A DNA stretch of 64,000 bases, from contig CAWKAR010000057.1 in assembly GCA_963847625.1 (NCBI GenBank), positions 1 to 64,000 of the forward strand, written 5' to 3'. The notes beneath the pieces were generated by a model. It was not told the DNA's origin. It was given only the letters and a program-made list of their open reading frames with translations, and did not search any database. Origin of the DNA: a candidate division FCPU426 bacterium (lineage in GTDB: Bacteria > Oederibacteriota > Muellerivitia > Muellerivitales > Muellerivitaceae). Below are positions 1-64,000 of the stretch, piece by piece (the first letter of the stretch is position 1; each line of letters starts with the position of its first letter). The position numbers and the translations under genes were made by a program.

Positions 1-8
1 AAAAGGGC

Positions 9-1139
9 ATGAGGATGAAGGCAGAACAGGGCTATTGGCCGACAGTAGCCCCTATTGGTTACAAAAATATCCAAGGCCAAGACGGGAAAAAGACCATTGA
101 AATTGATTCTGAAATGGCCCCTTTGATAACCAAACTCTTTGAATATTACTCAACCGGAAACTTCAATTTAAAAACCATAACCAAAAAGATGAAAGAGGAA
201 GGGTTAGTTACCCGAAAAAGCAAAAGGGCTTTAAACAAAAGCGCAATTCATACGGTCTTACATAACCGGATGTATTCGGGTGAATTCGAATGGAACGGAA
301 AACTTTTCAAAGGAAACTATCAACCCATAGTTTCAATTGAGTTATTCCAGAAGGCTCAAGGAATTCTAAACCAAAGGTATTCCAGATCAGGAAAGCCCAA
401 AGTGGATTTGGCTTTTACCGGCTTAATAACTTGTGGGCATTGTGGATGTTCGTTAGTGGGAGAAATGAAAAAGGGAAAATATGTTTACTATCACTGCACG
501 GGCTGGAAAGGTAAATGCAAAGACCCTTACACCCGTGAAGAGGTATTAGAACAGGGTTTTTCAGATAACCTGAAAAAGCTAGTTTTGAATGAAGAGGTTT
601 TAACCTGGATGAGGGTTTCTTTGAAGCAAAGCCACAAAGACGAGAAAGAACATCATGGGGAAGCTTTAGCCCGTTTAAGGGGTGAATACGACAAAATCCA
701 AGGCCGTCTTGATTCAATGTATGAGGACAAGCTAGACGGCAGGATCAGTAACGAGTTTTACGACAAGAAGGCCCTGGAATACCGCCAAGAGCAACAGAAC
801 CTAAACAAGTCCATTCAACAGCACGAAAAGGCAAATAAGAACTATTTGGATGAAGGAATAAGGCTTTTGGAAATGGCGCAAAACGCCCATGAGGTATTCA
901 AGCAAGGCGATAGAATCCAAAAGCGGAATATTTTGAATTCAATCTTCCTGAAAAACTCTTGGAAAGAAGGGGTTCTAATCTCAGAGTTCCGGGAACCTTT
1001 TAACCGCTTGGCAATCTCGAACTCTCAAACTCCAAATGAAAAGCCCCTAGGGGTTGGCTCTAAGGGCTTTAACGAAAAATGGCTCCCCGGATTCAACGAT
1101 TTGCGAACTTTCCGCCTAGAATTCCCAAAATATTTTTAA
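9..1139 (+). CDS. Large serine recombinase, C-terminal part (recombinase domain, zinc ribbon, coiled coil); catalytic N-terminus is upstream of the window
   Basis: APIGY motif, LHNRMYSG, GLITCGHCG...YYHC zinc ribbon, and WLPG C-terminus typical of LSRs. Confidence 0.9.
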   Translation: MRMKAEQGYWPTVAPIGYKNIQGQDGKKTIEIDSEMAPLITKLFEYYSTGNFNLKTITKKMKEEGLVTRKSKRALNKSAIHTVLHNRMYSGEFEWNGKLFKGNYQPIVSIELFQKAQGILNQRYSRSGKPKVDLAFTGLITCGHCGCSLVGEMKKGKYVYYHCTGWKGKCKDPYTREEVLEQGFSDNLKKLVLNEEVLTWMRVSLKQSHKDEKEHHGEALARLRGEYDKIQGRLDSMYEDKLDGRISNEFYDKKALEYRQEQQNLNKSIQQHEKANKNYLDEGIRLLEMAQNAHEVFKQGDRIQKRNILNSIFLKNSWKEGVLISEFREPFNRLAISNSQTPNEKPLGVGSKGFNEKWLPGFNDLRTFRLEFPKYF

Positions 1140-1170
1140 TTCAAACACAGATTCAACGATTTGCGAACCT
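1088..1170 (+). repeat. Two copies of GATTCAACGATTTGCGAAC (1090-1108, 1150-1168); third copy at 6995-7013; putative att-related direct repeat
   Basis: Exact 19-21 bp matches read directly from the sequence. Confidence 0.8.
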
Positions 1171-1415
1171 TCAAATTCCAAGTAATTCAAACCCAAAGGC
1201 ACTTTTGGTGGTAAGAATTTTTGGTATTTTAAAATCTCCATCCGAACAGCCAATTTAAAGCGCATACCCATTTAGCAACATTATCTGGATACCTGTTTAA
1301 AAATGGCCTGAAGGAATATTTATAGTTTAAAATATTTATGTGACCCCTAATTATATTCGATTTTCGAACTATTAGTTTCGAATTGGGTTGAAGTATTTTC
1401 TAAAGAGACAAAATA

Positions 1416-2192
1416 ATGCGGATAAATAAAAAAAGATTTACTAAAAATAATGATTATTTGATTTGCATTTTAGACATACTGGGATTTGAAAACTTGTTTA
1501 ATGAGCTTGGGTTAGAAATAATTGAATCAAAATACAAGGAACTTATTGCGGTTATTGAAGAACAAAATATTAGTTTTGCTGTAGTTGTAGGACCGGGTGG
1601 ATATCCAATGGCCGGATCACCAAATATCAAATCTGCATATTTCAGTGATTCCATTATCATTTGGTGTAAATATGATTTTTTCAGGATGGAAGTTTTATTT
1701 AATACTTTGAAAGAATTGCTTTGCAAATCTATTGAAATCGGTTTGCCATTAAGAGGTTCTATAAGTGTCGGCCCTGTAAAAATCGACGAAGAGAAAAGCA
1801 TATTTCTTGGGCAGCCAATTATTGCCGCAGCAAGAGCAGAATCAGTTCAAAAGTGGATAGGCATTACATTTAGTAAAACTTTTAATGAAGAACCATATTG
1901 CAACGGGTTCAAGCTTGATTGTTTTTTACAATATGATAAGCATCTTAAAAAGGGCGGAGAAAAAATGACGATACCATTAGTTATTGATTTTCCTAGACAA
2001 TGGCGATTAAAAAGAAAGAATTCGTTAATTGATGCCATTCAAAAATTAAATAGAGATGCGAAATATTCCGTATATTATACAAACACAATTAATTTCATTA
2101 AATTTTCAGAAGAAAAACATGATTGGTGGAAAAAAGACCCTAGATATTTAGAAGGACTTGAGAAAATGGAAAAAAGAAATGAAAAGACCTAG
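1416..2192 (+). CDS. Adenylate/guanylate-cyclase-like (class III fold) hypothetical protein
   Basis: LDILGF, YFSDSII, LRGSISVG and GQPIIAAARAE motifs match the layout of class III cyclase-like proteins. Confidence 0.55.
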   Translation: MRINKKRFTKNNDYLICILDILGFENLFNELGLEIIESKYKELIAVIEEQNISFAVVVGPGGYPMAGSPNIKSAYFSDSIIIWCKYDFFRMEVLFNTLKELLCKSIEIGLPLRGSISVGPVKIDEEKSIFLGQPIIAAARAESVQKWIGITFSKTFNEEPYCNGFKLDCFLQYDKHLKKGGEKMTIPLVIDFPRQWRLKRKNSLIDAIQKLNRDAKYSVYYTNTINFIKFSEEKHDWWKKDPRYLEGLEKMEKRNEKT

Positions 2193-2435
2193 AAGAAATG
2201 TTTCTTATTTTTAAGGAATAAGAGGAACGCCGTCAAAAGGAATTTAATAACCCAATCGGTAGTTGATGCCAGATTTTCACCAAGTTTATTAGCGTAACTG
2301 ACTTTAAAAAGGTCTAATGGTTTTTTACGTTTCATATTCTATTTTATACAAAACGGGTCAACGATTCTGTCAAGCCTAGAATTACATGATTTTAATTTCC
2401 TTCTTTTAAACCAGTAAACTCAAGAAAAGAATCGT

Positions 2436-4787
2436 TTAAAAAGGGATTAATTTATATTCTTTGGAAAATCCTTTCATTTCATAATTTCGGATTGAAAGGT
2501 TTTCCTTTACCTTGAATAACCTTTTATAAATTATTTTTGCATGTTTAATCTGCCCAAACTTTAATAACTGTAAATAAAATTTATTCAGAAATAACAGGTA
2601 TTTTAAAGCAATTATTTTTTTCGCATATAAATCATCTTTATCATAAAAATCGACAAGCATATTTTTTATTTCACGTCCCATTGATAGAAATTTAACGATA
2701 TTTCTTTTTATTCTTTCTCCGTTTTTCAATGCAATTTCATTTAATGTTGCCATTCCAAGAATATGAATTTTTTTTCCAAGGTTAATATCAAGTTCTTTTT
2801 CCAAGACCTTAAGTATTTTCATGTAAAAAAAACGTGATTCTTTATATTTGCCTAAATAAAAATAACAATCCGCAAGATCATTAAACACACCCTTAAGATA
2901 ATCATCATCATTTATTCCATTAAATCTCTTTTTTATTTTAATGACTCTGATTAATAATTTTTCCGCCTCTTTGTATTGTTTAACCGAAAATTTTTCCTTT
3001 GAAACCTTTTCCAATACTTCTCCCAAACTTTCGGGATTATTCTTATATGACTCCGTTGCAATTCGCATTATTTCGTTATGAACTAATAACAATTTTTCTT
3101 TCTTGTTTTGTAATGTATAAATTTTAGACAGGATTTTTAAAGGTTTAAGTATTAAATTCCTATCCGATGCCGATAAAGTTCTTTTGCGTATTTCGATTGC
3201 TTGAAGTACATATTTTTCCCCTTTTGAATAATTAAAACCATTTGGTGCAGTTTTTTTAGTTCGAAAAATCTTATTTATTATCTTTAGATACTCATAATGT
3301 TTAATTTCTTTTGAAACCAAATATTCAATAGCCTCAGCTACCTTCGGATGCCCAGAACCGAAGCTTTTAATAACTAAAGGGATATCACCTATTTTTTCGG
3401 GGTTGATTACTCGAAACCAATCTTTTTTAAATCCTAAATTTATTTTGATTTTCTTTGTTTCAGGTATTTTCGGTATTTTTAATGAAATAGAACTTAAAAG
3501 ACGATTGTAAATACGTTCTGCAAGTGGTTTTAAAACAATAACGTCATCGATGACTCTTTGTTTTAATACTTTAAGGGCATTTGTATATCCATTTTCATAA
3601 GCTTCCCATAGGTCAACGGACATTTGCCCAGGAAAATCAGTTTTTCTTTTTATTCTATAAAATTTTTCTGCGCCGGATAATCCACCCCTTATCCCAAAAT
3701 TAAATAAAGGCCATCTCAAATCAAAGTTTATCTGGTTAAATTTTATTCTAGGGAATTCGCTTTGGATCATCCGTATATCAAACAATGACCCGTTATAAGT
3801 AACAACATATGGGTATTTATTTAATAATTTCGGGAATTGGTTTAAATTTATTCCATGAACAAAAGTAAAAACCTTTTTTCCATCAAAAGCACCTACTACT
3901 GTGATTTTATCTTGAGAAAAATTTAAACCCGTGGATTCTATATCAATATATAAACATCTATTTTGAAAAGTTTGATAAGAACGCCAAAGTTCCCTTTTTC
4001 GATTTCTAGGTATCCGATTAAGAAAATCTGCCCTTCCTTCCTTAAGTTCGTTCATAGCCGATAAAATATTGGATTTAAGATGTTCTGATTGTTCTTTTGG
4101 ATAGAAATTAACTCGGGAAGAAATATAACTATCCCAATCTAAAATATTTAACTTATACAACGATTGCTCGAATGAATAACTTGATCCAGGGAATATGCAA
4201 AAAGAATGTTTTAACGCGCCAAGCGGATTAATTGCTTTGCCCTTATAAAAAGATAAATTAGTTTTATCTATTACAGGATGCTTGATTAAATCATTCGGGG
4301 TTTTAATCGTCGGGAATGAAAATAATTTCTTTAGATATCCCCTATTCATTCGAAAAGGCATCTTTGTTTTTAAGCCCAAAAGATTTTTTATATAATCATC
4401 ATTTTTTCCTTTGGCCCTAAATTTGCGAGTTAATTTGATTATATCCACCTGTGAAATTTTAGACGATGCATACAATTCGGTTACTTTTTGTATTTCAACG
4501 CCTTGTCCTGAATGAATTACTAAATGGCAGAGTTTGCAAATTACAGTTAGATTAGAAATTTTTTCATTATTAAAATCTCCATCTATATGGTGAACTTCTG
4601 TTTCATCTTGTGATTTAAACCCGCAAAATTGGCATCTGTGGTCGAATTTCTTTTTTATTAACACTCTTAAAGATTTCCAAGCCGATGTTCTAAGATATTT
4701 CTTAGCTTCCAAGTCACGCCATGTATTTGGATCTGCAAAAGATGGAAATAATTCGCCCGGTTTGGGCATTAAAGATTTAGAAGTCAA
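2436..4787 (-). CDS. HNH endonuclease / YprB-like RNase H-fold (DEDD) exonuclease / TPR-like fusion protein (start may be ATG 4769)
   Basis: CQFCG..EVHHIDGDFNNEKISNLTVICKLCH (HNH); YIDIESTGL, VVTYNGSLFD, FDLR, GGLSGAE, DDV (RNase_H_2-like); helical TPR-like C-terminus (YKEAEKLLIRVIKIKK, NDLADCYFYLGKYKES). Confidence 0.75.
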   Translation of the reverse strand: MTSKSLMPKPGELFPSFADPNTWRDLEAKKYLRTSAWKSLRVLIKKKFDHRCQFCGFKSQDETEVHHIDGDFNNEKISNLTVICKLCHLVIHSGQGVEIQKVTELYASSKISQVDIIKLTRKFRAKGKNDDYIKNLLGLKTKMPFRMNRGYLKKLFSFPTIKTPNDLIKHPVIDKTNLSFYKGKAINPLGALKHSFCIFPGSSYSFEQSLYKLNILDWDSYISSRVNFYPKEQSEHLKSNILSAMNELKEGRADFLNRIPRNRKRELWRSYQTFQNRCLYIDIESTGLNFSQDKITVVGAFDGKKVFTFVHGINLNQFPKLLNKYPYVVTYNGSLFDIRMIQSEFPRIKFNQINFDLRWPLFNFGIRGGLSGAEKFYRIKRKTDFPGQMSVDLWEAYENGYTNALKVLKQRVIDDVIVLKPLAERIYNRLLSSISLKIPKIPETKKIKINLGFKKDWFRVINPEKIGDIPLVIKSFGSGHPKVAEAIEYLVSKEIKHYEYLKIINKIFRTKKTAPNGFNYSKGEKYVLQAIEIRKRTLSASDRNLILKPLKILSKIYTLQNKKEKLLLVHNEIMRIATESYKNNPESLGEVLEKVSKEKFSVKQYKEAEKLLIRVIKIKKRFNGINDDDYLKGVFNDLADCYFYLGKYKESRFFYMKILKVLEKELDINLGKKIHILGMATLNEIALKNGERIKRNIVKFLSMGREIKNMLVDFYDKDDLYAKKIIALKYLLFLNKFYLQLLKFGQIKHAKIIYKRLFKVKENLSIRNYEMKGFSKEYKLIPF

Positions 4788-4873
4788 GTTGGGCCTACTT
4801 TTATGTTTAAAAATTTCTATTTTTATATTTTCATAAATATTTCTTTAGTTTATTCAGTATATCGAATAAATAA

Positions 4874-4903
4874 AAAAGCCCTTCTTTTTTCGTCGAGGGG
4901 CTT
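4874..4903. terminator. Probable intrinsic terminator hairpin
   Basis: aaaaaagccc...ggggcttt inverted repeat with a T tract on the minus strand. Confidence 0.45.
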
Positions 4904-4938
4904 TAAAGGGAAATTTAAAATAAATTTAATGATGTTAT

Positions 4939-5493
4939 TTACATAATAGGTTTGGGAGTTGGAGTTAAAACAACCATAGGTTTTTTCTTTGGTTTTTTAA
5001 CCGGCGTTATAGTCGGTGTTTGAATCGAGGTAATTTCCTGGGCAATCAATTTTAAACCTACCGCAGGTTGTTTAACAAATAAACCGACTTCAGCCCAACG
5101 CATTAACAAAACATATTTTCCCGCTGTTAAATCTCCACTTTTTTCGTAACCAAGTGTGTTCATTTTGCTGAATCCCTCAACGGAGGTTAGATTCATTAAG
5201 CTCCCCGAATTTTTATATTTGGAATAATTATCCTCATCTAATAAATAAACATTTAACGCAGGTTTTTTGTTGCTACTTACTATTGTTAATGAAACCGTGG
5301 AATTCTTAGCAATCGTAAAAGGTCTTTCTAATCCGTTTTGAGGTTTATTTTTGGGATGACCAGGACCAGGAACTTTAAATATTTCATCGAATATGGTTAC
5401 GGGTTTAACTTGGGTTTGTGCCTCGGATTTTGTGACTTGTGCGCTCATCATGGAAATGAGGACTAATACAATAAGGGTTAATTTTATTTTCAC
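4939..5493 (-). CDS. Secreted hypothetical protein with Thr/Pro/Lys-rich tail
   Basis: GTG start after GGAGG, hydrophobic signal peptide, open frame. Confidence 0.6.
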   Translation of the reverse strand: MKIKLTLIVLVLISMMSAQVTKSEAQTQVKPVTIFDEIFKVPGPGHPKNKPQNGLERPFTIAKNSTVSLTIVSSNKKPALNVYLLDEDNYSKYKNSGSLMNLTSVEGFSKMNTLGYEKSGDLTAGKYVLLMRWAEVGLFVKQPAVGLKLIAQEITSIQTPTITPVKKPKKKPMVVLTPTPKPIM

Positions 5494-5797
5494 AGAAACC
5501 TCCATTAATACGTTTAATTGTTCATAATTATACTGCACCAATAAATTTCTTGCGTTTTTTCTACGACACTTCCCTAAAAATGTACGTTTGTCTTTCCTAA
5601 AACAACCTATTTACAAACGGTTGAATCTACCGTCAAACTTCCACTAACGAAGCTTTGAGGCCATTTCACGGGATTAACGCAGGTTGTAAAGCTCGCATGG
5701 TCGGCATTTTGAATTACGCTCAAATCTGTGTAAGAAGCAAATGTTATTACGATGCTGGCTGAAATGGCGGAACAAGGTAATGTGTCCCCGCAATATT

Positions 5798-6115
5798 TTA
5801 CTTGCAGATGGAAGGATCAACGGTCACGTCACCGCCGACTATTTTTGGTAATTTGGTAGGAGTCACACAAGTTGTGAGGTCCTCGCCGACATATTCAATC
5901 ACACTTAAATCCGTGTAAGTAGAGCAAGTAATTTCAAGGTCCTCGCCGATGCTGCATGGCAAAGATTCACCACACCCAATAACTGCGTCCTCGGTAATCG
6001 CGCCGGAACATGGGGCAGAAGTAGGTAATGCTTTTTTAGGCGAAACATGAAAATCCCGCTCACAAGATAAACAAATGGCTGAAAAAAGAACAAATCCAAC
6101 TAAAAATATTTTCAT
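5798..6115 (-). CDS. Small Cys-rich putative lipoprotein
   Basis: MKIFLVGFVLFSAICLSC lipobox-like N-terminus; multiple cysteines. Confidence 0.55.
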   Translation of the reverse strand: MKIFLVGFVLFSAICLSCERDFHVSPKKALPTSAPCSGAITEDAVIGCGESLPCSIGEDLEITCSTYTDLSVIEYVGEDLTTCVTPTKLPKIVGGDVTVDPSICK

Positions 6116-6205
6116 ATAACCACCTAAGATTAACCTTTTCGGCATTTTCAGAAGGATACCCATCGGTAGTTTTACCTTATCACGTTGCCTTTTATGTTGT
6201 AAACC

Positions 6206-6430
6206 ATGAAAAAGTCTAAATACGTTGAAGTCCTCAAAGTGGGGGAGAATATTAGGAAATTAAGGACTGAAAAGGGATGGACTCAAGAAAAACTGGCCGA
6301 AATTGCCGATCTTAATCCCAAATATGTTGGTTTTGTGGAAAGAGGACTTAAAGCCCCCTCAACCCGAAATATCGTTAAATTTTATAAAGCTTTAGGATGT
6401 AGCCCTTCTAAATTATTTAAAGACATTTAG
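6206..6430 (+). CDS. XRE/Cro-C1 family HTH regulator
   Basis: GENIRKLRTEKGWTQEKLAEIADLNPKYVGFVERG is a classic HTH_3 pattern. Confidence 0.9.
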   Translation: MKKSKYVEVLKVGENIRKLRTEKGWTQEKLAEIADLNPKYVGFVERGLKAPSTRNIVKFYKALGCSPSKLFKDI

Positions 6431-6502
6431 AATATTTTATAACCTTGGAAATACCCATATCTGTAGTTTCTGAAGGTCCAAGCAGTCGAACTCATAAACC
6501 AC

Positions 6503-6915
6503 AACCCATAAACCCATTCTTAAGAATCCATTCTTAAGAATCATTCTTAGAATCCACAAACCCATTAGGCAGGGTTCAAAAGCTATTATTTATGAGTTTA
6601 TTAACCCATAAACCCATTCTTAAGAATCCATTCTTAAGAATCATTCTTAGAATGCCATTCTTAGAATCCACAAACCCATTAGGCAGGGTTTAAAAGCCAT
6701 TATTTATGGGTTTATTAACCCATAAACCCATTCTTAAGAATCCATTCTTAAGAATCATTCTTAGAATGCCATTCTTAGAATCCAAACCCATAACCCATAC
6801 CCATAACCCCATTCGGTATGCCTAAAAAACCATAATTTATGGGATATAACCCACTCCTAAACCCATACCCACAAACCCATTACCCATAAACCCATAACCC
6901 ATTTCCTAACCCATA
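6503..6915. repeat. Three long tandem units (starts 6503, 6603, 6717) with internal ATTCTTAAGAAT palindromes, followed by AACCCAT short repeats
   Basis: Read directly; units are 100 and 114 bp, the third is partial. Confidence 0.9.
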
Positions 6916-7042
6916 GCCTTATGGGTTTTGACTTCCCAAAAAAACACTCTCAAAGATCAACCCAGGGATTTTTTCGGGCAAAACTTCAAGGGCGGATTCA
7001 ACGATTTGCGAACCTATTTTCAGGGGGTGTTTTTAGGTTTTC

Positions 7043-7219
7043 CTATTTCACTTTTTGCGGGGGAAGGGTAGCTTTGACGGTAGCCGGGTTTAGACGCATC
7101 GCCCCGGTCATCAGCAATTCTATCAACTGCTTGGAGAGATCATGGCCTTCTTCAGGGGCAATCGGGACAAAGTTAATTTCCACGTAAAAAGGTCTTTTTT
7201 TATTATGTCCAATAGGCAT
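7043..7219 (-). CDS. 58-aa hypothetical protein divergent from the HTH-LSR operon (MPIGHNKKRPFYVEINF...)
   Basis: Manually translated ORF, below the length cutoff of the ORF track. Confidence 0.45.
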   Translation of the reverse strand: MPIGHNKKRPFYVEINFVPIAPEEGHDLSKQLIELLMTGAMRLNPATVKATLPPQKVK

Positions 7220-7292
7220 ATTTTGAGTATAATCCGATTATGCCTTATGGTCAAGTATTCAAATAAATAATTTCATCGTTTAAAAAAGGTAG

Positions 7293-7766
7293 GTGCTTAT
7301 GGCAATGACAGGTAATAGACAGGGGCCTCAAGTCTCTGAGGAGTTCGTCAAGTTATTTGAGGAACACCTGGAGAAGAATAAACTAACTTTAATGGAAGTG
7401 GCGGATAAGGTGGAAATGTCCCAAAGCTACCTTTCCAGAATTCTAAGCCGGGAAAGGGGCCTTCCATCGGATGAGAAAGTCCTGCAAATGGCAAAAGCCC
7501 TCAAGATCAATCCCCCCGAATCCCTCTTGATTGTGGCCGGAAGGATACCGGCTTCTAAAGGGGAAACGGATGGGGCAAAGATTGATAAATGTATCGAAAA
7601 AATCAACCAACTAGCCCAAGAATCCAAGGAAATCAAAGAGGCCGCAGAATCCAACGCCTTTATAGCCAAAGTCCTGTTAGGCATTGCGGCCCTTGCGGGG
7701 GTGATTCTCATTGCTATAGCGGCAATTACCCTAAAGCGGAAAAAAGAGATAAAGAATGACGCCTGA
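7293..7766 (+). CDS. XRE-family HTH protein with a C-terminal transmembrane helix
   Basis: LTLMEVADKVEMSQSYLSRILSRERG HTH; hydrophobic VLLGIAALAGVILIAIAAITL segment; overlaps the LSR start. Confidence 0.8.
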   Translation: MLMAMTGNRQGPQVSEEFVKLFEEHLEKNKLTLMEVADKVEMSQSYLSRILSRERGLPSDEKVLQMAKALKINPPESLLIVAGRIPASKGETDGAKIDKCIEKINQLAQESKEIKEAAESNAFIAKVLLGIAALAGVILIAIAAITLKRKKEIKNDA

Positions 7767-9369
7767 AAAGGTTAAATGCGGCCTTTACGTCAGGGTATCA
7801 AGCCAGAACCAACTAAGCCCGGAATATAACTCCCTGGCAAGCCAAAGGGAGAAATTAGAGGCTTACTGCAAAAGCCAGGAAGGTTTTGAAGTTTATAGGG
7901 TCTATGAGGATGGGGCATTTTCGGCTGATAGTATGGACAGGCCACAATTGCAAGCCATGTTGACCGATATTCGTTTTGGGAAAATCAACTGCGTTTTGGT
8001 TTACAAGATTGACCGGCTCACCCGTTCGGTTAAGGACTTTAATACCCTTCTGGAAATTTTCGAAAAGTACAAGGTCAAATTCGTTTCAATCACCCAAAGC
8101 TTAGACACTACCAGCCCGTCAGGCCGCTTGATGCGAAATATCATTGTGGACTTCAGCCAATACGAAAGGGAGATGACTTCCGACCGCACCAAGGACAAGA
8201 TGCACCAAAGGGCGGAAAAAGGAATGTGGAACGGGGGGTAGTGCCTTTTGGGTACAAGAACGAGAATAAGAAGCTGGTCATTCATCCCACACGAATCCCC
8301 CATTGTTCAATTCATGTTCCGTCAATTCTCACAAGAGCCTTCCCTTGCCAAGCTAAGGGAAAAACTCAGGCTTAGGGGATATATGAACCGTGCCGGGAAG
8401 GAATGGGACAAAACCGCAATCATGCATATACTTAAAAACCCGGTTTATTGCGGGAAAATTCGGATAGGTGAACAAATCTATAAAGGGCTTCACGAATCAA
8501 TAGTTGAGGAAGCCCTATTCTTGCGGATTGAGAGATTGACGCCCGACCGCACACACCCCAAAACCAAGATTGAAAGGCCGTTCCTGTTAAAGGGGTTGAT
8601 TAGATGTTCCTATTGCGGTTCTTACATGACGCCCCATTACACCCTGAAGCACAGGAAAGACGGTTCTACCCATGCTGTTTGTTATTACCGATGCACCAAA
8701 ACAACCCATTTCAATAATCAATCCTGCAAGATCAGACACATCAACGCCGATTTTGCGGAAAATTGGGTCATAAGTTCCTTAACCCAAGTTACCTACAATG
8801 ACGTTTATTTAGAAACCACTATCGAGGAAATAAACAAGAACCTACTTGGAAAAACGAATAATTTGGAAAAGGAAGTGGATAACCTCAAGAAGAGTTTAGA
8901 AGAAGTGGAAAGCAAGATAGACCGCTATGTGAAGGCAATAGGGGAAGGAACCACTACCGCCAAACTCATAGAAAAAGAAATCAAAGTCTTAACGGAAGAT
9001 AAAAGAAAATTGGAAATCCAATATGAAGCGGCCCAAATAGACTTTAACAGCCAAGCAATGGCCGCTTTCGACGTTCAATTGATAAAAGAGAGTTTGAAAA
9101 GTTTCCGTGATAGCTTTGGGGCTCTCACGACCGAGGAAAAGGCGCAAACTCTACAGAAGTTTCTCAAGACCATCTTGGTTTATCCTGAAAAGATGTCTCT
9201 TGATGTTTATGAATTACCCACCTTTTCCGTCGGTTCGCAAAAGCGTTTAAAATGGCTCCCCGGGTTGGACTCGAACTGGCGCACAATAGCCTTTGAAATA
9301 CCATTATTTTACCGTCCTGGAATAAAAGGCAGGAATTCTTTGAAAAATTCGGGTTTGAAGGAGAAATAA
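7756..9369 (+). CDS. Full-length large serine recombinase, interrupted by two compensating 1-bp indels (about 8235 and 8287)
   Basis: YVRVSS catalytic motif, DRPQL, KIDRLTRS, and zinc ribbon CSYCG...YYRC. The conserved VPFGYKNENKKLVIHP segment sits in a shifted frame between the two ORFs. Confidence 0.88.
9253..9276 (-). other. tRNA 3'-end remnant (T-loop to CCA), putative att core
   Basis: Minus strand reads GTTCGAGTCCAACCCGGGGAGCCA; no tRNA 5' part is adjacent. Confidence 0.7.
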
Positions 9370-9427
9370 GATCAAAAAGACCCGAATTAAGGCCTCATAA
9401 CAATAGGGAACCCAGCCTCTGCGGGCG

Positions 9428-9620
9428 GGAATGTGGGCAGTTTATCTCCCCTACCGGCAAACGACACTAGGAATGTGGGCGGGTTATCCCCCCCTGTCGG
9501 TAAATGACACCAGGAATGTGGGCGGGTTATCTCCCCTGTCGGCAAATGACACCGGGTTTGTGGGCGGGTTATCTCCCCCTTCCGGCAAATGACACCAGGA
9601 ATGTGGGCAGTTTATCCCTC
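9428..9620. repeat. About five degenerate 41-44 bp tandem repeats (GGAATGTGGGC..TTATC.CCCC...GGCAAATGACAC)
   Basis: Unit starts near 9428, 9470, 9513, 9555 and 9598. Confidence 0.85.
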
Positions 9621-9670
9621 TTGTGTACTGGGTTCGTGTCTTTGTGTACTGGGTTCGCGCCCTTAGGAAC

Positions 9671-10085
9671 TGGGAATGTGGGCAGTTTATCCTCCTGCGT
9701 ACTGGATTCGCGGCCCTGTGTACTGGGAATGTGGGCAGTTTATCCTCCTGCGTACTGGGTTCGCGGCCCTGTGTACTGGGAATGTGGGCAGTTTATCCTC
9801 CTGCGTACTGGATTCGCGGCCCTGTGTACTGGGAATGTGGGCAGTTTATCCTCCTGCGTACTGGGTTCGCGGCCCTGTGTACTGGGAATGTGGGCAGTTT
9901 ATCCTCCTGCGTACTGGGTTCGCGGCCCTGTGTCCTGGGTTTGTGGGCGGTTTATCCTCCTGCGTACTGGGTTCGCGGCCCTGTGTACTGGGTTTGTGGG
10001 CAGTTTATCCTCCTGCGTACTAGGTTCGCGGCCCTGTGTACTGGGTTTGTGGGCAGTTTATCCTCCTGCGTACTGGGTTCGCGGT
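9671..10085. repeat. About eight near-identical 53-bp tandem repeats
   Basis: TGGGAATGTGGGCAGTTTATCCTCCTGCGTACTGG(G/A)TTCGCGGCCCTGTGTAC at a 53-bp period. Confidence 0.95.
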
Positions 10086-10172
10086 CACCGTGAACTGGGT
10101 TATCCCCCTTTTGAACTGGGTTAAGTCCCTGGAACTGGGTTATCGGCTAACGGGAACTAGGTTTCTGGCCCA

Positions 10173-10412
10173 TGCGGGCAGGACCCCCGACACCTGCGGG
10201 CAGGACTCCCAGCATCTGCGGGCAGGGCTACCGTCTTCTGCGGGCAGGACCCCCGGCCTCTGCGGGCAGAACCCCCGACGCCTGCGGGCAGGACTCTCGA
10301 CGCCTGCGGGCAGGACCCCCGGCCTCTGCGGGCATGGAACGGCTTATTCCGACAGGCGTTTACCAGAAAACCGACCCTGTTTACCAGAAATGCGGGGTTC
10401 GTTTACCAGAAA
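10173..10412. repeat. Eight 22-bp repeats (TGCGGGCAGGAC...) followed by three TTTACCAGAAA copies
   Basis: TGCGGGCA at 10173, 10195, ... 10327; TTTACCAGAAA at 10359, 10380 and 10402. Confidence 0.9.
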
Positions 10413-10601
10413 GTTAATAAAATAATTTCTCTCCCTAAAATTACAGGTTCTTGATGTAATAAATAGACAAAGCCAGCATCGTCAACATGATCACAATCGG
10501 CAAATATGCTCCACCCATGGTACACCTCCCCGTAAGATTTTTTTCCGGAACCATCCCGGTTTAAACCACTTCCCCGTACAACCCCGGACCAAAGCTCCCT
10601 G

Positions 10602-11204
10602 TTATTTGGCGGGTACTGCGGCTAACGCGTCCAACGCCAAATTGAGTTTTAATACGTTCACCCCCGGGTCCCCGATGAAACCCAACCAGCGGCCATCTGT
10701 GTTCCGGCGGATGAGTTCCTCCACCTTGTCCGGGTCCATCCCACGGGCCTTCGCCACGCGGGAGACTTGGTACTGGGCCCCGGCGGGACTGATGTGGGGG
10801 TCCAATCCCGATCCCGAGGCCGTCACCAGGTCCATGGGCACGGGAGCGTCCGTCCTGTCCGGATGGGCTTTCCTCAAGGCCTCCACCCTTCCCTTCACGG
10901 AATTGATGAAATCCGGGTTGGTGGGGCCCAGGTTGGAGCCGCTGGAGTTGGTGGCGTTGTAAGCGTATGGCGAGGTGGCGCTGGGCCGGCCCCAGAAATA
11001 TTTAACGTCATCGAAGGGCTGACCGATGAGTTCCGAACCAACCGTTTTACCGTTGAGAACTATCAAGCTTCCCCCCGCTTGCTTTGGGAAAAACACCTGT
11101 CCGAATAGGGTGACCACACTCGGATATATCAACCCCACCAGGACCGTGAAAACAACCACTGCCAATAGGGATATCCTTAATTGGACGCCGATTTCTTTGA
11201 ACAT
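10602..11204 (-). CDS. kdpC: K+-transporting ATPase subunit C
   Basis: [28 protein letters not shown] and [11 protein letters not shown] motifs. Confidence 0.97.
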
Positions 11205-11387
11205 GTATTCACCCCCAAAATTTCATATGTGTCATTGTGCCGATCTTCCATAAATAAATATTGAGATCGGTACTATGCCGACCTCCCTGAATATTTATTG
11301 AGGGTCGGTATGCGAGGAATATTCGCCGAATAGGCGAATGCAAATGACGAAGCAACCCAAGTTCTAAATTAAGCTTTTTCCAATCCT

Positions 11388-13460
<2,073 letters not shown>

Positions 13461-13475
13461 TTTTTGCTCCTTAAT

Positions 13476-15275
13476 TTAAAGATGTACCATCTTTAAATGT
13501 TCAACTATTGGTCCGAGAGCCAAAGCCGGGAAGAAGGTCAGGGCCCCCACGATGATGATGGTGGAAACCAGCAAAACAACAAAGAGAAGGGTATGGGTCG
13601 GAAGGGTTCCGGCGCTCGCCGGAACGCTTTTTTTCTTCGCCAGGCTTCCGGCGAGGGCCAAGGCCGGAATGGCCAGCCAGAAGCGGCCGAACCACATGGC
13701 CACCGCCCCCATCAGGTTGTAAAAGGGCGTGTTGCCGTTGATCCCCGCGAAGGCGCTCCCGTTATTGGCCACTTGGGAGGTAAAGGCGTAAAGAATCTCG
13801 CTGAAGCCGTGCGAGCCGGGATTGGAGGGCCCCGCCTTGCCCGCGCCGGTGATCACCCCGATGGCGGTCAGGGTCAGGATCACCATGGGCGGGATGAGGA
13901 TGATGAGGGAGGCCATTTTCATCTCATAGGCCTGGATTTTCTTGCCCAGGTACTCGGGGGTGCGGCCCACCATCAGCCCCGCCACGAAGACGGCCACGAT
14001 GACGAAGACCAGCATGACGTAAAACCCCGACCCGACCCCGCCGAACACCACTTCCCCCAGCATGAGCATCCAAAGGGGCACGAATCCGCCGAGCGGCGTG
14101 AAGGAATCGTGCATGGAATTCACGGCGCCGCAGGAAGTGCCTGTGGTGGCCGTGGCCCAGAAGGCGGAGTTCCCGACGCCGAAGCGGACTTCTTTCCCTT
14201 CCATGTTGCCGTCGTTGAGTCTTTCACCGTGCGAGCCTGCCGTCAGCTTGGACAGGGCCGGGTTCCCGGACTGCTCCGAGTGGACGCAGAGGTAAACCAT
14301 GGGCAGGAACAACACCAGCATGGCGAAAAGCACGGCCCATCCCTGCCTGCGGTCACCCGCCATCACCCCGAAGGTGTAGCAGAGGGACGCGGCGATGGCC
14401 AATAAGCCCAAAACTTCCAATAAGTTCGTCAGGGGTGTCGGGTTCTCGAAAGGATGCGCCGAATTGGAATTGAAAAAACCGCCGCCGTTGGTTCCCAATT
14501 GCTTGATGGCGATTTGGGAGGCCACCGGCCCCAGGGCGATGCTTTGCTCGGTGACCGCCACATGGGTGGTTTGGGCCTTGCCGGCCAAGGTGACTGGTTG
14601 TCCCTGGGCGTTGGTGACCGGCTGGTCGTAAGACGTCGGTTGGACCAGTGTGGCCGTGGGATACTTGGCGAAGGTCTGGGGCGTCCCCTGCTGGATCAAG
14701 GCCAGCGCCATCACGAAACTGAGCGGAAGGAGGATATAGAGGGTGGTCCGGGTCATATCCACCCAGAAATTCCCGAGCTTGTTGGTTTGCTTGCGGGTAA
14801 AACCCCGGAAGAAGGCTGCCAGGGTGGCCATCCCGCTGGCCGCCGAAAGGAAGTTATGGACCGCCAGGCCCGCCATTTGGGTGAAATAACTCAGGGTGGA
14901 CTCGCCGCCGTAGTTCTGCCAGTTGGTGTTGGTGATGAAGCTGATGGCGGTGTTGAAGGCCAGGTCCGGCGGGACGGGGCTTTGCCCCGCCGGGTTGAAG
15001 GGAAGGCGCTGTTGGACGCGCATGATGATATAGAGGATGGCGCCCCCCACGATGTTGAAGAGAAGCATGGCAAGGGCGTAACTCTTCCAGTTCATTTCCA
15101 CATCCAGCTTAATCCCGCAAAGGCGGTAGACCAGCCGCTCCAGCCATCCCAGCCACTTGTCGAGGAAGAAAGGTTTGTTCCCGTAAACCCTGGCCATGTA
15201 CAGGCCCAGGGGTTTTACCAGGGCCAACAAGACAATCATGTAAAACAATATTTGAGCCCATTGATTTGCCGTCAT
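13476..15275 (-). CDS. kdpA: K+-transporting ATPase subunit A
   Basis: NTNWQNYGGE, KQLGTNGGGFF, NNGSAFAG and LALGPIVEH motifs. Confidence 0.98.
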   Translation of the reverse strand: MTANQWAQILFYMIVLLALVKPLGLYMARVYGNKPFFLDKWLGWLERLVYRLCGIKLDVEMNWKSYALAMLLFNIVGGAILYIIMRVQQRLPFNPAGQSPVPPDLAFNTAISFITNTNWQNYGGESTLSYFTQMAGLAVHNFLSAASGMATLAAFFRGFTRKQTNKLGNFWVDMTRTTLYILLPLSFVMALALIQQGTPQTFAKYPTATLVQPTSYDQPVTNAQGQPVTLAGKAQTTHVAVTEQSIALGPVASQIAIKQLGTNGGGFFNSNSAHPFENPTPLTNLLEVLGLLAIAASLCYTFGVMAGDRRQGWAVLFAMLVLFLPMVYLCVHSEQSGNPALSKLTAGSHGERLNDGNMEGKEVRFGVGNSAFWATATTGTSCGAVNSMHDSFTPLGGFVPLWMLMLGEVVFGGVGSGFYVMLVFVIVAVFVAGLMVGRTPEYLGKKIQAYEMKMASLIILIPPMVILTLTAIGVITGAGKAGPSNPGSHGFSEILYAFTSQVANNGSAFAGINGNTPFYNLMGAVAMWFGRFWLAIPALALAGSLAKKKSVPASAGTLPTHTLLFVVLLVSTIIIVGALTFFPALALGPIVEHLKMVHL

Positions 15276-15285
15276 TTAAAACTCC

Positions 15286-15375
15286 TCAAAACCATTCCGG
15301 TTTCAACAATGCCATGACCAGGTAAACCAACAGCCCGGCTGCTACCAGGCCGCTGATGAGATAGATCGCGGTCAT
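15286..15375 (-). CDS. kdpF: KdpF peptide (MTAIYLISGLVAAGLLVYLVMALLKPEWF)
   Basis: Manually translated 29-aa hydrophobic peptide with YLxxALLKPExF, directly upstream of kdpA. Confidence 0.9.
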   Translation of the reverse strand: MTAIYLISGLVAAGLLVYLVMALLKPEWF

Positions 15376-15470
15376 GATTCCTCTCCCATCATCTTGTCCA
15401 AGGCGCTGATCAGCCAGATAGTCGAAGCCGACAACGCCAGGAAAATCCCGACGCAATAAAGTTCCAGCAT
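15372..15470 (-). CDS. 32-aa hydrophobic peptide upstream of kdpF
   Basis: GGAGG RBS, ATGA overlap with kdpF, single transmembrane-like segment. Confidence 0.65.
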   Translation of the reverse strand: MLELYCVGIFLALSASTIWLISALDKMMGEES

Positions 15471-15486
15471 GGTCCCCTCCGTGAAA

Positions 15487-15687
15487 TCAATAGTGAACTC
15501 TTCCGGCCAGGCGGCCCTTCTTGTCCAAACTCAGGGCCCGGCTGGTGTGCTTTTCGGGGTCCTCTTCCTCATCTTCTTGATCCCGGTTCCCGGTTTGCTT
15601 GAGTGCGGTTATAACGTAACCCCCCAGGAGGCAAACCGCCCCGAAGATGACCGGGCTTAATAGAAATAAAACCCTTTCCGTAACCAT
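15487..15687 (-). CDS. Small membrane protein, likely first gene of the kdp operon
   Basis: GGAGG RBS, N-terminal TM helix, acidic tail. Confidence 0.55.
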   Translation of the reverse strand: MVTERVLFLLSPVIFGAVCLLGGYVITALKQTGNRDQEDEEEDPEKHTSRALSLDKKGRLAGRVHY

Positions 15688-16178
15688 GGCACCCTCCCCC
15701 GCCGGGGGCGGCCAATGAGAACCCCTCGGCGTCCTTGTTTCCTTCTACAAGCAAAAGATACGGCTAAAGGGGATTAGGATTCCGTTAAGAGGGGACACCA
15801 AGTTATATGGAAATAATTAAAATGAAGGGAATTTCAACAAGGTAATTGGTGTGATAAGCCCCTGGCGGATTTGAGTTCTGACGGTTTTTACTTGGAAGGA
15901 TTTGCGTTAGATAGTGGAAGAAGCAGGTCCGCTAAGGATCTTCACGGAAGAAATCGGGGGGGACATCAAGGGAAGAAAAACATCATTCGGCGAACAAGAG
16001 GTTTTGAATTTTCTATTTTCAGGCACGGCTCCTATCTCTAAAGTGTTAAGTGTGCACTTCTTTTCGCTGCGGTGCGAAGAGTCTGACCCCTTTTTTTACA
16101 ATGATCCAAAAATCCTTTATTGACTTCCGTTTTTCAAACCTGTTAGCATTTGTACCAATCAAAGTCGATGGGAGACTT

Positions 16179-17045
16179 ATGCTCTACCGGGCGTATCAAA
16201 AGATGATTTATCCTGAAGGCGCTTTCCTGCCGGCGCGAAAATCTTTCCTCTGGTTTTTGATGACGTGTTTGTTGAGTTCGCCTTTTTTCACGGTAACTCC
16301 CTCGGTGGCCCAAAACATCTCTCAAGGCCTCTTGGTCTCGGTCTCCGGTGCGGTGACGGTTCGGGGCCCGGGAAACCAACCAGGCCGTGCCGCCCAAAAA
16401 GGAACTTTAGTTGCCGAAGGAGAAAGGGTCCTCACCTCCGGAAATGCCTCGGCCACCCTGAAGTTTTTCGACGGTTCCCATGTGATCCTCGGCCCGAACA
16501 CCGCTTTTTCAATCAGCCGGCTCCGGAAACTTTCAAGCCTGGACAAGATCCTCCGGTTCAAATTGGCCCTGGGCAAGATATTGGCCGAAGTCGCCAAGCT
16601 GGGTTCGAGTAAAGCATCCTTCGAGATCGAGGCGGGGGGCGTAGTTTGCGGCGTGCGGGGCACGAAATTTTCCATGGATTATGATCCCGGCTCCGGAAAA
16701 CTGGACTTAAGGGTGTCGGAGGGAAGCGTTTACGCCAAAGCGGGAAAAACGCGCCGGGTATTGAATGCGGGTGAGGGACTCCGGTTCATCAAGGGTAAAC
16801 CCGGCGAAGTCTCGAAACCGCCGGGAACCGCCGCCGGCGGTTCTAAAAGCGGGGATCAAACGCCGTCGGGTTTCGCCGATCCGGTCTTCGTGGACCTTCA
16901 CAACCAGTTCGATGGCGGCGTTCTGGCCTACCACGGCAACACCCTGGACGACCCGCAGGCCTTTGGGCTCCAATACCGGATTTTCACTGTTAACGGGGTA
17001 CCCATGCCCGGCAGACGTCACGGCGTCATCCACGCAATGCCATGA
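16179..17045 (+). CDS. FecR-domain secreted protein
   Basis: FFDGSHVILGPNT and GVVCGVRGTKF FecR motifs; start position uncertain. Confidence 0.8.
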   Translation: MLYRAYQKMIYPEGAFLPARKSFLWFLMTCLLSSPFFTVTPSVAQNISQGLLVSVSGAVTVRGPGNQPGRAAQKGTLVAEGERVLTSGNASATLKFFDGSHVILGPNTAFSISRLRKLSSLDKILRFKLALGKILAEVAKLGSSKASFEIEAGGVVCGVRGTKFSMDYDPGSGKLDLRVSEGSVYAKAGKTRRVLNAGEGLRFIKGKPGEVSKPPGTAAGGSKSGDQTPSGFADPVFVDLHNQFDGGVLAYHGNTLDDPQAFGLQYRIFTVNGVPMPGRRHGVIHAMP

Positions 17046-18208
17046 AAAACCATTCCCTCCTCCCCAAGCTGTTTTTCGCCCTGCTGTTTTTCGCGGGCCT
17101 GGGGCCGGCCCGTGCCGATTACAGGGGGATGGTCACTTTCGGCCCCGATTACAGCGGGTGGAACGCGGTCAATTCCATCGGGCCCTACAGCGGCTTTGAT
17201 GTGCTGATGCCCTTGAGCGCCAGCTACGCCCCTAACTCCGATTGGAACCTTTACGGACAAACCGCCTATGCCGTGGGCCAATATACCGACTCGCTGTTCG
17301 GGGCCGAAACCCTGGATTTGTCTAACTTGACGGCGACGACACTGGGGAGCCAGCTGTGTTTCAAAACCTTCGGAGTCTCCTCCATGGCCGAGTTGGACCT
17401 GACTATTCCCACGGGCGACCCCACCTGGGAAACGAAGGAGATTCCCTCCAGCGTGCCCTCGATCTTCATCAACAGCCGCTATCAGGACGAAGGCTGGGGC
17501 GTCGGCGGCCTATACGCACTTTCCTTTCCGGCTGGAAAGTCCGTCAAATTCGGAGTGGCGCTGGGTTATAACTATTCGGGCACCTACAATCCCAATTACG
17601 GCCCCCTGGCGGACATCCCCTTCAAGATCGGCGACTGTTTTTTCCTGGCCCTCAACCGGATTGAGTCCTTCCCCAACCATCAGTCCAGCACTTTCCGTTT
17701 TTCGGCCATGGCCTACGAACCCACCCTGGAAAACGGCTTGACCGATTTCCAACTGGGGCCCAACTTCACCGCTTCCTATTCCTTTTACAACCCGGCAGGG
17801 TTTTCCTGGGAAATCGGCGGCCTGGTTTACACCCTGGCCCAGCGCTATTACCCCTCGGCCGGGACGATGGTTTACGGGTTTGAGCCCTACGGGTCTTCAG
17901 GCCAGGAGTTTAACGTAGCTCCCTCCTATGCCTTTGGGAACTTCTCCATTGGGGGCCTGGTCAAGTACGTCTTGGCCAACGGCTATCCCCTTTGGGACGC
18001 TTCCGGGCTTTACAGTGGCGGCGGATGGCTGTTCGGGCTGAACCCGGGCTATTTCGTCCCCTTGGACCGGGGATCGGCCTTGAATTTCTCCGGGGGGTTC
18101 GATTACGTCATCGCCCACAACGCCGCTTACTATCCCGCCCTGGACGAACCGGTGGACTTGCGCTACCTCTTTTGGACCTTGAATGCCCTTTACGAATTCA
18201 AAATTTAA
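17042..18208 (+). CDS. Secreted hypothetical protein, probable outer-membrane beta-barrel
   Basis: Signal peptide, aromatic/Gly-rich alternating strands, C-terminal LYEFKI. Confidence 0.55.
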   Translation: MKNHSLLPKLFFALLFFAGLGPARADYRGMVTFGPDYSGWNAVNSIGPYSGFDVLMPLSASYAPNSDWNLYGQTAYAVGQYTDSLFGAETLDLSNLTATTLGSQLCFKTFGVSSMAELDLTIPTGDPTWETKEIPSSVPSIFINSRYQDEGWGVGGLYALSFPAGKSVKFGVALGYNYSGTYNPNYGPLADIPFKIGDCFFLALNRIESFPNHQSSTFRFSAMAYEPTLENGLTDFQLGPNFTASYSFYNPAGFSWEIGGLVYTLAQRYYPSAGTMVYGFEPYGSSGQEFNVAPSYAFGNFSIGGLVKYVLANGYPLWDASGLYSGGGWLFGLNPGYFVPLDRGSALNFSGGFDYVIAHNAAYYPALDEPVDLRYLFWTLNALYEFKI

Positions 18209-18217
18209 CCGGGTTTC

Positions 18218-20773
18218 GTGAACCCTCTTTCCTCCCGGGCCCGCGTTGCCGCCGCCATCCTTTTCTTTTTCTCCGGCGCCACCAGTCTCTTATATGAAGT
18301 TATCTGGACCCGCCAATTCCAGTTGATCCTGGGGGCGACCACCTATTCGGCAGGGGTGGTTTTGGCCGCCTATATGGCGGGCTTGTTTTTGGGAAGCCGG
18401 TGGGGCGGGCGTTGGTCCCGGTTCCGTCATCCCCTCCAGGTTTACGGGGCGCTGGAACTGGGCATCGGGCTCTACGCGCTTCTTCTCTCCCGTGGTTTTC
18501 ACCTGGTGGACCCTGGGTTCCTGTTCCTGGAAACCCATTGGCCTCTATCCCATTCCCTTTTCATCCTTCCCCGGTTCCTGGGTTCCCTGGCGCTTTTGAT
18601 CCTGCCCACCATCCTCATGGGGGCCACCCTGCCCTGCCTCTCGAACCTCGTGGACGGTCCCGAACCAGCCGGCAAGTCCTTCGCCGGGGGCCTTTACGCC
18701 GTGAATACCGCAGGCGCGGTAGCGGGCGCGGTGGCGGCGGGTTACTGGCTTCTTCCCGCTTTCGGGCAGTGGGCGGCAACCCTGCTTGCGGTCCTGGTCA
18801 ACGCCGTCTTGGGCTTGGCGGCTTGGACCTTGGGAAAACTTTTTTCCGGCGAAGGTTCCCTGGAACCAGACGATAGGCTCCCTGAACCATCCGGTCCCTG
18901 GGAAGCGGCAGTCACGGCGGTATTGGCCGTGGCCTGCCTGTCGGGGATTGCGGCCATGATGGACGAAGTGGGCTATAACCGGATCCTTTCGATGATCCTG
19001 GGCGGCTCGGTCTACGCCTTCAGCGCCATGCTGGCCTCCTTTCTAGCGGGCTTGAGCGCCGGCGCCTATGTCTTTTCCCGCTCCCCCCTATCCGGTGCTT
19101 CCGCCGCGCGAAGGTTGGCCTTCCTCCAGGCGCTCCTGGGGGCCATCGTGCTCGGCACCGGTTACGGCTTCGACCGCCTCTGGATTATTTTCATGGGTTT
19201 GGCCCAGCTCACCGGCCGTTTCGGGCTGGACCTGAACCAGTGGCAGAAGGCCATCCAATTCCTCCTGGCCTTCGGGGTACTTTTTCCGACGGCTTTCCTG
19301 GCGGGTTCCCTCTTTCCCCTGGCGTTGAAATCCCACCCCTGGTTCTCCCGCGACCCGGGGGAAAAGGTGGGCCTGGTTTACGCCGCCAATACCCTGGGGG
19401 CCATCGTGGGTTCCCTCCTCGCGGCCTTCTTCTTGATACCCCTAGTGGGTGTGCGGGAAACCCTGGAAGCGGCCGCGTGCCTGAACTTCCTCGCGGCGGG
19501 CTTTCTTCTTTATTCCCAGCGTGTCCCCTCTTTCTCCAGGATGGTTTGGCCCGCTATGGCCATCTTGGCCCTAGTCTTGCCCCCGGCCCTGTGGGCCCTC
19601 CTGCCCGCCTGGAACACCCACAACCTGGCGGTCGGGCCTTTCTTCCAAGCCATCACCGCCTGGAATGACTATATTCCCGGGTACCGCCAAAGGCTGGCCG
19701 ACTCGAAACTTCTTTATTACCGGGAAGGGCTTGTCACCACCGTCACCGTGGAAAAAGCCGTTAAACTTGACGTCCTGGTCCTTTCCAACAACGGCAAGGT
19801 CGAGGCCTCCTCGGTGGGAGACCTTCCCACCGAGCAATTGGCCGCCCACCTGCCGCTGATCTGGCGGGAAAGCTCCCTAAAAAAACCTGCGGACCGCGTG
19901 GCCGTCATCGGGCTGGCCAGCGGCATCACGCCCGGGACCGCCCTCCAGCATGACCTGGGCTCCCTGGACGTGGTCGAGTTGGAGCCCTTCATGCCCCAGG
20001 CCGCCGCCCTATTCAATGATTTCAACTTCAACGTGCTCAACGACCCCAAATTCCATTTCATTCCCGACGACGCCCGGCATTATTTCCGGGTCACCCCCAA
20101 AAAATACGACGTCATCATTTCCGAGCCCAGCAATCCCTGGCTTTCGGGCGTCTCCAACCTTTTCACCCGGGAATGCTTTGAGATCGGCAGAAGGGCCCTG
20201 GCCCCGGAAGGAGTCTATTGTCAATGGCTCCAGGTTTACGCCATGAGGACCAGTGATGTGAAAGCCGTCTGCCGGACCTTCTCGTCGGTTTTCCCTTACG
20301 TCTATGTATTCGGGGTGCCGCCCCGCCCCGGGGAGGAGAACCCCGTCCCGGACCTGTTCTTGTTGGGTTCGATGGGCGAGCTCAAGCCGGACATCCCTTA
20401 TATGGAGAAGATCCTGCGGGAGGGGAGGCTGAAGGCGGCCTTGGGGCGTGTCAGGTTGGAGGAGGCGGGGGATTTGGTGGCATTACTTCGGATGGGGCCG
20501 GCTGAGACGCGCGACTTCTGCGCCGGGGCACCCTGGAACACCGACGACAACGGGCTCGTCGAATTCTCGGCGCCCCTGCATCTTTACGACGGCGATTGCT
20601 ATGTATCCAACATGATGAATATCCGAAACTACCAGCCGGACCCGGCTGATTACGTGGAAGCGGGGAACAACCAGGCACTCAGAAGGCTCCTGCTTCGCGT
20701 CTCCAGGGACCTTCAGGATTATTGGGGGAGCGATTTCGCGGCTGATTTAAAGAAAGAGGCTGAGAGGCTTTAA
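18218..20773 (+). CDS. Fused MFS-like membrane / spermidine-synthase-like protein
   Basis: FFSGATSLLYEVIW and YAANTLGAIVG TM repeats; IGLASGIT, VVELEP and YDVIISEPSNPW motifs. Confidence 0.88.
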   Translation: MNPLSSRARVAAAILFFFSGATSLLYEVIWTRQFQLILGATTYSAGVVLAAYMAGLFLGSRWGGRWSRFRHPLQVYGALELGIGLYALLLSRGFHLVDPGFLFLETHWPLSHSLFILPRFLGSLALLILPTILMGATLPCLSNLVDGPEPAGKSFAGGLYAVNTAGAVAGAVAAGYWLLPAFGQWAATLLAVLVNAVLGLAAWTLGKLFSGEGSLEPDDRLPEPSGPWEAAVTAVLAVACLSGIAAMMDEVGYNRILSMILGGSVYAFSAMLASFLAGLSAGAYVFSRSPLSGASAARRLAFLQALLGAIVLGTGYGFDRLWIIFMGLAQLTGRFGLDLNQWQKAIQFLLAFGVLFPTAFLAGSLFPLALKSHPWFSRDPGEKVGLVYAANTLGAIVGSLLAAFFLIPLVGVRETLEAAACLNFLAAGFLLYSQRVPSFSRMVWPAMAILALVLPPALWALLPAWNTHNLAVGPFFQAITAWNDYIPGYRQRLADSKLLYYREGLVTTVTVEKAVKLDVLVLSNNGKVEASSVGDLPTEQLAAHLPLIWRESSLKKPADRVAVIGLASGITPGTALQHDLGSLDVVELEPFMPQAAALFNDFNFNVLNDPKFHFIPDDARHYFRVTPKKYDVIISEPSNPWLSGVSNLFTRECFEIGRRALAPEGVYCQWLQVYAMRTSDVKAVCRTFSSVFPYVYVFGVPPRPGEENPVPDLFLLGSMGELKPDIPYMEKILREGRLKAALGRVRLEEAGDLVALLRMGPAETRDFCAGAPWNTDDNGLVEFSAPLHLYDGDCYVSNMMNIRNYQPDPADYVEAGNNQALRRLLLRVSRDLQDYWGSDFAADLKKEAERL

Positions 20774-20818
20774 CCGGGATTAGATCCGGTTAAAGCCTCT
20801 TTCGGTTCAAAAGCCTTT

Positions 20819-21280
20819 TTATTGATGGGCCGAGGGTACCCCTTTGTCGTTTCCGGGCCCGGCCTCCGATTTTATAAAGCCGTTGGATTTATCGAAGCGG
20901 GTTTCACCCTTGATAAACGCGTTATTATCGTTGGTCTTGGAATACTTGAGGTAATTGCTGTCCTTTAAGAACCCTCCCTTGGAATTCTTCAGGAAGGCGC
21001 TGGTCTTTGGGGATTTTCTTCTCAGTTTCCTCGACACTTGGCTTTTGTCGTGGGCGGAAAAATTCTTAACGCCCTTTAATGACTTACTGTCCCCTCCGCC
21101 CGTTCCCGGGGGAAGCGGCTGGGGGTTCAACATCGTGTGTTTGCCCTTCGTGCCTTTATGATGTTTTGACGGCGTCTTTGGACCCGTTGCCGTTGTTGCA
21201 TTTGAATTCGCGTCGGCCAGAGCCAACCCCGTTCCTGCTAAAAACAGCAAACCCGCTAGTATCGCAATCATACGTTTCAT
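20819..21280 (-). CDS. Small secreted low-complexity protein with LNPQPLPP and repeated (F/Y)(L/I)K motifs
   Basis: Signal peptide shared with the 21526 and 37609 paralogs; GGAGG RBS. Confidence 0.75.
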   Translation of the reverse strand: MKRMIAILAGLLFLAGTGLALADANSNATTATGPKTPSKHHKGTKGKHTMLNPQPLPPGTGGGDSKSLKGVKNFSAHDKSQVSRKLRRKSPKTSAFLKNSKGGFLKDSNYLKYSKTNDNNAFIKGETRFDKSNGFIKSEAGPGNDKGVPSAHQ

Positions 21281-21459
21281 GAATATTGCCTCCTCTTTTT
21301 TGTCTGCATCGGTTTTTTCCCGCCACCATTAAGGTGAGAGGACCGATGAAAAGCTGCTTAATCATAGAGGATACAATATTCATTAAAGCTTTTGCACGAA
21401 AATTCACCCCCTGAAAATGAAGAATTTTGGTTTGAATGACGTTTCCCCAACCATTAATA

Positions 21460-21488
21460 AAAAAGGCGTCCCCTATGAGGGGACGCCT
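21460..21488 (-). terminator. Intrinsic terminator; a near-identical copy lies at about 37532-37561
   Basis: GGCGTCCCCT-loop-AGGGGACGCC followed by a T tract on the minus strand. Confidence 0.8.
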
Positions 21489-21525
21489 GAAATTTTGACG
21501 GCTCGGTTTTTATCTGGAGTATTGG

Positions 21526-21987
21526 TTATTTGAGGTTAGCTCCCCCTTGGCCCGGAGGGGGTTTGATTCCCGGGGGAAGCGGTTGGGGATTCAACTCTGG
21601 GTTTTTGTTGTTATCCCCCTTATCCCCGGGTTTATGGTTTCCAGGCCTTGTGCGCATCACTCCATCCTCGCCATCTTTATATAGCGAGATACTAGTATCC
21701 CCAGCCTTCCCTTTTTTATGGTTCCTATGTTTTGTTCGCATGACGCCATCTTCCCCATCTTTATACTCCGCATGTTTGCGGTTAACCCCATCTTCTCCAT
21801 CTTTATATTCCGGATGTTTTGTGTTTCTCAGGTGCGAGGACACGCCTTTCCCGCCATTTTTTTGGCCCTTATGATGATTCTTGATTAACGTCGTCGGCGC
21901 CGACGCCGTCGCCGGTGTATCAGCCAAAGCCAGCCCCGTCCCGGCTATAAACAGTAAACCCGCCAATACCGCGATAGTCCGTTTCAT
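21526..21987 (-). CDS. Small secreted protein with three YKDGEDG repeats and ELNPQPLPP
   Basis: Signal peptide, RBS, terminator, and a paralog at 37609-38046. Confidence 0.8.
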   Translation of the reverse strand: MKRTIAVLAGLLFIAGTGLALADTPATASAPTTLIKNHHKGQKNGGKGVSSHLRNTKHPEYKDGEDGVNRKHAEYKDGEDGVMRTKHRNHKKGKAGDTSISLYKDGEDGVMRTRPGNHKPGDKGDNNKNPELNPQPLPPGIKPPPGQGGANLK

Positions 21988-22352
21988 GGATCCTGCCTCC
22001 TCGTTTTTTCCTGCGGCGGTTATTCACCGCCGGACTTAAGGTTAAACACCCGATAAAAGTATTCCAAGATCACTTTGATTGCAATACCCCTTAAAGATTC
22101 CCTTATCCAGCCGCCGTTCAAAAGTCCTTCTATTTTTTATGGGCAACACCCCTCGTGCCGGCAGGTAGGTCCCCCTTGCCGGCAGGCAACCTTCAAACAA
22201 CAATTAAAAGCTTATGAATGATCCAGGCAACAGATTTCTCGGGCCGGGAGAAATGGGGGAGGAAGAAACACAATTTACAATGAATAATGAACAATGAAGA
22301 ATTGATAGCTAATCGTTCTCGGAAGAGTTTTCAAGCACGTCATGGAACAATC

Positions 22353-25062
22353 CTATTTCAAAAGAAGGATTCTTTTTATTTTCCGGTTATAAGGCTCGGT
22401 GAGGTACAAGAGATAGACCCCGCTGGCGCAGGGATCGCCATATTTGTTTTTTCCGTCCCATTGGTAGGAAACGGCAATGGGTGCTTCCAAATGCCCCTCG
22501 TCCAGAGTCCGAATGTGTTCACCGGCCGAATTGTAAATCCGCAATGAATAATTGCCTGGATACTTGCAATAGGAAACATAAATCGAAATCGGGCTGTTGG
22601 AAGGGGTAAATTTATTCCCCGAGACATAGAACTCGTCGCAGGACGGAAGGGGGGTGGAAGTCGGTGTGGGAGTGATGGACGGCGTGGGTGTACTAGTGGA
22701 GGACGGCGTGGGGGTCGCGGTAGGTGTCGGTGTTGGGACGACAAGGGCGAATTTCGCCACGAAGGCGTCATTCCCGCCGCCTAAAACCGTCTGATAGGCC
22801 CCGCTGGTCGTGGGGAAATCCGATGATGAAGAAAATCCTGTCACATAAGCGGGCCCTGTCCCATCCAGTGCAATGGCACAGCCCTGATCGTACCCGCTCC
22901 CGCCCAGGTAGGTTGAATAGACCAAGGCGCTTCCTGAGGCGTTCAGTTTCGTTACGAAGGCGTCGTCATTACCCCCGTAAACCGTCTGATAGGCCCCGGC
23001 AGTCGTGGGAAAACCCCCGCCGGCATATCCCGTCACGTATGCGTTTCCGGCCGAATCCACCGCGATGGCATAGCCTTGATCATTGCCACTCCCGCCCAGG
23101 TAGGTCGAATAGGCCAGGGAGTTTCCTGCGGAGTTCAACTCCGCCACAAAGGCGTCACTCGTGCCGCCACCATAAGCGGTCTGGTAGGCACTTGGCGTCG
23201 TGGGAAAACCCCCGTCGGCAAATCCAGTTACATAGGCGTTTCCCGACGAATCCACCGCGATTCCATAGCCAGTATCGTCCCCACTGCCACCCAGGTAGGT
23301 CGAATAGACCAAGTCATTCGCCCCCCCACCCGCCGGATTAAGCTTCGCCACAAAGGCGTCAGTCGTGCCACCACCATAAGCAGTCTGGTAGGCCCCTGCT
23401 GTCGTGGGGAAATTTCCGTTTGTTTGTCCCGTCACATAAGCGTTTCCTGTCCCATCTACCGCGATGCCATACCCGACATCCACTCCGCTTCCCCCCAGAT
23501 AGGTCGAATAAACTAAATCACTCGCCCCCCCCACCCGCCGGATTAAGCTTCGCCACAAAAGAATCGCTTGGAAAGGTACCCCCACCGCCGCCGTAAGCGG
23601 TCTGATAGGCACCGGCAGTCGTGGGGAAGTTGGTGGAACTTGTTTCCCCCGTCACATATATGTTTCCCGAAGCGTCCAGTGCGATGCCTTGACCCGATTC
23701 GCCGTATAACAACCCACTGCCACCCAGGTAAGTCGAATAAACCAAGGAATTTCCCGCGGCATTCAGCTTCGCCACAAAGGCGTTACTCCCGCCGCCACCA
23801 TAAGCGGTCTGATAGGCCCCTGGCGTCGTGGGGAAACCCCCACTGGTGGATCCCACCACATACGCGTTCCCCGACCCATCCACCACGATGGCAGAACCCT
23901 CATCAAAACCATTCCCTCCCAGGTAGGTCGAATAAACCAAAGCGCTTCCGGATGGGTTCAACTTCGTCACGAAAGCATCGCAAGGGATGATTCCCGACCC
24001 GCCCCCAAAAACCGTCTGATAAGCTCCTGGTGTCGTGGGGAAGCCCACTCCGGCAAGTCCCGTCACATAGGCGCTCCCGTTCAGATCCACGGCAATGCCA
24101 AAACCGTCATCGACATGGGCGCCGCCCAGGTAAGTCGAATAAACGAGGGTTGGGTCAATCACCAGGGGACAGGTCTTGTCATAGGTGCCCAGCTCGAACC
24201 CGATCTTGTGGCCGCCCCGCGCAACATAACGGCCTTCCACAATTGTTTTCCGGATTGTCCATTGTCCATTTTCAATTTTTTCTTTTTCTTGGTAAATCCC
24301 GGGAGACTTGAACACCACATTCCCGCCCGGTGCTTTTAGGACAAGGTTTCCTTGCTCGTCCACTTTTGCTTCATTCGCGCCCTCATACGTCAACTGGATG
24401 GCGCTTGGATCGGCACCCGGATTCACTACGAAGTCGTATTCCAATTGGCCATGACCCCCGCCCTGAGCACCGTCGAACGGGTTGCCGTAATACACCATGT
24501 CGATGCCGGGATAGACGTTTTCGGCCTTCACCTTCGCGTACAGGGGAACTTTCGTCCGCCATTTCGAGGGGTCGTTGCCGATGAAGTAATTGGCGGTTCC
24601 TTCCATCTTTTCCCCGCCGGTCCATTCGGCCTTGGGGTCGGCGCCCTGCAGCCTCAATCGCAAAACATCTTGAGAACCAGTTAGGAGTGAGGAGTTAGGA
24701 ATTTGGAATTTATGGCCAAGTCTTCCAGTTTTGGGCGAAATATCTTTAGACCCGCCTCGCTTTAACACAAACACCGCTTCCCGGGGGGTGATGAAAAGGG
24801 TGTAGCCGCTTCCCCGCGAGAGGAACCTCACCTGGGGATCGGTTTGGCCTTCGTTGGCCTCGAAGTAAAGGGGAAGCTTGCCGTAGGCCTGGTTGATCTG
24901 GAGTTGATTGGCGGTAGGCGCTCCGGTGGGCTGAGGATGAACGGTAGATTGGTTCCTGTGATGGGGGACCGGACGGATAACTCCCAGGCAGAAATATATA
25001 GCCGTGCCAAAAACCAAAAGGCCAATGACATTGCCATATCGGTTGGTTTTCAAACCAATCAT
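22353..25062 (-). CDS. SBBP beta-propeller repeat surface protein with T/P linker and FlgD-Ig-like C-terminal domain; +1 indel in the C8 run at about 23525-23532
   Basis: [12 protein letters not shown]-domain and YSTYLGG/GIAVD..GNAYVTG repeats. Removing one base joins the ORFs 23518..25191 and 22353..23612. Confidence 0.85.
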
Positions 25063-25082
25063 AGGATATTGACTCCGAATGT

Positions 25083-27830
25083 TTACTTTAACAGAAGGAT
25101 TCTTTTTATTTTCCGGTTGTAAGGCTCGGTGAGATAGAAGAGATAGACCCCGCTGGCGCAGGGGTCGCCATATTTGTTTTTTCCGTCCCAATGGTAAGAA
25201 GCGGATATCGGGGCTTCCAAATGCCGCTCATCCAGGGTTTTGATGTGTTCCCCGGCCGAATTGTAAATCCTCAAGGAATAGTTGCCCGGGTACTGGCAAT
25301 AGGAAACATAGATGGAAACCGGCCCATTGGTGGGCGGGAAAGCATTTTTAGATACGTAGAACTCGTCGCAGGACGGAAGGGGCGTGGAAGTCGGTGTGGG
25401 AGTGATGGACGGCGTGGGGGTATGGGTGTTGGTAGGCGTCGGAGTGACGGTCGGCGTGTTGGTGGGCGTTGGGGTCATGGTGAATGTCGGGGTGTTCGTG
25501 GGCGTGTTCGTGACCGTAAAGGTTAAGGTCATGGTGGGGGTATGGGTGGCGGTCGGGGTCAGGCTCATGGTTGGCGTGGGAGAAGGGGTGGAATTATTGG
25601 TGACGGCCGCGTCAAACTTGGCCACAAAAGCGTCATAGACGCCTCCATAGGCCGTTTGGTAGGCCCCGCCGGTCGTGGGAAAACCCTGTTGGGACCATCC
25701 CGAAACATAAGCGGCCCCCGACGGGTCCACCGCGGTGCTCCAACCGACATCGCTACCGCTCCCGCCCAGGTAGGTGGAATAAACCAAATCGCCCGCCCCC
25801 CCACCCGCCGGGTTTAGTATGGTAAAAAAGGCATCGACATCACCGCCAAAAATCGGCTGGTATGCCCCGCTGGTCGTGGGTAAAGTCCCCTGGGTCCATC
25901 CCGTCACATAAGCGTTGCCCGGCCCGTCCACCGCGATGCCATAGCCTTCAACGCTTTTGGCGCCTCCCAGGTAAGTCGAATAGATGAGAGTGCTTCCCGA
26001 GGCATCCAGCTTCGACACAAAAGCGTTCTGGCTGCCCCCCCAAGCAGTCTGGTAAGCCCCGCTGGTCGTGGGGAAACTCCCCTCGGTCCACCCTGTCACA
26101 TAAGCCTCACCCGACCCGTCCACCGCGATGCTATAGGCCTCACTGTCGCTTCCACCTAAGAAAGTGGAAAAGACGAGGGAAGATCCCGCCGCGTCCAGCT
26201 CCGTCACAAAGGCGTCTTCAACCCCCCCAAAAGCCGTCTGGACCGCCCCGCTGGTCGTGGGAAAATCTGCGGAATCGGTATATCCCGCCACATAAGCGTT
26301 GCCCGATCCATTCAATGCGAGGCCAAGGCTATGATCAACATTACTCCCGCCCAGATAGGTGGAATAAAGCAGGGCGCTTCCCGAGGCGTTCAGCTTCGAC
26401 ACAAAAGCGTCAAAATAGCCCCCTCCAAAAGCCGTCTGATATGCCCCGCTGGTCGTGGGTAATCCCCCGGCAGTCGATCCCGCCACGTAAGCGTTTCCCG
26501 ACCCGTCCACCGCAATGCCGGATCCCTGGACACCGCCGTTCCCGCCCAGGTAGGTCGAATAGACCAGGGAAGAGCCCGTCGCGTCCAGCTTCGACACGAA
26601 AGCGCTGCCGCTTATTCCCACGCCGGCGTAAACCGTTTGATAGGCCCCGCCGGTGGTGGGGTAATTACTGGAATCGGTGTTGCCCGTCACGTAAGCGCTG
26701 CCCGACCCGTCCACCGCGACGCTAAAACCATAATCGTCGCCGCTCCCGCCCAGGTAGGTCGAATAGACCAGGGAAGAGCCCGTCGCATCCAGCTTCGACA
26801 CGTAGGCATCTTCATTGTTGCCAAAAACCGTCTGGAATGCCCCACCGGTTGTGGGGAAACTCCCTTCAGTCCACCCTGTCACACAAGCCTCCCCTGACCC
26901 ATCCACCGCAATGCCCATGCCTTCTTCCCAGTTGCTTCCACCCAGGTAGGTCGAGTAATCCAATGCCGGGTCGATCACCAGGGAAAGGGTTTTTACGTAG
27001 TTTCCGGTCTCAAATCCAATTTTCCCATCCGCCCGGACCTTGTAGGCGCCGTCTATTTTGGTTTTTTCCGCGCCTCGTTCCTGGTAAACAACCGGGGCTT
27101 TGAAAGCCACTTCCCCTTGGGCCAGGTGAAACACCAGGTTTCCCTGTCCGTCCACTTCCGCGTTTTTGGCGCCCTCGTAGCCGAGGCCAATGGCGCCCGG
27201 GTCCGCGCCCGGCTTTACGATGAAGTCGTATTCCAGTTTTCCCCGCGCCCCGTAATACACCATGTCGATTCCGGGATAGACTTCCTTTATCCCCACTTTG
27301 CCGTAGTTGGGAATGTTAGTGCGCCATTTGGAATGGTCATTCCCGATGAAGTAATGGCTCTTCCCCCCCGCCTCTTCCATCCCCGCGAATTCAGCCTTGC
27401 GGTTGCCGCCTTCGAGTCGTATGCGCAAAACATCCGGGGGATTAGTTTGGAGTGAGGAGCCCTTCGATGCACTTCGTTTACTCAGGGTGGGTTGCCGGGG
27501 TGAATGATTAGCATCACCACGTTTCAGCACGAACACAGCCTCGGCGGGTGTCAGAAAAAGGTTGTATCCGCCGCCCCGTGCGAGGAACCTCACCTGGGGA
27601 TCGGTTTGGCCCTCGTTGGGCTCGAAGCAAAGGGGAATATGTCCGTAATTTTGATTAATTTTTAGTTGTGCGATCTGATTTGGCTGGGAAACTTTTGAGG
27701 AAACGTTTGATTTTTTTGGAGAGGAATTGTTATGGGTTGCAGAAACCAAACCCATTCCAAAAACAGCGATGACGCAGGTAAATAAACCGGCGTTCAAAAG
27801 CTTCATGCGATTTTTGGATAGTTTCGGCAT
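25083..27830 (-). CDS. SBBP beta-propeller repeat surface protein with FlgD-Ig-like C-terminal domain
   Basis: Same architecture as the neighbouring paralogs. Confidence 0.88.
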   Translation of the reverse strand: MPKLSKNRMKLLNAGLFTCVIAVFGMGLVSATHNNSSPKKSNVSSKVSQPNQIAQLKINQNYGHIPLCFEPNEGQTDPQVRFLARGGGYNLFLTPAEAVFVLKRGDANHSPRQPTLSKRSASKGSSLQTNPPDVLRIRLEGGNRKAEFAGMEEAGGKSHYFIGNDHSKWRTNIPNYGKVGIKEVYPGIDMVYYGARGKLEYDFIVKPGADPGAIGLGYEGAKNAEVDGQGNLVFHLAQGEVAFKAPVVYQERGAEKTKIDGAYKVRADGKIGFETGNYVKTLSLVIDPALDYSTYLGGSNWEEGMGIAVDGSGEACVTGWTEGSFPTTGGAFQTVFGNNEDAYVSKLDATGSSLVYSTYLGGSGDDYGFSVAVDGSGSAYVTGNTDSSNYPTTGGAYQTVYAGVGISGSAFVSKLDATGSSLVYSTYLGGNGGVQGSGIAVDGSGNAYVAGSTAGGLPTTSGAYQTAFGGGYFDAFVSKLNASGSALLYSTYLGGSNVDHSLGLALNGSGNAYVAGYTDSADFPTTSGAVQTAFGGVEDAFVTELDAAGSSLVFSTFLGGSDSEAYSIAVDGSGEAYVTGWTEGSFPTTSGAYQTAWGGSQNAFVSKLDASGSTLIYSTYLGGAKSVEGYGIAVDGPGNAYVTGWTQGTLPTTSGAYQPIFGGDVDAFFTILNPAGGGAGDLVYSTYLGGSGSDVGWSTAVDPSGAAYVSGWSQQGFPTTGGAYQTAYGGVYDAFVAKFDAAVTNNSTPSPTPTMSLTPTATHTPTMTLTFTVTNTPTNTPTFTMTPTPTNTPTVTPTPTNTHTPTPSITPTPTSTPLPSCDEFYVSKNAFPPTNGPVSIYVSYCQYPGNYSLRIYNSAGEHIKTLDERHLEAPISASYHWDGKNKYGDPCASGVYLFYLTEPYNRKIKRILLLK

Positions 27831-27868
27831 GATTTTTCCTTTGTCTAATTATATCCCAAAGGGAGTTT

Positions 27869-30670
27869 TTACTTTAACAGAAAGATTCTTTTTATCTTCC
27901 GGTTATAAGGCTCGGTGAGGTACAAGATATAGACTCCGCTCGCGCAAGAGTCGCCATATTTGTTTTTCCCGTCCCAAAGGTATGAAGCGGCAATCGGCGC
28001 TTCCAAATGCCGCTCATCCAGGGTTTTGATATGTTCCCCGGCCGAATTGTAAATCCTCAAGGAATAGTTGCCCGGGTATTGGCAGTAGGAAACATAGATT
28101 GAGACTGGGCCGTTGTCCGGGGAAAATTCGTTTTCCGAGACGAAGAAATCGTCGCAGGACGGAAGGGGCGTGGAAGTAAGCGTTGGCGTGATGGTTGGTG
28201 TGGGGGAGGTGGTTAGGGTCGGGGAATTCGTCGGCGTCGGGCTGTATGTCGCCGTTGGAGTATTGGTGGCGGTGAAGGTGTTCGTCAGCGTCATTGTTGG
28301 CGAGAGGGTCTGGGTAGGCGTGGGGCTTGGAGTCAAGGTGGGACTATTTGTGGGAGTGGATGTGGGAGTCGCTGTTGGTACAGCGTAGGTGAATTTTGTC
28401 ACAAAGGCGTCTTCGCCGCTGGTGAATATCGTCTGGTAAGCCCCCGAGGTGGTTGGAAAGTCCGTGGAAAAGCTGTTCCCGGCCACGTAAAAATTGCCGG
28501 CGGGGTCGAGGGCGATGGCCTCCCCCACGTCCAGGTTGTTTCCCCCCAAGTAGGTGGAATAGATGAGATTGGAACCCGAGGAATTCAAGACCGCCACCAT
28601 CGCGTTGATAGGCCCATTGAGGGCCGGCTGAAAGGCATTGGGAGTCACGGGAAAATTGGGGGACCGGGTTTCACCCATGATATAGGCGTCACCGCTTGGG
28701 TCCAAGGCGATGCCGGAGCCAAATTCGAGAGCGGATCCGCCCAAATAAGTTGAGTAAACCAACCCGGTCCCCGAAGGGTTCAGTTTGGCCACGAAAGCGT
28801 CCCCGCCCCCCCCATAGGCGGTCTGGTAGGCGCCTGCCGTGGTGGGAAAAATAGCGGAGAGCGTATAGCCCGTTACATAGGCGTCTCCGGCTTGGTCCAC
28901 CGCGACCCCCCTTCCCGTATCCTGACCCCCGCCTCCGTTGCTCCCGGCCAAAAAAGTCGAATAGATCAAATCCGCCGTTCCCAGCCCCTTTAGCCTCAAC
29001 TTGGAGATGAAAATACTTTGAGAAGCCGGCAAGAGGGTCAGGAACGCGCCGGGAGTAACGGGGAAATTTGCCGAAAAGGTATAGCCGGTGATATAGGCGT
29101 TGTTTTGACTGTCCAAAGCGATCGCCTCGGCTTCTTCACCCGTTGATCCCGCCAAGTAGGTGGAATAGAGAAGGGTGCTGGCTGCGGGGTTAAGTTCACA
29201 GACAATCACATGCGGCAGGGCGGGCCCTGTGGGGTTGGTGGGCTGGTAACAGCCGGGGGTCGTGGGAAAGCTCGCGGCATAGCTTTCGCCCGTCACATAG
29301 GCGTCACCGCTCGCGTCAACCGCGATGCCAAAACCTTCCCCATCCGTGCCCAAATAGGTGGAATAAAGAAGAGTGCTTCCGGTCGGGTCCAGCTTGGAAA
29401 CAAAGGGGGTTAAGAAACCAACCGTGGCGGTGGTCTGGTAAACGCCCGGGGTCACGGGAAAATCCCCGTCGGTTCTCCCGGCGATATAGGCGTTCCCAGC
29501 CGAATCCAAAGCGATGGCAAAACCCGTGGCATTCACCGACCCGCCCAGATAGGTGGAATACAACAACGCCGACCCGCTCGGATCAAATTTGGCCACAATG
29601 GCGCAAACGGTGTTAATGACGCCGCCAGTTGGCGTGGGTTCGAACGACCCGGGAGTTGTTGGGAAATTGGTGCAGCTGGTGTCCCCCGTCACATAAGCGT
29701 CTCCGCTCGCGTCCACGGCAATCCCAAAGCATTCATTGACCTGTCCGAACTGGTTGCCCCCCAGCAGGGTGGAATAATCCAGGACCGGGTCGATCACTAG
29801 GGCCTTGGTGCGGTCGTATTCCTTCACCTCAAAACCCACTCGGTTCCCTTCCTCCAGCTTGTAACGGCCCTCCCGGGGGATTTTTTGCCCCTGGTCTTCC
29901 TGATAAACCGCGGGTGCTCGAAAAACAACTGTTCCCTGGCCCGTCCGCAGTTCCATATCTCCTTGTTCGTTCATCCGAACATGCTGCGCCCCATCGACTT
30001 TCATGTGGATGGCCTGGGGGTCACTTCCCGGTTGCGCCACAAAATCGAATTCCAGCTGACCCTGGCCCTTGCCCTGAGCACCGTCGGACGGGGTCCCGTA
30101 ATACACCATGTCAATGCCGGGATATACCTCCTTCATCTTCACCTTGGCGTAATTGGGAATGTTGGTATGCCACTTGGTAGGGTCATTGCCGATGAAGTAA
30201 TTGCTTTTCCCCTCCGCCTCTTCCATCCCCTCGAATTCCGCTAAACGATTCCCGCCTTCAATTCTTAATCGCAATACATCCGGTTTTATCGATTTAAAGG
30301 ATTCTTTAGGAATCATGCCTTTAGCTGGGCCTCTGAGTCTCTGTGGTGAAAGTTTTCCTTCACCCCATTTGAGGACAAACACCGCTTCGGCAGGTGTTAT
30401 ATAAAGAGAATAACCGATTCCCCTGGCGATAAACCTGACTTGGGGATCCACCTGGCCCTGGTTGGCCTCGAAGTAAAGGGGCAATTTGCCATAGGCCTGG
30501 TTGATTTGAAGTTTGCCGGCAGGAGATGCTTGGCTGCAGTAAGTATGTAGAGGAGGTTGTATCTTGGCGCGGGGGCTTGGGTTGGTGGTTCCCAGGCAGA
30601 AATAAAAAGCGGTTCCAAAGACCGAAAGTCCAATAATGTTTCTATATAGAAAGGGGTATTTAGCTTTCAT
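27869..30670 (-). CDS. SBBP beta-propeller repeat surface protein with FlgD-Ig-like C-terminal domain
   Basis: Same architecture as the neighbouring paralogs. Confidence 0.88.
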
Positions 30671-30999
30671 GCTCAGTTCTTAAGCGGTTGGTATGGTTTA
30701 TAGCTGGATTTCCTTAGTCGTGCCCGGCAAGGCTCCTATGGGAATCCATGGGTGAAATTATACCGCTTCTTTTAGCCCCACCTGACTCAATACACCATTT
30801 GTAGTCCTAACTATGGCGGTAGTAGGAGGAAAGCCATGGGTCTTCGCGGAAGAAATTGGGGATAGGAAAGTTTTAATTTTTAAGATGTTTTGCATTCAAT
30901 TTGAATGATTCATCCAGGGACAAGAAGGTAAGAATTTTTGAATTTTTTTTCAAGCACGATCCCTATTTCTAAAGTGTGTGGGCCTGGACCCCTTTTTCT

Positions 31000-31259
31000 T
31001 CAGACTCGTTGCCGTTGCTTCCGTATTTGTCTTTTACAGCATCGTAGGCGAAATCAAAATCGATGCCGGAGGCTATCTTTCGCAGAGGATGGTGGGGCCG
31101 CACCCGTTTTTCCATATTAACGTTCGTGAAGAACAGATTGCCTTGAGGCTCAGGCTGTATTCCCATCATGGGTGAGGCTCCTCTGAAATTGAGATTTTTA
31201 CCGTCTGTTCTCCCTTTAATTCTTTCGAGAATTTATTCAAGTGATTTGGGCAACAGCCC
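31000..31259 (-). mobile_element. Truncated IS remnant (IS1182/IS5-like transposase N-terminus plus left end)
   Basis: MMG..Q..LF...VRPHHPLRKI..IDFDF.YD.V...Y..NG.ES; end-like sequence GGGCTGTTGCCCAAA at 31259-31245. Confidence 0.7.
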
Positions 31260-31445
31260 GTGTAGGCCTGGCCACTTTTCCTGTTGAAAGCTTAATGGGA
31301 GTTCGGTATGCGGAGCGAAGAGCCTGGCCCTTGATTTTTTCTCATCATTTTGGTTTACCTTCCTTGGCAAGGTGTTATTATTTTAAAAATAACAGGGGAG
31401 CGGTGGTTCCTATTGAGGCCGCTACATTAAATTTTGGAGGGATTG

Positions 31446-32450
31446 ATGAGATATTTATTACTGCTTCCGATTCTTTTGCTTTTCGCCATCCTGCCTGTTT
31501 CCTGCGGCTCCAGTAGCAGCCCCAATTCGCCCCCTCCCGCCGCCACCCATACGCCCACTTCCTCGCCCACCATCACCACCTCCCCGACCATTACCAGTAC
31601 TCCTATACCCGGCCACGCCTTCGACACCAGCTGGTCCCTTCTGGGCACTGATATATTGGGCATCGCCGTTTACGGCACCACCCTGTACGCCGTGGACGGG
31701 GGAAATGGGATCGTCACGACCACCAATCTGACAGGCGGAAATCCTGCCACCTTCGCCACCAGCCTGCCGGGCGGTTTTGGGGTAGCGGTGGACACCTCAG
31801 GCAACGTTTACGTCACTGACGCCGTTTCCAAGCTTTACAAATATAATTCCTCCGGGATAAATCTCTTGGGAACCTTCGGCACCGGCACGGCGGGAAACTC
31901 GAGCAGCCAATTGAATGCCCCGCAGGGCTTGGACGTGGATTCGAGCGGCAACGTCTACATTGCCGACACGAACAACAACCGTATCGTGAAGCTGGACTCC
32001 AGTTTGGCTTTTTCAGCCGCCTTCACGACCGCCTTTGCGACCGGTTTTTTACTCCCTTACGACGTCAAGGTTTCCGGAAGCAACATCTATGTTTTGGACT
32101 CGGGACGGAACCGGGTCGTGGAATTGGACGGGAGCGGGACACCCGTCACCCAATGGGGTAGTTACGGGAACACGGGCAATGGAACCTTTCACACCCCCGA
32201 ATTCCTGGCCGTCGACCACAACACTGGTAATGTCTACGTGTCGGACTCCGTTAATTTCAGGATTGAGCTTTTCGACCCGAACGGGACCTATTTGACCCAA
32301 TGGGGCGGAGCCGGCACGGGAAACAGCCAATTCGGCGGCAATACCACCATTGATTCCCCGAGGGGACTCGCGGTGGATTCCACGGGCAAGATATATGCCG
32401 TTGACGCCATCAATTTGGCCATCGGCACCATCAAGGTCTTCGGACCCTAG
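31446..32450 (+). CDS. NHL-repeat beta-propeller lipoprotein
   Basis: LPVSC lipobox, T/P linker, PQGLDVDSSGNVYIADTNNNRI repeats. Confidence 0.88.
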   Translation: MRYLLLLPILLLFAILPVSCGSSSSPNSPPPAATHTPTSSPTITTSPTITSTPIPGHAFDTSWSLLGTDILGIAVYGTTLYAVDGGNGIVTTTNLTGGNPATFATSLPGGFGVAVDTSGNVYVTDAVSKLYKYNSSGINLLGTFGTGTAGNSSSQLNAPQGLDVDSSGNVYIADTNNNRIVKLDSSLAFSAAFTTAFATGFLLPYDVKVSGSNIYVLDSGRNRVVELDGSGTPVTQWGSYGNTGNGTFHTPEFLAVDHNTGNVYVSDSVNFRIELFDPNGTYLTQWGGAGTGNSQFGGNTTIDSPRGLAVDSTGKIYAVDAINLAIGTIKVFGP

Positions 32451-32699
32451 TGCCGTTTTCCGCAGCAATCCCAATTCCTGTTGTTCCCTGAAAGGCTAGA
32501 AAGGTAGTAGGGCAATAATGGTTCTTCGCGGAAGAAATTGGGGGGGGGTAGAAGTTTTTATTCTATAGATATTTCTCAGTCAATTCCTAATTGCTAATTC
32601 CTCATTCCTAATTTTGTTTTTTCGGAGGATGTATCTTTCGCAAAAGGTTCGAGGAATTATAAAAAATTTTAATGTAGGCCGCCCTATGTTCGCGTTTTC

Positions 32700-33698
32700 T
32701 TATTTATAAATGGTCACTGTAGCTGAATAACCCGCGGCGAAGGATGAATTCCACGTTGGGGCGCCCGTAAAAGACGTGGTTTGGTTCTGGACATCGGCTT
32801 GCACCAGGTAAGTCACCCCTCCCGTCGCGGGATAGGCCGTGACCGGTATGGCAAAAGGGGAATCAATATCCGGGGGTGACGAATAGTAGGTCTGGAGGTA
32901 ATTGTTGGTGCCTATCTGCTTTAAAACAAAGAGGTAATCATTGCTCCCTTCCGCGGTCCAAGTGGCCGTGGTTCCCGCGGAATTAATGGAAATGGTTCCA
33001 TCGGGGCCGGATACCTGCGCTGAAAGCGCCGTTCCGATGGATGTGCTGACTGACATCTGGTAGACACCGGATTGGTAAGAAAGCGCAAAGTCGCTTAAGG
33101 AATAGTAAGCCTTAGTACCACCGGAGATGGAGTTAAAAGGTGCGGTGACCGACCCCGATGGGCCTGTAATGACCACCAAATCAGTGGTTTCGGGCGCCCC
33201 ATTGACCTGCATGTTGATGTCGGCCCTGAGGTAGGATGCCGTACCGTATACAATTCCCTGGACCCATATGGTTGGTACTGGCGTCAGCGTCGCGGTTCGG
33301 GTAACCGTAGGGCTTAAGGTGTTGGTCGGCGTCGGGGTGATGGTCGGTGAGTTCGTGATCGTGGGAGTATTTGTGATGGTGGGGGTATTCGTAATAGTGG
33401 GCGTGTTGGTGCTGGTGCCAGTATTAGTGGGTGTATTAGTAATCGTCGGAGTATTCGTGATCGTGGGAGTGTTGGTGATGGTCGGAGTGAGGGTGAAGGT
33501 GGAGGTGCTTGTTTTGGTCGGCGTGTTGGTAATCGTGGGCGTCAAACTGATGGTCGGGGTGTTCGTGGGGGCGGACGACGCCACGGGCGAGGCGGGGCTT
33601 TGGTTCCCGGAACTGCAGGAGATCACGATAGGGATGGCGGTTATGAGTAAAAAGGGGAAAAAGCCTAATGAAATCATCCCAAAAGGACGAGCCTTCAT
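32700..33698 (-). CDS. Putative lipoprotein with long TNTPTI repeats
   Basis: VISC lipobox-like motif; Thr/Pro tandem repeats. Confidence 0.75.
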   Translation of the reverse strand: MKARPFGMISLGFFPFLLITAIPIVISCSSGNQSPASPVASSAPTNTPTISLTPTITNTPTKTSTSTFTLTPTITNTPTITNTPTITNTPTNTGTSTNTPTITNTPTITNTPTITNSPTITPTPTNTLSPTVTRTATLTPVPTIWVQGIVYGTASYLRADINMQVNGAPETTDLVVITGPSGSVTAPFNSISGGTKAYYSLSDFALSYQSGVYQMSVSTSIGTALSAQVSGPDGTISINSAGTTATWTAEGSNDYLFVLKQIGTNNYLQTYYSSPPDIDSPFAIPVTAYPATGGVTYLVQADVQNQTTSFTGAPTWNSSFAAGYSATVTIYK

Positions 33699-34046
33699 AA
33701 AGCACCCCTCAAGCCATCAATTTTATTCATGAAAATCATCCTGTTATTTGACGAGCCTGATAGTGATTAGACGGCCAGCACCGGGAAATAGTCGCAAATA
33801 TAACTTAAACAAGGGGTTGGGCTCTTCGATATGCTTCGCTACTCAGGGCAGGCCTCCAGGGAACCCTGTTCTATCGGCAGGCAACCTTCAAACAACAATT
33901 AAAAGCTTATAAATGCTCCGCACAACCGGCTTTCCGGGCTAGAAGAAATTCGGGGGGAAGAAACACAATTTACAATGAATAATGGACAATGAAGGATTGA
34001 TGGCTAATCGTTCTCGGAAGAGTTTTCAAGCACGCGATGGAATAAC

Positions 34047-35651
34047 CTATTTCAGAAGAAGAACCCTTTTTATTTTCCGGTTATAAGGCTCGGTGAGGTA
34101 CAAGACATAAACCCCGCTCGCGCAAGGGTCTCCGAATTTGTTCTTACTGTCCCAAAGGTAAGAAGCGGCAATCGGCGCTTCCAAATGCCCCTCATCCAGA
34201 GTCCGAATGTGTTCCCCGGCCGAATTATAAATCCGCAATGAATAATTGCCCGGATACTTGCAATAGGAAACATAGATTGAGACTGGGCCGTTGCCCGGGG
34301 AAAATTCGTTTTTCGAGACGTAAAACTCATCGCAGGACGGAAGCGGTGTTGAGGTCGGCGTCGGGGTGACGGTCATGGTTATGGTTTCCGTGGGGGTGTT
34401 AGTAGGGCTAAACGTAGGCGTGTTGGTAACGGTGAAGGTATCCGTCGGGGTACTCGTTGGCGTGGGCGTCGATGTTGGCGTAGCCGTAAGCGTAGCGGTG
34501 AGGGACACCGTAGGTGTCATCGAAGCCGTTGCCGTACTGGTAAGGGTTGCGGTGGGCGCTAGGGCGCTTACTTTCCGAATCCGGTTGTTGGAAGTATCGG
34601 CGATATAAAAGTTACCCGCACTATCCACAAACACGGCCATGGGTAAATTGATTTGGGCCGCTGTCGCGGGCCCGCCGTCCCCCGAGGAACCCAGGGTGCC
34701 ATTTCCAGCCACCGTGGTAATCACGCCTGCAATCGCATCGACAAACCGGATACGGCCATTCCCGGAATCCGCGATATAAAGGTTTCCCATTCCGTCCAAT
34801 GCCAAACCGCCGCAAAAAGAAATCTTCGCGGCCGTGGCGGGCCCGCCGTCCCCCGAATAACCGGATGTACCGGTACCCGCTACCGTCGTGATGATTCCCG
34901 TCACCGCATCCACCCGGCGGACGCGATTATTGTTAAAATCCGAGATATAAATATCCCCGGACGCGTCCAGCGCCACATCATGAGGGGTGAAAAGATTGGC
35001 CGCCGTGGCCGGCCCGCCGTCCCCTGAGTAACCCGGCGTACCCGTGCCCGCCACCGTGGTGATGACACCGGTCGCCGCGTCCACTTTTCGGACACGGTCG
35101 TTTATAAAATCGGCGATATAAATGTTTCCGGTATTATCAACCGCGACTCCCGGCGGTTGATTCAGTTGCGCCAAGGTCGCCGGCCCGCCGTCCCCTGAGT
35201 AACCCGGCGTAGCCGTACCCGCCACCGTGGTGATGACGCTGGTACCCGCGTCCACGCGCCGGATGCTGTTGTTGGAGGTATCCGCGAAATAAATGTCCCC
35301 GGAACCATCCATTACCAGGTTATAGGGATTGTTGATCATTGCCGCCGTGGCCTGCCCCCCGTCCCCCGAGTAACCCGCCGTACCCGTGCCCACTACCGTG
35401 GTGATGACACTGGTGCCCGCGTCCACGCGCCGGATGCGGTTGTTGGAGGTATCCGAGAGATAAATGTTTCCCGCGCTGTCCACCGCCACGCCATAGGGGC
35501 TGTTGATCCGGGCGGCGGTGGCCGGCCCGCCGTCCCCCGAATATCCCCATGTGCCATTGCCTGCCACCGTCGTGATGATTTGGCCCCGGACGCCGGAAGA
35601 AAATAGGAGAAGAATTATTAAAAGAGGAAATAATTTATGGAGTGCTTTCAT
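34047..35651 (-). CDS. NHL-repeat surface protein with FlgD-Ig-like C-terminal domain
   Basis: Six ITTVAG.G..GYSGDGGPAT repeats; C-terminal domain nearly identical to that of the SBBP paralogs. Confidence 0.9.
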   Translation of the reverse strand: MKALHKLFPLLIILLLFSSGVRGQIITTVAGNGTWGYSGDGGPATAARINSPYGVAVDSAGNIYLSDTSNNRIRRVDAGTSVITTVVGTGTAGYSGDGGQATAAMINNPYNLVMDGSGDIYFADTSNNSIRRVDAGTSVITTVAGTATPGYSGDGGPATLAQLNQPPGVAVDNTGNIYIADFINDRVRKVDAATGVITTVAGTGTPGYSGDGGPATAANLFTPHDVALDASGDIYISDFNNNRVRRVDAVTGIITTVAGTGTSGYSGDGGPATAAKISFCGGLALDGMGNLYIADSGNGRIRFVDAIAGVITTVAGNGTLGSSGDGGPATAAQINLPMAVFVDSAGNFYIADTSNNRIRKVSALAPTATLTSTATASMTPTVSLTATLTATPTSTPTPTSTPTDTFTVTNTPTFSPTNTPTETITMTVTPTPTSTPLPSCDEFYVSKNEFSPGNGPVSIYVSYCKYPGNYSLRIYNSAGEHIRTLDEGHLEAPIAASYLWDSKNKFGDPCASGVYVLYLTEPYNRKIKRVLLLK

Positions 35652-35909
35652 GGCTTCATCCGGAATCAGGATTTAAGTTTATTATCTCACATGTCCTGAA
35701 ATAACGACGGTTGGGAAGCTTTATCCAATGCCCGATCGGGACATGAATGGCGGCAGTAGGAGGAAAACGATGGAACTTCGCGGAAGAAATGGGGGAGGAA
35801 GAAACACAATTTACAATGAATAATGGACAATGAAGAATTGATAGCTCATTGTTCTCGGAAGAGTTTTCAAAACCTCAAACCCTTACCGAATATCTGAGTG
35901 ATATGAATA

Positions 35910-37192
35910 TTATTGAATTTCCCGGATCATGTTGTTGCCTGAATCCGCCACATAAACGATCCCCGTATTGCCCACCGCAACCCCAAAGGGGCCTTTGAAG
36001 GAAGCCCCCGTGCCCGTGCCGTTCGAAGAACCCGGAGTCGTCGACCCCGCCAGCGTGGACACCACGCCTCCGGGGGTGATTTTGCGAATCATGTTGTTGC
36101 CGCAATCCGCGACATAAACGGTGCCCGAATCATCCACGGCCACGCCGATGGGATAATTAAACGTGGCGGCGGTACCGGTGGCGTTCGTGGCCCCGGTGAC
36201 GCCGGCTTGCCCCGCCAGGGTCGAAACCATCCCTCCCGGCGTGATCTTCCGGATCAGGTTGTTGAGCGAGTCGCCCACATAAACATTCCCCGCGCCGTCC
36301 ACCGCCACACCTTGGGGCCAATAAAAGGAGGCGCCCGTGCCTGTTCCGTTCGCGGAACCGGGGCTCGAGGTGCCTGCCAGGGTCGAGACGAGCCCGCCGG
36401 AGGTGATGACCCGGATCATGTTGTTGTACCGGTCGGCGACATAAACATTTCCCGAAGCATCCACGGCCACGCCTTGGGGCCCGTTAAACGATGCCGCCGT
36501 TCCAACACCGTTGGAGGAACCGTAGGCCATGGAGCCCGCCAGGGTCGTCACCACGGCTCCCGGCGCTATTTTCCGGATCAGGTTGTTGCCGAAATCCGCG
36601 ACATATACGTTTCCGGAGCCGTCCACCGCCACCCCGTCCGGGCCGTAAAACAAGGCGGCCGTTCCCGTGCCGTTGGAGGATCCCCCCCAGATCGAACCCG
36701 CCAGCGTCGTCACGACCCCCCCTGGTGAAATTTCCCGGATCAAGTTATTCGTGGAATCCCCCACGCAAACATTTCCCGAGGAATCCACAGCCACTCCGAT
36801 GGGGAAGCTGAAGGAGGCGGCGGAACCCGTGCCGTTCGTGGAACCAAAGGTCGTTGAACCGGCCATGGTGGACACCACGGCCCCGTTGGTCATCGCGGTG
36901 GGGTGGAGGTGAAGGTGCAGGTATTCATGGGGTAATTGCAGGGCGTGCTGGTGTTGACCGGGGTGAAAGTATTTGTGGGTGTGAGAGTGAGCGTCGGGGT
37001 GAGGGTTTTGGTGGGGGTGCAGGTGTTCCCAGGATAGCCGCAAGGAGTAAGGGTCGATGTGGGTGTGGGAGTCGCGGTGTGCGCGGGCGGTGGTGAAGAA
37101 GGGCTTTTATTATTGCTGCAGGCGAGCGGGAAAAACCAAAAAAACGATAACATTAAAAGAATGAAAACAAGCAGATAAATTAATCGGCGCAT
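35910..37192 (-). CDS. NHL-repeat lipoprotein with a -1 indel at about 36900
   Basis: PLAC lipobox in ORF 36890..37198 and NHL repeats in ORF 35910..37043; adding one base in the G run joins them. Confidence 0.8.
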
Positions 37193-37608
37193 AAACACCC
37201 CCCGGCAAAAGCATCTTCAAAAAAGTTCATACAGCTTACCCCTCCCACGATTATTGGACAACTTTTAACAACTATGAAGTATTTATCCTTAAAACAAAGG
37301 TCGGCTGCGAGAAGTCCAAAACGATGGAACTTCGCGGAAGAAATTGGAGAGGGGTGTTCAGGTTGGATTTATGTCTAAATTTTCGGAAGAGTTTGGCGGG
37401 ATAAAGCAAGGGGGAAATGCCTCAAAAACAGATCTTGTAAAATGTACCCTACTACACGCTGACCCGTCTCCCGAAGTCTTGACATAGGGAGAGGTGCGGG
37501 AAGTCTGACCCCCTTTTTTTCAACCAATAATAAAAAAGGCGTCCCCTCGAGGGGGACGCCCAAAACATTGACGGCTAAGTTTCTAACTGAAGTATTGGTG
37601 ACTTTAGG

Positions 37609-38046
37609 TTATTTTCCCCATTGGCCCGGCGGGGGTTTCATTCCAGGCGGCATAGGTTGGGGGTTCAATTCCGGATTTTTGATGGTTCCATCACCTCCCC
37701 CGGGTTTATGGTTTCCGGGTCTTGTGCGGTTCACTCCATCCTCGCCATCTTTATACTGCGAGATACTAGTATCCCCAGCATTCCCATTTCTATGGTGTTT
37801 TGCGCGCATAACACCATCTTCTCCATCTTTATATTCCGGATGTTTTGTGTTTTTCAGGTGAGAGGACACGCTTTTCCTGCCATGCTTTTTTTCCGAGGCG
37901 TGACCACTGTTTTTCGCGTCATGATGCTTTAACGATTTCTTGTGGGCGGCTGTGATCCCTCCGTCAGTGGCATGCGCGTCGGCCAGAGCCATCCCCGTCC
38001 CGGCTATAAACAGCAAACCTGCCAAAACCGCGATAATATTTTTCAT
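37609..38046 (-). CDS. Small secreted protein with two YKDGEDG repeats, DAKNSGHASEK and ELNPQPMPP
   Basis: Paralog of 21526-21987, including the downstream terminator. Confidence 0.8.
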   Translation of the reverse strand: MKNIIAVLAGLLFIAGTGMALADAHATDGGITAAHKKSLKHHDAKNSGHASEKKHGRKSVSSHLKNTKHPEYKDGEDGVMRAKHHRNGNAGDTSISQYKDGEDGVNRTRPGNHKPGGGDGTIKNPELNPQPMPPGMKPPPGQWGK

Positions 38047-38384
38047 GGATACTGCCTCCTCTTTTATGCTTGCGTCGGTTTTTGCCCTCCGCCATGAGAC
38101 GAGGGGCCCAGTGAAAAGATTCCAACGTTATTGGGTGGATTATATATCATCAGCCTGCCGGCCCAAATATTTCATTTTAAAGTTTTTAAATGGATATTCG
38201 GAAAAAAGGGTCCAGGAAAAAAGGGTCAAGGCCTACATATTACACTATAGACTCGCCCCAAAACCTCATGCAAAAAAACAGGCTCTTATTATGCCACCAA
38301 TTTGAACAATGAAAAATGAACCCATTCGACAAGCTCAGGGCTGACGGATTCTAGGGATTTACCGCAGGCCCATTCTGAAAGCAA

Positions 38385-39263
38385 TCACCCCTTGGGTGCA
38401 TTGGCCCTCAGGAACTTTCTAACCCTCTTCTTCGCTTCTTCCCGGTTCGTGAAAATGGACACATGCTCCCCGCCCTCGATGGTGAGCAGTTCCGCCCCGG
38501 GAATCCTTTCCCCCAAAACCTTCCCGTGCTTCTCGAAGGGCACCATCCGGTCCGCGGTGCCGTGAATGACCAGCGTGGGAACGGCGACTTTTTCCAGGGG
38601 AAAATCCGTGGTCTGGGTCACCCTTATGTCGTTCTCGGTCCCGGTCAGCCGCAGGTGCATCCGGTCGAAGGTGCTTAATATCAGTTCCATCAAAAGGGGC
38701 CCCGCCTGGGGGTCCTTTAATGTCCTGGCCCGAACGGCCGGATCGGCAATGGAGGGGCGGGCGGCTTTGTCCGGGTCCTTCCCCGCCTTTTTTTTCATCA
38801 TGGTGGAGAACCAGGGTATCCGGGCGATAAGCTTGAAAACCTGGAACGCGAAAGGGATGGGGGTATCCACCACCTCGCCGGTGGTCGAAACCAGGACCAG
38901 CCCCCAGCACCTCTCCCGGTGCCTCAGGGCAAAATGGATCGCGTTGGGGCCGCCCCCGGAAACCGCCATCACCGCCGTTTTTTTAACCCCGAGCGTATCG
39001 AGAAGGTCCGCCAGAAGGTCCGCCTGCTCCTCCGAGGTCTTTCCCGATTTCAACGGCGTCCGGAGGTAGCCGGGCCTGGAAACCCCGATGAACCGGTAAC
39101 CTTCCCCGCCGACGGTGCGGGCAAGAAGCAGGCTTTGGTCATAGCCCCCCATCGCCCCGTGGAGGCACAATATTGCCGGGCCTTCCCCATACTCGGCGTA
39201 TTCGACCGGTCCCCTGGGCGTTTGCAGGATTTTTGGTTCCGGATTTTTCGTGATCTCGGCCAC
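38385..39263 (-). CDS. Alpha/beta-fold hydrolase
   Basis: LHGAMGG, AVSGGG nucleophile elbow, LVIHGTAD and GGEH motifs. Confidence 0.9.
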   Translation of the reverse strand: MAEITKNPEPKILQTPRGPVEYAEYGEGPAILCLHGAMGGYDQSLLLARTVGGEGYRFIGVSRPGYLRTPLKSGKTSEEQADLLADLLDTLGVKKTAVMAVSGGGPNAIHFALRHRERCWGLVLVSTTGEVVDTPIPFAFQVFKLIARIPWFSTMMKKKAGKDPDKAARPSIADPAVRARTLKDPQAGPLLMELILSTFDRMHLRLTGTENDIRVTQTTDFPLEKVAVPTLVIHGTADRMVPFEKHGKVLGERIPGAELLTIEGGEHVSIFTNREEAKKRVRKFLRANAPKG

Positions 39264-39469
39264 TTTTTTTCCTCCCTGATTTTCTTTAACAGCTATTGGT
39301 TTCAGCGCACGTCGAGGAACATCTCGCGGAATTCAATTCCCTGTCTTTTCCCGCCCCGGACGGACCAGCACATCTGGATTCTTGAAGCCAAATCAGGGGC
39401 CATGTACCTATATGTAACATGGGAGCTTTATTTTCCTTCAGGCTCATTCTATGAAATTAAGGCCCAATC

Positions 39470-39890
39470 GGGGAATCCCTCCACGAGTTCGGGGCAGGCC
39501 TCTCGAAAGAACCTGTGGTGATCTAGTCGAAGCAGGCGGGAACAAGGGAACCCGGTAAACCGGTAAAGCCGGTAAATCCAGTAAAGCCGGTAAATCTGGT
39601 AAACCTGGTAAACGCAGTAAAGCCGGTGAATGCGGTGAACCCGGTAAACCCAGTGAACCCGGTGAACGCGGTGAACCTGGTAAATCCGGTAAACCCCTCG
39701 ACAAGTCCGACGGTGAGCTTGTCGAACTGCTCGGGGCAGGCCCGGGAACCCCGGAACTCTGGAACGGGTTCGACTCCCGTTGGTCGCTCACCGCAGGCTG
39801 GCCAAGAACCGGGAACCCCTCGACAAGCTCGGGGCAGGCTTGTCGAACGGTTTGATTAACTCACCGCAGGACCACTCGGGGCAGGCCCCC
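39470..39890. repeat. 9-bp tandem repeats (CCGGTAAA(G/C/T)) flanked by REP-like TCGACAAGCTCGGGGCAGG elements
   Basis: Read directly; related copies at about 33825-33852 and 38321-38342. Confidence 0.8.
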
Positions 39891-39922
39891 CGGAACCTGC
39901 CAGAGCGAAAAAAGTGATCGTC

Positions 39923-42133
39923 CTATCTGAGGACGATCACTTTTCTTATCAACCTCCCGACCGGTTCCTCGATAATCACAAAATAAACACCATTCCCCAC
40001 GATAACGCCATCATTGTTGGTCCCGTCCCACTGGGTTCTGTAATTCCCATGGCCCTTGTACTCGTCCATGATCTTCTTGACTTCCTCACCCGCGATGTTG
40101 AATACCATGATTTTGACGCTGCCGGCTTGATCCACCCTCACGTCCATCCCCAATGGGCCCTTGTCAGGATTGAAATAGTTAACATCCAAATATAACTTGG
40201 CATTCGGGGTGATCGTAGCCCGCGGGGTATTGGTGATGGTGGGCGTGCCGGTGATGGTTGGCGTTTGGGTCGGTGTGGGTGTGCTTGTTGGAGGCAGGGT
40301 ATTCGTGGCTGTGGGCGTCGGGGTGGTGGTGTAGGTGGAGGTCGGGGTCCCGGAAGGCGTGGGTGTCATCGTGACTGAGGGCGTAAAGGAAGGCGTGAGG
40401 GTGGGTGTTGAGGTCGGTGTAGGCGTAGCCGTCGGGGTGTTGGACGGCGACAGGGTAAAGGTAGGCGTCGGGGTTTGGGTTGGCGTATTGGTGGACGTGG
40501 CCGTGAAGGTATCCGTCGGAGTGTTCGTGTTCGTCGATGTGTAGGAAGAAGTTGGCGAAGCCGAAGGCGTAGCGGTGAGCGTAGGCGGCGGAGTCAAAGT
40601 GACCGTGTTGGTCACTGTCGGGGTAGCCGAATCCGTTGGGGTAGGGGTCGGCGTTTTCGTGACCGTTGGCGTGAGGGAAGGATAAGAGTTTGTAGAGGTA
40701 GAAGTAGGCGAAGCGGTAGGGGTAGCCGTCATTGTGGGCGTGTCAGATGGAATATCAGTCGGGGTGTCGGTTGACGTGTCCGTGACCGTTGGCGTGGAGG
40801 AAAGAGTATAAGCCGGCGTATTAGAGATCGTGGGTGTCGGCGTCAATGTCGGTGTATCGGATGGTGTATCGGCCGGTGTGTCCGTCATTGTGGGCGTGTC
40901 AGATGGAATATCAGTCGGTGTGCCGGTTGACGTGTCCGTGACCGTTGGCGTGTCTGTGGGAGTATCAATAGGCATATTCGTCATTGTGGGCGTAACCGTA
41001 GACGTGTTGGTCGACGTCGGGGTTGGGGTAATCAAGGGGGTGGAAGTGGGAGAATTGGAAGGGGTGCAGGTCGGTGAATTGGACGAGGTGAAGGTTGGCG
41101 TGATGGCCGGTGTTAAAGAGTTTGTAGAGGTAGCGGTAGGCGAAGCAGTAGGGGTAGCCGATGAAGTCGGTGTCAACGAACTCGTTGGGGTATTGGTGGG
41201 AGTACGAGTCGGGGTATTGGTGGGGGTCGGAGTCGGGGTGTTGGTCGGCCCACCACTCAAAATTTCGACGCCCCAGCCATAGCCGGACGCTGAGACATTG
41301 TTGGGGTTAAAGCTCTGGCTAATGCTGATGGCTGACGTGGTCCCGGGCGAATAATCACTTAAAGCAAAGCCTAACGCGTCTGAACCCATCGTGGCTGGAG
41401 TAAGGGGATATCGAACGGTGCCATTGACCACAGCGTAACTGCCCGGATTCGTGCTGCCCTGCGTCAAAAGCATCTGGAGAATCGTGCTGGTGGAACTTAA
41501 AGGCGTGAAACTAAAGGAAACAGTCGCCGGTGTGCTGTTGGCCAGGCTGGTGACGTAATTCGAGGCGTTGACGCTGGTGGTGCCGATGGGGGATGTGCTT
41601 GACGCGTTGCTATAGGTCCACCACTCATATCTCCAGGAACACGAACTGTTGCCGCAGGCCAAACCCGTGGTACCTTCGGCGATGGTCAGCGCGTGGGCGG
41701 ACGCGGGGTTCGCGATATAGTAAAGTGCCCGATACGCGGTTTGGAGGGCCGTATACGTGATGGGGCCGCCCAAGCTTGTCATCGCGGCGCCGTTATAAGT
41801 GATCGTGCCGGGAGTTGTCCCCCAAAAGGAGCCGTCGCCCTCAAGCAAGACGAATAAAACATAACTGCCCCCGGCGGAGGCGCCGAAATTGAGGGCGGAA
41901 ATGGTGACGCCGAGGCTGGTCAAAGAAGATGAAACCGTCGCGTCGTTGTCATAGCTGGGAACAGCGGCTACGGCGTTTCCAGTGGAAAAAATCAGGACTA
42001 GGAAAAATAAGGCGGAAATTAGTTTTGATCCAACTCGAGCCATTGGGCCCTTCGCGCGGGAGGATATCAGGAACGTCATTAAAACCGTAGGTAAAAGGGT
42101 TAACTTGAGGAAGGCAAACTTTTTCGTCGCCAT
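39923..42133 (-). CDS. Large secreted protein with a very long Thr/Pro linker and FlgD-Ig-like C-terminal domain
   Basis: [27 protein letters not shown]-terminus; start position uncertain. Confidence 0.82.
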
Positions 42134-42423
42134 GATGAGCTTTCAAAATAAGTTTTCGTGGTTGGTGAATTAAGAAAAGGTCACGGGACGACCCTTCGGG
42201 TCGCCACTTAGGCGGGGCAAATAACCCCGCCCAAGTACACGGCTAGGCCCCCGGGCAAGCCCGGGGGCCTTGGCAGCCGGTAATTACCAGTAATTATACC
42301 AGATTCACCCAATCTCGGAGGCCGTTGGAAATCGCCATAAAACAATACTAATTCTCGAATAAAAGTTGTCGCATATAACCGATAATCAGGGAACTCGGCC
42401 TATGCCGCCGGGAAATCCAGCCA

Positions 42424-42858
42424 TTATGATTTTTCCAGGATTTCCACGGCGCTTCTCACCAGTTTAGGACAAAGGGTCGTGGTTAATTTCCTGTCCGCGG
42501 CCATTTTGGAACCTTCCGGTGTGCTGAGGTCGCACCCCAACAATTCCCGGCAAATCAGGGAACCATTGAGTTTTTTGAACTCATCCATGAACTTGGAGGC
42601 CTCGTCATAGTTCTTTTTCTTGGCTTGGGAGTCGCCTTCCCTCACCATGGCGTGACGGAGCCCCATCACCATCAAAGCGCCCGTGACCGCCCCGCAAGTT
42701 TCAGCTTTACGAGCCATTCCCGCCCCAAAACTCCCGCCAACCCGCAAACAAGCTTCCTGATCCAAGCCCGCCTCCGGGCCGAAAGCGCCCAGGACGCTTT
42801 GGGCGCAATTGAAGCCCTTCTGGAACAGGTTTACGGCTTCCTCCGCATTGTTCGGCAT
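42424..42858 (-). CDS. C_GCAxxG_C_C family putative redox protein
   Basis: FNCAQS, TCGAVTG, LICRELLG and terminal C motif. Confidence 0.9.
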   Translation of the reverse strand: MPNNAEEAVNLFQKGFNCAQSVLGAFGPEAGLDQEACLRVGGSFGAGMARKAETCGAVTGALMVMGLRHAMVREGDSQAKKKNYDEASKFMDEFKKLNGSLICRELLGCDLSTPEGSKMAADRKLTTTLCPKLVRSAVEILEKS

Positions 42859-42868
42859 ATCATTCTCC

Positions 42869-43270
42869 TTATATCTGATATCGGTCCTTTATCCTTTTCT
42901 TAATTTCATCCCGGACTTCCCGGAAACTTTGGAGTTTTTCCTCGTCATTGTTTTTCCCAACCCCCGGGTCGGGCAGGCCCCAATGGAGGCGCTCGGCCTT
43001 CCCCAGGAAGACGGGACATAATTCCTCGGCGCAGAGGGTGATGACCATATCCACGGTCTTAGGGTCGATCTCCTCCACCGATTTGGAGCGCTGTTTTGAG
43101 ATATCAATCCCTATTTCCGCCATGGCCTTGATGGCGAAAGGGTTGACGGTGGAAGGATTGGAGCCGGCGCTTTGGATGAAGGCCTCACTTCCTAAAAGAT
43201 TCTTGGCCAGGCCTTCGGCCATCTGGCTCCTGGCTGAATTGCCAACGCAAAGAAAAAGGATTTTCCTCAC
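42869..43270 (-). CDS. arsC: Arsenate reductase (LMW-PTP family)
   Basis: [16 protein letters not shown] and HWGLPDP motifs; ars context. Confidence 0.92.
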
Positions 43271-44340
43271 GCGGTCTTCCTTTCATACCATCCCCGGGTC
43301 GCCACGCAAAAGGAACAAATCGAAAGCATGATAGGCACCTCCACCAATACCCCGACCACGGTGGCCAGGGCGGCCCCGCTTCCCGGGCCGTAGAGCGCTA
43401 TGACGGTGGCCACGGCCAGCTCGAAAAAGTTGGAGGCTCCGATCAGGATTCCCGGCGCCGCCACTGGATAAGGCACCCTCAGGAGCTTCATCAAGCCCAG
43501 CGTCACCCCTGCGATGATGTAAACCTGGATCAAAATGGGGATGGCGATCAGGATTACCCCGAGCCAGCGGCTGGTGATATTCTCGGACTGGAAAGCGAAT
43601 ATCAAAACAAGGGTCGCTAACAGCGCCAGGATGGTGATTGGGTGGAACGTTGGCAGGAATTTCTCGTTGAACCATCTCTCGCCCTTTTTCCGGATGAGGG
43701 CCCACCGGCTCACGGCCCCCATCGCCAGGGGGATCAACACGAAAATGAGCACCGAATAAAAAAGGACCGGATAAGGAACTTCCAGGCCCGAGGCGCCCGA
43801 AACCAGGACCCGCACGATGGGCACGAAGGCCACCAGCATGATGAGGTCGTTGACCGATACCTGGACGAGCGTGTAGGCGGCATCCCCACCGGTGATATAG
43901 GACCAAACGAAAACCATGGCCGTGCAGGGGGTGGCTCCCAGGATAATGACCCCCGCCAGGTACTGGTTGGCCGCCTCCGGGCTGATCCAGGGCGCGAACA
44001 GGACCTTGAAGAAAAGCCAGCCGATGAGGGCCATCGTGAAGGGTTTCACGAGCCAATTCACGAACAGGGTCACCCCGAGGCCCTTGGGTTTTTTCCCCAC
44101 ATCCTTGATGGACGCGAAATCGATCTTCAGCATCATGGGGTAGATCATCAGCCAGATGAGGATGGCAATGGGGATGTTGATGTGGCTGCCGGACCCGAAT
44201 TCCATGCCCTGCATTGAAATGATGACTTGCGGGATGAACTTGCCGATCAGGATGCCCAGCCCCATGCAGAGGGCCACCCAGAGGGTCAGGTAACGCTCGA
44301 AGACATTCAATTTGGAGGAAATACTTTGGTGCATTTCCAT
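43267..44340 (-). CDS. acr3: ACR3-family arsenite efflux permease
   Basis: [28 protein letters not shown] and GVLVEVP motifs. Confidence 0.96.
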
Positions 44341-45192
44341 TTAGGGTTTCTCACCCCAAACCGTCACGCTGAATATCCCCACGCCGGACTTTTCCAAATC
44401 CCGGATTTCATTTTCCTTCAGGTATTTCAACAGGACTTCACGGGGGACTTCCACCCGGCGGTCCTTCAAGACCTTGATGTTCCGGAAACCAGCCTGCCGG
44501 ATGAAACCCAGGTAGTCCTCCCGTTTGACCGCGCCCGCCACGCATCCCACGTAGAGCTCGGCATCCGACCTTAATTTCTCGGGCAAATCGCCGTTCAAGA
44601 CGATGTCCGAGACGTTGAAATGGCCGCCGGGCTTGAGAACCCTGAATATTTCCTGGAAGGCCTTGGCCTTGTCCGGCACCAGGTTGAGCACGCAGTTGCT
44701 GACCACCACGTTCACTTCCCCGCTCCCCACCGGCAACCGCTCGATCTCCCCCAAATAGAAATCCACGTTCTTGAAACCCAGTTTGCGGTTGTTTTCCCTG
44801 GCGCGCTCGATCATCCCGGGGGTCATGTCAACGCCGATCACCCGGCCCTTATCGCCCACTTCCCTGCGGGCCACGAAGGCGTCGTTTCCGGCCCCGCTTC
44901 CCAGGTCCAGGACCGTGTCCCCTTCCCGGATTTGGGCCAGTTGCGTGGGCAATCCGCAGCCCAACCCCAGGTCCGCCTCGGGCTGGTAGCCGGGGAGCTT
45001 CGCATAATCCTCCCCGATGAAACTATAGGAAAACCCTTCCGCTTTCTTTTCCCCGCCGCAGCAGGATGTTTTTTGTTCCTTCGGGCCCTCCATGCCGCAG
45101 CAAGAGGTTTTCACCGCGGATTTGGCGATTTGCCCGTATTTCTCCCTCACGGTTGATTTGATTTTCTCAGCAGCAACTTTTTCTTTTCCCAT
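44341..45192 (-). CDS. arsM: Arsenite S-adenosylmethionine methyltransferase
   Basis: LGLGCGLP, VLDLGSGAGND, SNCVLNL and GCVAGA motifs. Confidence 0.93.
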   Translation of the reverse strand: MGKEKVAAEKIKSTVREKYGQIAKSAVKTSCCGMEGPKEQKTSCCGGEKKAEGFSYSFIGEDYAKLPGYQPEADLGLGCGLPTQLAQIREGDTVLDLGSGAGNDAFVARREVGDKGRVIGVDMTPGMIERARENNRKLGFKNVDFYLGEIERLPVGSGEVNVVVSNCVLNLVPDKAKAFQEIFRVLKPGGHFNVSDIVLNGDLPEKLRSDAELYVGCVAGAVKREDYLGFIRQAGFRNIKVLKDRRVEVPREVLLKYLKENEIRDLEKSGVGIFSVTVWGEKP

Positions 45193-45520
45193 CGTTTTTC
45201 CCTTTCTTTTTAGGCAGTTCACCCAGCAATTTGTGGAACAAGCCGGACAGTTCTTCCAGGGCTTTCGGATTCAGGCAATAGCAGGACTTGGGCCCGTCGA
45301 TCTTTCCCTGGATAAGGCCCGCGTCCAGGAGCACCTTGAGATGCTGGGAGACCGTGGATTGCGCCAGGGGCATGACCTCCACGATCTCGCCGCAAACGCA
45401 TTCCTCGCGCTTGGCCAGGGTCTTCAGGATGGCGATCCGGGCGGGATGGCTCAGCGCCGAGGCGTACCGCGCCAGGTCCCCGTCCCTGGGATGGAATTGA
45501 TCTTCTTTGGAGTAGGCAAT
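45167..45520 (-). CDS. arsR: ArsR/SmtB repressor with an apparent non-canonical ATT start
   Basis: In-frame upstream extension of ORF 45167..45382 reads AYSKEDQF...ALSHPARIAIL...ECVCGEIV. Confidence 0.85.
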   Translation of the reverse strand: MAYSKEDQFHPRDGDLARYASALSHPARIAILKTLAKREECVCGEIVEVMPLAQSTVSQHLKVLLDAGLIQGKIDGPKSCYCLNPKALEELSGLFHKLLGELPKKKGKNDGKRKSCC

Positions 45521-45527
45521 GGTTTCT

Positions 45528-45549
45528 TTTATCGTATATATACGATAAA
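45528..45549. promoter_or_regulatory. Perfect 22-bp palindrome TTTATCGTATATATACGATAAA, putative ArsR operator
   Basis: Immediately upstream of arsR and adjacent to TTGACT on the minus strand. Confidence 0.75.
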
Positions 45550-45635
45550 GTCAAGGGACACCCTGGTAAAAAAACGGGAGACCGGCAGGGTGCCGGGCGG
45601 CCAGCCCATACCGGCAGGCGGCATCCGCCATCCGC

Positions 45636-47276
45636 TTATTGGTTGAGATAACCTTTAAGGATGTCACTTCTGCCGGGATACTTCAATTTCATCAGAGCCC
45701 TGGCCTCGATCTGGCGCACCCGCTCACGGGAGACGTTGAATTCAATGCTTATATCCTCCAGGGTGCGGGGATTGCCGGTGAACAGGCCGAACCTCTGGCG
45801 CAAGATTTCAGCCTCCCTGGCCCCGAGCGTCCCCAGCACCTTGGAGATATTCTCCCTCATGCGCGTGAAAACAGCCGCTTGGTCCGGGCTGACGGCTTCC
45901 GGATCGGCGATAAAATCCCCCAAACGGCTGTCCAGGTTCTTGCCGACCGGCGTATCCAGGGAGACGACCGGCTGGGCGGCCTTGAGGCATTCCCGGACCT
46001 TTTCCACCGGCAATTCCAGGCGCCTGGCGATCTCATCCGCCGTGGGCTCATGCCCCGTCTCCTGCGCCAGTTCCCGTGAAGCCCTGGCGCACCTGTTGAC
46101 TGCATCGTACATGTGCGCCGGGACGCGGATCGTGCGGCCTTGGTCCGAGACGGCCCGGGTAAGGCCCTGGCGGATCCACCAGGTGGCGTAGGTGGAAAAC
46201 TTGAAACCCCGGCGGTAATCGAATTTCTCGACCGCCCTCATGAGGCCGATGTTCCCTTCCTGGATGAGGTCCATCAACGGCAGGCCGCGGTAGGCGTATT
46301 TCTTGGCGATGGAGATGACCAGGCGCAGGTTGGCCCTGACCATCTCCATACGGGCGACGGAAGCTTCGCGCTCGCCTTCCCGGACCTCGCGCATCATCCT
46401 CTTGACCTTGTTCCGGCCGGCCATGGCCTTTCTCTCGAGGCGCTTGATCCCGCGGCGCGCGCCGTCCCAAAGGCCGCAGGCATCCCTAAAGCCCCCGCCT
46501 TTCAGGTGGCTTTTTCCTTCTAAAACTTTGAGGCCTGGTCCGCCGCGCTTAAGCGCGGCGGGGAGTTTAAGGTAGTCCCCGGTGCCGAGCCTTAACCGCC
46601 CCTCCTGCTGGCACATGACGCATTCCACCTCCCCCATTGTTTCCGCGGGACCGTCCAGGCAGTTCAGGAGCCTTTCTTTCACCTTCCTTTGGAGCCGGCA
46701 ATCCTTGACCAGCCAGACCAGGTCCACGAGCCTGTCATCCAACCGCTTGGCCAGGGCTTCGCGTTTCCCGGCCTCAAGGGACTTCAAACCCGCCAGGCGC
46801 CGCAGGGATTTGATTTGGCGCTCCAATCCATTGAGCCTGGTAAGCGCCTTTTTTATCCCAGCCAGGATCTTTTTTTCCGGCGGCCCCTCCGGCAGGTCCT
46901 CATAAGGCTCCAGGTCGATGGTTTCCAGGAGGGTTTTCTTTTTTGCAAGTATGTCCTTAAGCAGTTTTTTTAATTCCCGGAACCCCAGGGCCGAGCCCAG
47001 GACGGTCTTTTCGCGCTTGAATTCGCCGGCTTCAATCCGCTTGGCGATGGCGATTTCCTGCCCCCTGGTCAGGAGCCTGATGCGCCCCATGTCCCGCATG
47101 TATATTTTAAAATTGTCGGTTGAGCTGCCCGATGTTACGGCCTTCCCCATTTTCTTTTCCAGGCCTTCATCCATCGGCTCCCGGTCCACGGTCACGACGC
47201 CGTCCCCGGCGGGGATTAGATACGATTCCGCCGTTTGTAACGGGGTTTTGATTTTGAATAGCGATGCGTTTTGCAC
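45636..47276 (-). CDS. RpoD-like sigma-70 factor, probably a secondary paralog
   Basis: [46 protein letters not shown] and SRERVRQIE motifs; no obvious acidic region 1.1. Confidence 0.9.
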
Positions 47277-47358
47277 GGTTTGCCTCCCCTATGGCAAAAC
47301 ATGAATTCAAATTGTTATTTAATGCCTTGTTTAATGGATAGGTGGTTAAAAGGAATAA

Positions 47359-47374
47359 AGCAAGGCCTGTGCCA
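47359..47374 (-). promoter_or_regulatory. Sigma54 -24/-12 promoter consensus
   Basis: TGGCAC-AGGCC-TTGCT, about 80 bp upstream of the sigma factor gene. Confidence 0.7.
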
Positions 47375-48051
47375 GTTCCGTAAACGCTGGAAAACTCAGG
47401 AAAAGCTTGGAAAGTTTGATGAGTAACTTTTGGGAATGGGTTGGAATTTATGTCGGTGAAGACAATTTCGTAATCACGTTTTGTTAACGCCCATCACTTC
47501 AAATTTTCTCGGATGAAACGGCCCATGCCGCTGGGAAACCCGCCCCATGTCACTGGGAATACCGCCCATGTCGCCGGGAATATCGCCGATGCCGTCGGCG
47601 TTTACCGGGTTTAACGGCTCTGTTTACTGGGTTGCCGAACCCCACTCGGAGGATGCATTACCCCGGGACAGATTTACGGATTTGAATGTTATTTTTTGAT
47701 TTTCCAATCCCGCCAATAATTCCATTTAAGAAAATGTTCCGTACCGAACATATAACGCATTCCAGTTTTCCCCTCCCTCCATAAGTAAAACGGCCATCGG
47801 TTAAATCCATTCTCGAGGCTTTCAATCGGGGATACGTCTTAAATCCAGCCTTCGGAATGACACCCTAAAACCACGGCCAAAATTAACGGGGATTTAACGC
47901 GGATGAAATGTTCCCGGTCACCCCCTTCCGTAATATCCCGCCGAGTTTACTTCGAAGGGGGTTGAAACACTTTTCCGCTTCCAACACCTACCACGTTTAT
48001 GAAAAACCCGCTTCGGGGGGAAAATTTAACTTAAATTTACGGGAGGCAATT

Positions 48052-48696
48052 GTGAAAAGGATTTTAGTCATCTGGGGCATCGCAATCTTGTTTATGGGAG
48101 GACTGCTGTCGCTGGCTTGCAACGCCAACAACAGCGTCACCCACGCGGCCGCCGCGCCGGCGGCAACACCGACACAGTGTTACTACTCCGGCAACAACGA
48201 CGCCGTGACCGCCATCAACATGACGACGGTGATGGCCAACGCCGACGTGGCCGCGTACGGGGTCAGCCTCGCCAAAGCCACGACCATCACACAGTTGAGC
48301 GTTTATTGCTCAGAGGCTTCGTCAGCCTCGCCGATGCCGGGAACCGATATGCTGGAAACGGCATTGTTCTCAGTGAAGAGCGGGGTCGCCACGAGCGTGG
48401 GAAGCTCCGGCAAGGTCCAGGTCTTCAGCGCGCCGGTTACGGCCCAATGGGTCAATATCCCCATGGGAAGCCTCAGCCTGGCCGCCGGCAGTTACGTGAT
48501 CGCGTGCCGTTACACCCAGGACAAAGCGAACCAAACCATCACCACCTTCACCCTCGGGACCAGCTCTGCCGCGACGGGCATCTCCTACTATACCAACGTC
48601 GCCGGGGGAATCACCGGCTCGGACACTTGGTCACTGCCGGCGACGTTGGCTCCTCCGGTCAACTACGAGTTGAACATCAAGACCTGCCCGTTCTAA
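48052..48696 (+). CDS. Putative lipoprotein
   Basis: GGGAGG RBS, GTG start, LSLAC lipobox. Confidence 0.7.
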   Translation: MKRILVIWGIAILFMGGLLSLACNANNSVTHAAAAPAATPTQCYYSGNNDAVTAINMTTVMANADVAAYGVSLAKATTITQLSVYCSEASSASPMPGTDMLETALFSVKSGVATSVGSSGKVQVFSAPVTAQWVNIPMGSLSLAAGSYVIACRYTQDKANQTITTFTLGTSSAATGISYYTNVAGGITGSDTWSLPATLAPPVNYELNIKTCPF

Positions 48697-48809
48697 GGAA
48701 TGGATAGGGAAGCGGGGTTTTCCAACGCCTATCGACGACCACACAGACGAGGGTTGAAAGCCCGCAAAACGGGTTAAGGAAAAAATAAAAATTTTAAGAA
48801 GGAGAGAAT

Positions 48810-50288
48810 ATGAAAAGGTTCTGGATGTTTTTACTCTACCTGGCCGCGGGGATGGCGGTCCTGATCGCCCCCCCATCCGCCCAGGCGGATGAAGCCACGG
48901 ATCAGGATTCGCTGGGAACCCTTCGGGAGGACATGAACTCCGCCTTGGGTACCCACGCCAGCCGCCTTTCCGATATCGAGAAGACGCTGGGCCTGAAGTT
49001 CTTCGGCGACGTCCGCGTCCGTTTCGATTGGAGGACGCAGGTGCAGTCCGATCCCGAGTTGTTGAACACGGCGGGAACGGCCCTCACCTCCGGCGGGCCG
49101 ATCCAAGACATCACGCGGGGACGCTTCCGGGCGCGCCTCGGGGCTATGAAAACCGACGGGGATATCACGGGCGGCCTGCGGATTTCAACCGGCGCCGCCA
49201 CCAACCCCAACAGCGAGAACCAGACGTTCGACGCAGGGTTCGTGGACGCTTCCTTGTTCATAGACCAGGCCTACTTGACCTACATGCCGTCCGCCTTGGA
49301 CAAGTTCGTCAAGATTACGGCTGGAAAGATGCCGAATCCCTTGACCGTGTCCCCGATCACCTGGGACCCGGACATCGTGCCGGAAGGCGTATTGTTGGAA
49401 CTGAACAACGCCAACACAAACACCAAACTGCGCGCCACCTACTTCGACGTGAGCAACCAGAACGGGGGCGGAGCCCAGGCCATCAACACGGTGAACAACA
49501 ATAACGGCGTGACGAACGTCACGCTATACGTGGCGGGTTCCGATACCGACGAGTACATGGCCAATTTCCAACTCGAACAGCTCCTCAAGTTCGACACGGA
49601 CACCTCCAGCACCCTCATGTTGGGATACGAGTACATCCCGAACGTGACCGCCCTGGCCGGCGGCAATGTCATGGCCCCGCCGAACGGCGCCTTGGCGCTG
49701 AACAACGCCCTGGTGGGCGCGGACGGCATGATCTGGGATTTCGGCGGTTCCGTCCCCAACATCCAGATGCTCGAGGGGATGATCAAGATCAACCACGTAG
49801 TCGGTGGGATTCCCTTGGCCTGGACCTTCCACGGCATTGACAACCTGGATTCCTTCTATGTGCCAAAAGGCGAGAACCAGACCCTCAGCAAGATGCCTCT
49901 GAAGGGTCAATACCAAGACGGGACGACCCAAGGCGGGGTCGTTCTTCCGAAATTGTCCAACCAGTTTGGCTTCTATGGCCAACTCAACATCAACGCGGTG
50001 AAGGCCAAGGGCGACTTGGCCGGGTTCGTCGCGGTGGGTTACCTGGAGCCGAACGCCCAACTGGGCTTCCTGACGGACGACGATCCGGGCAACAACAACC
50101 GGGAATACCTCAAGGCGAACATCACTTACGGGCTGGAAAACAACGTTCAGCTAATGGTGACATCGTGGGCCGTTTGCCACGTGTACGACCAGAATTACGT
50201 CTGGTTGGGCGCCCCCAACGACAAGCTGGGCGGTACTTCCATCAACCCGGAATACCTCACCTACGTCGACCTTTTGATGAGCTTCTAA
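48810..50288 (+). CDS. Putative porin upstream of the pst operon
   Basis: Signal peptide; LKFFGDVRVR, RFRARLG, NPNSENQT, IDQAY and WDPDIVPEG; C-terminal F. Confidence 0.7.
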   Translation: MKRFWMFLLYLAAGMAVLIAPPSAQADEATDQDSLGTLREDMNSALGTHASRLSDIEKTLGLKFFGDVRVRFDWRTQVQSDPELLNTAGTALTSGGPIQDITRGRFRARLGAMKTDGDITGGLRISTGAATNPNSENQTFDAGFVDASLFIDQAYLTYMPSALDKFVKITAGKMPNPLTVSPITWDPDIVPEGVLLELNNANTNTKLRATYFDVSNQNGGGAQAINTVNNNNGVTNVTLYVAGSDTDEYMANFQLEQLLKFDTDTSSTLMLGYEYIPNVTALAGGNVMAPPNGALALNNALVGADGMIWDFGGSVPNIQMLEGMIKINHVVGGIPLAWTFHGIDNLDSFYVPKGENQTLSKMPLKGQYQDGTTQGGVVLPKLSNQFGFYGQLNINAVKAKGDLAGFVAVGYLEPNAQLGFLTDDDPGNNNREYLKANITYGLENNVQLMVTSWAVCHVYDQNYVWLGAPNDKLGGTSINPEYLTYVDLLMSF

Positions 50289-50373
50289 CTTTCTCATGGG
50301 GCCGCCCGGCAGTCAGGGAACCGGGCCGGCTCCCCTCTCCCCTCCTGGCCCCCCCAAGGGGGCCCAGGGGGAT

Positions 50374-50400
50374 TTAACGCGAATGTAACAAAGCCGTAAC
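50374..50400 (+). promoter_or_regulatory. Pho-box-like direct repeats
   Basis: TTAAC/GTAAC/GTAAC at exactly 11-bp spacing upstream of pstS. Confidence 0.6.
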
Positions 50401-50449
50401 AGAAACAAGAAGCCAACAGCCTTAAATTCAAGAAAAAGAGGAGCAAGCA

Positions 50450-51471
50450 ATGAATAAATACACAAAGTTTCTGGTTGGGGCGCTCATGGGCGCCACCCTG
50501 ATGGGAGCCGGGGCTGCCGTGGCCGCCTCGCTGAACGGCGCGGGAGCCACCTTCCCCTATCCCATCTATTCCAAGTGGTTTTACGAGTACAACAAGAAGG
50601 CCGGGGTCGAGATCAACTACCAATCCATCGGTTCGGGCGGGGGAATCCAGCAGTTGACCAACGGAACCGTGGATTTCGGCGCCTCCGACGCCCCCATGTC
50701 GGATGAGCAGATGGCCAAGATCAGCGGCGGGGTCCTGCATTTCCCCACCGTGGCCGGCGCGGTCGCCATCGCTTATAACCTCCCGGGAGTGGAAAAACTG
50801 AAACTGAACGCAGAGGTTTTGGAAGGCATTTACAGCGGCGGAATCACCAAGTGGAACGACCCGGCCATCGCTGAGTTGAACTCCGGCGCGAACCTGCCGG
50901 ACACCGTCATCACGGTGGCGCACCGCTCGGACGGCAGCGGAACCAGCAACATCTTCACCAACTACCTCACCAAGGTCAGCACCAAGTGGGCCACCTCCGT
51001 CGGGTTCGGCACCTCGGTGAAATGGCCGGTGGGCGTGGGCGGGAAGGGCAACGAGGGCGTGGCGGGCCTGATCCAGCAGATTCCCGGGACCATCGGGTAC
51101 GTGGAACTGGCCTACGCGGTCAAGAACAAACTGCCCTACGCCTCGATGAAGAACAAGGCCGGAAATTACGTGGTGCCTTCCGTGGAGTCCACCACCGCCG
51201 CGGCCGCAGGCGCCCTGCGCCACATGCCGAAGGATTTCCGCGTGATGATCACCAACGCGGGGGGTGAAAATGCCTATCCCATCTGCGGGTTCACCTGGCT
51301 TTTAATCCCCAAGAACATTTCCAGACGCCGACAACGGCAAGGCCCTGGTGGATTTCCTCAAGTGGTACCTGGCCTCCGGCGAAGGACATGGCGGCGGATT
51401 TGATGTACGCGCCATTGCCTGAGTCGCTTGTCTCAAAAGTAAAGGCCCAAATCGAGCAGGTAAAGTACTAG
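50450..51471 (+). CDS. pstS: Phosphate ABC transporter substrate-binding protein; two +1 indels near the 3' end (about 51319 and 51382)
   Basis: GAGATFP, GSGGG, HRSDGSGT and AYPI motifs. The conserved tail (ALVDFLKW, YAPLP) continues in shifted frames. Confidence 0.93.
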
Positions 51472-51652
51472 CAGGCTGCAAAAAAATAAAAATAGGCCAC
51501 AAAGCAGCCTGCGACCCCAAAGATTCCGCAGGAATCGTGGGGTTTCCACAAATGTCGTCAGCTGAAAAAGACCGTTGTGGGGACTTTTTCAGCAACTTAC
51601 TAATTTCAAAGCGGGGTTGAATTGAACCGAGCAGCGGACATTACGGGGAACG

Positions 51653-51681
51653 GGGGGGCCGTCGAGGCCCCCCCTTTTTTT
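51653..51681 (+). terminator. Hairpin plus T tract between pstS and pstC
   Basis: GGGGGGCC-gtcga-GGCCCCCC followed by TTTTTTT. Confidence 0.6.
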
Positions 51682-51705
51682 AAAAGATTCGGCGAAGTCG
51701 CGTTC

Positions 51706-52602
51706 ATGGACAGCATCTTCCGGAAATTGACCGCTTTTTTCGCCTTCCTCATCCTTTTCCTGGCCGTCATGACGGCCTTCACCCTTTGGCACGCCTCCCT
51801 GCCCGCCATGCACAAGATGGGCTGGCGGTTCCTGACTTCCTCCGATTGGGACCCCGTCAACGGGATTTTCGGAGCGGTCCCTTACGTTTACGGCACACTG
51901 GCTTCATCGTTCATAGCGCTTTTGATCGCCACGCCTTTCGGGCTGGGCATCGCGCTTTTCCTCACCGAACTGGCTCCCATGAAGATGCGGGAGCCCGTGG
52001 CTTTCCTCGTGGAGATCCTGGCCGCCATCCCCAGCGTGGTTTACGGACTTTGGGGCATTTTCCTCCTGGCGCCCTTCATGCGCGTTCACGTGGACCCGTT
52101 CCTGATGAAGTTCCTCGGGGCCCCCTTTTTCAAGGGGCCTTCCACCGGACTGTCCCTCTTCACGGCGGGGGTAATCCTTTCCGTCATGATCCTTCCCACC
52201 ATCACGGCCATCAGCCGCGAGGTGTTCGAGGCCGTGCCCAACAGCTTCCGGGAGTCCGCCAAGGCCCTGGGGGCCACGAGCTGGGAAACCATCCAACTGG
52301 CGGTGCTGAAACCCTCCAAGGTCGGGTTGCTGGGCGCCATTATGCTGGCCCTGGGCCGGGCCCTGGGGGAAACCATGGCGGTCACCATGGTCATCGGCAA
52401 CCGGCCCCAGGTCTCCATGAACCTGCTGGACCCCTCCCACAGCATGGCCAGCGTCATCGCCAACGAGTTTTCCGAGGCGGTGGGGGACATTCATATCGCG
52501 GCCCTGGCAGAAATCGGCCTTTTATTGATGGTCATCACCTTGATTTTAAACATCGTGGCCCACCTGTTGGTATGGTTCACGACGTCGAAATTCCAAAGAT
52601 GA
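51706..52602 (+). CDS. pstC: Phosphate ABC permease
   Basis: AIPSVVYGLWG, RALGETMAV and IANEF motifs; start may be further upstream. Confidence 0.95.
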   Translation: MDSIFRKLTAFFAFLILFLAVMTAFTLWHASLPAMHKMGWRFLTSSDWDPVNGIFGAVPYVYGTLASSFIALLIATPFGLGIALFLTELAPMKMREPVAFLVEILAAIPSVVYGLWGIFLLAPFMRVHVDPFLMKFLGAPFFKGPSTGLSLFTAGVILSVMILPTITAISREVFEAVPNSFRESAKALGATSWETIQLAVLKPSKVGLLGAIMLALGRALGETMAVTMVIGNRPQVSMNLLDPSHSMASVIANEFSEAVGDIHIAALAEIGLLLMVITLILNIVAHLLVWFTTSKFQR

Positions 52603-52635
52603 GGCGGCCGAAGGCCTGAAAAAAGGAAGTAGTCA

Positions 52636-53487
52636 ATGTTTGAGCATCACTTGAAAAGAAAAATAATCGACAAGGCCATGGTGTTCCTCTGTGGTTTCGC
52701 GGCATTCATCGCCATGATTCCGCTGTTGAGCCTGTTAGCTTACGTCCTGATCCAGGGCTTCAAGCGGTTGAATTGGACCTTTCTCACGAGCCTTCCCACC
52801 CCGGTGGGCGTGACGGGCGGGGGAATGGCCAATTCCATCCTGGGCACCTTGACGCTGGTCTTGATCGCCTCCTGTGTGGGCCTGCCCATCGGCATTTTAG
52901 CGGGAGTCTACCTCTCGGAATTCGGCAAGAAGAACAAGTTCGCCTGGATGGTCCGCTTCACGGCGGACGTGCTCTCCGGGGTCCCCTCCATCGTGACGGG
53001 CATCGTGGCCTATGCCCTGATCGTCAGGCCCATGCACAACTTCTCCGCGCTGGCGGGAGGGGTGGCCCTGGGGTTCATGATGATCCCCATCGTCACGCGC
53101 ACGACCGAGGAACTGGTCAAGATGGTGCCCCATTCCATCCGGGAGGCCTCCTGGGCGCTGGGCGTGCCCCAATCCACGACCATCCTGAAAGTGGTGATCC
53201 GAACCGCCAAGAACGGCATCCTGACCGGGGTCCTTCTTTCCATCGCCCGCATCGCGGGGGAGACCGCGCCGCTCCTCTTCACGGCCTTCAACAACCAGTT
53301 CTGGCCCAGGGGAATCAACGAACCCACGGCTTCCCTGACGGTGCAGGTTTTTACCTACGCCATCTCGCCCTTCAAGGATTGGCAGGACCAGGCTTGGACC
53401 GGGGCCCTGGTTCTTTTGTGCCTGGTGCTGGCCATCAACGGGGCCGCGAAGATGTTTTTCAAGAACCCCAGGGAACTTTTGCGGTGA
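52636..53487 (+). CDS. pstA: Phosphate ABC permease
   Basis: GVPSIV and ARIAGETAPLLFT motifs. Confidence 0.95.
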   Translation: MFEHHLKRKIIDKAMVFLCGFAAFIAMIPLLSLLAYVLIQGFKRLNWTFLTSLPTPVGVTGGGMANSILGTLTLVLIASCVGLPIGILAGVYLSEFGKKNKFAWMVRFTADVLSGVPSIVTGIVAYALIVRPMHNFSALAGGVALGFMMIPIVTRTTEELVKMVPHSIREASWALGVPQSTTILKVVIRTAKNGILTGVLLSIARIAGETAPLLFTAFNNQFWPRGINEPTASLTVQVFTYAISPFKDWQDQAWTGALVLLCLVLAINGAAKMFFKNPRELLR

Positions 53488-53586
53488 CCGGTATGGCGGG
53501 CGGTACTGGAAAACCGCTGAATTTATGAAAGCGAATGATCAATAAAAGCGCTGGGTTGAAATCCGGTTTTAAGTGGGGAGAGAATA

Positions 53587-54462
53587 TGCTCGAGGAAATG
53601 ACCAAAAAAGGGGAAGAAAAGAGGACCCAAGTGGAACCCGAAACCGAGAAAAAAGAAGCCCGCAAGATCGAGGTGCCGCACCAGGCCCCTTCCACCTTGG
53701 AATTGAAGGTCAAAATGACCGCGAACGAAGCCAGCGCCTGGTTCGGCGACAAACAGGCCCTTTATTCCGTGGAAATGGATATCCGCGAGAAGGAAGTCAC
53801 CGCCATCATCGGGCCCTCGGGATGCGGCAAGTCCACCTTGATCCGCTGTTTCAACCGCATGCACGAAACCGTCGCGGACTCCCGTTTTTCCGGTGACGTC
53901 ACCCTGGACGGCAGGAGCATTTATGGCAAGTCCATGGACCCGGTGGATGGTCCGCCGCCGCGTGGGGATGGTGTTCCAGAAACCCACGCCCTTTCCCACC
54001 CTTTCCATCTACGACAACGTGGCGGCGGGCCTGCGCTTGAACGGGGTGAGCGACAAGAAGCGCCTGGACGAGGCCATGGAAAAGAGCCTCCGCAAGGCCG
54101 CGCTTTGGGAGGAAGTCAAGGATTCCCTCCAAAAGCCGGGGGCGGCGCTTTCCGGCGGCCAACAGCAAAGGCTTTGCATCGCCCGCGCGCTCGCGGTGGA
54201 TTTGGAGGTTCTTCTCATGGACGAGCCCTGCTCGGCCCTGGACCCCATTTCCACGTCGAAAGTGGAGGAACTCATCCACGAATTGAGGCAGAATTACACC
54301 ATCATCATCGTCACCCACAACATGCAGCAGGCCGCGCGGGTTTCCCAGAAGACCGCCTTCATGCTCAACGGGAAGCTTATCGAGTACGACTCCACCGAGA
54401 AGGTGTTCACCAACCCGGCCAACAAGCTGACGGAAGACTACATCACGGGGCGTTTCGGCTGA
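53587..54462 (+). CDS. pstB: Phosphate ABC ATPase with a +1 indel at about 53945
   Basis: GPSGCGKST lies in one frame; [15 protein letters not shown] and YITGRFG lie in the next. Confidence 0.93.
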
Positions 54463-54505
54463 ACCGCGGAACCGCGCGGAAAACACGGAAACTGAGGAGC
54501 GGGTA

Positions 54506-55162
54506 ATGGAAATTTTATTCGACGAGGAACTGGCCGTCCTGAAGGAAAAGCTTCTTCTGATGGGAAGCAAGGTGGAGGAATCCATCCGGCTGGCCATGAA
54601 ATCCATCGTGGACCGGGACTCCAAGCTGGCGCGGAGGGTCATGCAAAGCGACCGGGACATCAACGACCTGGAAATCGAGGTGGACGAGATCTGCCACCGG
54701 CTCCTGGCCCTTCACCAGCCCATGGCCGGCGACATGCGCTTCATCACCAGCTCCATGAAGATCAACTCGGACCTGGAACGCATGGGCGACCTGGCCGTCA
54801 ACATCTGCGAGCGGGCCCTGACCCTGAACGAGGTGGCCCCCCTGAAACCCCTTATCGACATCCCGCACCTGGCCATCATCGCACAGGAAATGGTCAAGGT
54901 GTCCCTGGATTCCCTGGTGAACCGCGATGCCGCTATGGCCAGGAAGGTCTGCGAGCGCGACGACGAGGTGGACAACCTAAACGACCAGCTTATCCGGGAG
55001 CTCATTACCTTCATGCTGGAGGACCGGGCCAACATCAAAAGAGGCCTGGACCTTATTTTGGTATCCCGCTACCTGGAGCGCATCGCCGACCACTCCACCA
55101 ACGTGGCCGAGGACGTGATCTACATGGTGATGGGCAAGGATATCCGCCATCACCGGGGATGA
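54506..55162 (+). CDS. phoU: Phosphate signalling protein
   Basis: QPMAGDMR, DLERMGD and LERIADH motifs. Confidence 0.96.
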   Translation: MEILFDEELAVLKEKLLLMGSKVEESIRLAMKSIVDRDSKLARRVMQSDRDINDLEIEVDEICHRLLALHQPMAGDMRFITSSMKINSDLERMGDLAVNICERALTLNEVAPLKPLIDIPHLAIIAQEMVKVSLDSLVNRDAAMARKVCERDDEVDNLNDQLIRELITFMLEDRANIKRGLDLILVSRYLERIADHSTNVAEDVIYMVMGKDIRHHRG

Positions 55163-55353
55163 ATCAACCAGGAACTTACGGGAAGATGGTTTTAAAAATT
55201 AGTAGTATCTCAGTTTGGGTGTCATTGCGAGAAATGCCCGCCGAATAGGCGGGCGTTTATGACAGGCTTGAAGTAGTTGGCCTGAAATTTAGGCCAACCA
55301 TACTTGGCCCAAAGGGCCAACGTACAACCTAAGTTTAAATAATGCCTGAGAAT

Positions 55354-56673
55354 TTACTCCAAGGCCATTGGCAGCATCACCGTAAAGGTGCTTCCCTTCC
55401 CCGCTTCGCTTTTCAGGACCACTTCGCCGTTCATCTTCTCCACCAGGTGCTTGACGATGGAAAGCCCCAGGCCCGTGCCCCCGGCCTCCCGGCTCCTGGA
55501 TACATCCACCCTGAAAAACCTCTCGAAAATCCGGGGTTGCGCCTCCGGGTGTATCCCCGGTCCGTGGTCCTCCACCGACAATTCCATCCGGCCGTCCGGC
55601 CGCTGGGCAGCGTAAAGCCGGATATCGGTTTTTCCGGGTGAATACTTCACCGCGTTGTCCAGAAGGTTCTCGAATACCTGGAATAACCCCTCCCGGTGCG
55701 CCTGGACCCGGACACCCAATGGTATCTCCTGGTGAATGACGATCTCCTTGGCCTCCCACTTGGCCTTCAAAAGCTCGACGGCTTGTTGGGCCACTTCGGC
55801 CGGCTCCACCGGCTCCATGGAGGTGATGTAAAGCCCGCTTTCGATCTTGGACAGTTCCAGGACGTCGGTGATGAGGGCGTTCAAGCGTTGGGCCTGGTCG
55901 GAGATCTTCTTCAGGAACTGGCTCCGGTTCTTCTTGTCCTCCATGGCGCCGGAAAGAAGCGTCTCCACGTAACCCAAAATGCCGGTCAAGGGCGTTCGCA
56001 ACTCATGGGACACGTTGGCCACGAACTCGGTTCTCATGCGCATCAGGCGTTTCAGGGAAGTGATGTCCGAGAACACCACGATCTGGCCCAATAGGGTTCC
56101 TTCCGCCACCTTTACCGCCGCCACGCTGACGGCGAAATGCTTCTCGTCCTTCCCGGAGAACTCAATCTCACCCGTGGCCCTGCCCTGGGTCTTGGACTGG
56201 GCCAGGAGGTCCGCCAGGACCGGGTGGCGAACCACCTCCAGGTAATGCTTGCCCAGGTGGTCCTTTTCCAGGGTTTCCAGGATTTTTTCCGCGGAAGGAT
56301 TCATGAGCACGATCCGGTCGGCCTGGTTCAAAAGGAGGACCCCCTCCCCCATGCTGTTCAGGATGACGTTCAGCATGGTCTCGTTGGAACCGAGCCTCTG
56401 GAGCATCTCCTCGAAATTTCGGCCGGGGATGAAAACATCCCTTTCACTCAATGAAGCGGGAACCGAGGATTCCACAGATGGCAGGGTATTTGTATTTTCC
56501 GCCTGGTCCGCGTTCGCGGGATGGAGGAAAAAAAGCATGACCAGGCTCACCCCCATTCCCAGGATGAGTAAAGAGGCCGAGTACCATTCCAGGAGCTTCA
56601 GGGACCCGAGGAATACGGCCAGGGCGATGGCCAGGAGAAAGGCCGTCCAGAAAAGGCGGTTGGAGGATTTCAT
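55354..56673 (-). CDS. phoR: PhoR-like sensor histidine kinase
   Basis: EFVANVSHELRTP, RIFERFFRVD.SRSR and GGTGLGLSIVKH; PAS-like region. Confidence 0.88.
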   Translation of the reverse strand: MKSSNRLFWTAFLLAIALAVFLGSLKLLEWYSASLLILGMGVSLVMLFFLHPANADQAENTNTLPSVESSVPASLSERDVFIPGRNFEEMLQRLGSNETMLNVILNSMGEGVLLLNQADRIVLMNPSAEKILETLEKDHLGKHYLEVVRHPVLADLLAQSKTQGRATGEIEFSGKDEKHFAVSVAAVKVAEGTLLGQIVVFSDITSLKRLMRMRTEFVANVSHELRTPLTGILGYVETLLSGAMEDKKNRSQFLKKISDQAQRLNALITDVLELSKIESGLYITSMEPVEPAEVAQQAVELLKAKWEAKEIVIHQEIPLGVRVQAHREGLFQVFENLLDNAVKYSPGKTDIRLYAAQRPDGRMELSVEDHGPGIHPEAQPRIFERFFRVDVSRSREAGGTGLGLSIVKHLVEKMNGEVVLKSEAGKGSTFTVMLPMALE

Positions 56674-56738
56674 GTGTGAGCCACGTTAGCAAACAATGGG
56701 GTCGGGATCAATTTGTAAGAAGCAGGATTCAGGATGGT

Positions 56739-57422
56739 TTAAACCTCTTCCTTGAACATATAGCCATAGCCCTTGACCGTCTGGATATTTTTTTCATAGG
56801 GGCCTAGTTTTTCCCTGAGCCGCCGCACATGGACGTCCACGGTCCGGGTGGTTCCAAAGTAATCGTAACCCCAAACGTTGTTTAAAAGGACGTCCCTGGA
56901 AAGGACCCGGCCGGAATGGGTGAGGAAATAATCCAGGAGTTCGAATTCCTTGGCGGTCAAATCCATCTTTTGGTTCTTCAGGGACACCTCATGCTTGACC
57001 CTGTTTAAGATCAAGTCCTTGAATTTCTGGACCGCTTCCCCCTCCTGGGCCTTGGAAAACCGCCTCAACACGGCCCGAATCCGCGCCAGCAATTCCTTGA
57101 CGGAGAAAGGTTTGGTGACATAGTCGTCCGCGCCCAACTCCAACCCCACGATCTTGTCCGATTCCTCTCCTTTGGCTGTCAGCATGACTACGGGGATATG
57201 GGAAGTCTTGGAATTGGCCTTCAAAGCCTTGCAGACCGTCAAACCGTCCGTCTTGGGAAGCATCAGGTCCAGCAGGACCAAATCCGGCATTTTCTCCGGG
57301 ATTTTTTTCAAGGCGGCCTCGCCGTCCATTTCCGAGAGAACGCGGTAGCCGTCCTTTTCCAGGTTGTAAGTTAGAAGCTCAACCAGGTCCTTCTCGTCTT
57401 CCACGACGAATATTTGTTTCAT
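56739..57422 (-). CDS. phoB: PhoB/PhoP-like OmpR-family response regulator
   Basis: Receiver domain plus RTVDVHVRRLREK winged helix; context. Confidence 0.85.
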   Translation of the reverse strand: MKQIFVVEDEKDLVELLTYNLEKDGYRVLSEMDGEAALKKIPEKMPDLVLLDLMLPKTDGLTVCKALKANSKTSHIPVVMLTAKGEESDKIVGLELGADDYVTKPFSVKELLARIRAVLRRFSKAQEGEAVQKFKDLILNRVKHEVSLKNQKMDLTAKEFELLDYFLTHSGRVLSRDVLLNNVWGYDYFGTTRTVDVHVRRLREKLGPYEKNIQTVKGYGYMFKEEV

Positions 57423-57686
57423 TGGCGCCTTTCCCCGGAAAGAGGGTGATAGGGAACGGGAGCATTCCGGGTTTCAAGCATGGATTATAAACAGGGGGTT
57501 AAAAGTTGATTGTTAATTACTTGTAAAACCCCACAGATGTGCTTATTTCAAGTTAATTTGGGTATTCATGGGCTTACTTTCAAGTCCAAGTCACACGGAT
57601 TTTAACCTCTTATTTACCTTCCGTTCAAACAAACCGTCATTCCATTTCCTATCCTTTCGACATTAAAACGAATAAGGAGCCATTCC

Positions 57687-58079
57687 ATGAAAAAAATCAT
57701 GTTGATCGATTCCGATATCCTACATCTTCGGGAGATGAACAATGTTTTATCCGGGGATTTTAATGTCCTGATTTGCAGTCGCGGACATAAAGCCTGGGAC
57801 TTGTACAATTTATTCAACCCCGACGCCCTCGTCCTAGACCCCACCGCGGCCGGATTGGATACATCTGATTTCTTCCCCCGAATCCGGAAGAAATCCTGGC
57901 CTAATTCCATACCCATTATCGCCACGACGCGGTTGAACACCCTTCAGCACATCGAGAGGAGCTTTGATTGGGGCGCGGATATCGTCTTTTCCAAGCCCTG
58001 CGAAGGGGAAAGAATCCGGAATAAACTCTTGGAATTACTTTCCAGAGGGGAATCCCCCAGAGAATTGGCCCTGGCTTAA
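57687..58079 (+). CDS. Stand-alone atypical receiver-domain protein
   Basis: IMLIDSD, PDALVLD and GAD..FSKP motifs. Confidence 0.75.
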   Translation: MKKIMLIDSDILHLREMNNVLSGDFNVLICSRGHKAWDLYNLFNPDALVLDPTAAGLDTSDFFPRIRKKSWPNSIPIIATTRLNTLQHIERSFDWGADIVFSKPCEGERIRNKLLELLSRGESPRELALA

Positions 58080-58216
58080 ACCAGCCAGCTGACTGAAAAC
58101 GTTAAAACCGTTTTAATCCCCATTCTTTTCACGGGCGATAAACCGTTTCCAGTTTTAACCTAGATTTAACCTGTCTCGGATGGATATCTAACGGGTGTTT
58201 TCTAATCTTTGATTAT

Positions 58217-58927
58217 ATGGCTAGAGCCGATTTACACCTACACACTGACTTCTCCGACGGGCTCCACACCCCGCGCCAGGTCGTCCAATCCGCCTCTAGG
58301 GCCGGCCTTCAAATCATCGCTGTGACCGACCATGACACCCTAGAAGGCGCCTTTCGGGCTCAGGAATATTCCCACCGGCGTCCGGACCTGGGTGTGAAAG
58401 TGGTATTAGGCGAGGAAATCAGCACCTTGAACGGTCATGTGATCGGCGTCTTCCTGGAAAAGTTCATTCCGGCGCGGCTGTCGGCCAAACGCACGGTGGA
58501 ACTCATCCACCAGCAGGGCGGGATCGCCATCCTGGCCCATCCCTACCATATTTATACCGGCAGGTCCGGAGCCGAACCCCGGGCCGTCGAATTAATCGAT
58601 GAGATACCCTTTGACGGAATCGAGACGGTCAACCATGGGGACGCGCTTTCCTTCTGGTCCAACCGGAAGGCGCTCAAATCCCTGGCCCACCGTCCCATTG
58701 CCCAAATCGGGTGTAGCGATGCCCATAACGCTAGATTCATTGGGATGGGATACACCGAGTTCGCGGGAAATAGTCCCGAGGATCTTAAACGCGCCATACT
58801 GAAACGCGAAACCCGGGCCTGCTACCATCGGGCCTGGAGAGTGAAGGATATCCTCATCCACTTAAAAGACACCGCCCCCGTCCTGAGGCGCTATTCCAAG
58901 ATAATGGGCGAAGCCGCCCAAGTTTGA
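58217..58927 (+). CDS. PHP-domain phosphoesterase
   Basis: DLHLHT..SDG, VTDHD, AHP and SDAH motifs. Confidence 0.92.
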   Translation: MARADLHLHTDFSDGLHTPRQVVQSASRAGLQIIAVTDHDTLEGAFRAQEYSHRRPDLGVKVVLGEEISTLNGHVIGVFLEKFIPARLSAKRTVELIHQQGGIAILAHPYHIYTGRSGAEPRAVELIDEIPFDGIETVNHGDALSFWSNRKALKSLAHRPIAQIGCSDAHNARFIGMGYTEFAGNSPEDLKRAILKRETRACYHRAWRVKDILIHLKDTAPVLRRYSKIMGEAAQV

Positions 58928-59003
58928 TAGGTTAACGGGTTCCGTTTAATGGGTTAACCGGCGTATGCCACCAAGAAAACCCAGCACAGATTTCTTATAA
59001 ATC

Positions 59004-59321
59004 TGCGCCGATCTACCTTAAAGAGATATTGAGATCGGTGCTATACCAGCCACTTTAAATTTTTTATGGAGGGCTGGCATGCGCTGGCAAGCATCGCCTT
59101 CGGCTTGTGCCGATTCATCTAAGCGTTATGCCCGGGGTAATTGTAGGAAATCGGTACTATACCGACCTCCTAACAGTTTTACGGTTGGTCGATATGTAGC
59201 CTCGGGCGGCCAGCCCATGCCGACGGAAAACCGCTATTCACCACATGCCAGCCTTCAATTAAGCATTAAATGGGGCTGGTATTGTATCGATCTCAATATT
59301 TCTTTATGGAAGATTGGCACA
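59004..59321. repeat. Non-coding element with imperfect 48-bp terminal inverted repeats; a related copy lies at 11236-11312
   Basis: 59004-59051 matches the reverse complement of 59274-59321. Confidence 0.7.
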
Positions 59322-59665
59322 GGGACTCAGAGACCCAAATAAAAGAATAACCCTGCAGCTTAGATTGAGGCCGGTAAGTTATATGGAAATGATTAAAATA
59401 TAGGGGTTTCAGGCCCCCTTTAATTGCCGGGTCCCTTCCTATGGCGTAAAATCACCTAATGAAAATCATTAGATTTATAAATCCCAAAAAGAAGACTCAA
59501 CTGGGGTTGTACGTTGGCCCTTGGGGCCAAGCACCCTTGTCCTGAATTTCAGGACAAGGGCTTCAAACCTGTCGCAATCCACTGGCTGGGCCTGCAAGTG
59601 GCCCAGCCCCGATTGGGGCAGCTTCTCGCAATGACAGATATTTATAAAAATTAAAAAAGGTTTCC

Positions 59666-62353
59666 ATGATCAATAAACGACCCGATCCCGACGCGCTTTT
59701 AAGCAAGCTCCAAGCCGAGGAAAAGGCCCAGAAGCGCGGCAAGTTGAAGATTTTTTTCGGCGCCTCGCCCGGCGTGGGCAAAACCTACGCCATGCTGGAA
59801 GCCGCCCGCGCCAAGAAAGCCGAGGGCCTGGATGTGGTGGTGGGCCCCCTGGAGACCCACGGCCGCGTTGAGACCGCCAGGCTCCTCGAGGGTTTGGAAA
59901 TTTTGCCGCCGCAGGAATTGGAGTACCGCGGGACGAAGATGAGGGAGTTCGACATCGATGCGGCGTTGAAACGGAAGCCCGGACTCCTCTTGGTGGACGA
60001 GCTGGCCCACACCAACGCCCCGGGGTCCCGCCACCTGAAGCGCTGGCAGGACGTCGAGGAGCTCCTGGACCTGGGTGTGAGCGTCTTCAGCACCCTGAAC
60101 GTCCAGCACCTGGAAAGCCTCAACGACATCGTGGCCCGGATCACGGGCGTGGTGGTGCGGGAAACCCTCCCCGACAAGGTCTTGGAGGAGGCGGACGAGG
60201 TGGAGTTGGTGGACCTGCCCCCCGATGATCTCCTGAAGCGCCTGCGGGAAGGCAAGGTTTACATGCCCGAAGCGGCCCAGCGTGCCGTCGAGAATTTCTT
60301 CAAGAAGGGCAACCTGACGGCGTTGCGGGAGATGGCCCTGCGCACCACGGCCGACCGGGTGAACGACCAGGTCCAGGATTACCGCAAAACCATGGCCATC
60401 ACCCAGTCCTGGGCCACGGTCGACCGGATTCTTGTCTGCGTCTCCCCCAGCCCCTCCTCCGCCGACCTGGTGAGGACCGCACACCGAATGGCCAAATCCC
60501 TGAGGGCCGGCTGGATCGCCCTTTACGTGGAATCCCCCGTCCCTCCCGGCCCGGAGGAAAGGGAGCGGGCCGTCCGGCACCTCCGGCTGGCCGAGCAGTT
60601 GGGCGCGGAAACCGCCACCCTCACCGGCGAGCATTTCGCGGAGGAGGTCATGGATTACGCCCGGGAGCGGAACGTCACCAAGATCTTCATCGGCAAGCCC
60701 TCGAAATACTCCTGGCGGGCCCTTCTGCGCCCCTCCCTGGTGGACCAGCTCCTGAGATCCAGCGGGGACATCGACGTTTATGTCACCAAGGGCGAAACGC
60801 AGGACTTCCGGGAAAAGAACTTCCCGTCCGGGCCCGGGGTGGCCAAGCACAGGCTCAACTGGATGGGATACGCCTATTCCCTGCTGTGCGTCGCGGTCAG
60901 CACGGCCTTGGCTAACTGGATGTTCCCCCACGTGGCCCTGGCCAATCTCATCATGGTTTACCTGTTGGGAATCCTGGCGGTCTCCTCGCGCCAGGGGATC
61001 GGCCCTTCCACTTTGGCGACGTTCCTGAGCGTCATCGCCTTCGATTATTTTTTCGTGACCCCCCGTTTCTCGTTCGCCGTCTCCGACACCCAGTATCTTT
61101 TCATGTTTTCGGTCATGCTCCTGGTGGGCCTTTCCATCAGCAATCTGACCGTCCGGCTGCGGGCGCAGGCCCGGCTTTCACGCCTGAGGGAGCGCCGGAC
61201 CGCCGCCCTCTATTCCCTGAGCAGGGAGCTGGCGAGCACTTGGGGCACGGCGGAGCTTTTGGAAATCGCCGTGCGGCACATCTCCGAAGTTTTCGAAAGC
61301 TCCGTCATCGCCTTCCTCCCGGACAAGGACGGGCGCCTGCAAGTCCAGTGCGGGGCGGTAGCGGAATTCAACCTCACCGCCAAGGAACTGGGGGTGGCCC
61401 ATTGGGTCTTCGACCTGGGCCAGGTGGCCGGCCGCGGCACCGACACCCTTCCCGCCACCGAGGCGCTGTACCTGCCCTTGCTGGCCTCGGGGGAACCCGT
61501 GGGATCCCTCGGCGTGAAGCCGCGGAACCCGGAAAAGCTTTTCATCCCGGAACAGCTGCACCTGCTGGAGGCCTTCGCCCACCAGACCGCCCTGGCGGTG
61601 GCGGCCGACAAGCTCCTCCAGAAGCAGCAGCAGACCCAGATGCAGGTGGAAACCGAGAAGCTGAGGAGCTCCCTTTTAAGCTCGGTGTCCCACGACCTGC
61701 GGACCCCCTTGACCGCCATCACGGGCTCCGCCAGCAGCCTCCTGCAGGACGGGGAGTCCCTTCCTCCCTCGGCGAAACGCGACCTCTTGGAGAACATCCA
61801 CGACGAGGCCGAACGGCTCGAAAGGCTGGTGGGAAACCTCCTGGAAATGACAAAAATCGAATCCGGCGCCATCCGGCCCAACAAGGAACTCAACCATATC
61901 GAGGAGGTCGTCGGGAACGCTATCGCCCGCCTGGACAGGAAAACCCAGGGAAGGGTCATTAAAACCCGCATCCCGCCCGATCTTCCGCTGGTCCCCATGG
62001 ACAGCCTCTTGATTGAGCAGGTGCTGGTCAACCTGTTGGACAACGCCTTGAAATACACGCCGGGGAACGAACCTATCGGCATCTCGGCCGAATTGGAAAA
62101 GGGCCGGTTGAAGGTGGAGGTGGCCGACCAGGGGCCTGGATTGCCGGAGGGGGACCTGGGACGGATTTTCGAGAAGTTTTACCGGGGCCCCCAGAACGGG
62201 AAAACCACCGGAGCGGGCCTAGGGCTTTCCATCTGCAAGGGTTTCGTTGAAATCCACGGGGGAATCATCACGGCAGAAAACCGCCCCGGCGGCGGCTCCC
62301 TTTTCCGGTTTACCCTTCCAATTCCGCCATCAGCCTTGAAGGGACGGGAATAA
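59666..62353 (+). CDS. kdpD: Sensor histidine kinase KdpD
   Basis: RPDPDALL, GVGKTYAML, VDELAHTN, Usp-like domain, TM block and SHDLRTPL. Confidence 0.98.
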   Translation: MINKRPDPDALLSKLQAEEKAQKRGKLKIFFGASPGVGKTYAMLEAARAKKAEGLDVVVGPLETHGRVETARLLEGLEILPPQELEYRGTKMREFDIDAALKRKPGLLLVDELAHTNAPGSRHLKRWQDVEELLDLGVSVFSTLNVQHLESLNDIVARITGVVVRETLPDKVLEEADEVELVDLPPDDLLKRLREGKVYMPEAAQRAVENFFKKGNLTALREMALRTTADRVNDQVQDYRKTMAITQSWATVDRILVCVSPSPSSADLVRTAHRMAKSLRAGWIALYVESPVPPGPEERERAVRHLRLAEQLGAETATLTGEHFAEEVMDYARERNVTKIFIGKPSKYSWRALLRPSLVDQLLRSSGDIDVYVTKGETQDFREKNFPSGPGVAKHRLNWMGYAYSLLCVAVSTALANWMFPHVALANLIMVYLLGILAVSSRQGIGPSTLATFLSVIAFDYFFVTPRFSFAVSDTQYLFMFSVMLLVGLSISNLTVRLRAQARLSRLRERRTAALYSLSRELASTWGTAELLEIAVRHISEVFESSVIAFLPDKDGRLQVQCGAVAEFNLTAKELGVAHWVFDLGQVAGRGTDTLPATEALYLPLLASGEPVGSLGVKPRNPEKLFIPEQLHLLEAFAHQTALAVAADKLLQKQQQTQMQVETEKLRSSLLSSVSHDLRTPLTAITGSASSLLQDGESLPPSAKRDLLENIHDEAERLERLVGNLLEMTKIESGAIRPNKELNHIEEVVGNAIARLDRKTQGRVIKTRIPPDLPLVPMDSLLIEQVLVNLLDNALKYTPGNEPIGISAELEKGRLKVEVADQGPGLPEGDLGRIFEKFYRGPQNGKTTGAGLGLSICKGFVEIHGGIITAENRPGGGSLFRFTLPIPPSALKGRE

Positions 62354-62357
62354 TCCT

Positions 62358-63053
62358 ATGGATAACGGCGTTATTTTAATTATCGAGGATGAGCTCCCCA
62401 TCCGGCGGTTCCTCAAGCCCTCCCTGCAAAGCCACGGCTTCAAGGTGGTGGAAACCGGCACCGGGGAGGAAGGACTGGCCCTGGCGTCTTCCCACAACCC
62501 GGACATCGTGCTGTTGGACCTGGGGCTTCCCGACATGGACGGGCTGGAGGTGGTCAGGCGGCTCCGGGAATGGTCCGCCGTTCCCATCGTCATCATCACG
62601 GCCCGGGGGAAGGAAAAGGACAAGATCGCGGGCCTGGACGCGGGCGCTGATGATTACCTGACCAAACCCTTCGACGTGGGGGAGTTGTTGGCGCGCATCC
62701 GGGTGGCCCTGCGCCATTCCCTGCTCCTGAAGAGCGGGGGGAAACAGGACCCGGTCTTCGAGACCCCCGACTTCAAGGTGGATCTTGCCTCCCGGGTAGT
62801 GACGGTGCGGGGGAAAGAGACCCACCTGACCCCAAACGAGTACGACCTTTTTGCTTACCTCATCCGAAACGCGGGCAAAGTGGTGACCCAGAAACAGATC
62901 CTCAAGGAAGTGTGGGGACCCGCCAGCGGGGACCAGGTCCAGTACCTGCGCATCTACGTGTACCAGTTGAGGCACAAGATCGAGGCCGATCCCGACAGGC
63001 CCCGTTATATCGTGACCGAGTCGGGGGTGGGTTACCGGTTAAAAACGGATTGA
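62358..63053 (+). CDS. kdpE: Response regulator KdpE
   Basis: LDLGLPDMDG and YLRIYV.QLRHKIE.DP.RP motifs. Confidence 0.96.
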   Translation: MDNGVILIIEDELPIRRFLKPSLQSHGFKVVETGTGEEGLALASSHNPDIVLLDLGLPDMDGLEVVRRLREWSAVPIVIITARGKEKDKIAGLDAGADDYLTKPFDVGELLARIRVALRHSLLLKSGGKQDPVFETPDFKVDLASRVVTVRGKETHLTPNEYDLFAYLIRNAGKVVTQKQILKEVWGPASGDQVQYLRIYVYQLRHKIEADPDRPRYIVTESGVGYRLKTD

Positions 63054-63068
63054 TTCGGGCAGTCCCGC

Positions 63069-64000
63069 TTATTTCCATCCCGCCCAAAGGAAGATCCCCT
63101 CGAAAAGCGCCGCGATTAGGGCGGCCGCCGGGATCGTCAGGATCCAGGCCCACACGATTTTGCCCGCCACCCCCCATTTGACCGAAGAGATCGAGGTGAC
63201 GCTCCCCACTCCGATGATGGACCCTGTGATGGTATGGGTGGTGGAGACCGGGATTCCCAGGTACGTCGCAAAAAAGATCGAGATAGCCCCGCCCGTTTCG
63301 GCGCAAGCGCCCCCCACGGGCCTCAACTTGGTGATTTTTTGACCCATGGTCTTGACAATGCGCCATCCGCCCGACATGGTCCCCAAACCCATGGCCGCGT
63401 AACAACAAATAATGATCCACCAGGCGATTCCCTGGCCGTCCCCCCTGTGCGCCAACTGGGTCTGGTTTGACGCCACCAACAGGGCCATGATAATCCCCAT
63501 TGTCTTCTGCGAATCATTGGCGCCATGGCTCACGCAGTAGGCGGCGGACGAGAAATACTGGACCACGCGGAATATGCTGTCCACCGAGGAAGGCGTGACC
63601 TTGTGGAACAGGTTAAAAACGGCGGTCATGAGGAAGGCACCCAAAAAGATGCCGAGGAAGGGTGCTATAAAAATAAAGATGATAGTTTTTTGAAAACCCG
63701 CCAGGATAAGGACCTTCCAGCCTGCGTAGACGACCGCCGCGCCCCCGAATCCCCCGATCAAGGCGTGGGAGGAACTGGTGGGCAGGCCGTAGTACCAGGT
63801 GATAAGGTCCCACAGGATGGCCCCGAGAAGCGCCGCCAGGATGACGAATACCGTGATGCCGGAGGGTTCCACCAATCCTTTCCCCACGGTATTCGCCACG
63901 TGGGTGCCCACCGTGAAAGCGGCCACGAAGTTGAAGAAAGCAGCCCATACGACCGCTTGTCCCGGGCTTAAAACCCTGGTCGAAACAACGGTGGCGATGG
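63069..64000 (-). CDS. pit: Inorganic phosphate transporter (Pit family); 5' end lies beyond the window
   Basis: GLPTSSSHALIG, HGANDSQK and PVSTTH motifs. Confidence 0.93.
   Translation of the reverse strand, partial: IATVVSTRVLSPGQAVVWAAFFNFVAAFTVGTHVANTVGKGLVEPSGITVFVILAALLGAILWDLITWYYGLPTSSSHALIGGFGGAAVVYAGWKVLILAGFQKTIIFIFIAPFLGIFLGAFLMTAVFNLFHKVTPSSVDSIFRVVQYFSSAAYCVSHGANDSQKTMGIIMALLVASNQTQLAHRGDGQGIAWWIIICCYAAMGLGTMSGGWRIVKTMGQKITKLRPVGGACAETGGAISIFFATYLGIPVSTTHTITGSIIGVGSVTSISSVKWGVAGKIVWAWILTIPAAALIAALFEGIFLWAGWK

Follow-up and report, generated by a model that had tools for sequence, protein, structure and literature searches.

A loop of about 20 residues from a contractile nanomachine was found detached from its fold, nearly unchanged in sequence and with scrambled codons, on unrelated exported proteins of bacteria. 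The case described here comes from a window of 64,000 nucleotides (assembly GCA_963847625.1, contig CAWKAR010000057.1, positions 1 to 64,000) of a candidate division FCPU426 bacterium, in whose genome (G000; 4.43 Mb, 93.9% complete) the searches reported below detected no injection machine. Tentatively, the proteins may be regarded as Sec-exported, multivalent displays of a borrowed recognition peptide that would act outside the cell on a putative foreign partner.

The flagged gene and its paralogs

The earlier note had described the flagged gene and one paralog as encoding low-complexity chains with a signal peptide, repeated YKDGEDGVxR and a terminal LNPQP(L/M)PP, and both genes were found again with these attributes. 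The relevant features of the window are the following.

21526-21987 (-): flagged gene, encoding 153 aa; Sec-type signal, then a basic chain of low hydrophobicity with three copies of the tube hairpin, C-terminal LNPQPLPP
21922-21987 (-): predicted signal peptide, aa 1-22, ending in ALA (sequence inspection); common to all four paralogs
21778-21810 (-): short hairpin copy 1, EYKDGEDGVNR, aa 60-70
21736-21768 (-): short hairpin copy 2, EYKDGEDGVMR, aa 74-84
21625-21684 (-): full hairpin copy, LYKDGEDGVMRTRPGNHKPG, aa 102-121; donor tube residues ~51-70, strand-turn-strand
21571-21597 (-): ELNPQPLPP, aa 131-139; a separate, widespread repeat of exported proteins
21464-21488 (-): intrinsic-terminator-like hairpin downstream of the flagged gene (consensus scan)
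20819-21280 (-): third window paralog, encoding 153 aa; signal and LNPQPLPP as in the flagged protein, tube hairpin absent
37609-38046 (-): paralog, encoding 145 aa; signal, NSGHASE loop, the hairpin twice, and LNPQPMPP
37888-37920 (-): DAKNSGHASEK, aa 43-53 of this paralog; matches a second tube loop, donor residues ~131-141 (pairwise E 0.002)
37699-37758 (-): full hairpin copy of this paralog, QYKDGEDGVNRTRPGNHKPG

The genome encodes four paralogs with one signal peptide and LNPQP(L/M)PP. The fourth, located on contig C49, is 246 aa long and has four hairpin copies; here the hairpin runs on into a decayed version of the next strand and helix of the tube. The paralog at 37609-38046 contains, in addition to its two YKDGEDG copies and ELNPQPMPP, the word GRKSVS at aa 56-61. 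Both this gene and the flagged gene are preceded by a ribosome-binding site GAGGAGG. The terminator-like hairpin at 21464-21488 is weak on its own, as the consensus scan found 3 such elements with 2.6 expected. In composition the mature chains of these two genes are basic and poor in hydrophobic residues (pI 9.7, 12-14% hydrophobic residues, GRAVY -1.5); over the paralogs as a whole the values reach pI 10.3 and 16% hydrophobic residues. This suggests that the chains are mostly disordered.

It is scarcely credible that the genes are an artefact of assembly or annotation, or that their similarity to tubes is a chance product of low complexity. The chains are indeed of low complexity and match no family HMM. 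Against such an origin stands a syntenic three-gene cluster in a second genome of the same genus (G051), where it adjoins the same spermidine-synthase-like membrane gene and contains orthologs of the flagged gene (P0005) and of the third paralog (P0051); because of this cluster the genes cannot be put down to faulty assembly. Independent homologs (P0004, P0050) and a carrier in an NZ_ record of a named strain (L039) argue in the same direction, as do the GC content of the genes (0.51; genome, 0.52) and five matches of the back-translated YKDGEDG pattern in the window, compared with 0.00 in 100 shuffles.

The third paralog contains seven aromatic-x-K words (FLK, YLK, YSK, FIK, FDK; for example FIKGE), and its homologs were confined to this genus-level group. 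Two of the paralogs are preceded by an element GGAA(C/T)-N-CGTC (window ~38097-38123, minus strand; contig C49 ~26050-26076, minus strand), which in our view resembles an ECF-sigma promoter; weaker versions lie upstream of the other two. As the signal of a regulon the element was rejected (6 matches in the genome, 3-8 in shuffles), and its sharing is attributed to paralogy.

Origin of the motifs in a contractile-injection tube

A phmmer search returned 48 homologs, 21 of which carry the gp19 domain PF06841 (best E 1.8e-9; scores inflated by repeats in both query and target). In pairwise comparison with the tube protein P0047, the E value was 1e-11 for the flagged protein; for the paralog at 37609-38046 it was 2e-15 over the main motif and 0.002 over the NSGHASE segment. 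The alignments to tubes cover only segments of 20-30 aa. The derivation of the motifs from a gp19-like/TIGR02241 tube, which the earlier note had proposed from recall, is thus upheld by these matches, as is its view that the segments are duplicated and out of order with the rest of the fold absent: donor residues ~131-141 come first, followed by 98-103 and then by the hairpin, 51-70. Among the segments that it had named as conserved, the hairpin and NSGHASE were confirmed, and RKSVS alone was found to be at chance level, with RKS[VI]S occurring 14 times in the six-frame ORFs of the genome. Its wider picture of proteins assembled from tube motifs holds for the hairpin and NSGHASE and fails for LNPQPLPP, which is not a tube motif; the class to which the proteins belong also borrows Hcp and cold-shock words.

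The comparison with gp19 and TIGR02241 models that the earlier note had suggested turned out negative. With hmmscan against Pfam and NCBIfam, none of the three window proteins gave a tube match at E<=10, and the donor tubes passed. Nor do the motifs belong to a known, unrelated repeat family, since no Pfam or NCBIfam match exceeded its cut-off; the best Pfam match was DUF7751 (E 0.03, 15 bits with a cut-off of 27), and NCBIfam gave none. When the motif profile and the third paralog were each compared with PDB sequences, 0 matches were obtained, and the ESM Atlas returned no usable match for either the flagged protein or a relative from the acidobacteria, a result that does not prove absence.

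The donor is one subtype of contractile-injection tube. It is represented by a tube without signal peptide (L035, in a record named Deltaproteobacteria; PF06841 E 3e-26) that is encoded upstream of a sheath gene. The same conserved gene follows the tube at 9/9 loci of signal-less tubes and, within the available sequence, at 0/89 other loci; it has no Pfam match and is taken by us to encode a tail-assembly chaperone. With the inner tubes of contractile injection systems (CIS; PF06841 Phage_T4_gp19, TIGR02241; Afp1 6rao, Pvc1 6j0b, Algoriphagus 7adz, Anabaena All3324 7b5h, Streptomyces 8bl4) the window proteins share the hairpin of one subtype and, in the paralog at 37609-38046, a second loop, NSGHASE. 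Unlike these tubes they lack, as judged from sequence, a complete colinear beta-sandwich and helix and have no HMM match; their segments are repeated and out of order behind a Sec-type signal, and no sheath or baseplate was found in their genome. They carry the hairpin of the gp19/TIGR02241 family but are not members of it, since fold, score and context all fail to place them there.

Structural position of the main motif

Alignment, modelling and published structures identify the main motif as a protruding beta-hairpin of the tube, the one that connects each ring to the next. EYKDGEDG..RPG of the donor tube aligns opposite EYREG..KMPG of solved CIS tubes, and the motif corresponds to EY.G...PG in alignments with Afp1, Pvc1 and further CIS tubes of solved structure. 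In a model of the donor tube (pLDDT 66 from a 24-row alignment, 37 without alignment), strands 49-53 and 60-64 flank the DGEDG turn, and the top Foldseek matches of this model were the PVC, AFP and Streptomyces CIS tubes. In published work, the corresponding loop of gp19 and of the pyocin tube is a protruding hairpin through which a subunit contacts the following disk (PMC6088184), the equivalent L2,3 loop of Hcp is required for ring stacking (PMC4650826), and a loop-and-socket model of the tube has been described (PMC10034513).

The earlier note had considered the proteins as possible mimics that bind assembling tubes. The position of the motif is in keeping with a mimic. A complex prediction with four copies of the donor tube and a 34-aa hairpin gave a score of 0.00 (mark, 0.32), which speaks neither for nor against binding.

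Search for an injection machine in the genome

A whole-tube query with which full-length tubes were recovered from 4 genomes elsewhere in the phylum matched only the motifs in G000; it gave no match in G051, where no machine was found either. Searches of G000 for sheath, baseplate J and Hcp were likewise negative, and their positive controls matched. The PF06841 search of G000 gave no match, and none was obtained with its positive control. Within the window no tail gene was present among the 26 larger ORFs scanned with Pfam, in agreement with the earlier note; the full tube gene that might have lain elsewhere was not found in the genome at 93.9% completeness.

That the proteins serve as scaffold, as the earlier note had suggested, or as accessory of an injection machine or tube of the cell's own is very improbable in the light of these results. 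A machine could lie in the unassembled part of the genome, but whole tube, sheath, baseplate J and Hcp were not found in G000 and no machine is seen in G051, and among the 18 other genomes (of unstated completeness) with non-machine carriers of the motif 15 had no sheath match.

The hairpin as a portable peptide in other bacteria

An exact-pattern scan located the motif at 19 loci in genome_contigs and 79 (duplicates kept) in metagenome_contigs, with 0 matches in viral_contigs. By regular expression, the genome loci comprised 1 machine tube, 8 signal-bearing whole tubes (signal judged by eye) and 10 fragment proteins; the metagenome loci comprised 8 machine tubes, 22 whole tubes, 47 fragments and 2 unclassified proteins. 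Signal-less machine tubes therefore account for 9/98 public motif loci, the remainder being whole tubes, most of them with a signal, or fragments on unrelated scaffolds. A search with a hairpin profile gave 111 cluster representatives, of which 110 were kept after exclusion of P0153, an immunoglobulin-repeat-like protein without the motif. By HMM coverage, 86 of these are fragments and 24 whole folds, a fragment share that is overstated because clustering collapses conserved tubes. A signal, as defined by a hydrophobicity rule, was present in 20/24 whole folds, in 57/86 fragments, many of whose signal-less members look N-terminally truncated, and in 0/8 machine tubes.

Among the diverse hosts of the hairpin are small OB-like proteins, proteins of the DUF1566, Rhs and PEP-CTERM types, long acidobacterial chains of disordered character, and peptides of 46-56 aa. 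Carrier records found in the scan are named Acidobacteria, Syntrophaceae, Anaerolineales, Fimbriimonadales and betaproteobacteria, and inspection by eye of 19 + 20 loci revealed no common gene neighbourhood. The loop NSGHATE occurs in 26/86 fragments, whereas equally conserved core strands occur in 0/86. The profile had been seeded with the hairpin, which can therefore not be ranked as the most borrowed segment, and the preference for loops may only mirror an intolerance of soluble disordered chains for hydrophobic strands. One Rhs host is a signal-bearing protein of 1989 aa into which tube segments at three distinct places, and further borrowed words, are inserted (L048:5066-11032).

Exported whole tubes (Terracidiphilus, Syntrophaceae, Bacteriovorax; L037-L044) resemble the window proteins in having a signal and the same hairpin variant, often duplicated, without a sheath nearby; they differ in keeping the full fold and in exceeding the TIGR02241 cut-off (P0011). 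A published account of these exported tubes was not found. Several signal-bearing whole tubes (L050, L068, L078, L081, L108, L111; P0007-P0021) have a second hairpin in place of the N-terminal arm, and the machine-type downstream gene was not seen near them.

The poisoning that the earlier note had proposed, taken here to mean that the protein would cap or block the assembling contractile-injection or phage tubes of competitors, appears improbable. It is consistent with a motif that is the ring-joining hairpin and keeps subtype-specific residues, and with the arrest of assembly upon deletion or mutation of such loops in other tubes, as described in PMC10034513 and PMC4650826. However, the machine tubes of this subtype lack a signal, so that their assembly takes place in the cytoplasm of the producer, where an exported protein would not reach them; this makes poisoning topologically awkward. 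Furthermore, the hairpin sockets are occupied in finished particles, as follows from established CIS architecture; phages are not an evident target, given the lack of matches in viral contigs; and machine-type donors are rare (1/19 and 8/79 loci).

A few relatives look like peptide precursors with the tube loop as core. Three tiny ORFs of 46-56 aa (P0110, P0115, P0141) end in a hairpin that follows a Gly-Gly site directly or after a few residues; a further ORF, of 128 aa (P0034), has five hairpin copies between GG spacers. An unlikely reading extends this to the window proteins, which would be carriers cut at basic sites so that the motifs are released as free signal or interference peptides, similar to RiPPs or pheromones. 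The runs of Lys, Arg and His that flank the motifs in the window would fit such processing, as would the weak leader matches of P0141 (TIGR01847, E 0.22; XyeA, E 0.045). However, the tiny ORFs are singletons on contigs of 567-676 bp, without context. The resemblance to double-glycine-leader RiPP and bacteriocin precursors lies with some tiny relatives, which have a motif behind Gly-Gly; the window proteins themselves have a hydrophobic Sec-type leader ending in ALA, and no maturase, peptidase-containing exporter or peptide transporter was found with Pfam among the 26 larger ORFs of the window.

Selection, turnover and history

Among the 9 hairpin copies of the genome, 36 pairwise comparisons gave 139 synonymous and 8 non-synonymous codon differences, a count biased by the choice of copies by motif. 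All synonymous codons are in use among 75 DNA copies, and at positions left free by the scan pattern T was kept in 68/75 and K in 65/75 copies. Since synonymous sites are scrambled, selection acts on the peptide.

The ortholog of the flagged gene in G051 (P0005) has a single worn hairpin copy (profile E 0.004) that resembles a second variant, TRYRPGNNK, and a doubled LNPQPLPP in place of the hairpin copies. With the motif profile, 2/30 other genomes of the family gave a match, one of them a 16-aa chance frame; the tube motif thus appears young and dispensable in this lineage. Apart from G051, candidate protein matches across the phylum reflected only signal peptides and basic stretches (9 loci checked) and were rejected.

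The hairpin copies of G000 lie somewhat nearer to exported tubes than to those of machines, the best machine tube ranking 6-13 of 71. As this difference is slight, a route via exported tubes rests mainly on the intermediates, namely whole tubes in which an additional hairpin follows the signal peptide and the C49 paralog with its decayed strand and helix. The route probably led from a machine tube to an exported whole tube, then to an exported tube with duplicated hairpin, and finally to hairpin-only proteins.

The same data bear on a reading of low probability, according to which the proteins are generic basic, disordered envelope proteins, such as an Asr-like chaperone or matrix component, and the tube words are what is left of an exported tube after its erosion, retained as soluble hairpin or charge patch without a specific partner. 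Asr-type proteins are basic disordered periplasmic proteins with a signal followed by an unfolded chain rich in Lys, His, Pro and Gly, and the window proteins resemble them in signal and in a strongly basic chain of low hydrophobicity, a likeness of composition. The isoelectric points, the near-loss of the motif from the G051 ortholog, the decayed tube sequence next to the C49 hairpin, and the small signal-bearing Lys/His-rich proteins without motifs encoded by relatives (9 loci) are in line with this reading. It leaves unexplained, however, why near-invariant residues with scrambled codons persist across phyla, and why the motif has been duplicated and grafted onto folded proteins and tiny peptides. 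Moreover, the window proteins have no HMM similarity to Asr-type proteins and possess conserved borrowed motifs, which Asr-type proteins, to our knowledge, do not carry.

LNPQPLPP, Hcp and cold-shock words

LNPQPLPP is a widespread repeat of its own in exported small proteins. No donor was found for it among 51 matches, 0 of which have a Pfam domain. Widespread exported small proteins made of LNPQPLPPG repeats were observed (P0158-P0205), some of them ending in GGAGAGKIR.

Acidobacterial carriers hold the equivalent loop of Hcp: P0083 matches residues 35-66 of Hcp 5urw with E 0.012, and an Hcp-loop carrier shows 6/8 identities to a genomic Hcp. These related fragment proteins thereby resemble Hcp/TssD and orphan or 'evolved' Hcps of type VI secretion systems (T6SS; PF05638) in carrying the L2,3 loop. 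Evolved Hcps retain the fold that forms rings and are released by way of the T6SS; the fragment proteins, in contrast, have peptides only, and no Hcp was found in G000. Signal-bearing, divergent Hcp-like ORFs (L144, L145) were seen in two Terracidiphilus genomes, alongside genes for gp19-like tubes with a signal. In G051, an extra gene lies between the two orthologs (L049:9864-10427), with a C-terminus in common with the third paralog; its words GGAGSGKA, RKAGG and SGGDRP are loosely Hcp-like, a resemblance without significant support (one T4 gp5 match, E 0.06; no 6/7 match to ORFs of the Hcp loci).

In some relatives, words from cold-shock proteins or a complete cold-shock domain are present as well. 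One signal-bearing whole tube, P0119, is fused to such a domain.

Proposed function

In the explanation put forward here, the genes would encode Sec-exported, mostly unfolded and positively charged carriers that display several copies of the hairpin; the paralog would add the second tube loop, and all would carry the unrelated word LNPQPLPP. The hairpin, which in the donor tube would originally grip the next ring, probably builds nothing in the G000 cell now. The carrier would act as a multivalent ligand outside the cytoplasm, with a sequence-specific partner that is apparently not encoded in G000. This partner could be the socket of a tube-fold protein of another organism, or a receptor that reads tube epitopes; signal-bearing tube homologues without sheath are common. 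A socket cannot be the whole story, since the class also borrows cold-shock words, for which there is no tube socket.

On a broader and more doubtful view, many bacteria of soil, peat and sediment might export 'epitope collages', disordered proteins and tiny peptides composed of ring-joining loops from the injection weapons of neighbours (CIS tube, Hcp) and words of other abundant proteins, as decoys or false signals for a widespread extracellular recognition system. Their readers could be tube sockets or receptors for epitopes of bacterial weapons, and the genes of G000 would be a young example with fast turnover, its cassettes swapped among species of one genus.

A literature search on the motif strings and the concept, which covered few subscription papers and no supplements, found no description of the class, and exported tube-loop peptides thus appear to be undescribed. 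Contributed here are the assignment of the motif to the inter-ring hairpin, the naming of the donor subtype and the intermediates. Short conserved motifs fall below HMM cut-offs, so that the class is invisible to routine annotation. The pattern of reuse implies an extracellular partner that has apparently not been described so far. If the peptides do bind tube sockets or sensors, they would provide ready-made probes or inhibitors of tube assembly and would represent a new layer of bacterial competition.

Genomic surroundings

A cluster of genes for exported proteins that combine SBBP/NHL beta-propellers, Thr/Pro stalks and C-terminal FlgD-Ig-like domains (22353-42133) spans the region between the flagged gene and its paralog and extends beyond them. 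Within it, two overlapping ORFs of 557 and 419 aa (22353-25191, minus strand) jointly resemble the adjacent 915-aa SBBP beta-propeller/FlgD-Ig gene and may represent a single gene broken by a frameshift. The C49 paralog has IS elements in its vicinity and, immediately upstream, a gene pair (L001:9254-10953) that presumably resembles a type IV toxin-antitoxin system (AbiEi/AbiEii-like). Two recombinase/zinc-ribbon ORFs in the window (9-1139 and 8248-9369) suggest an integrated element at the start of the contig.
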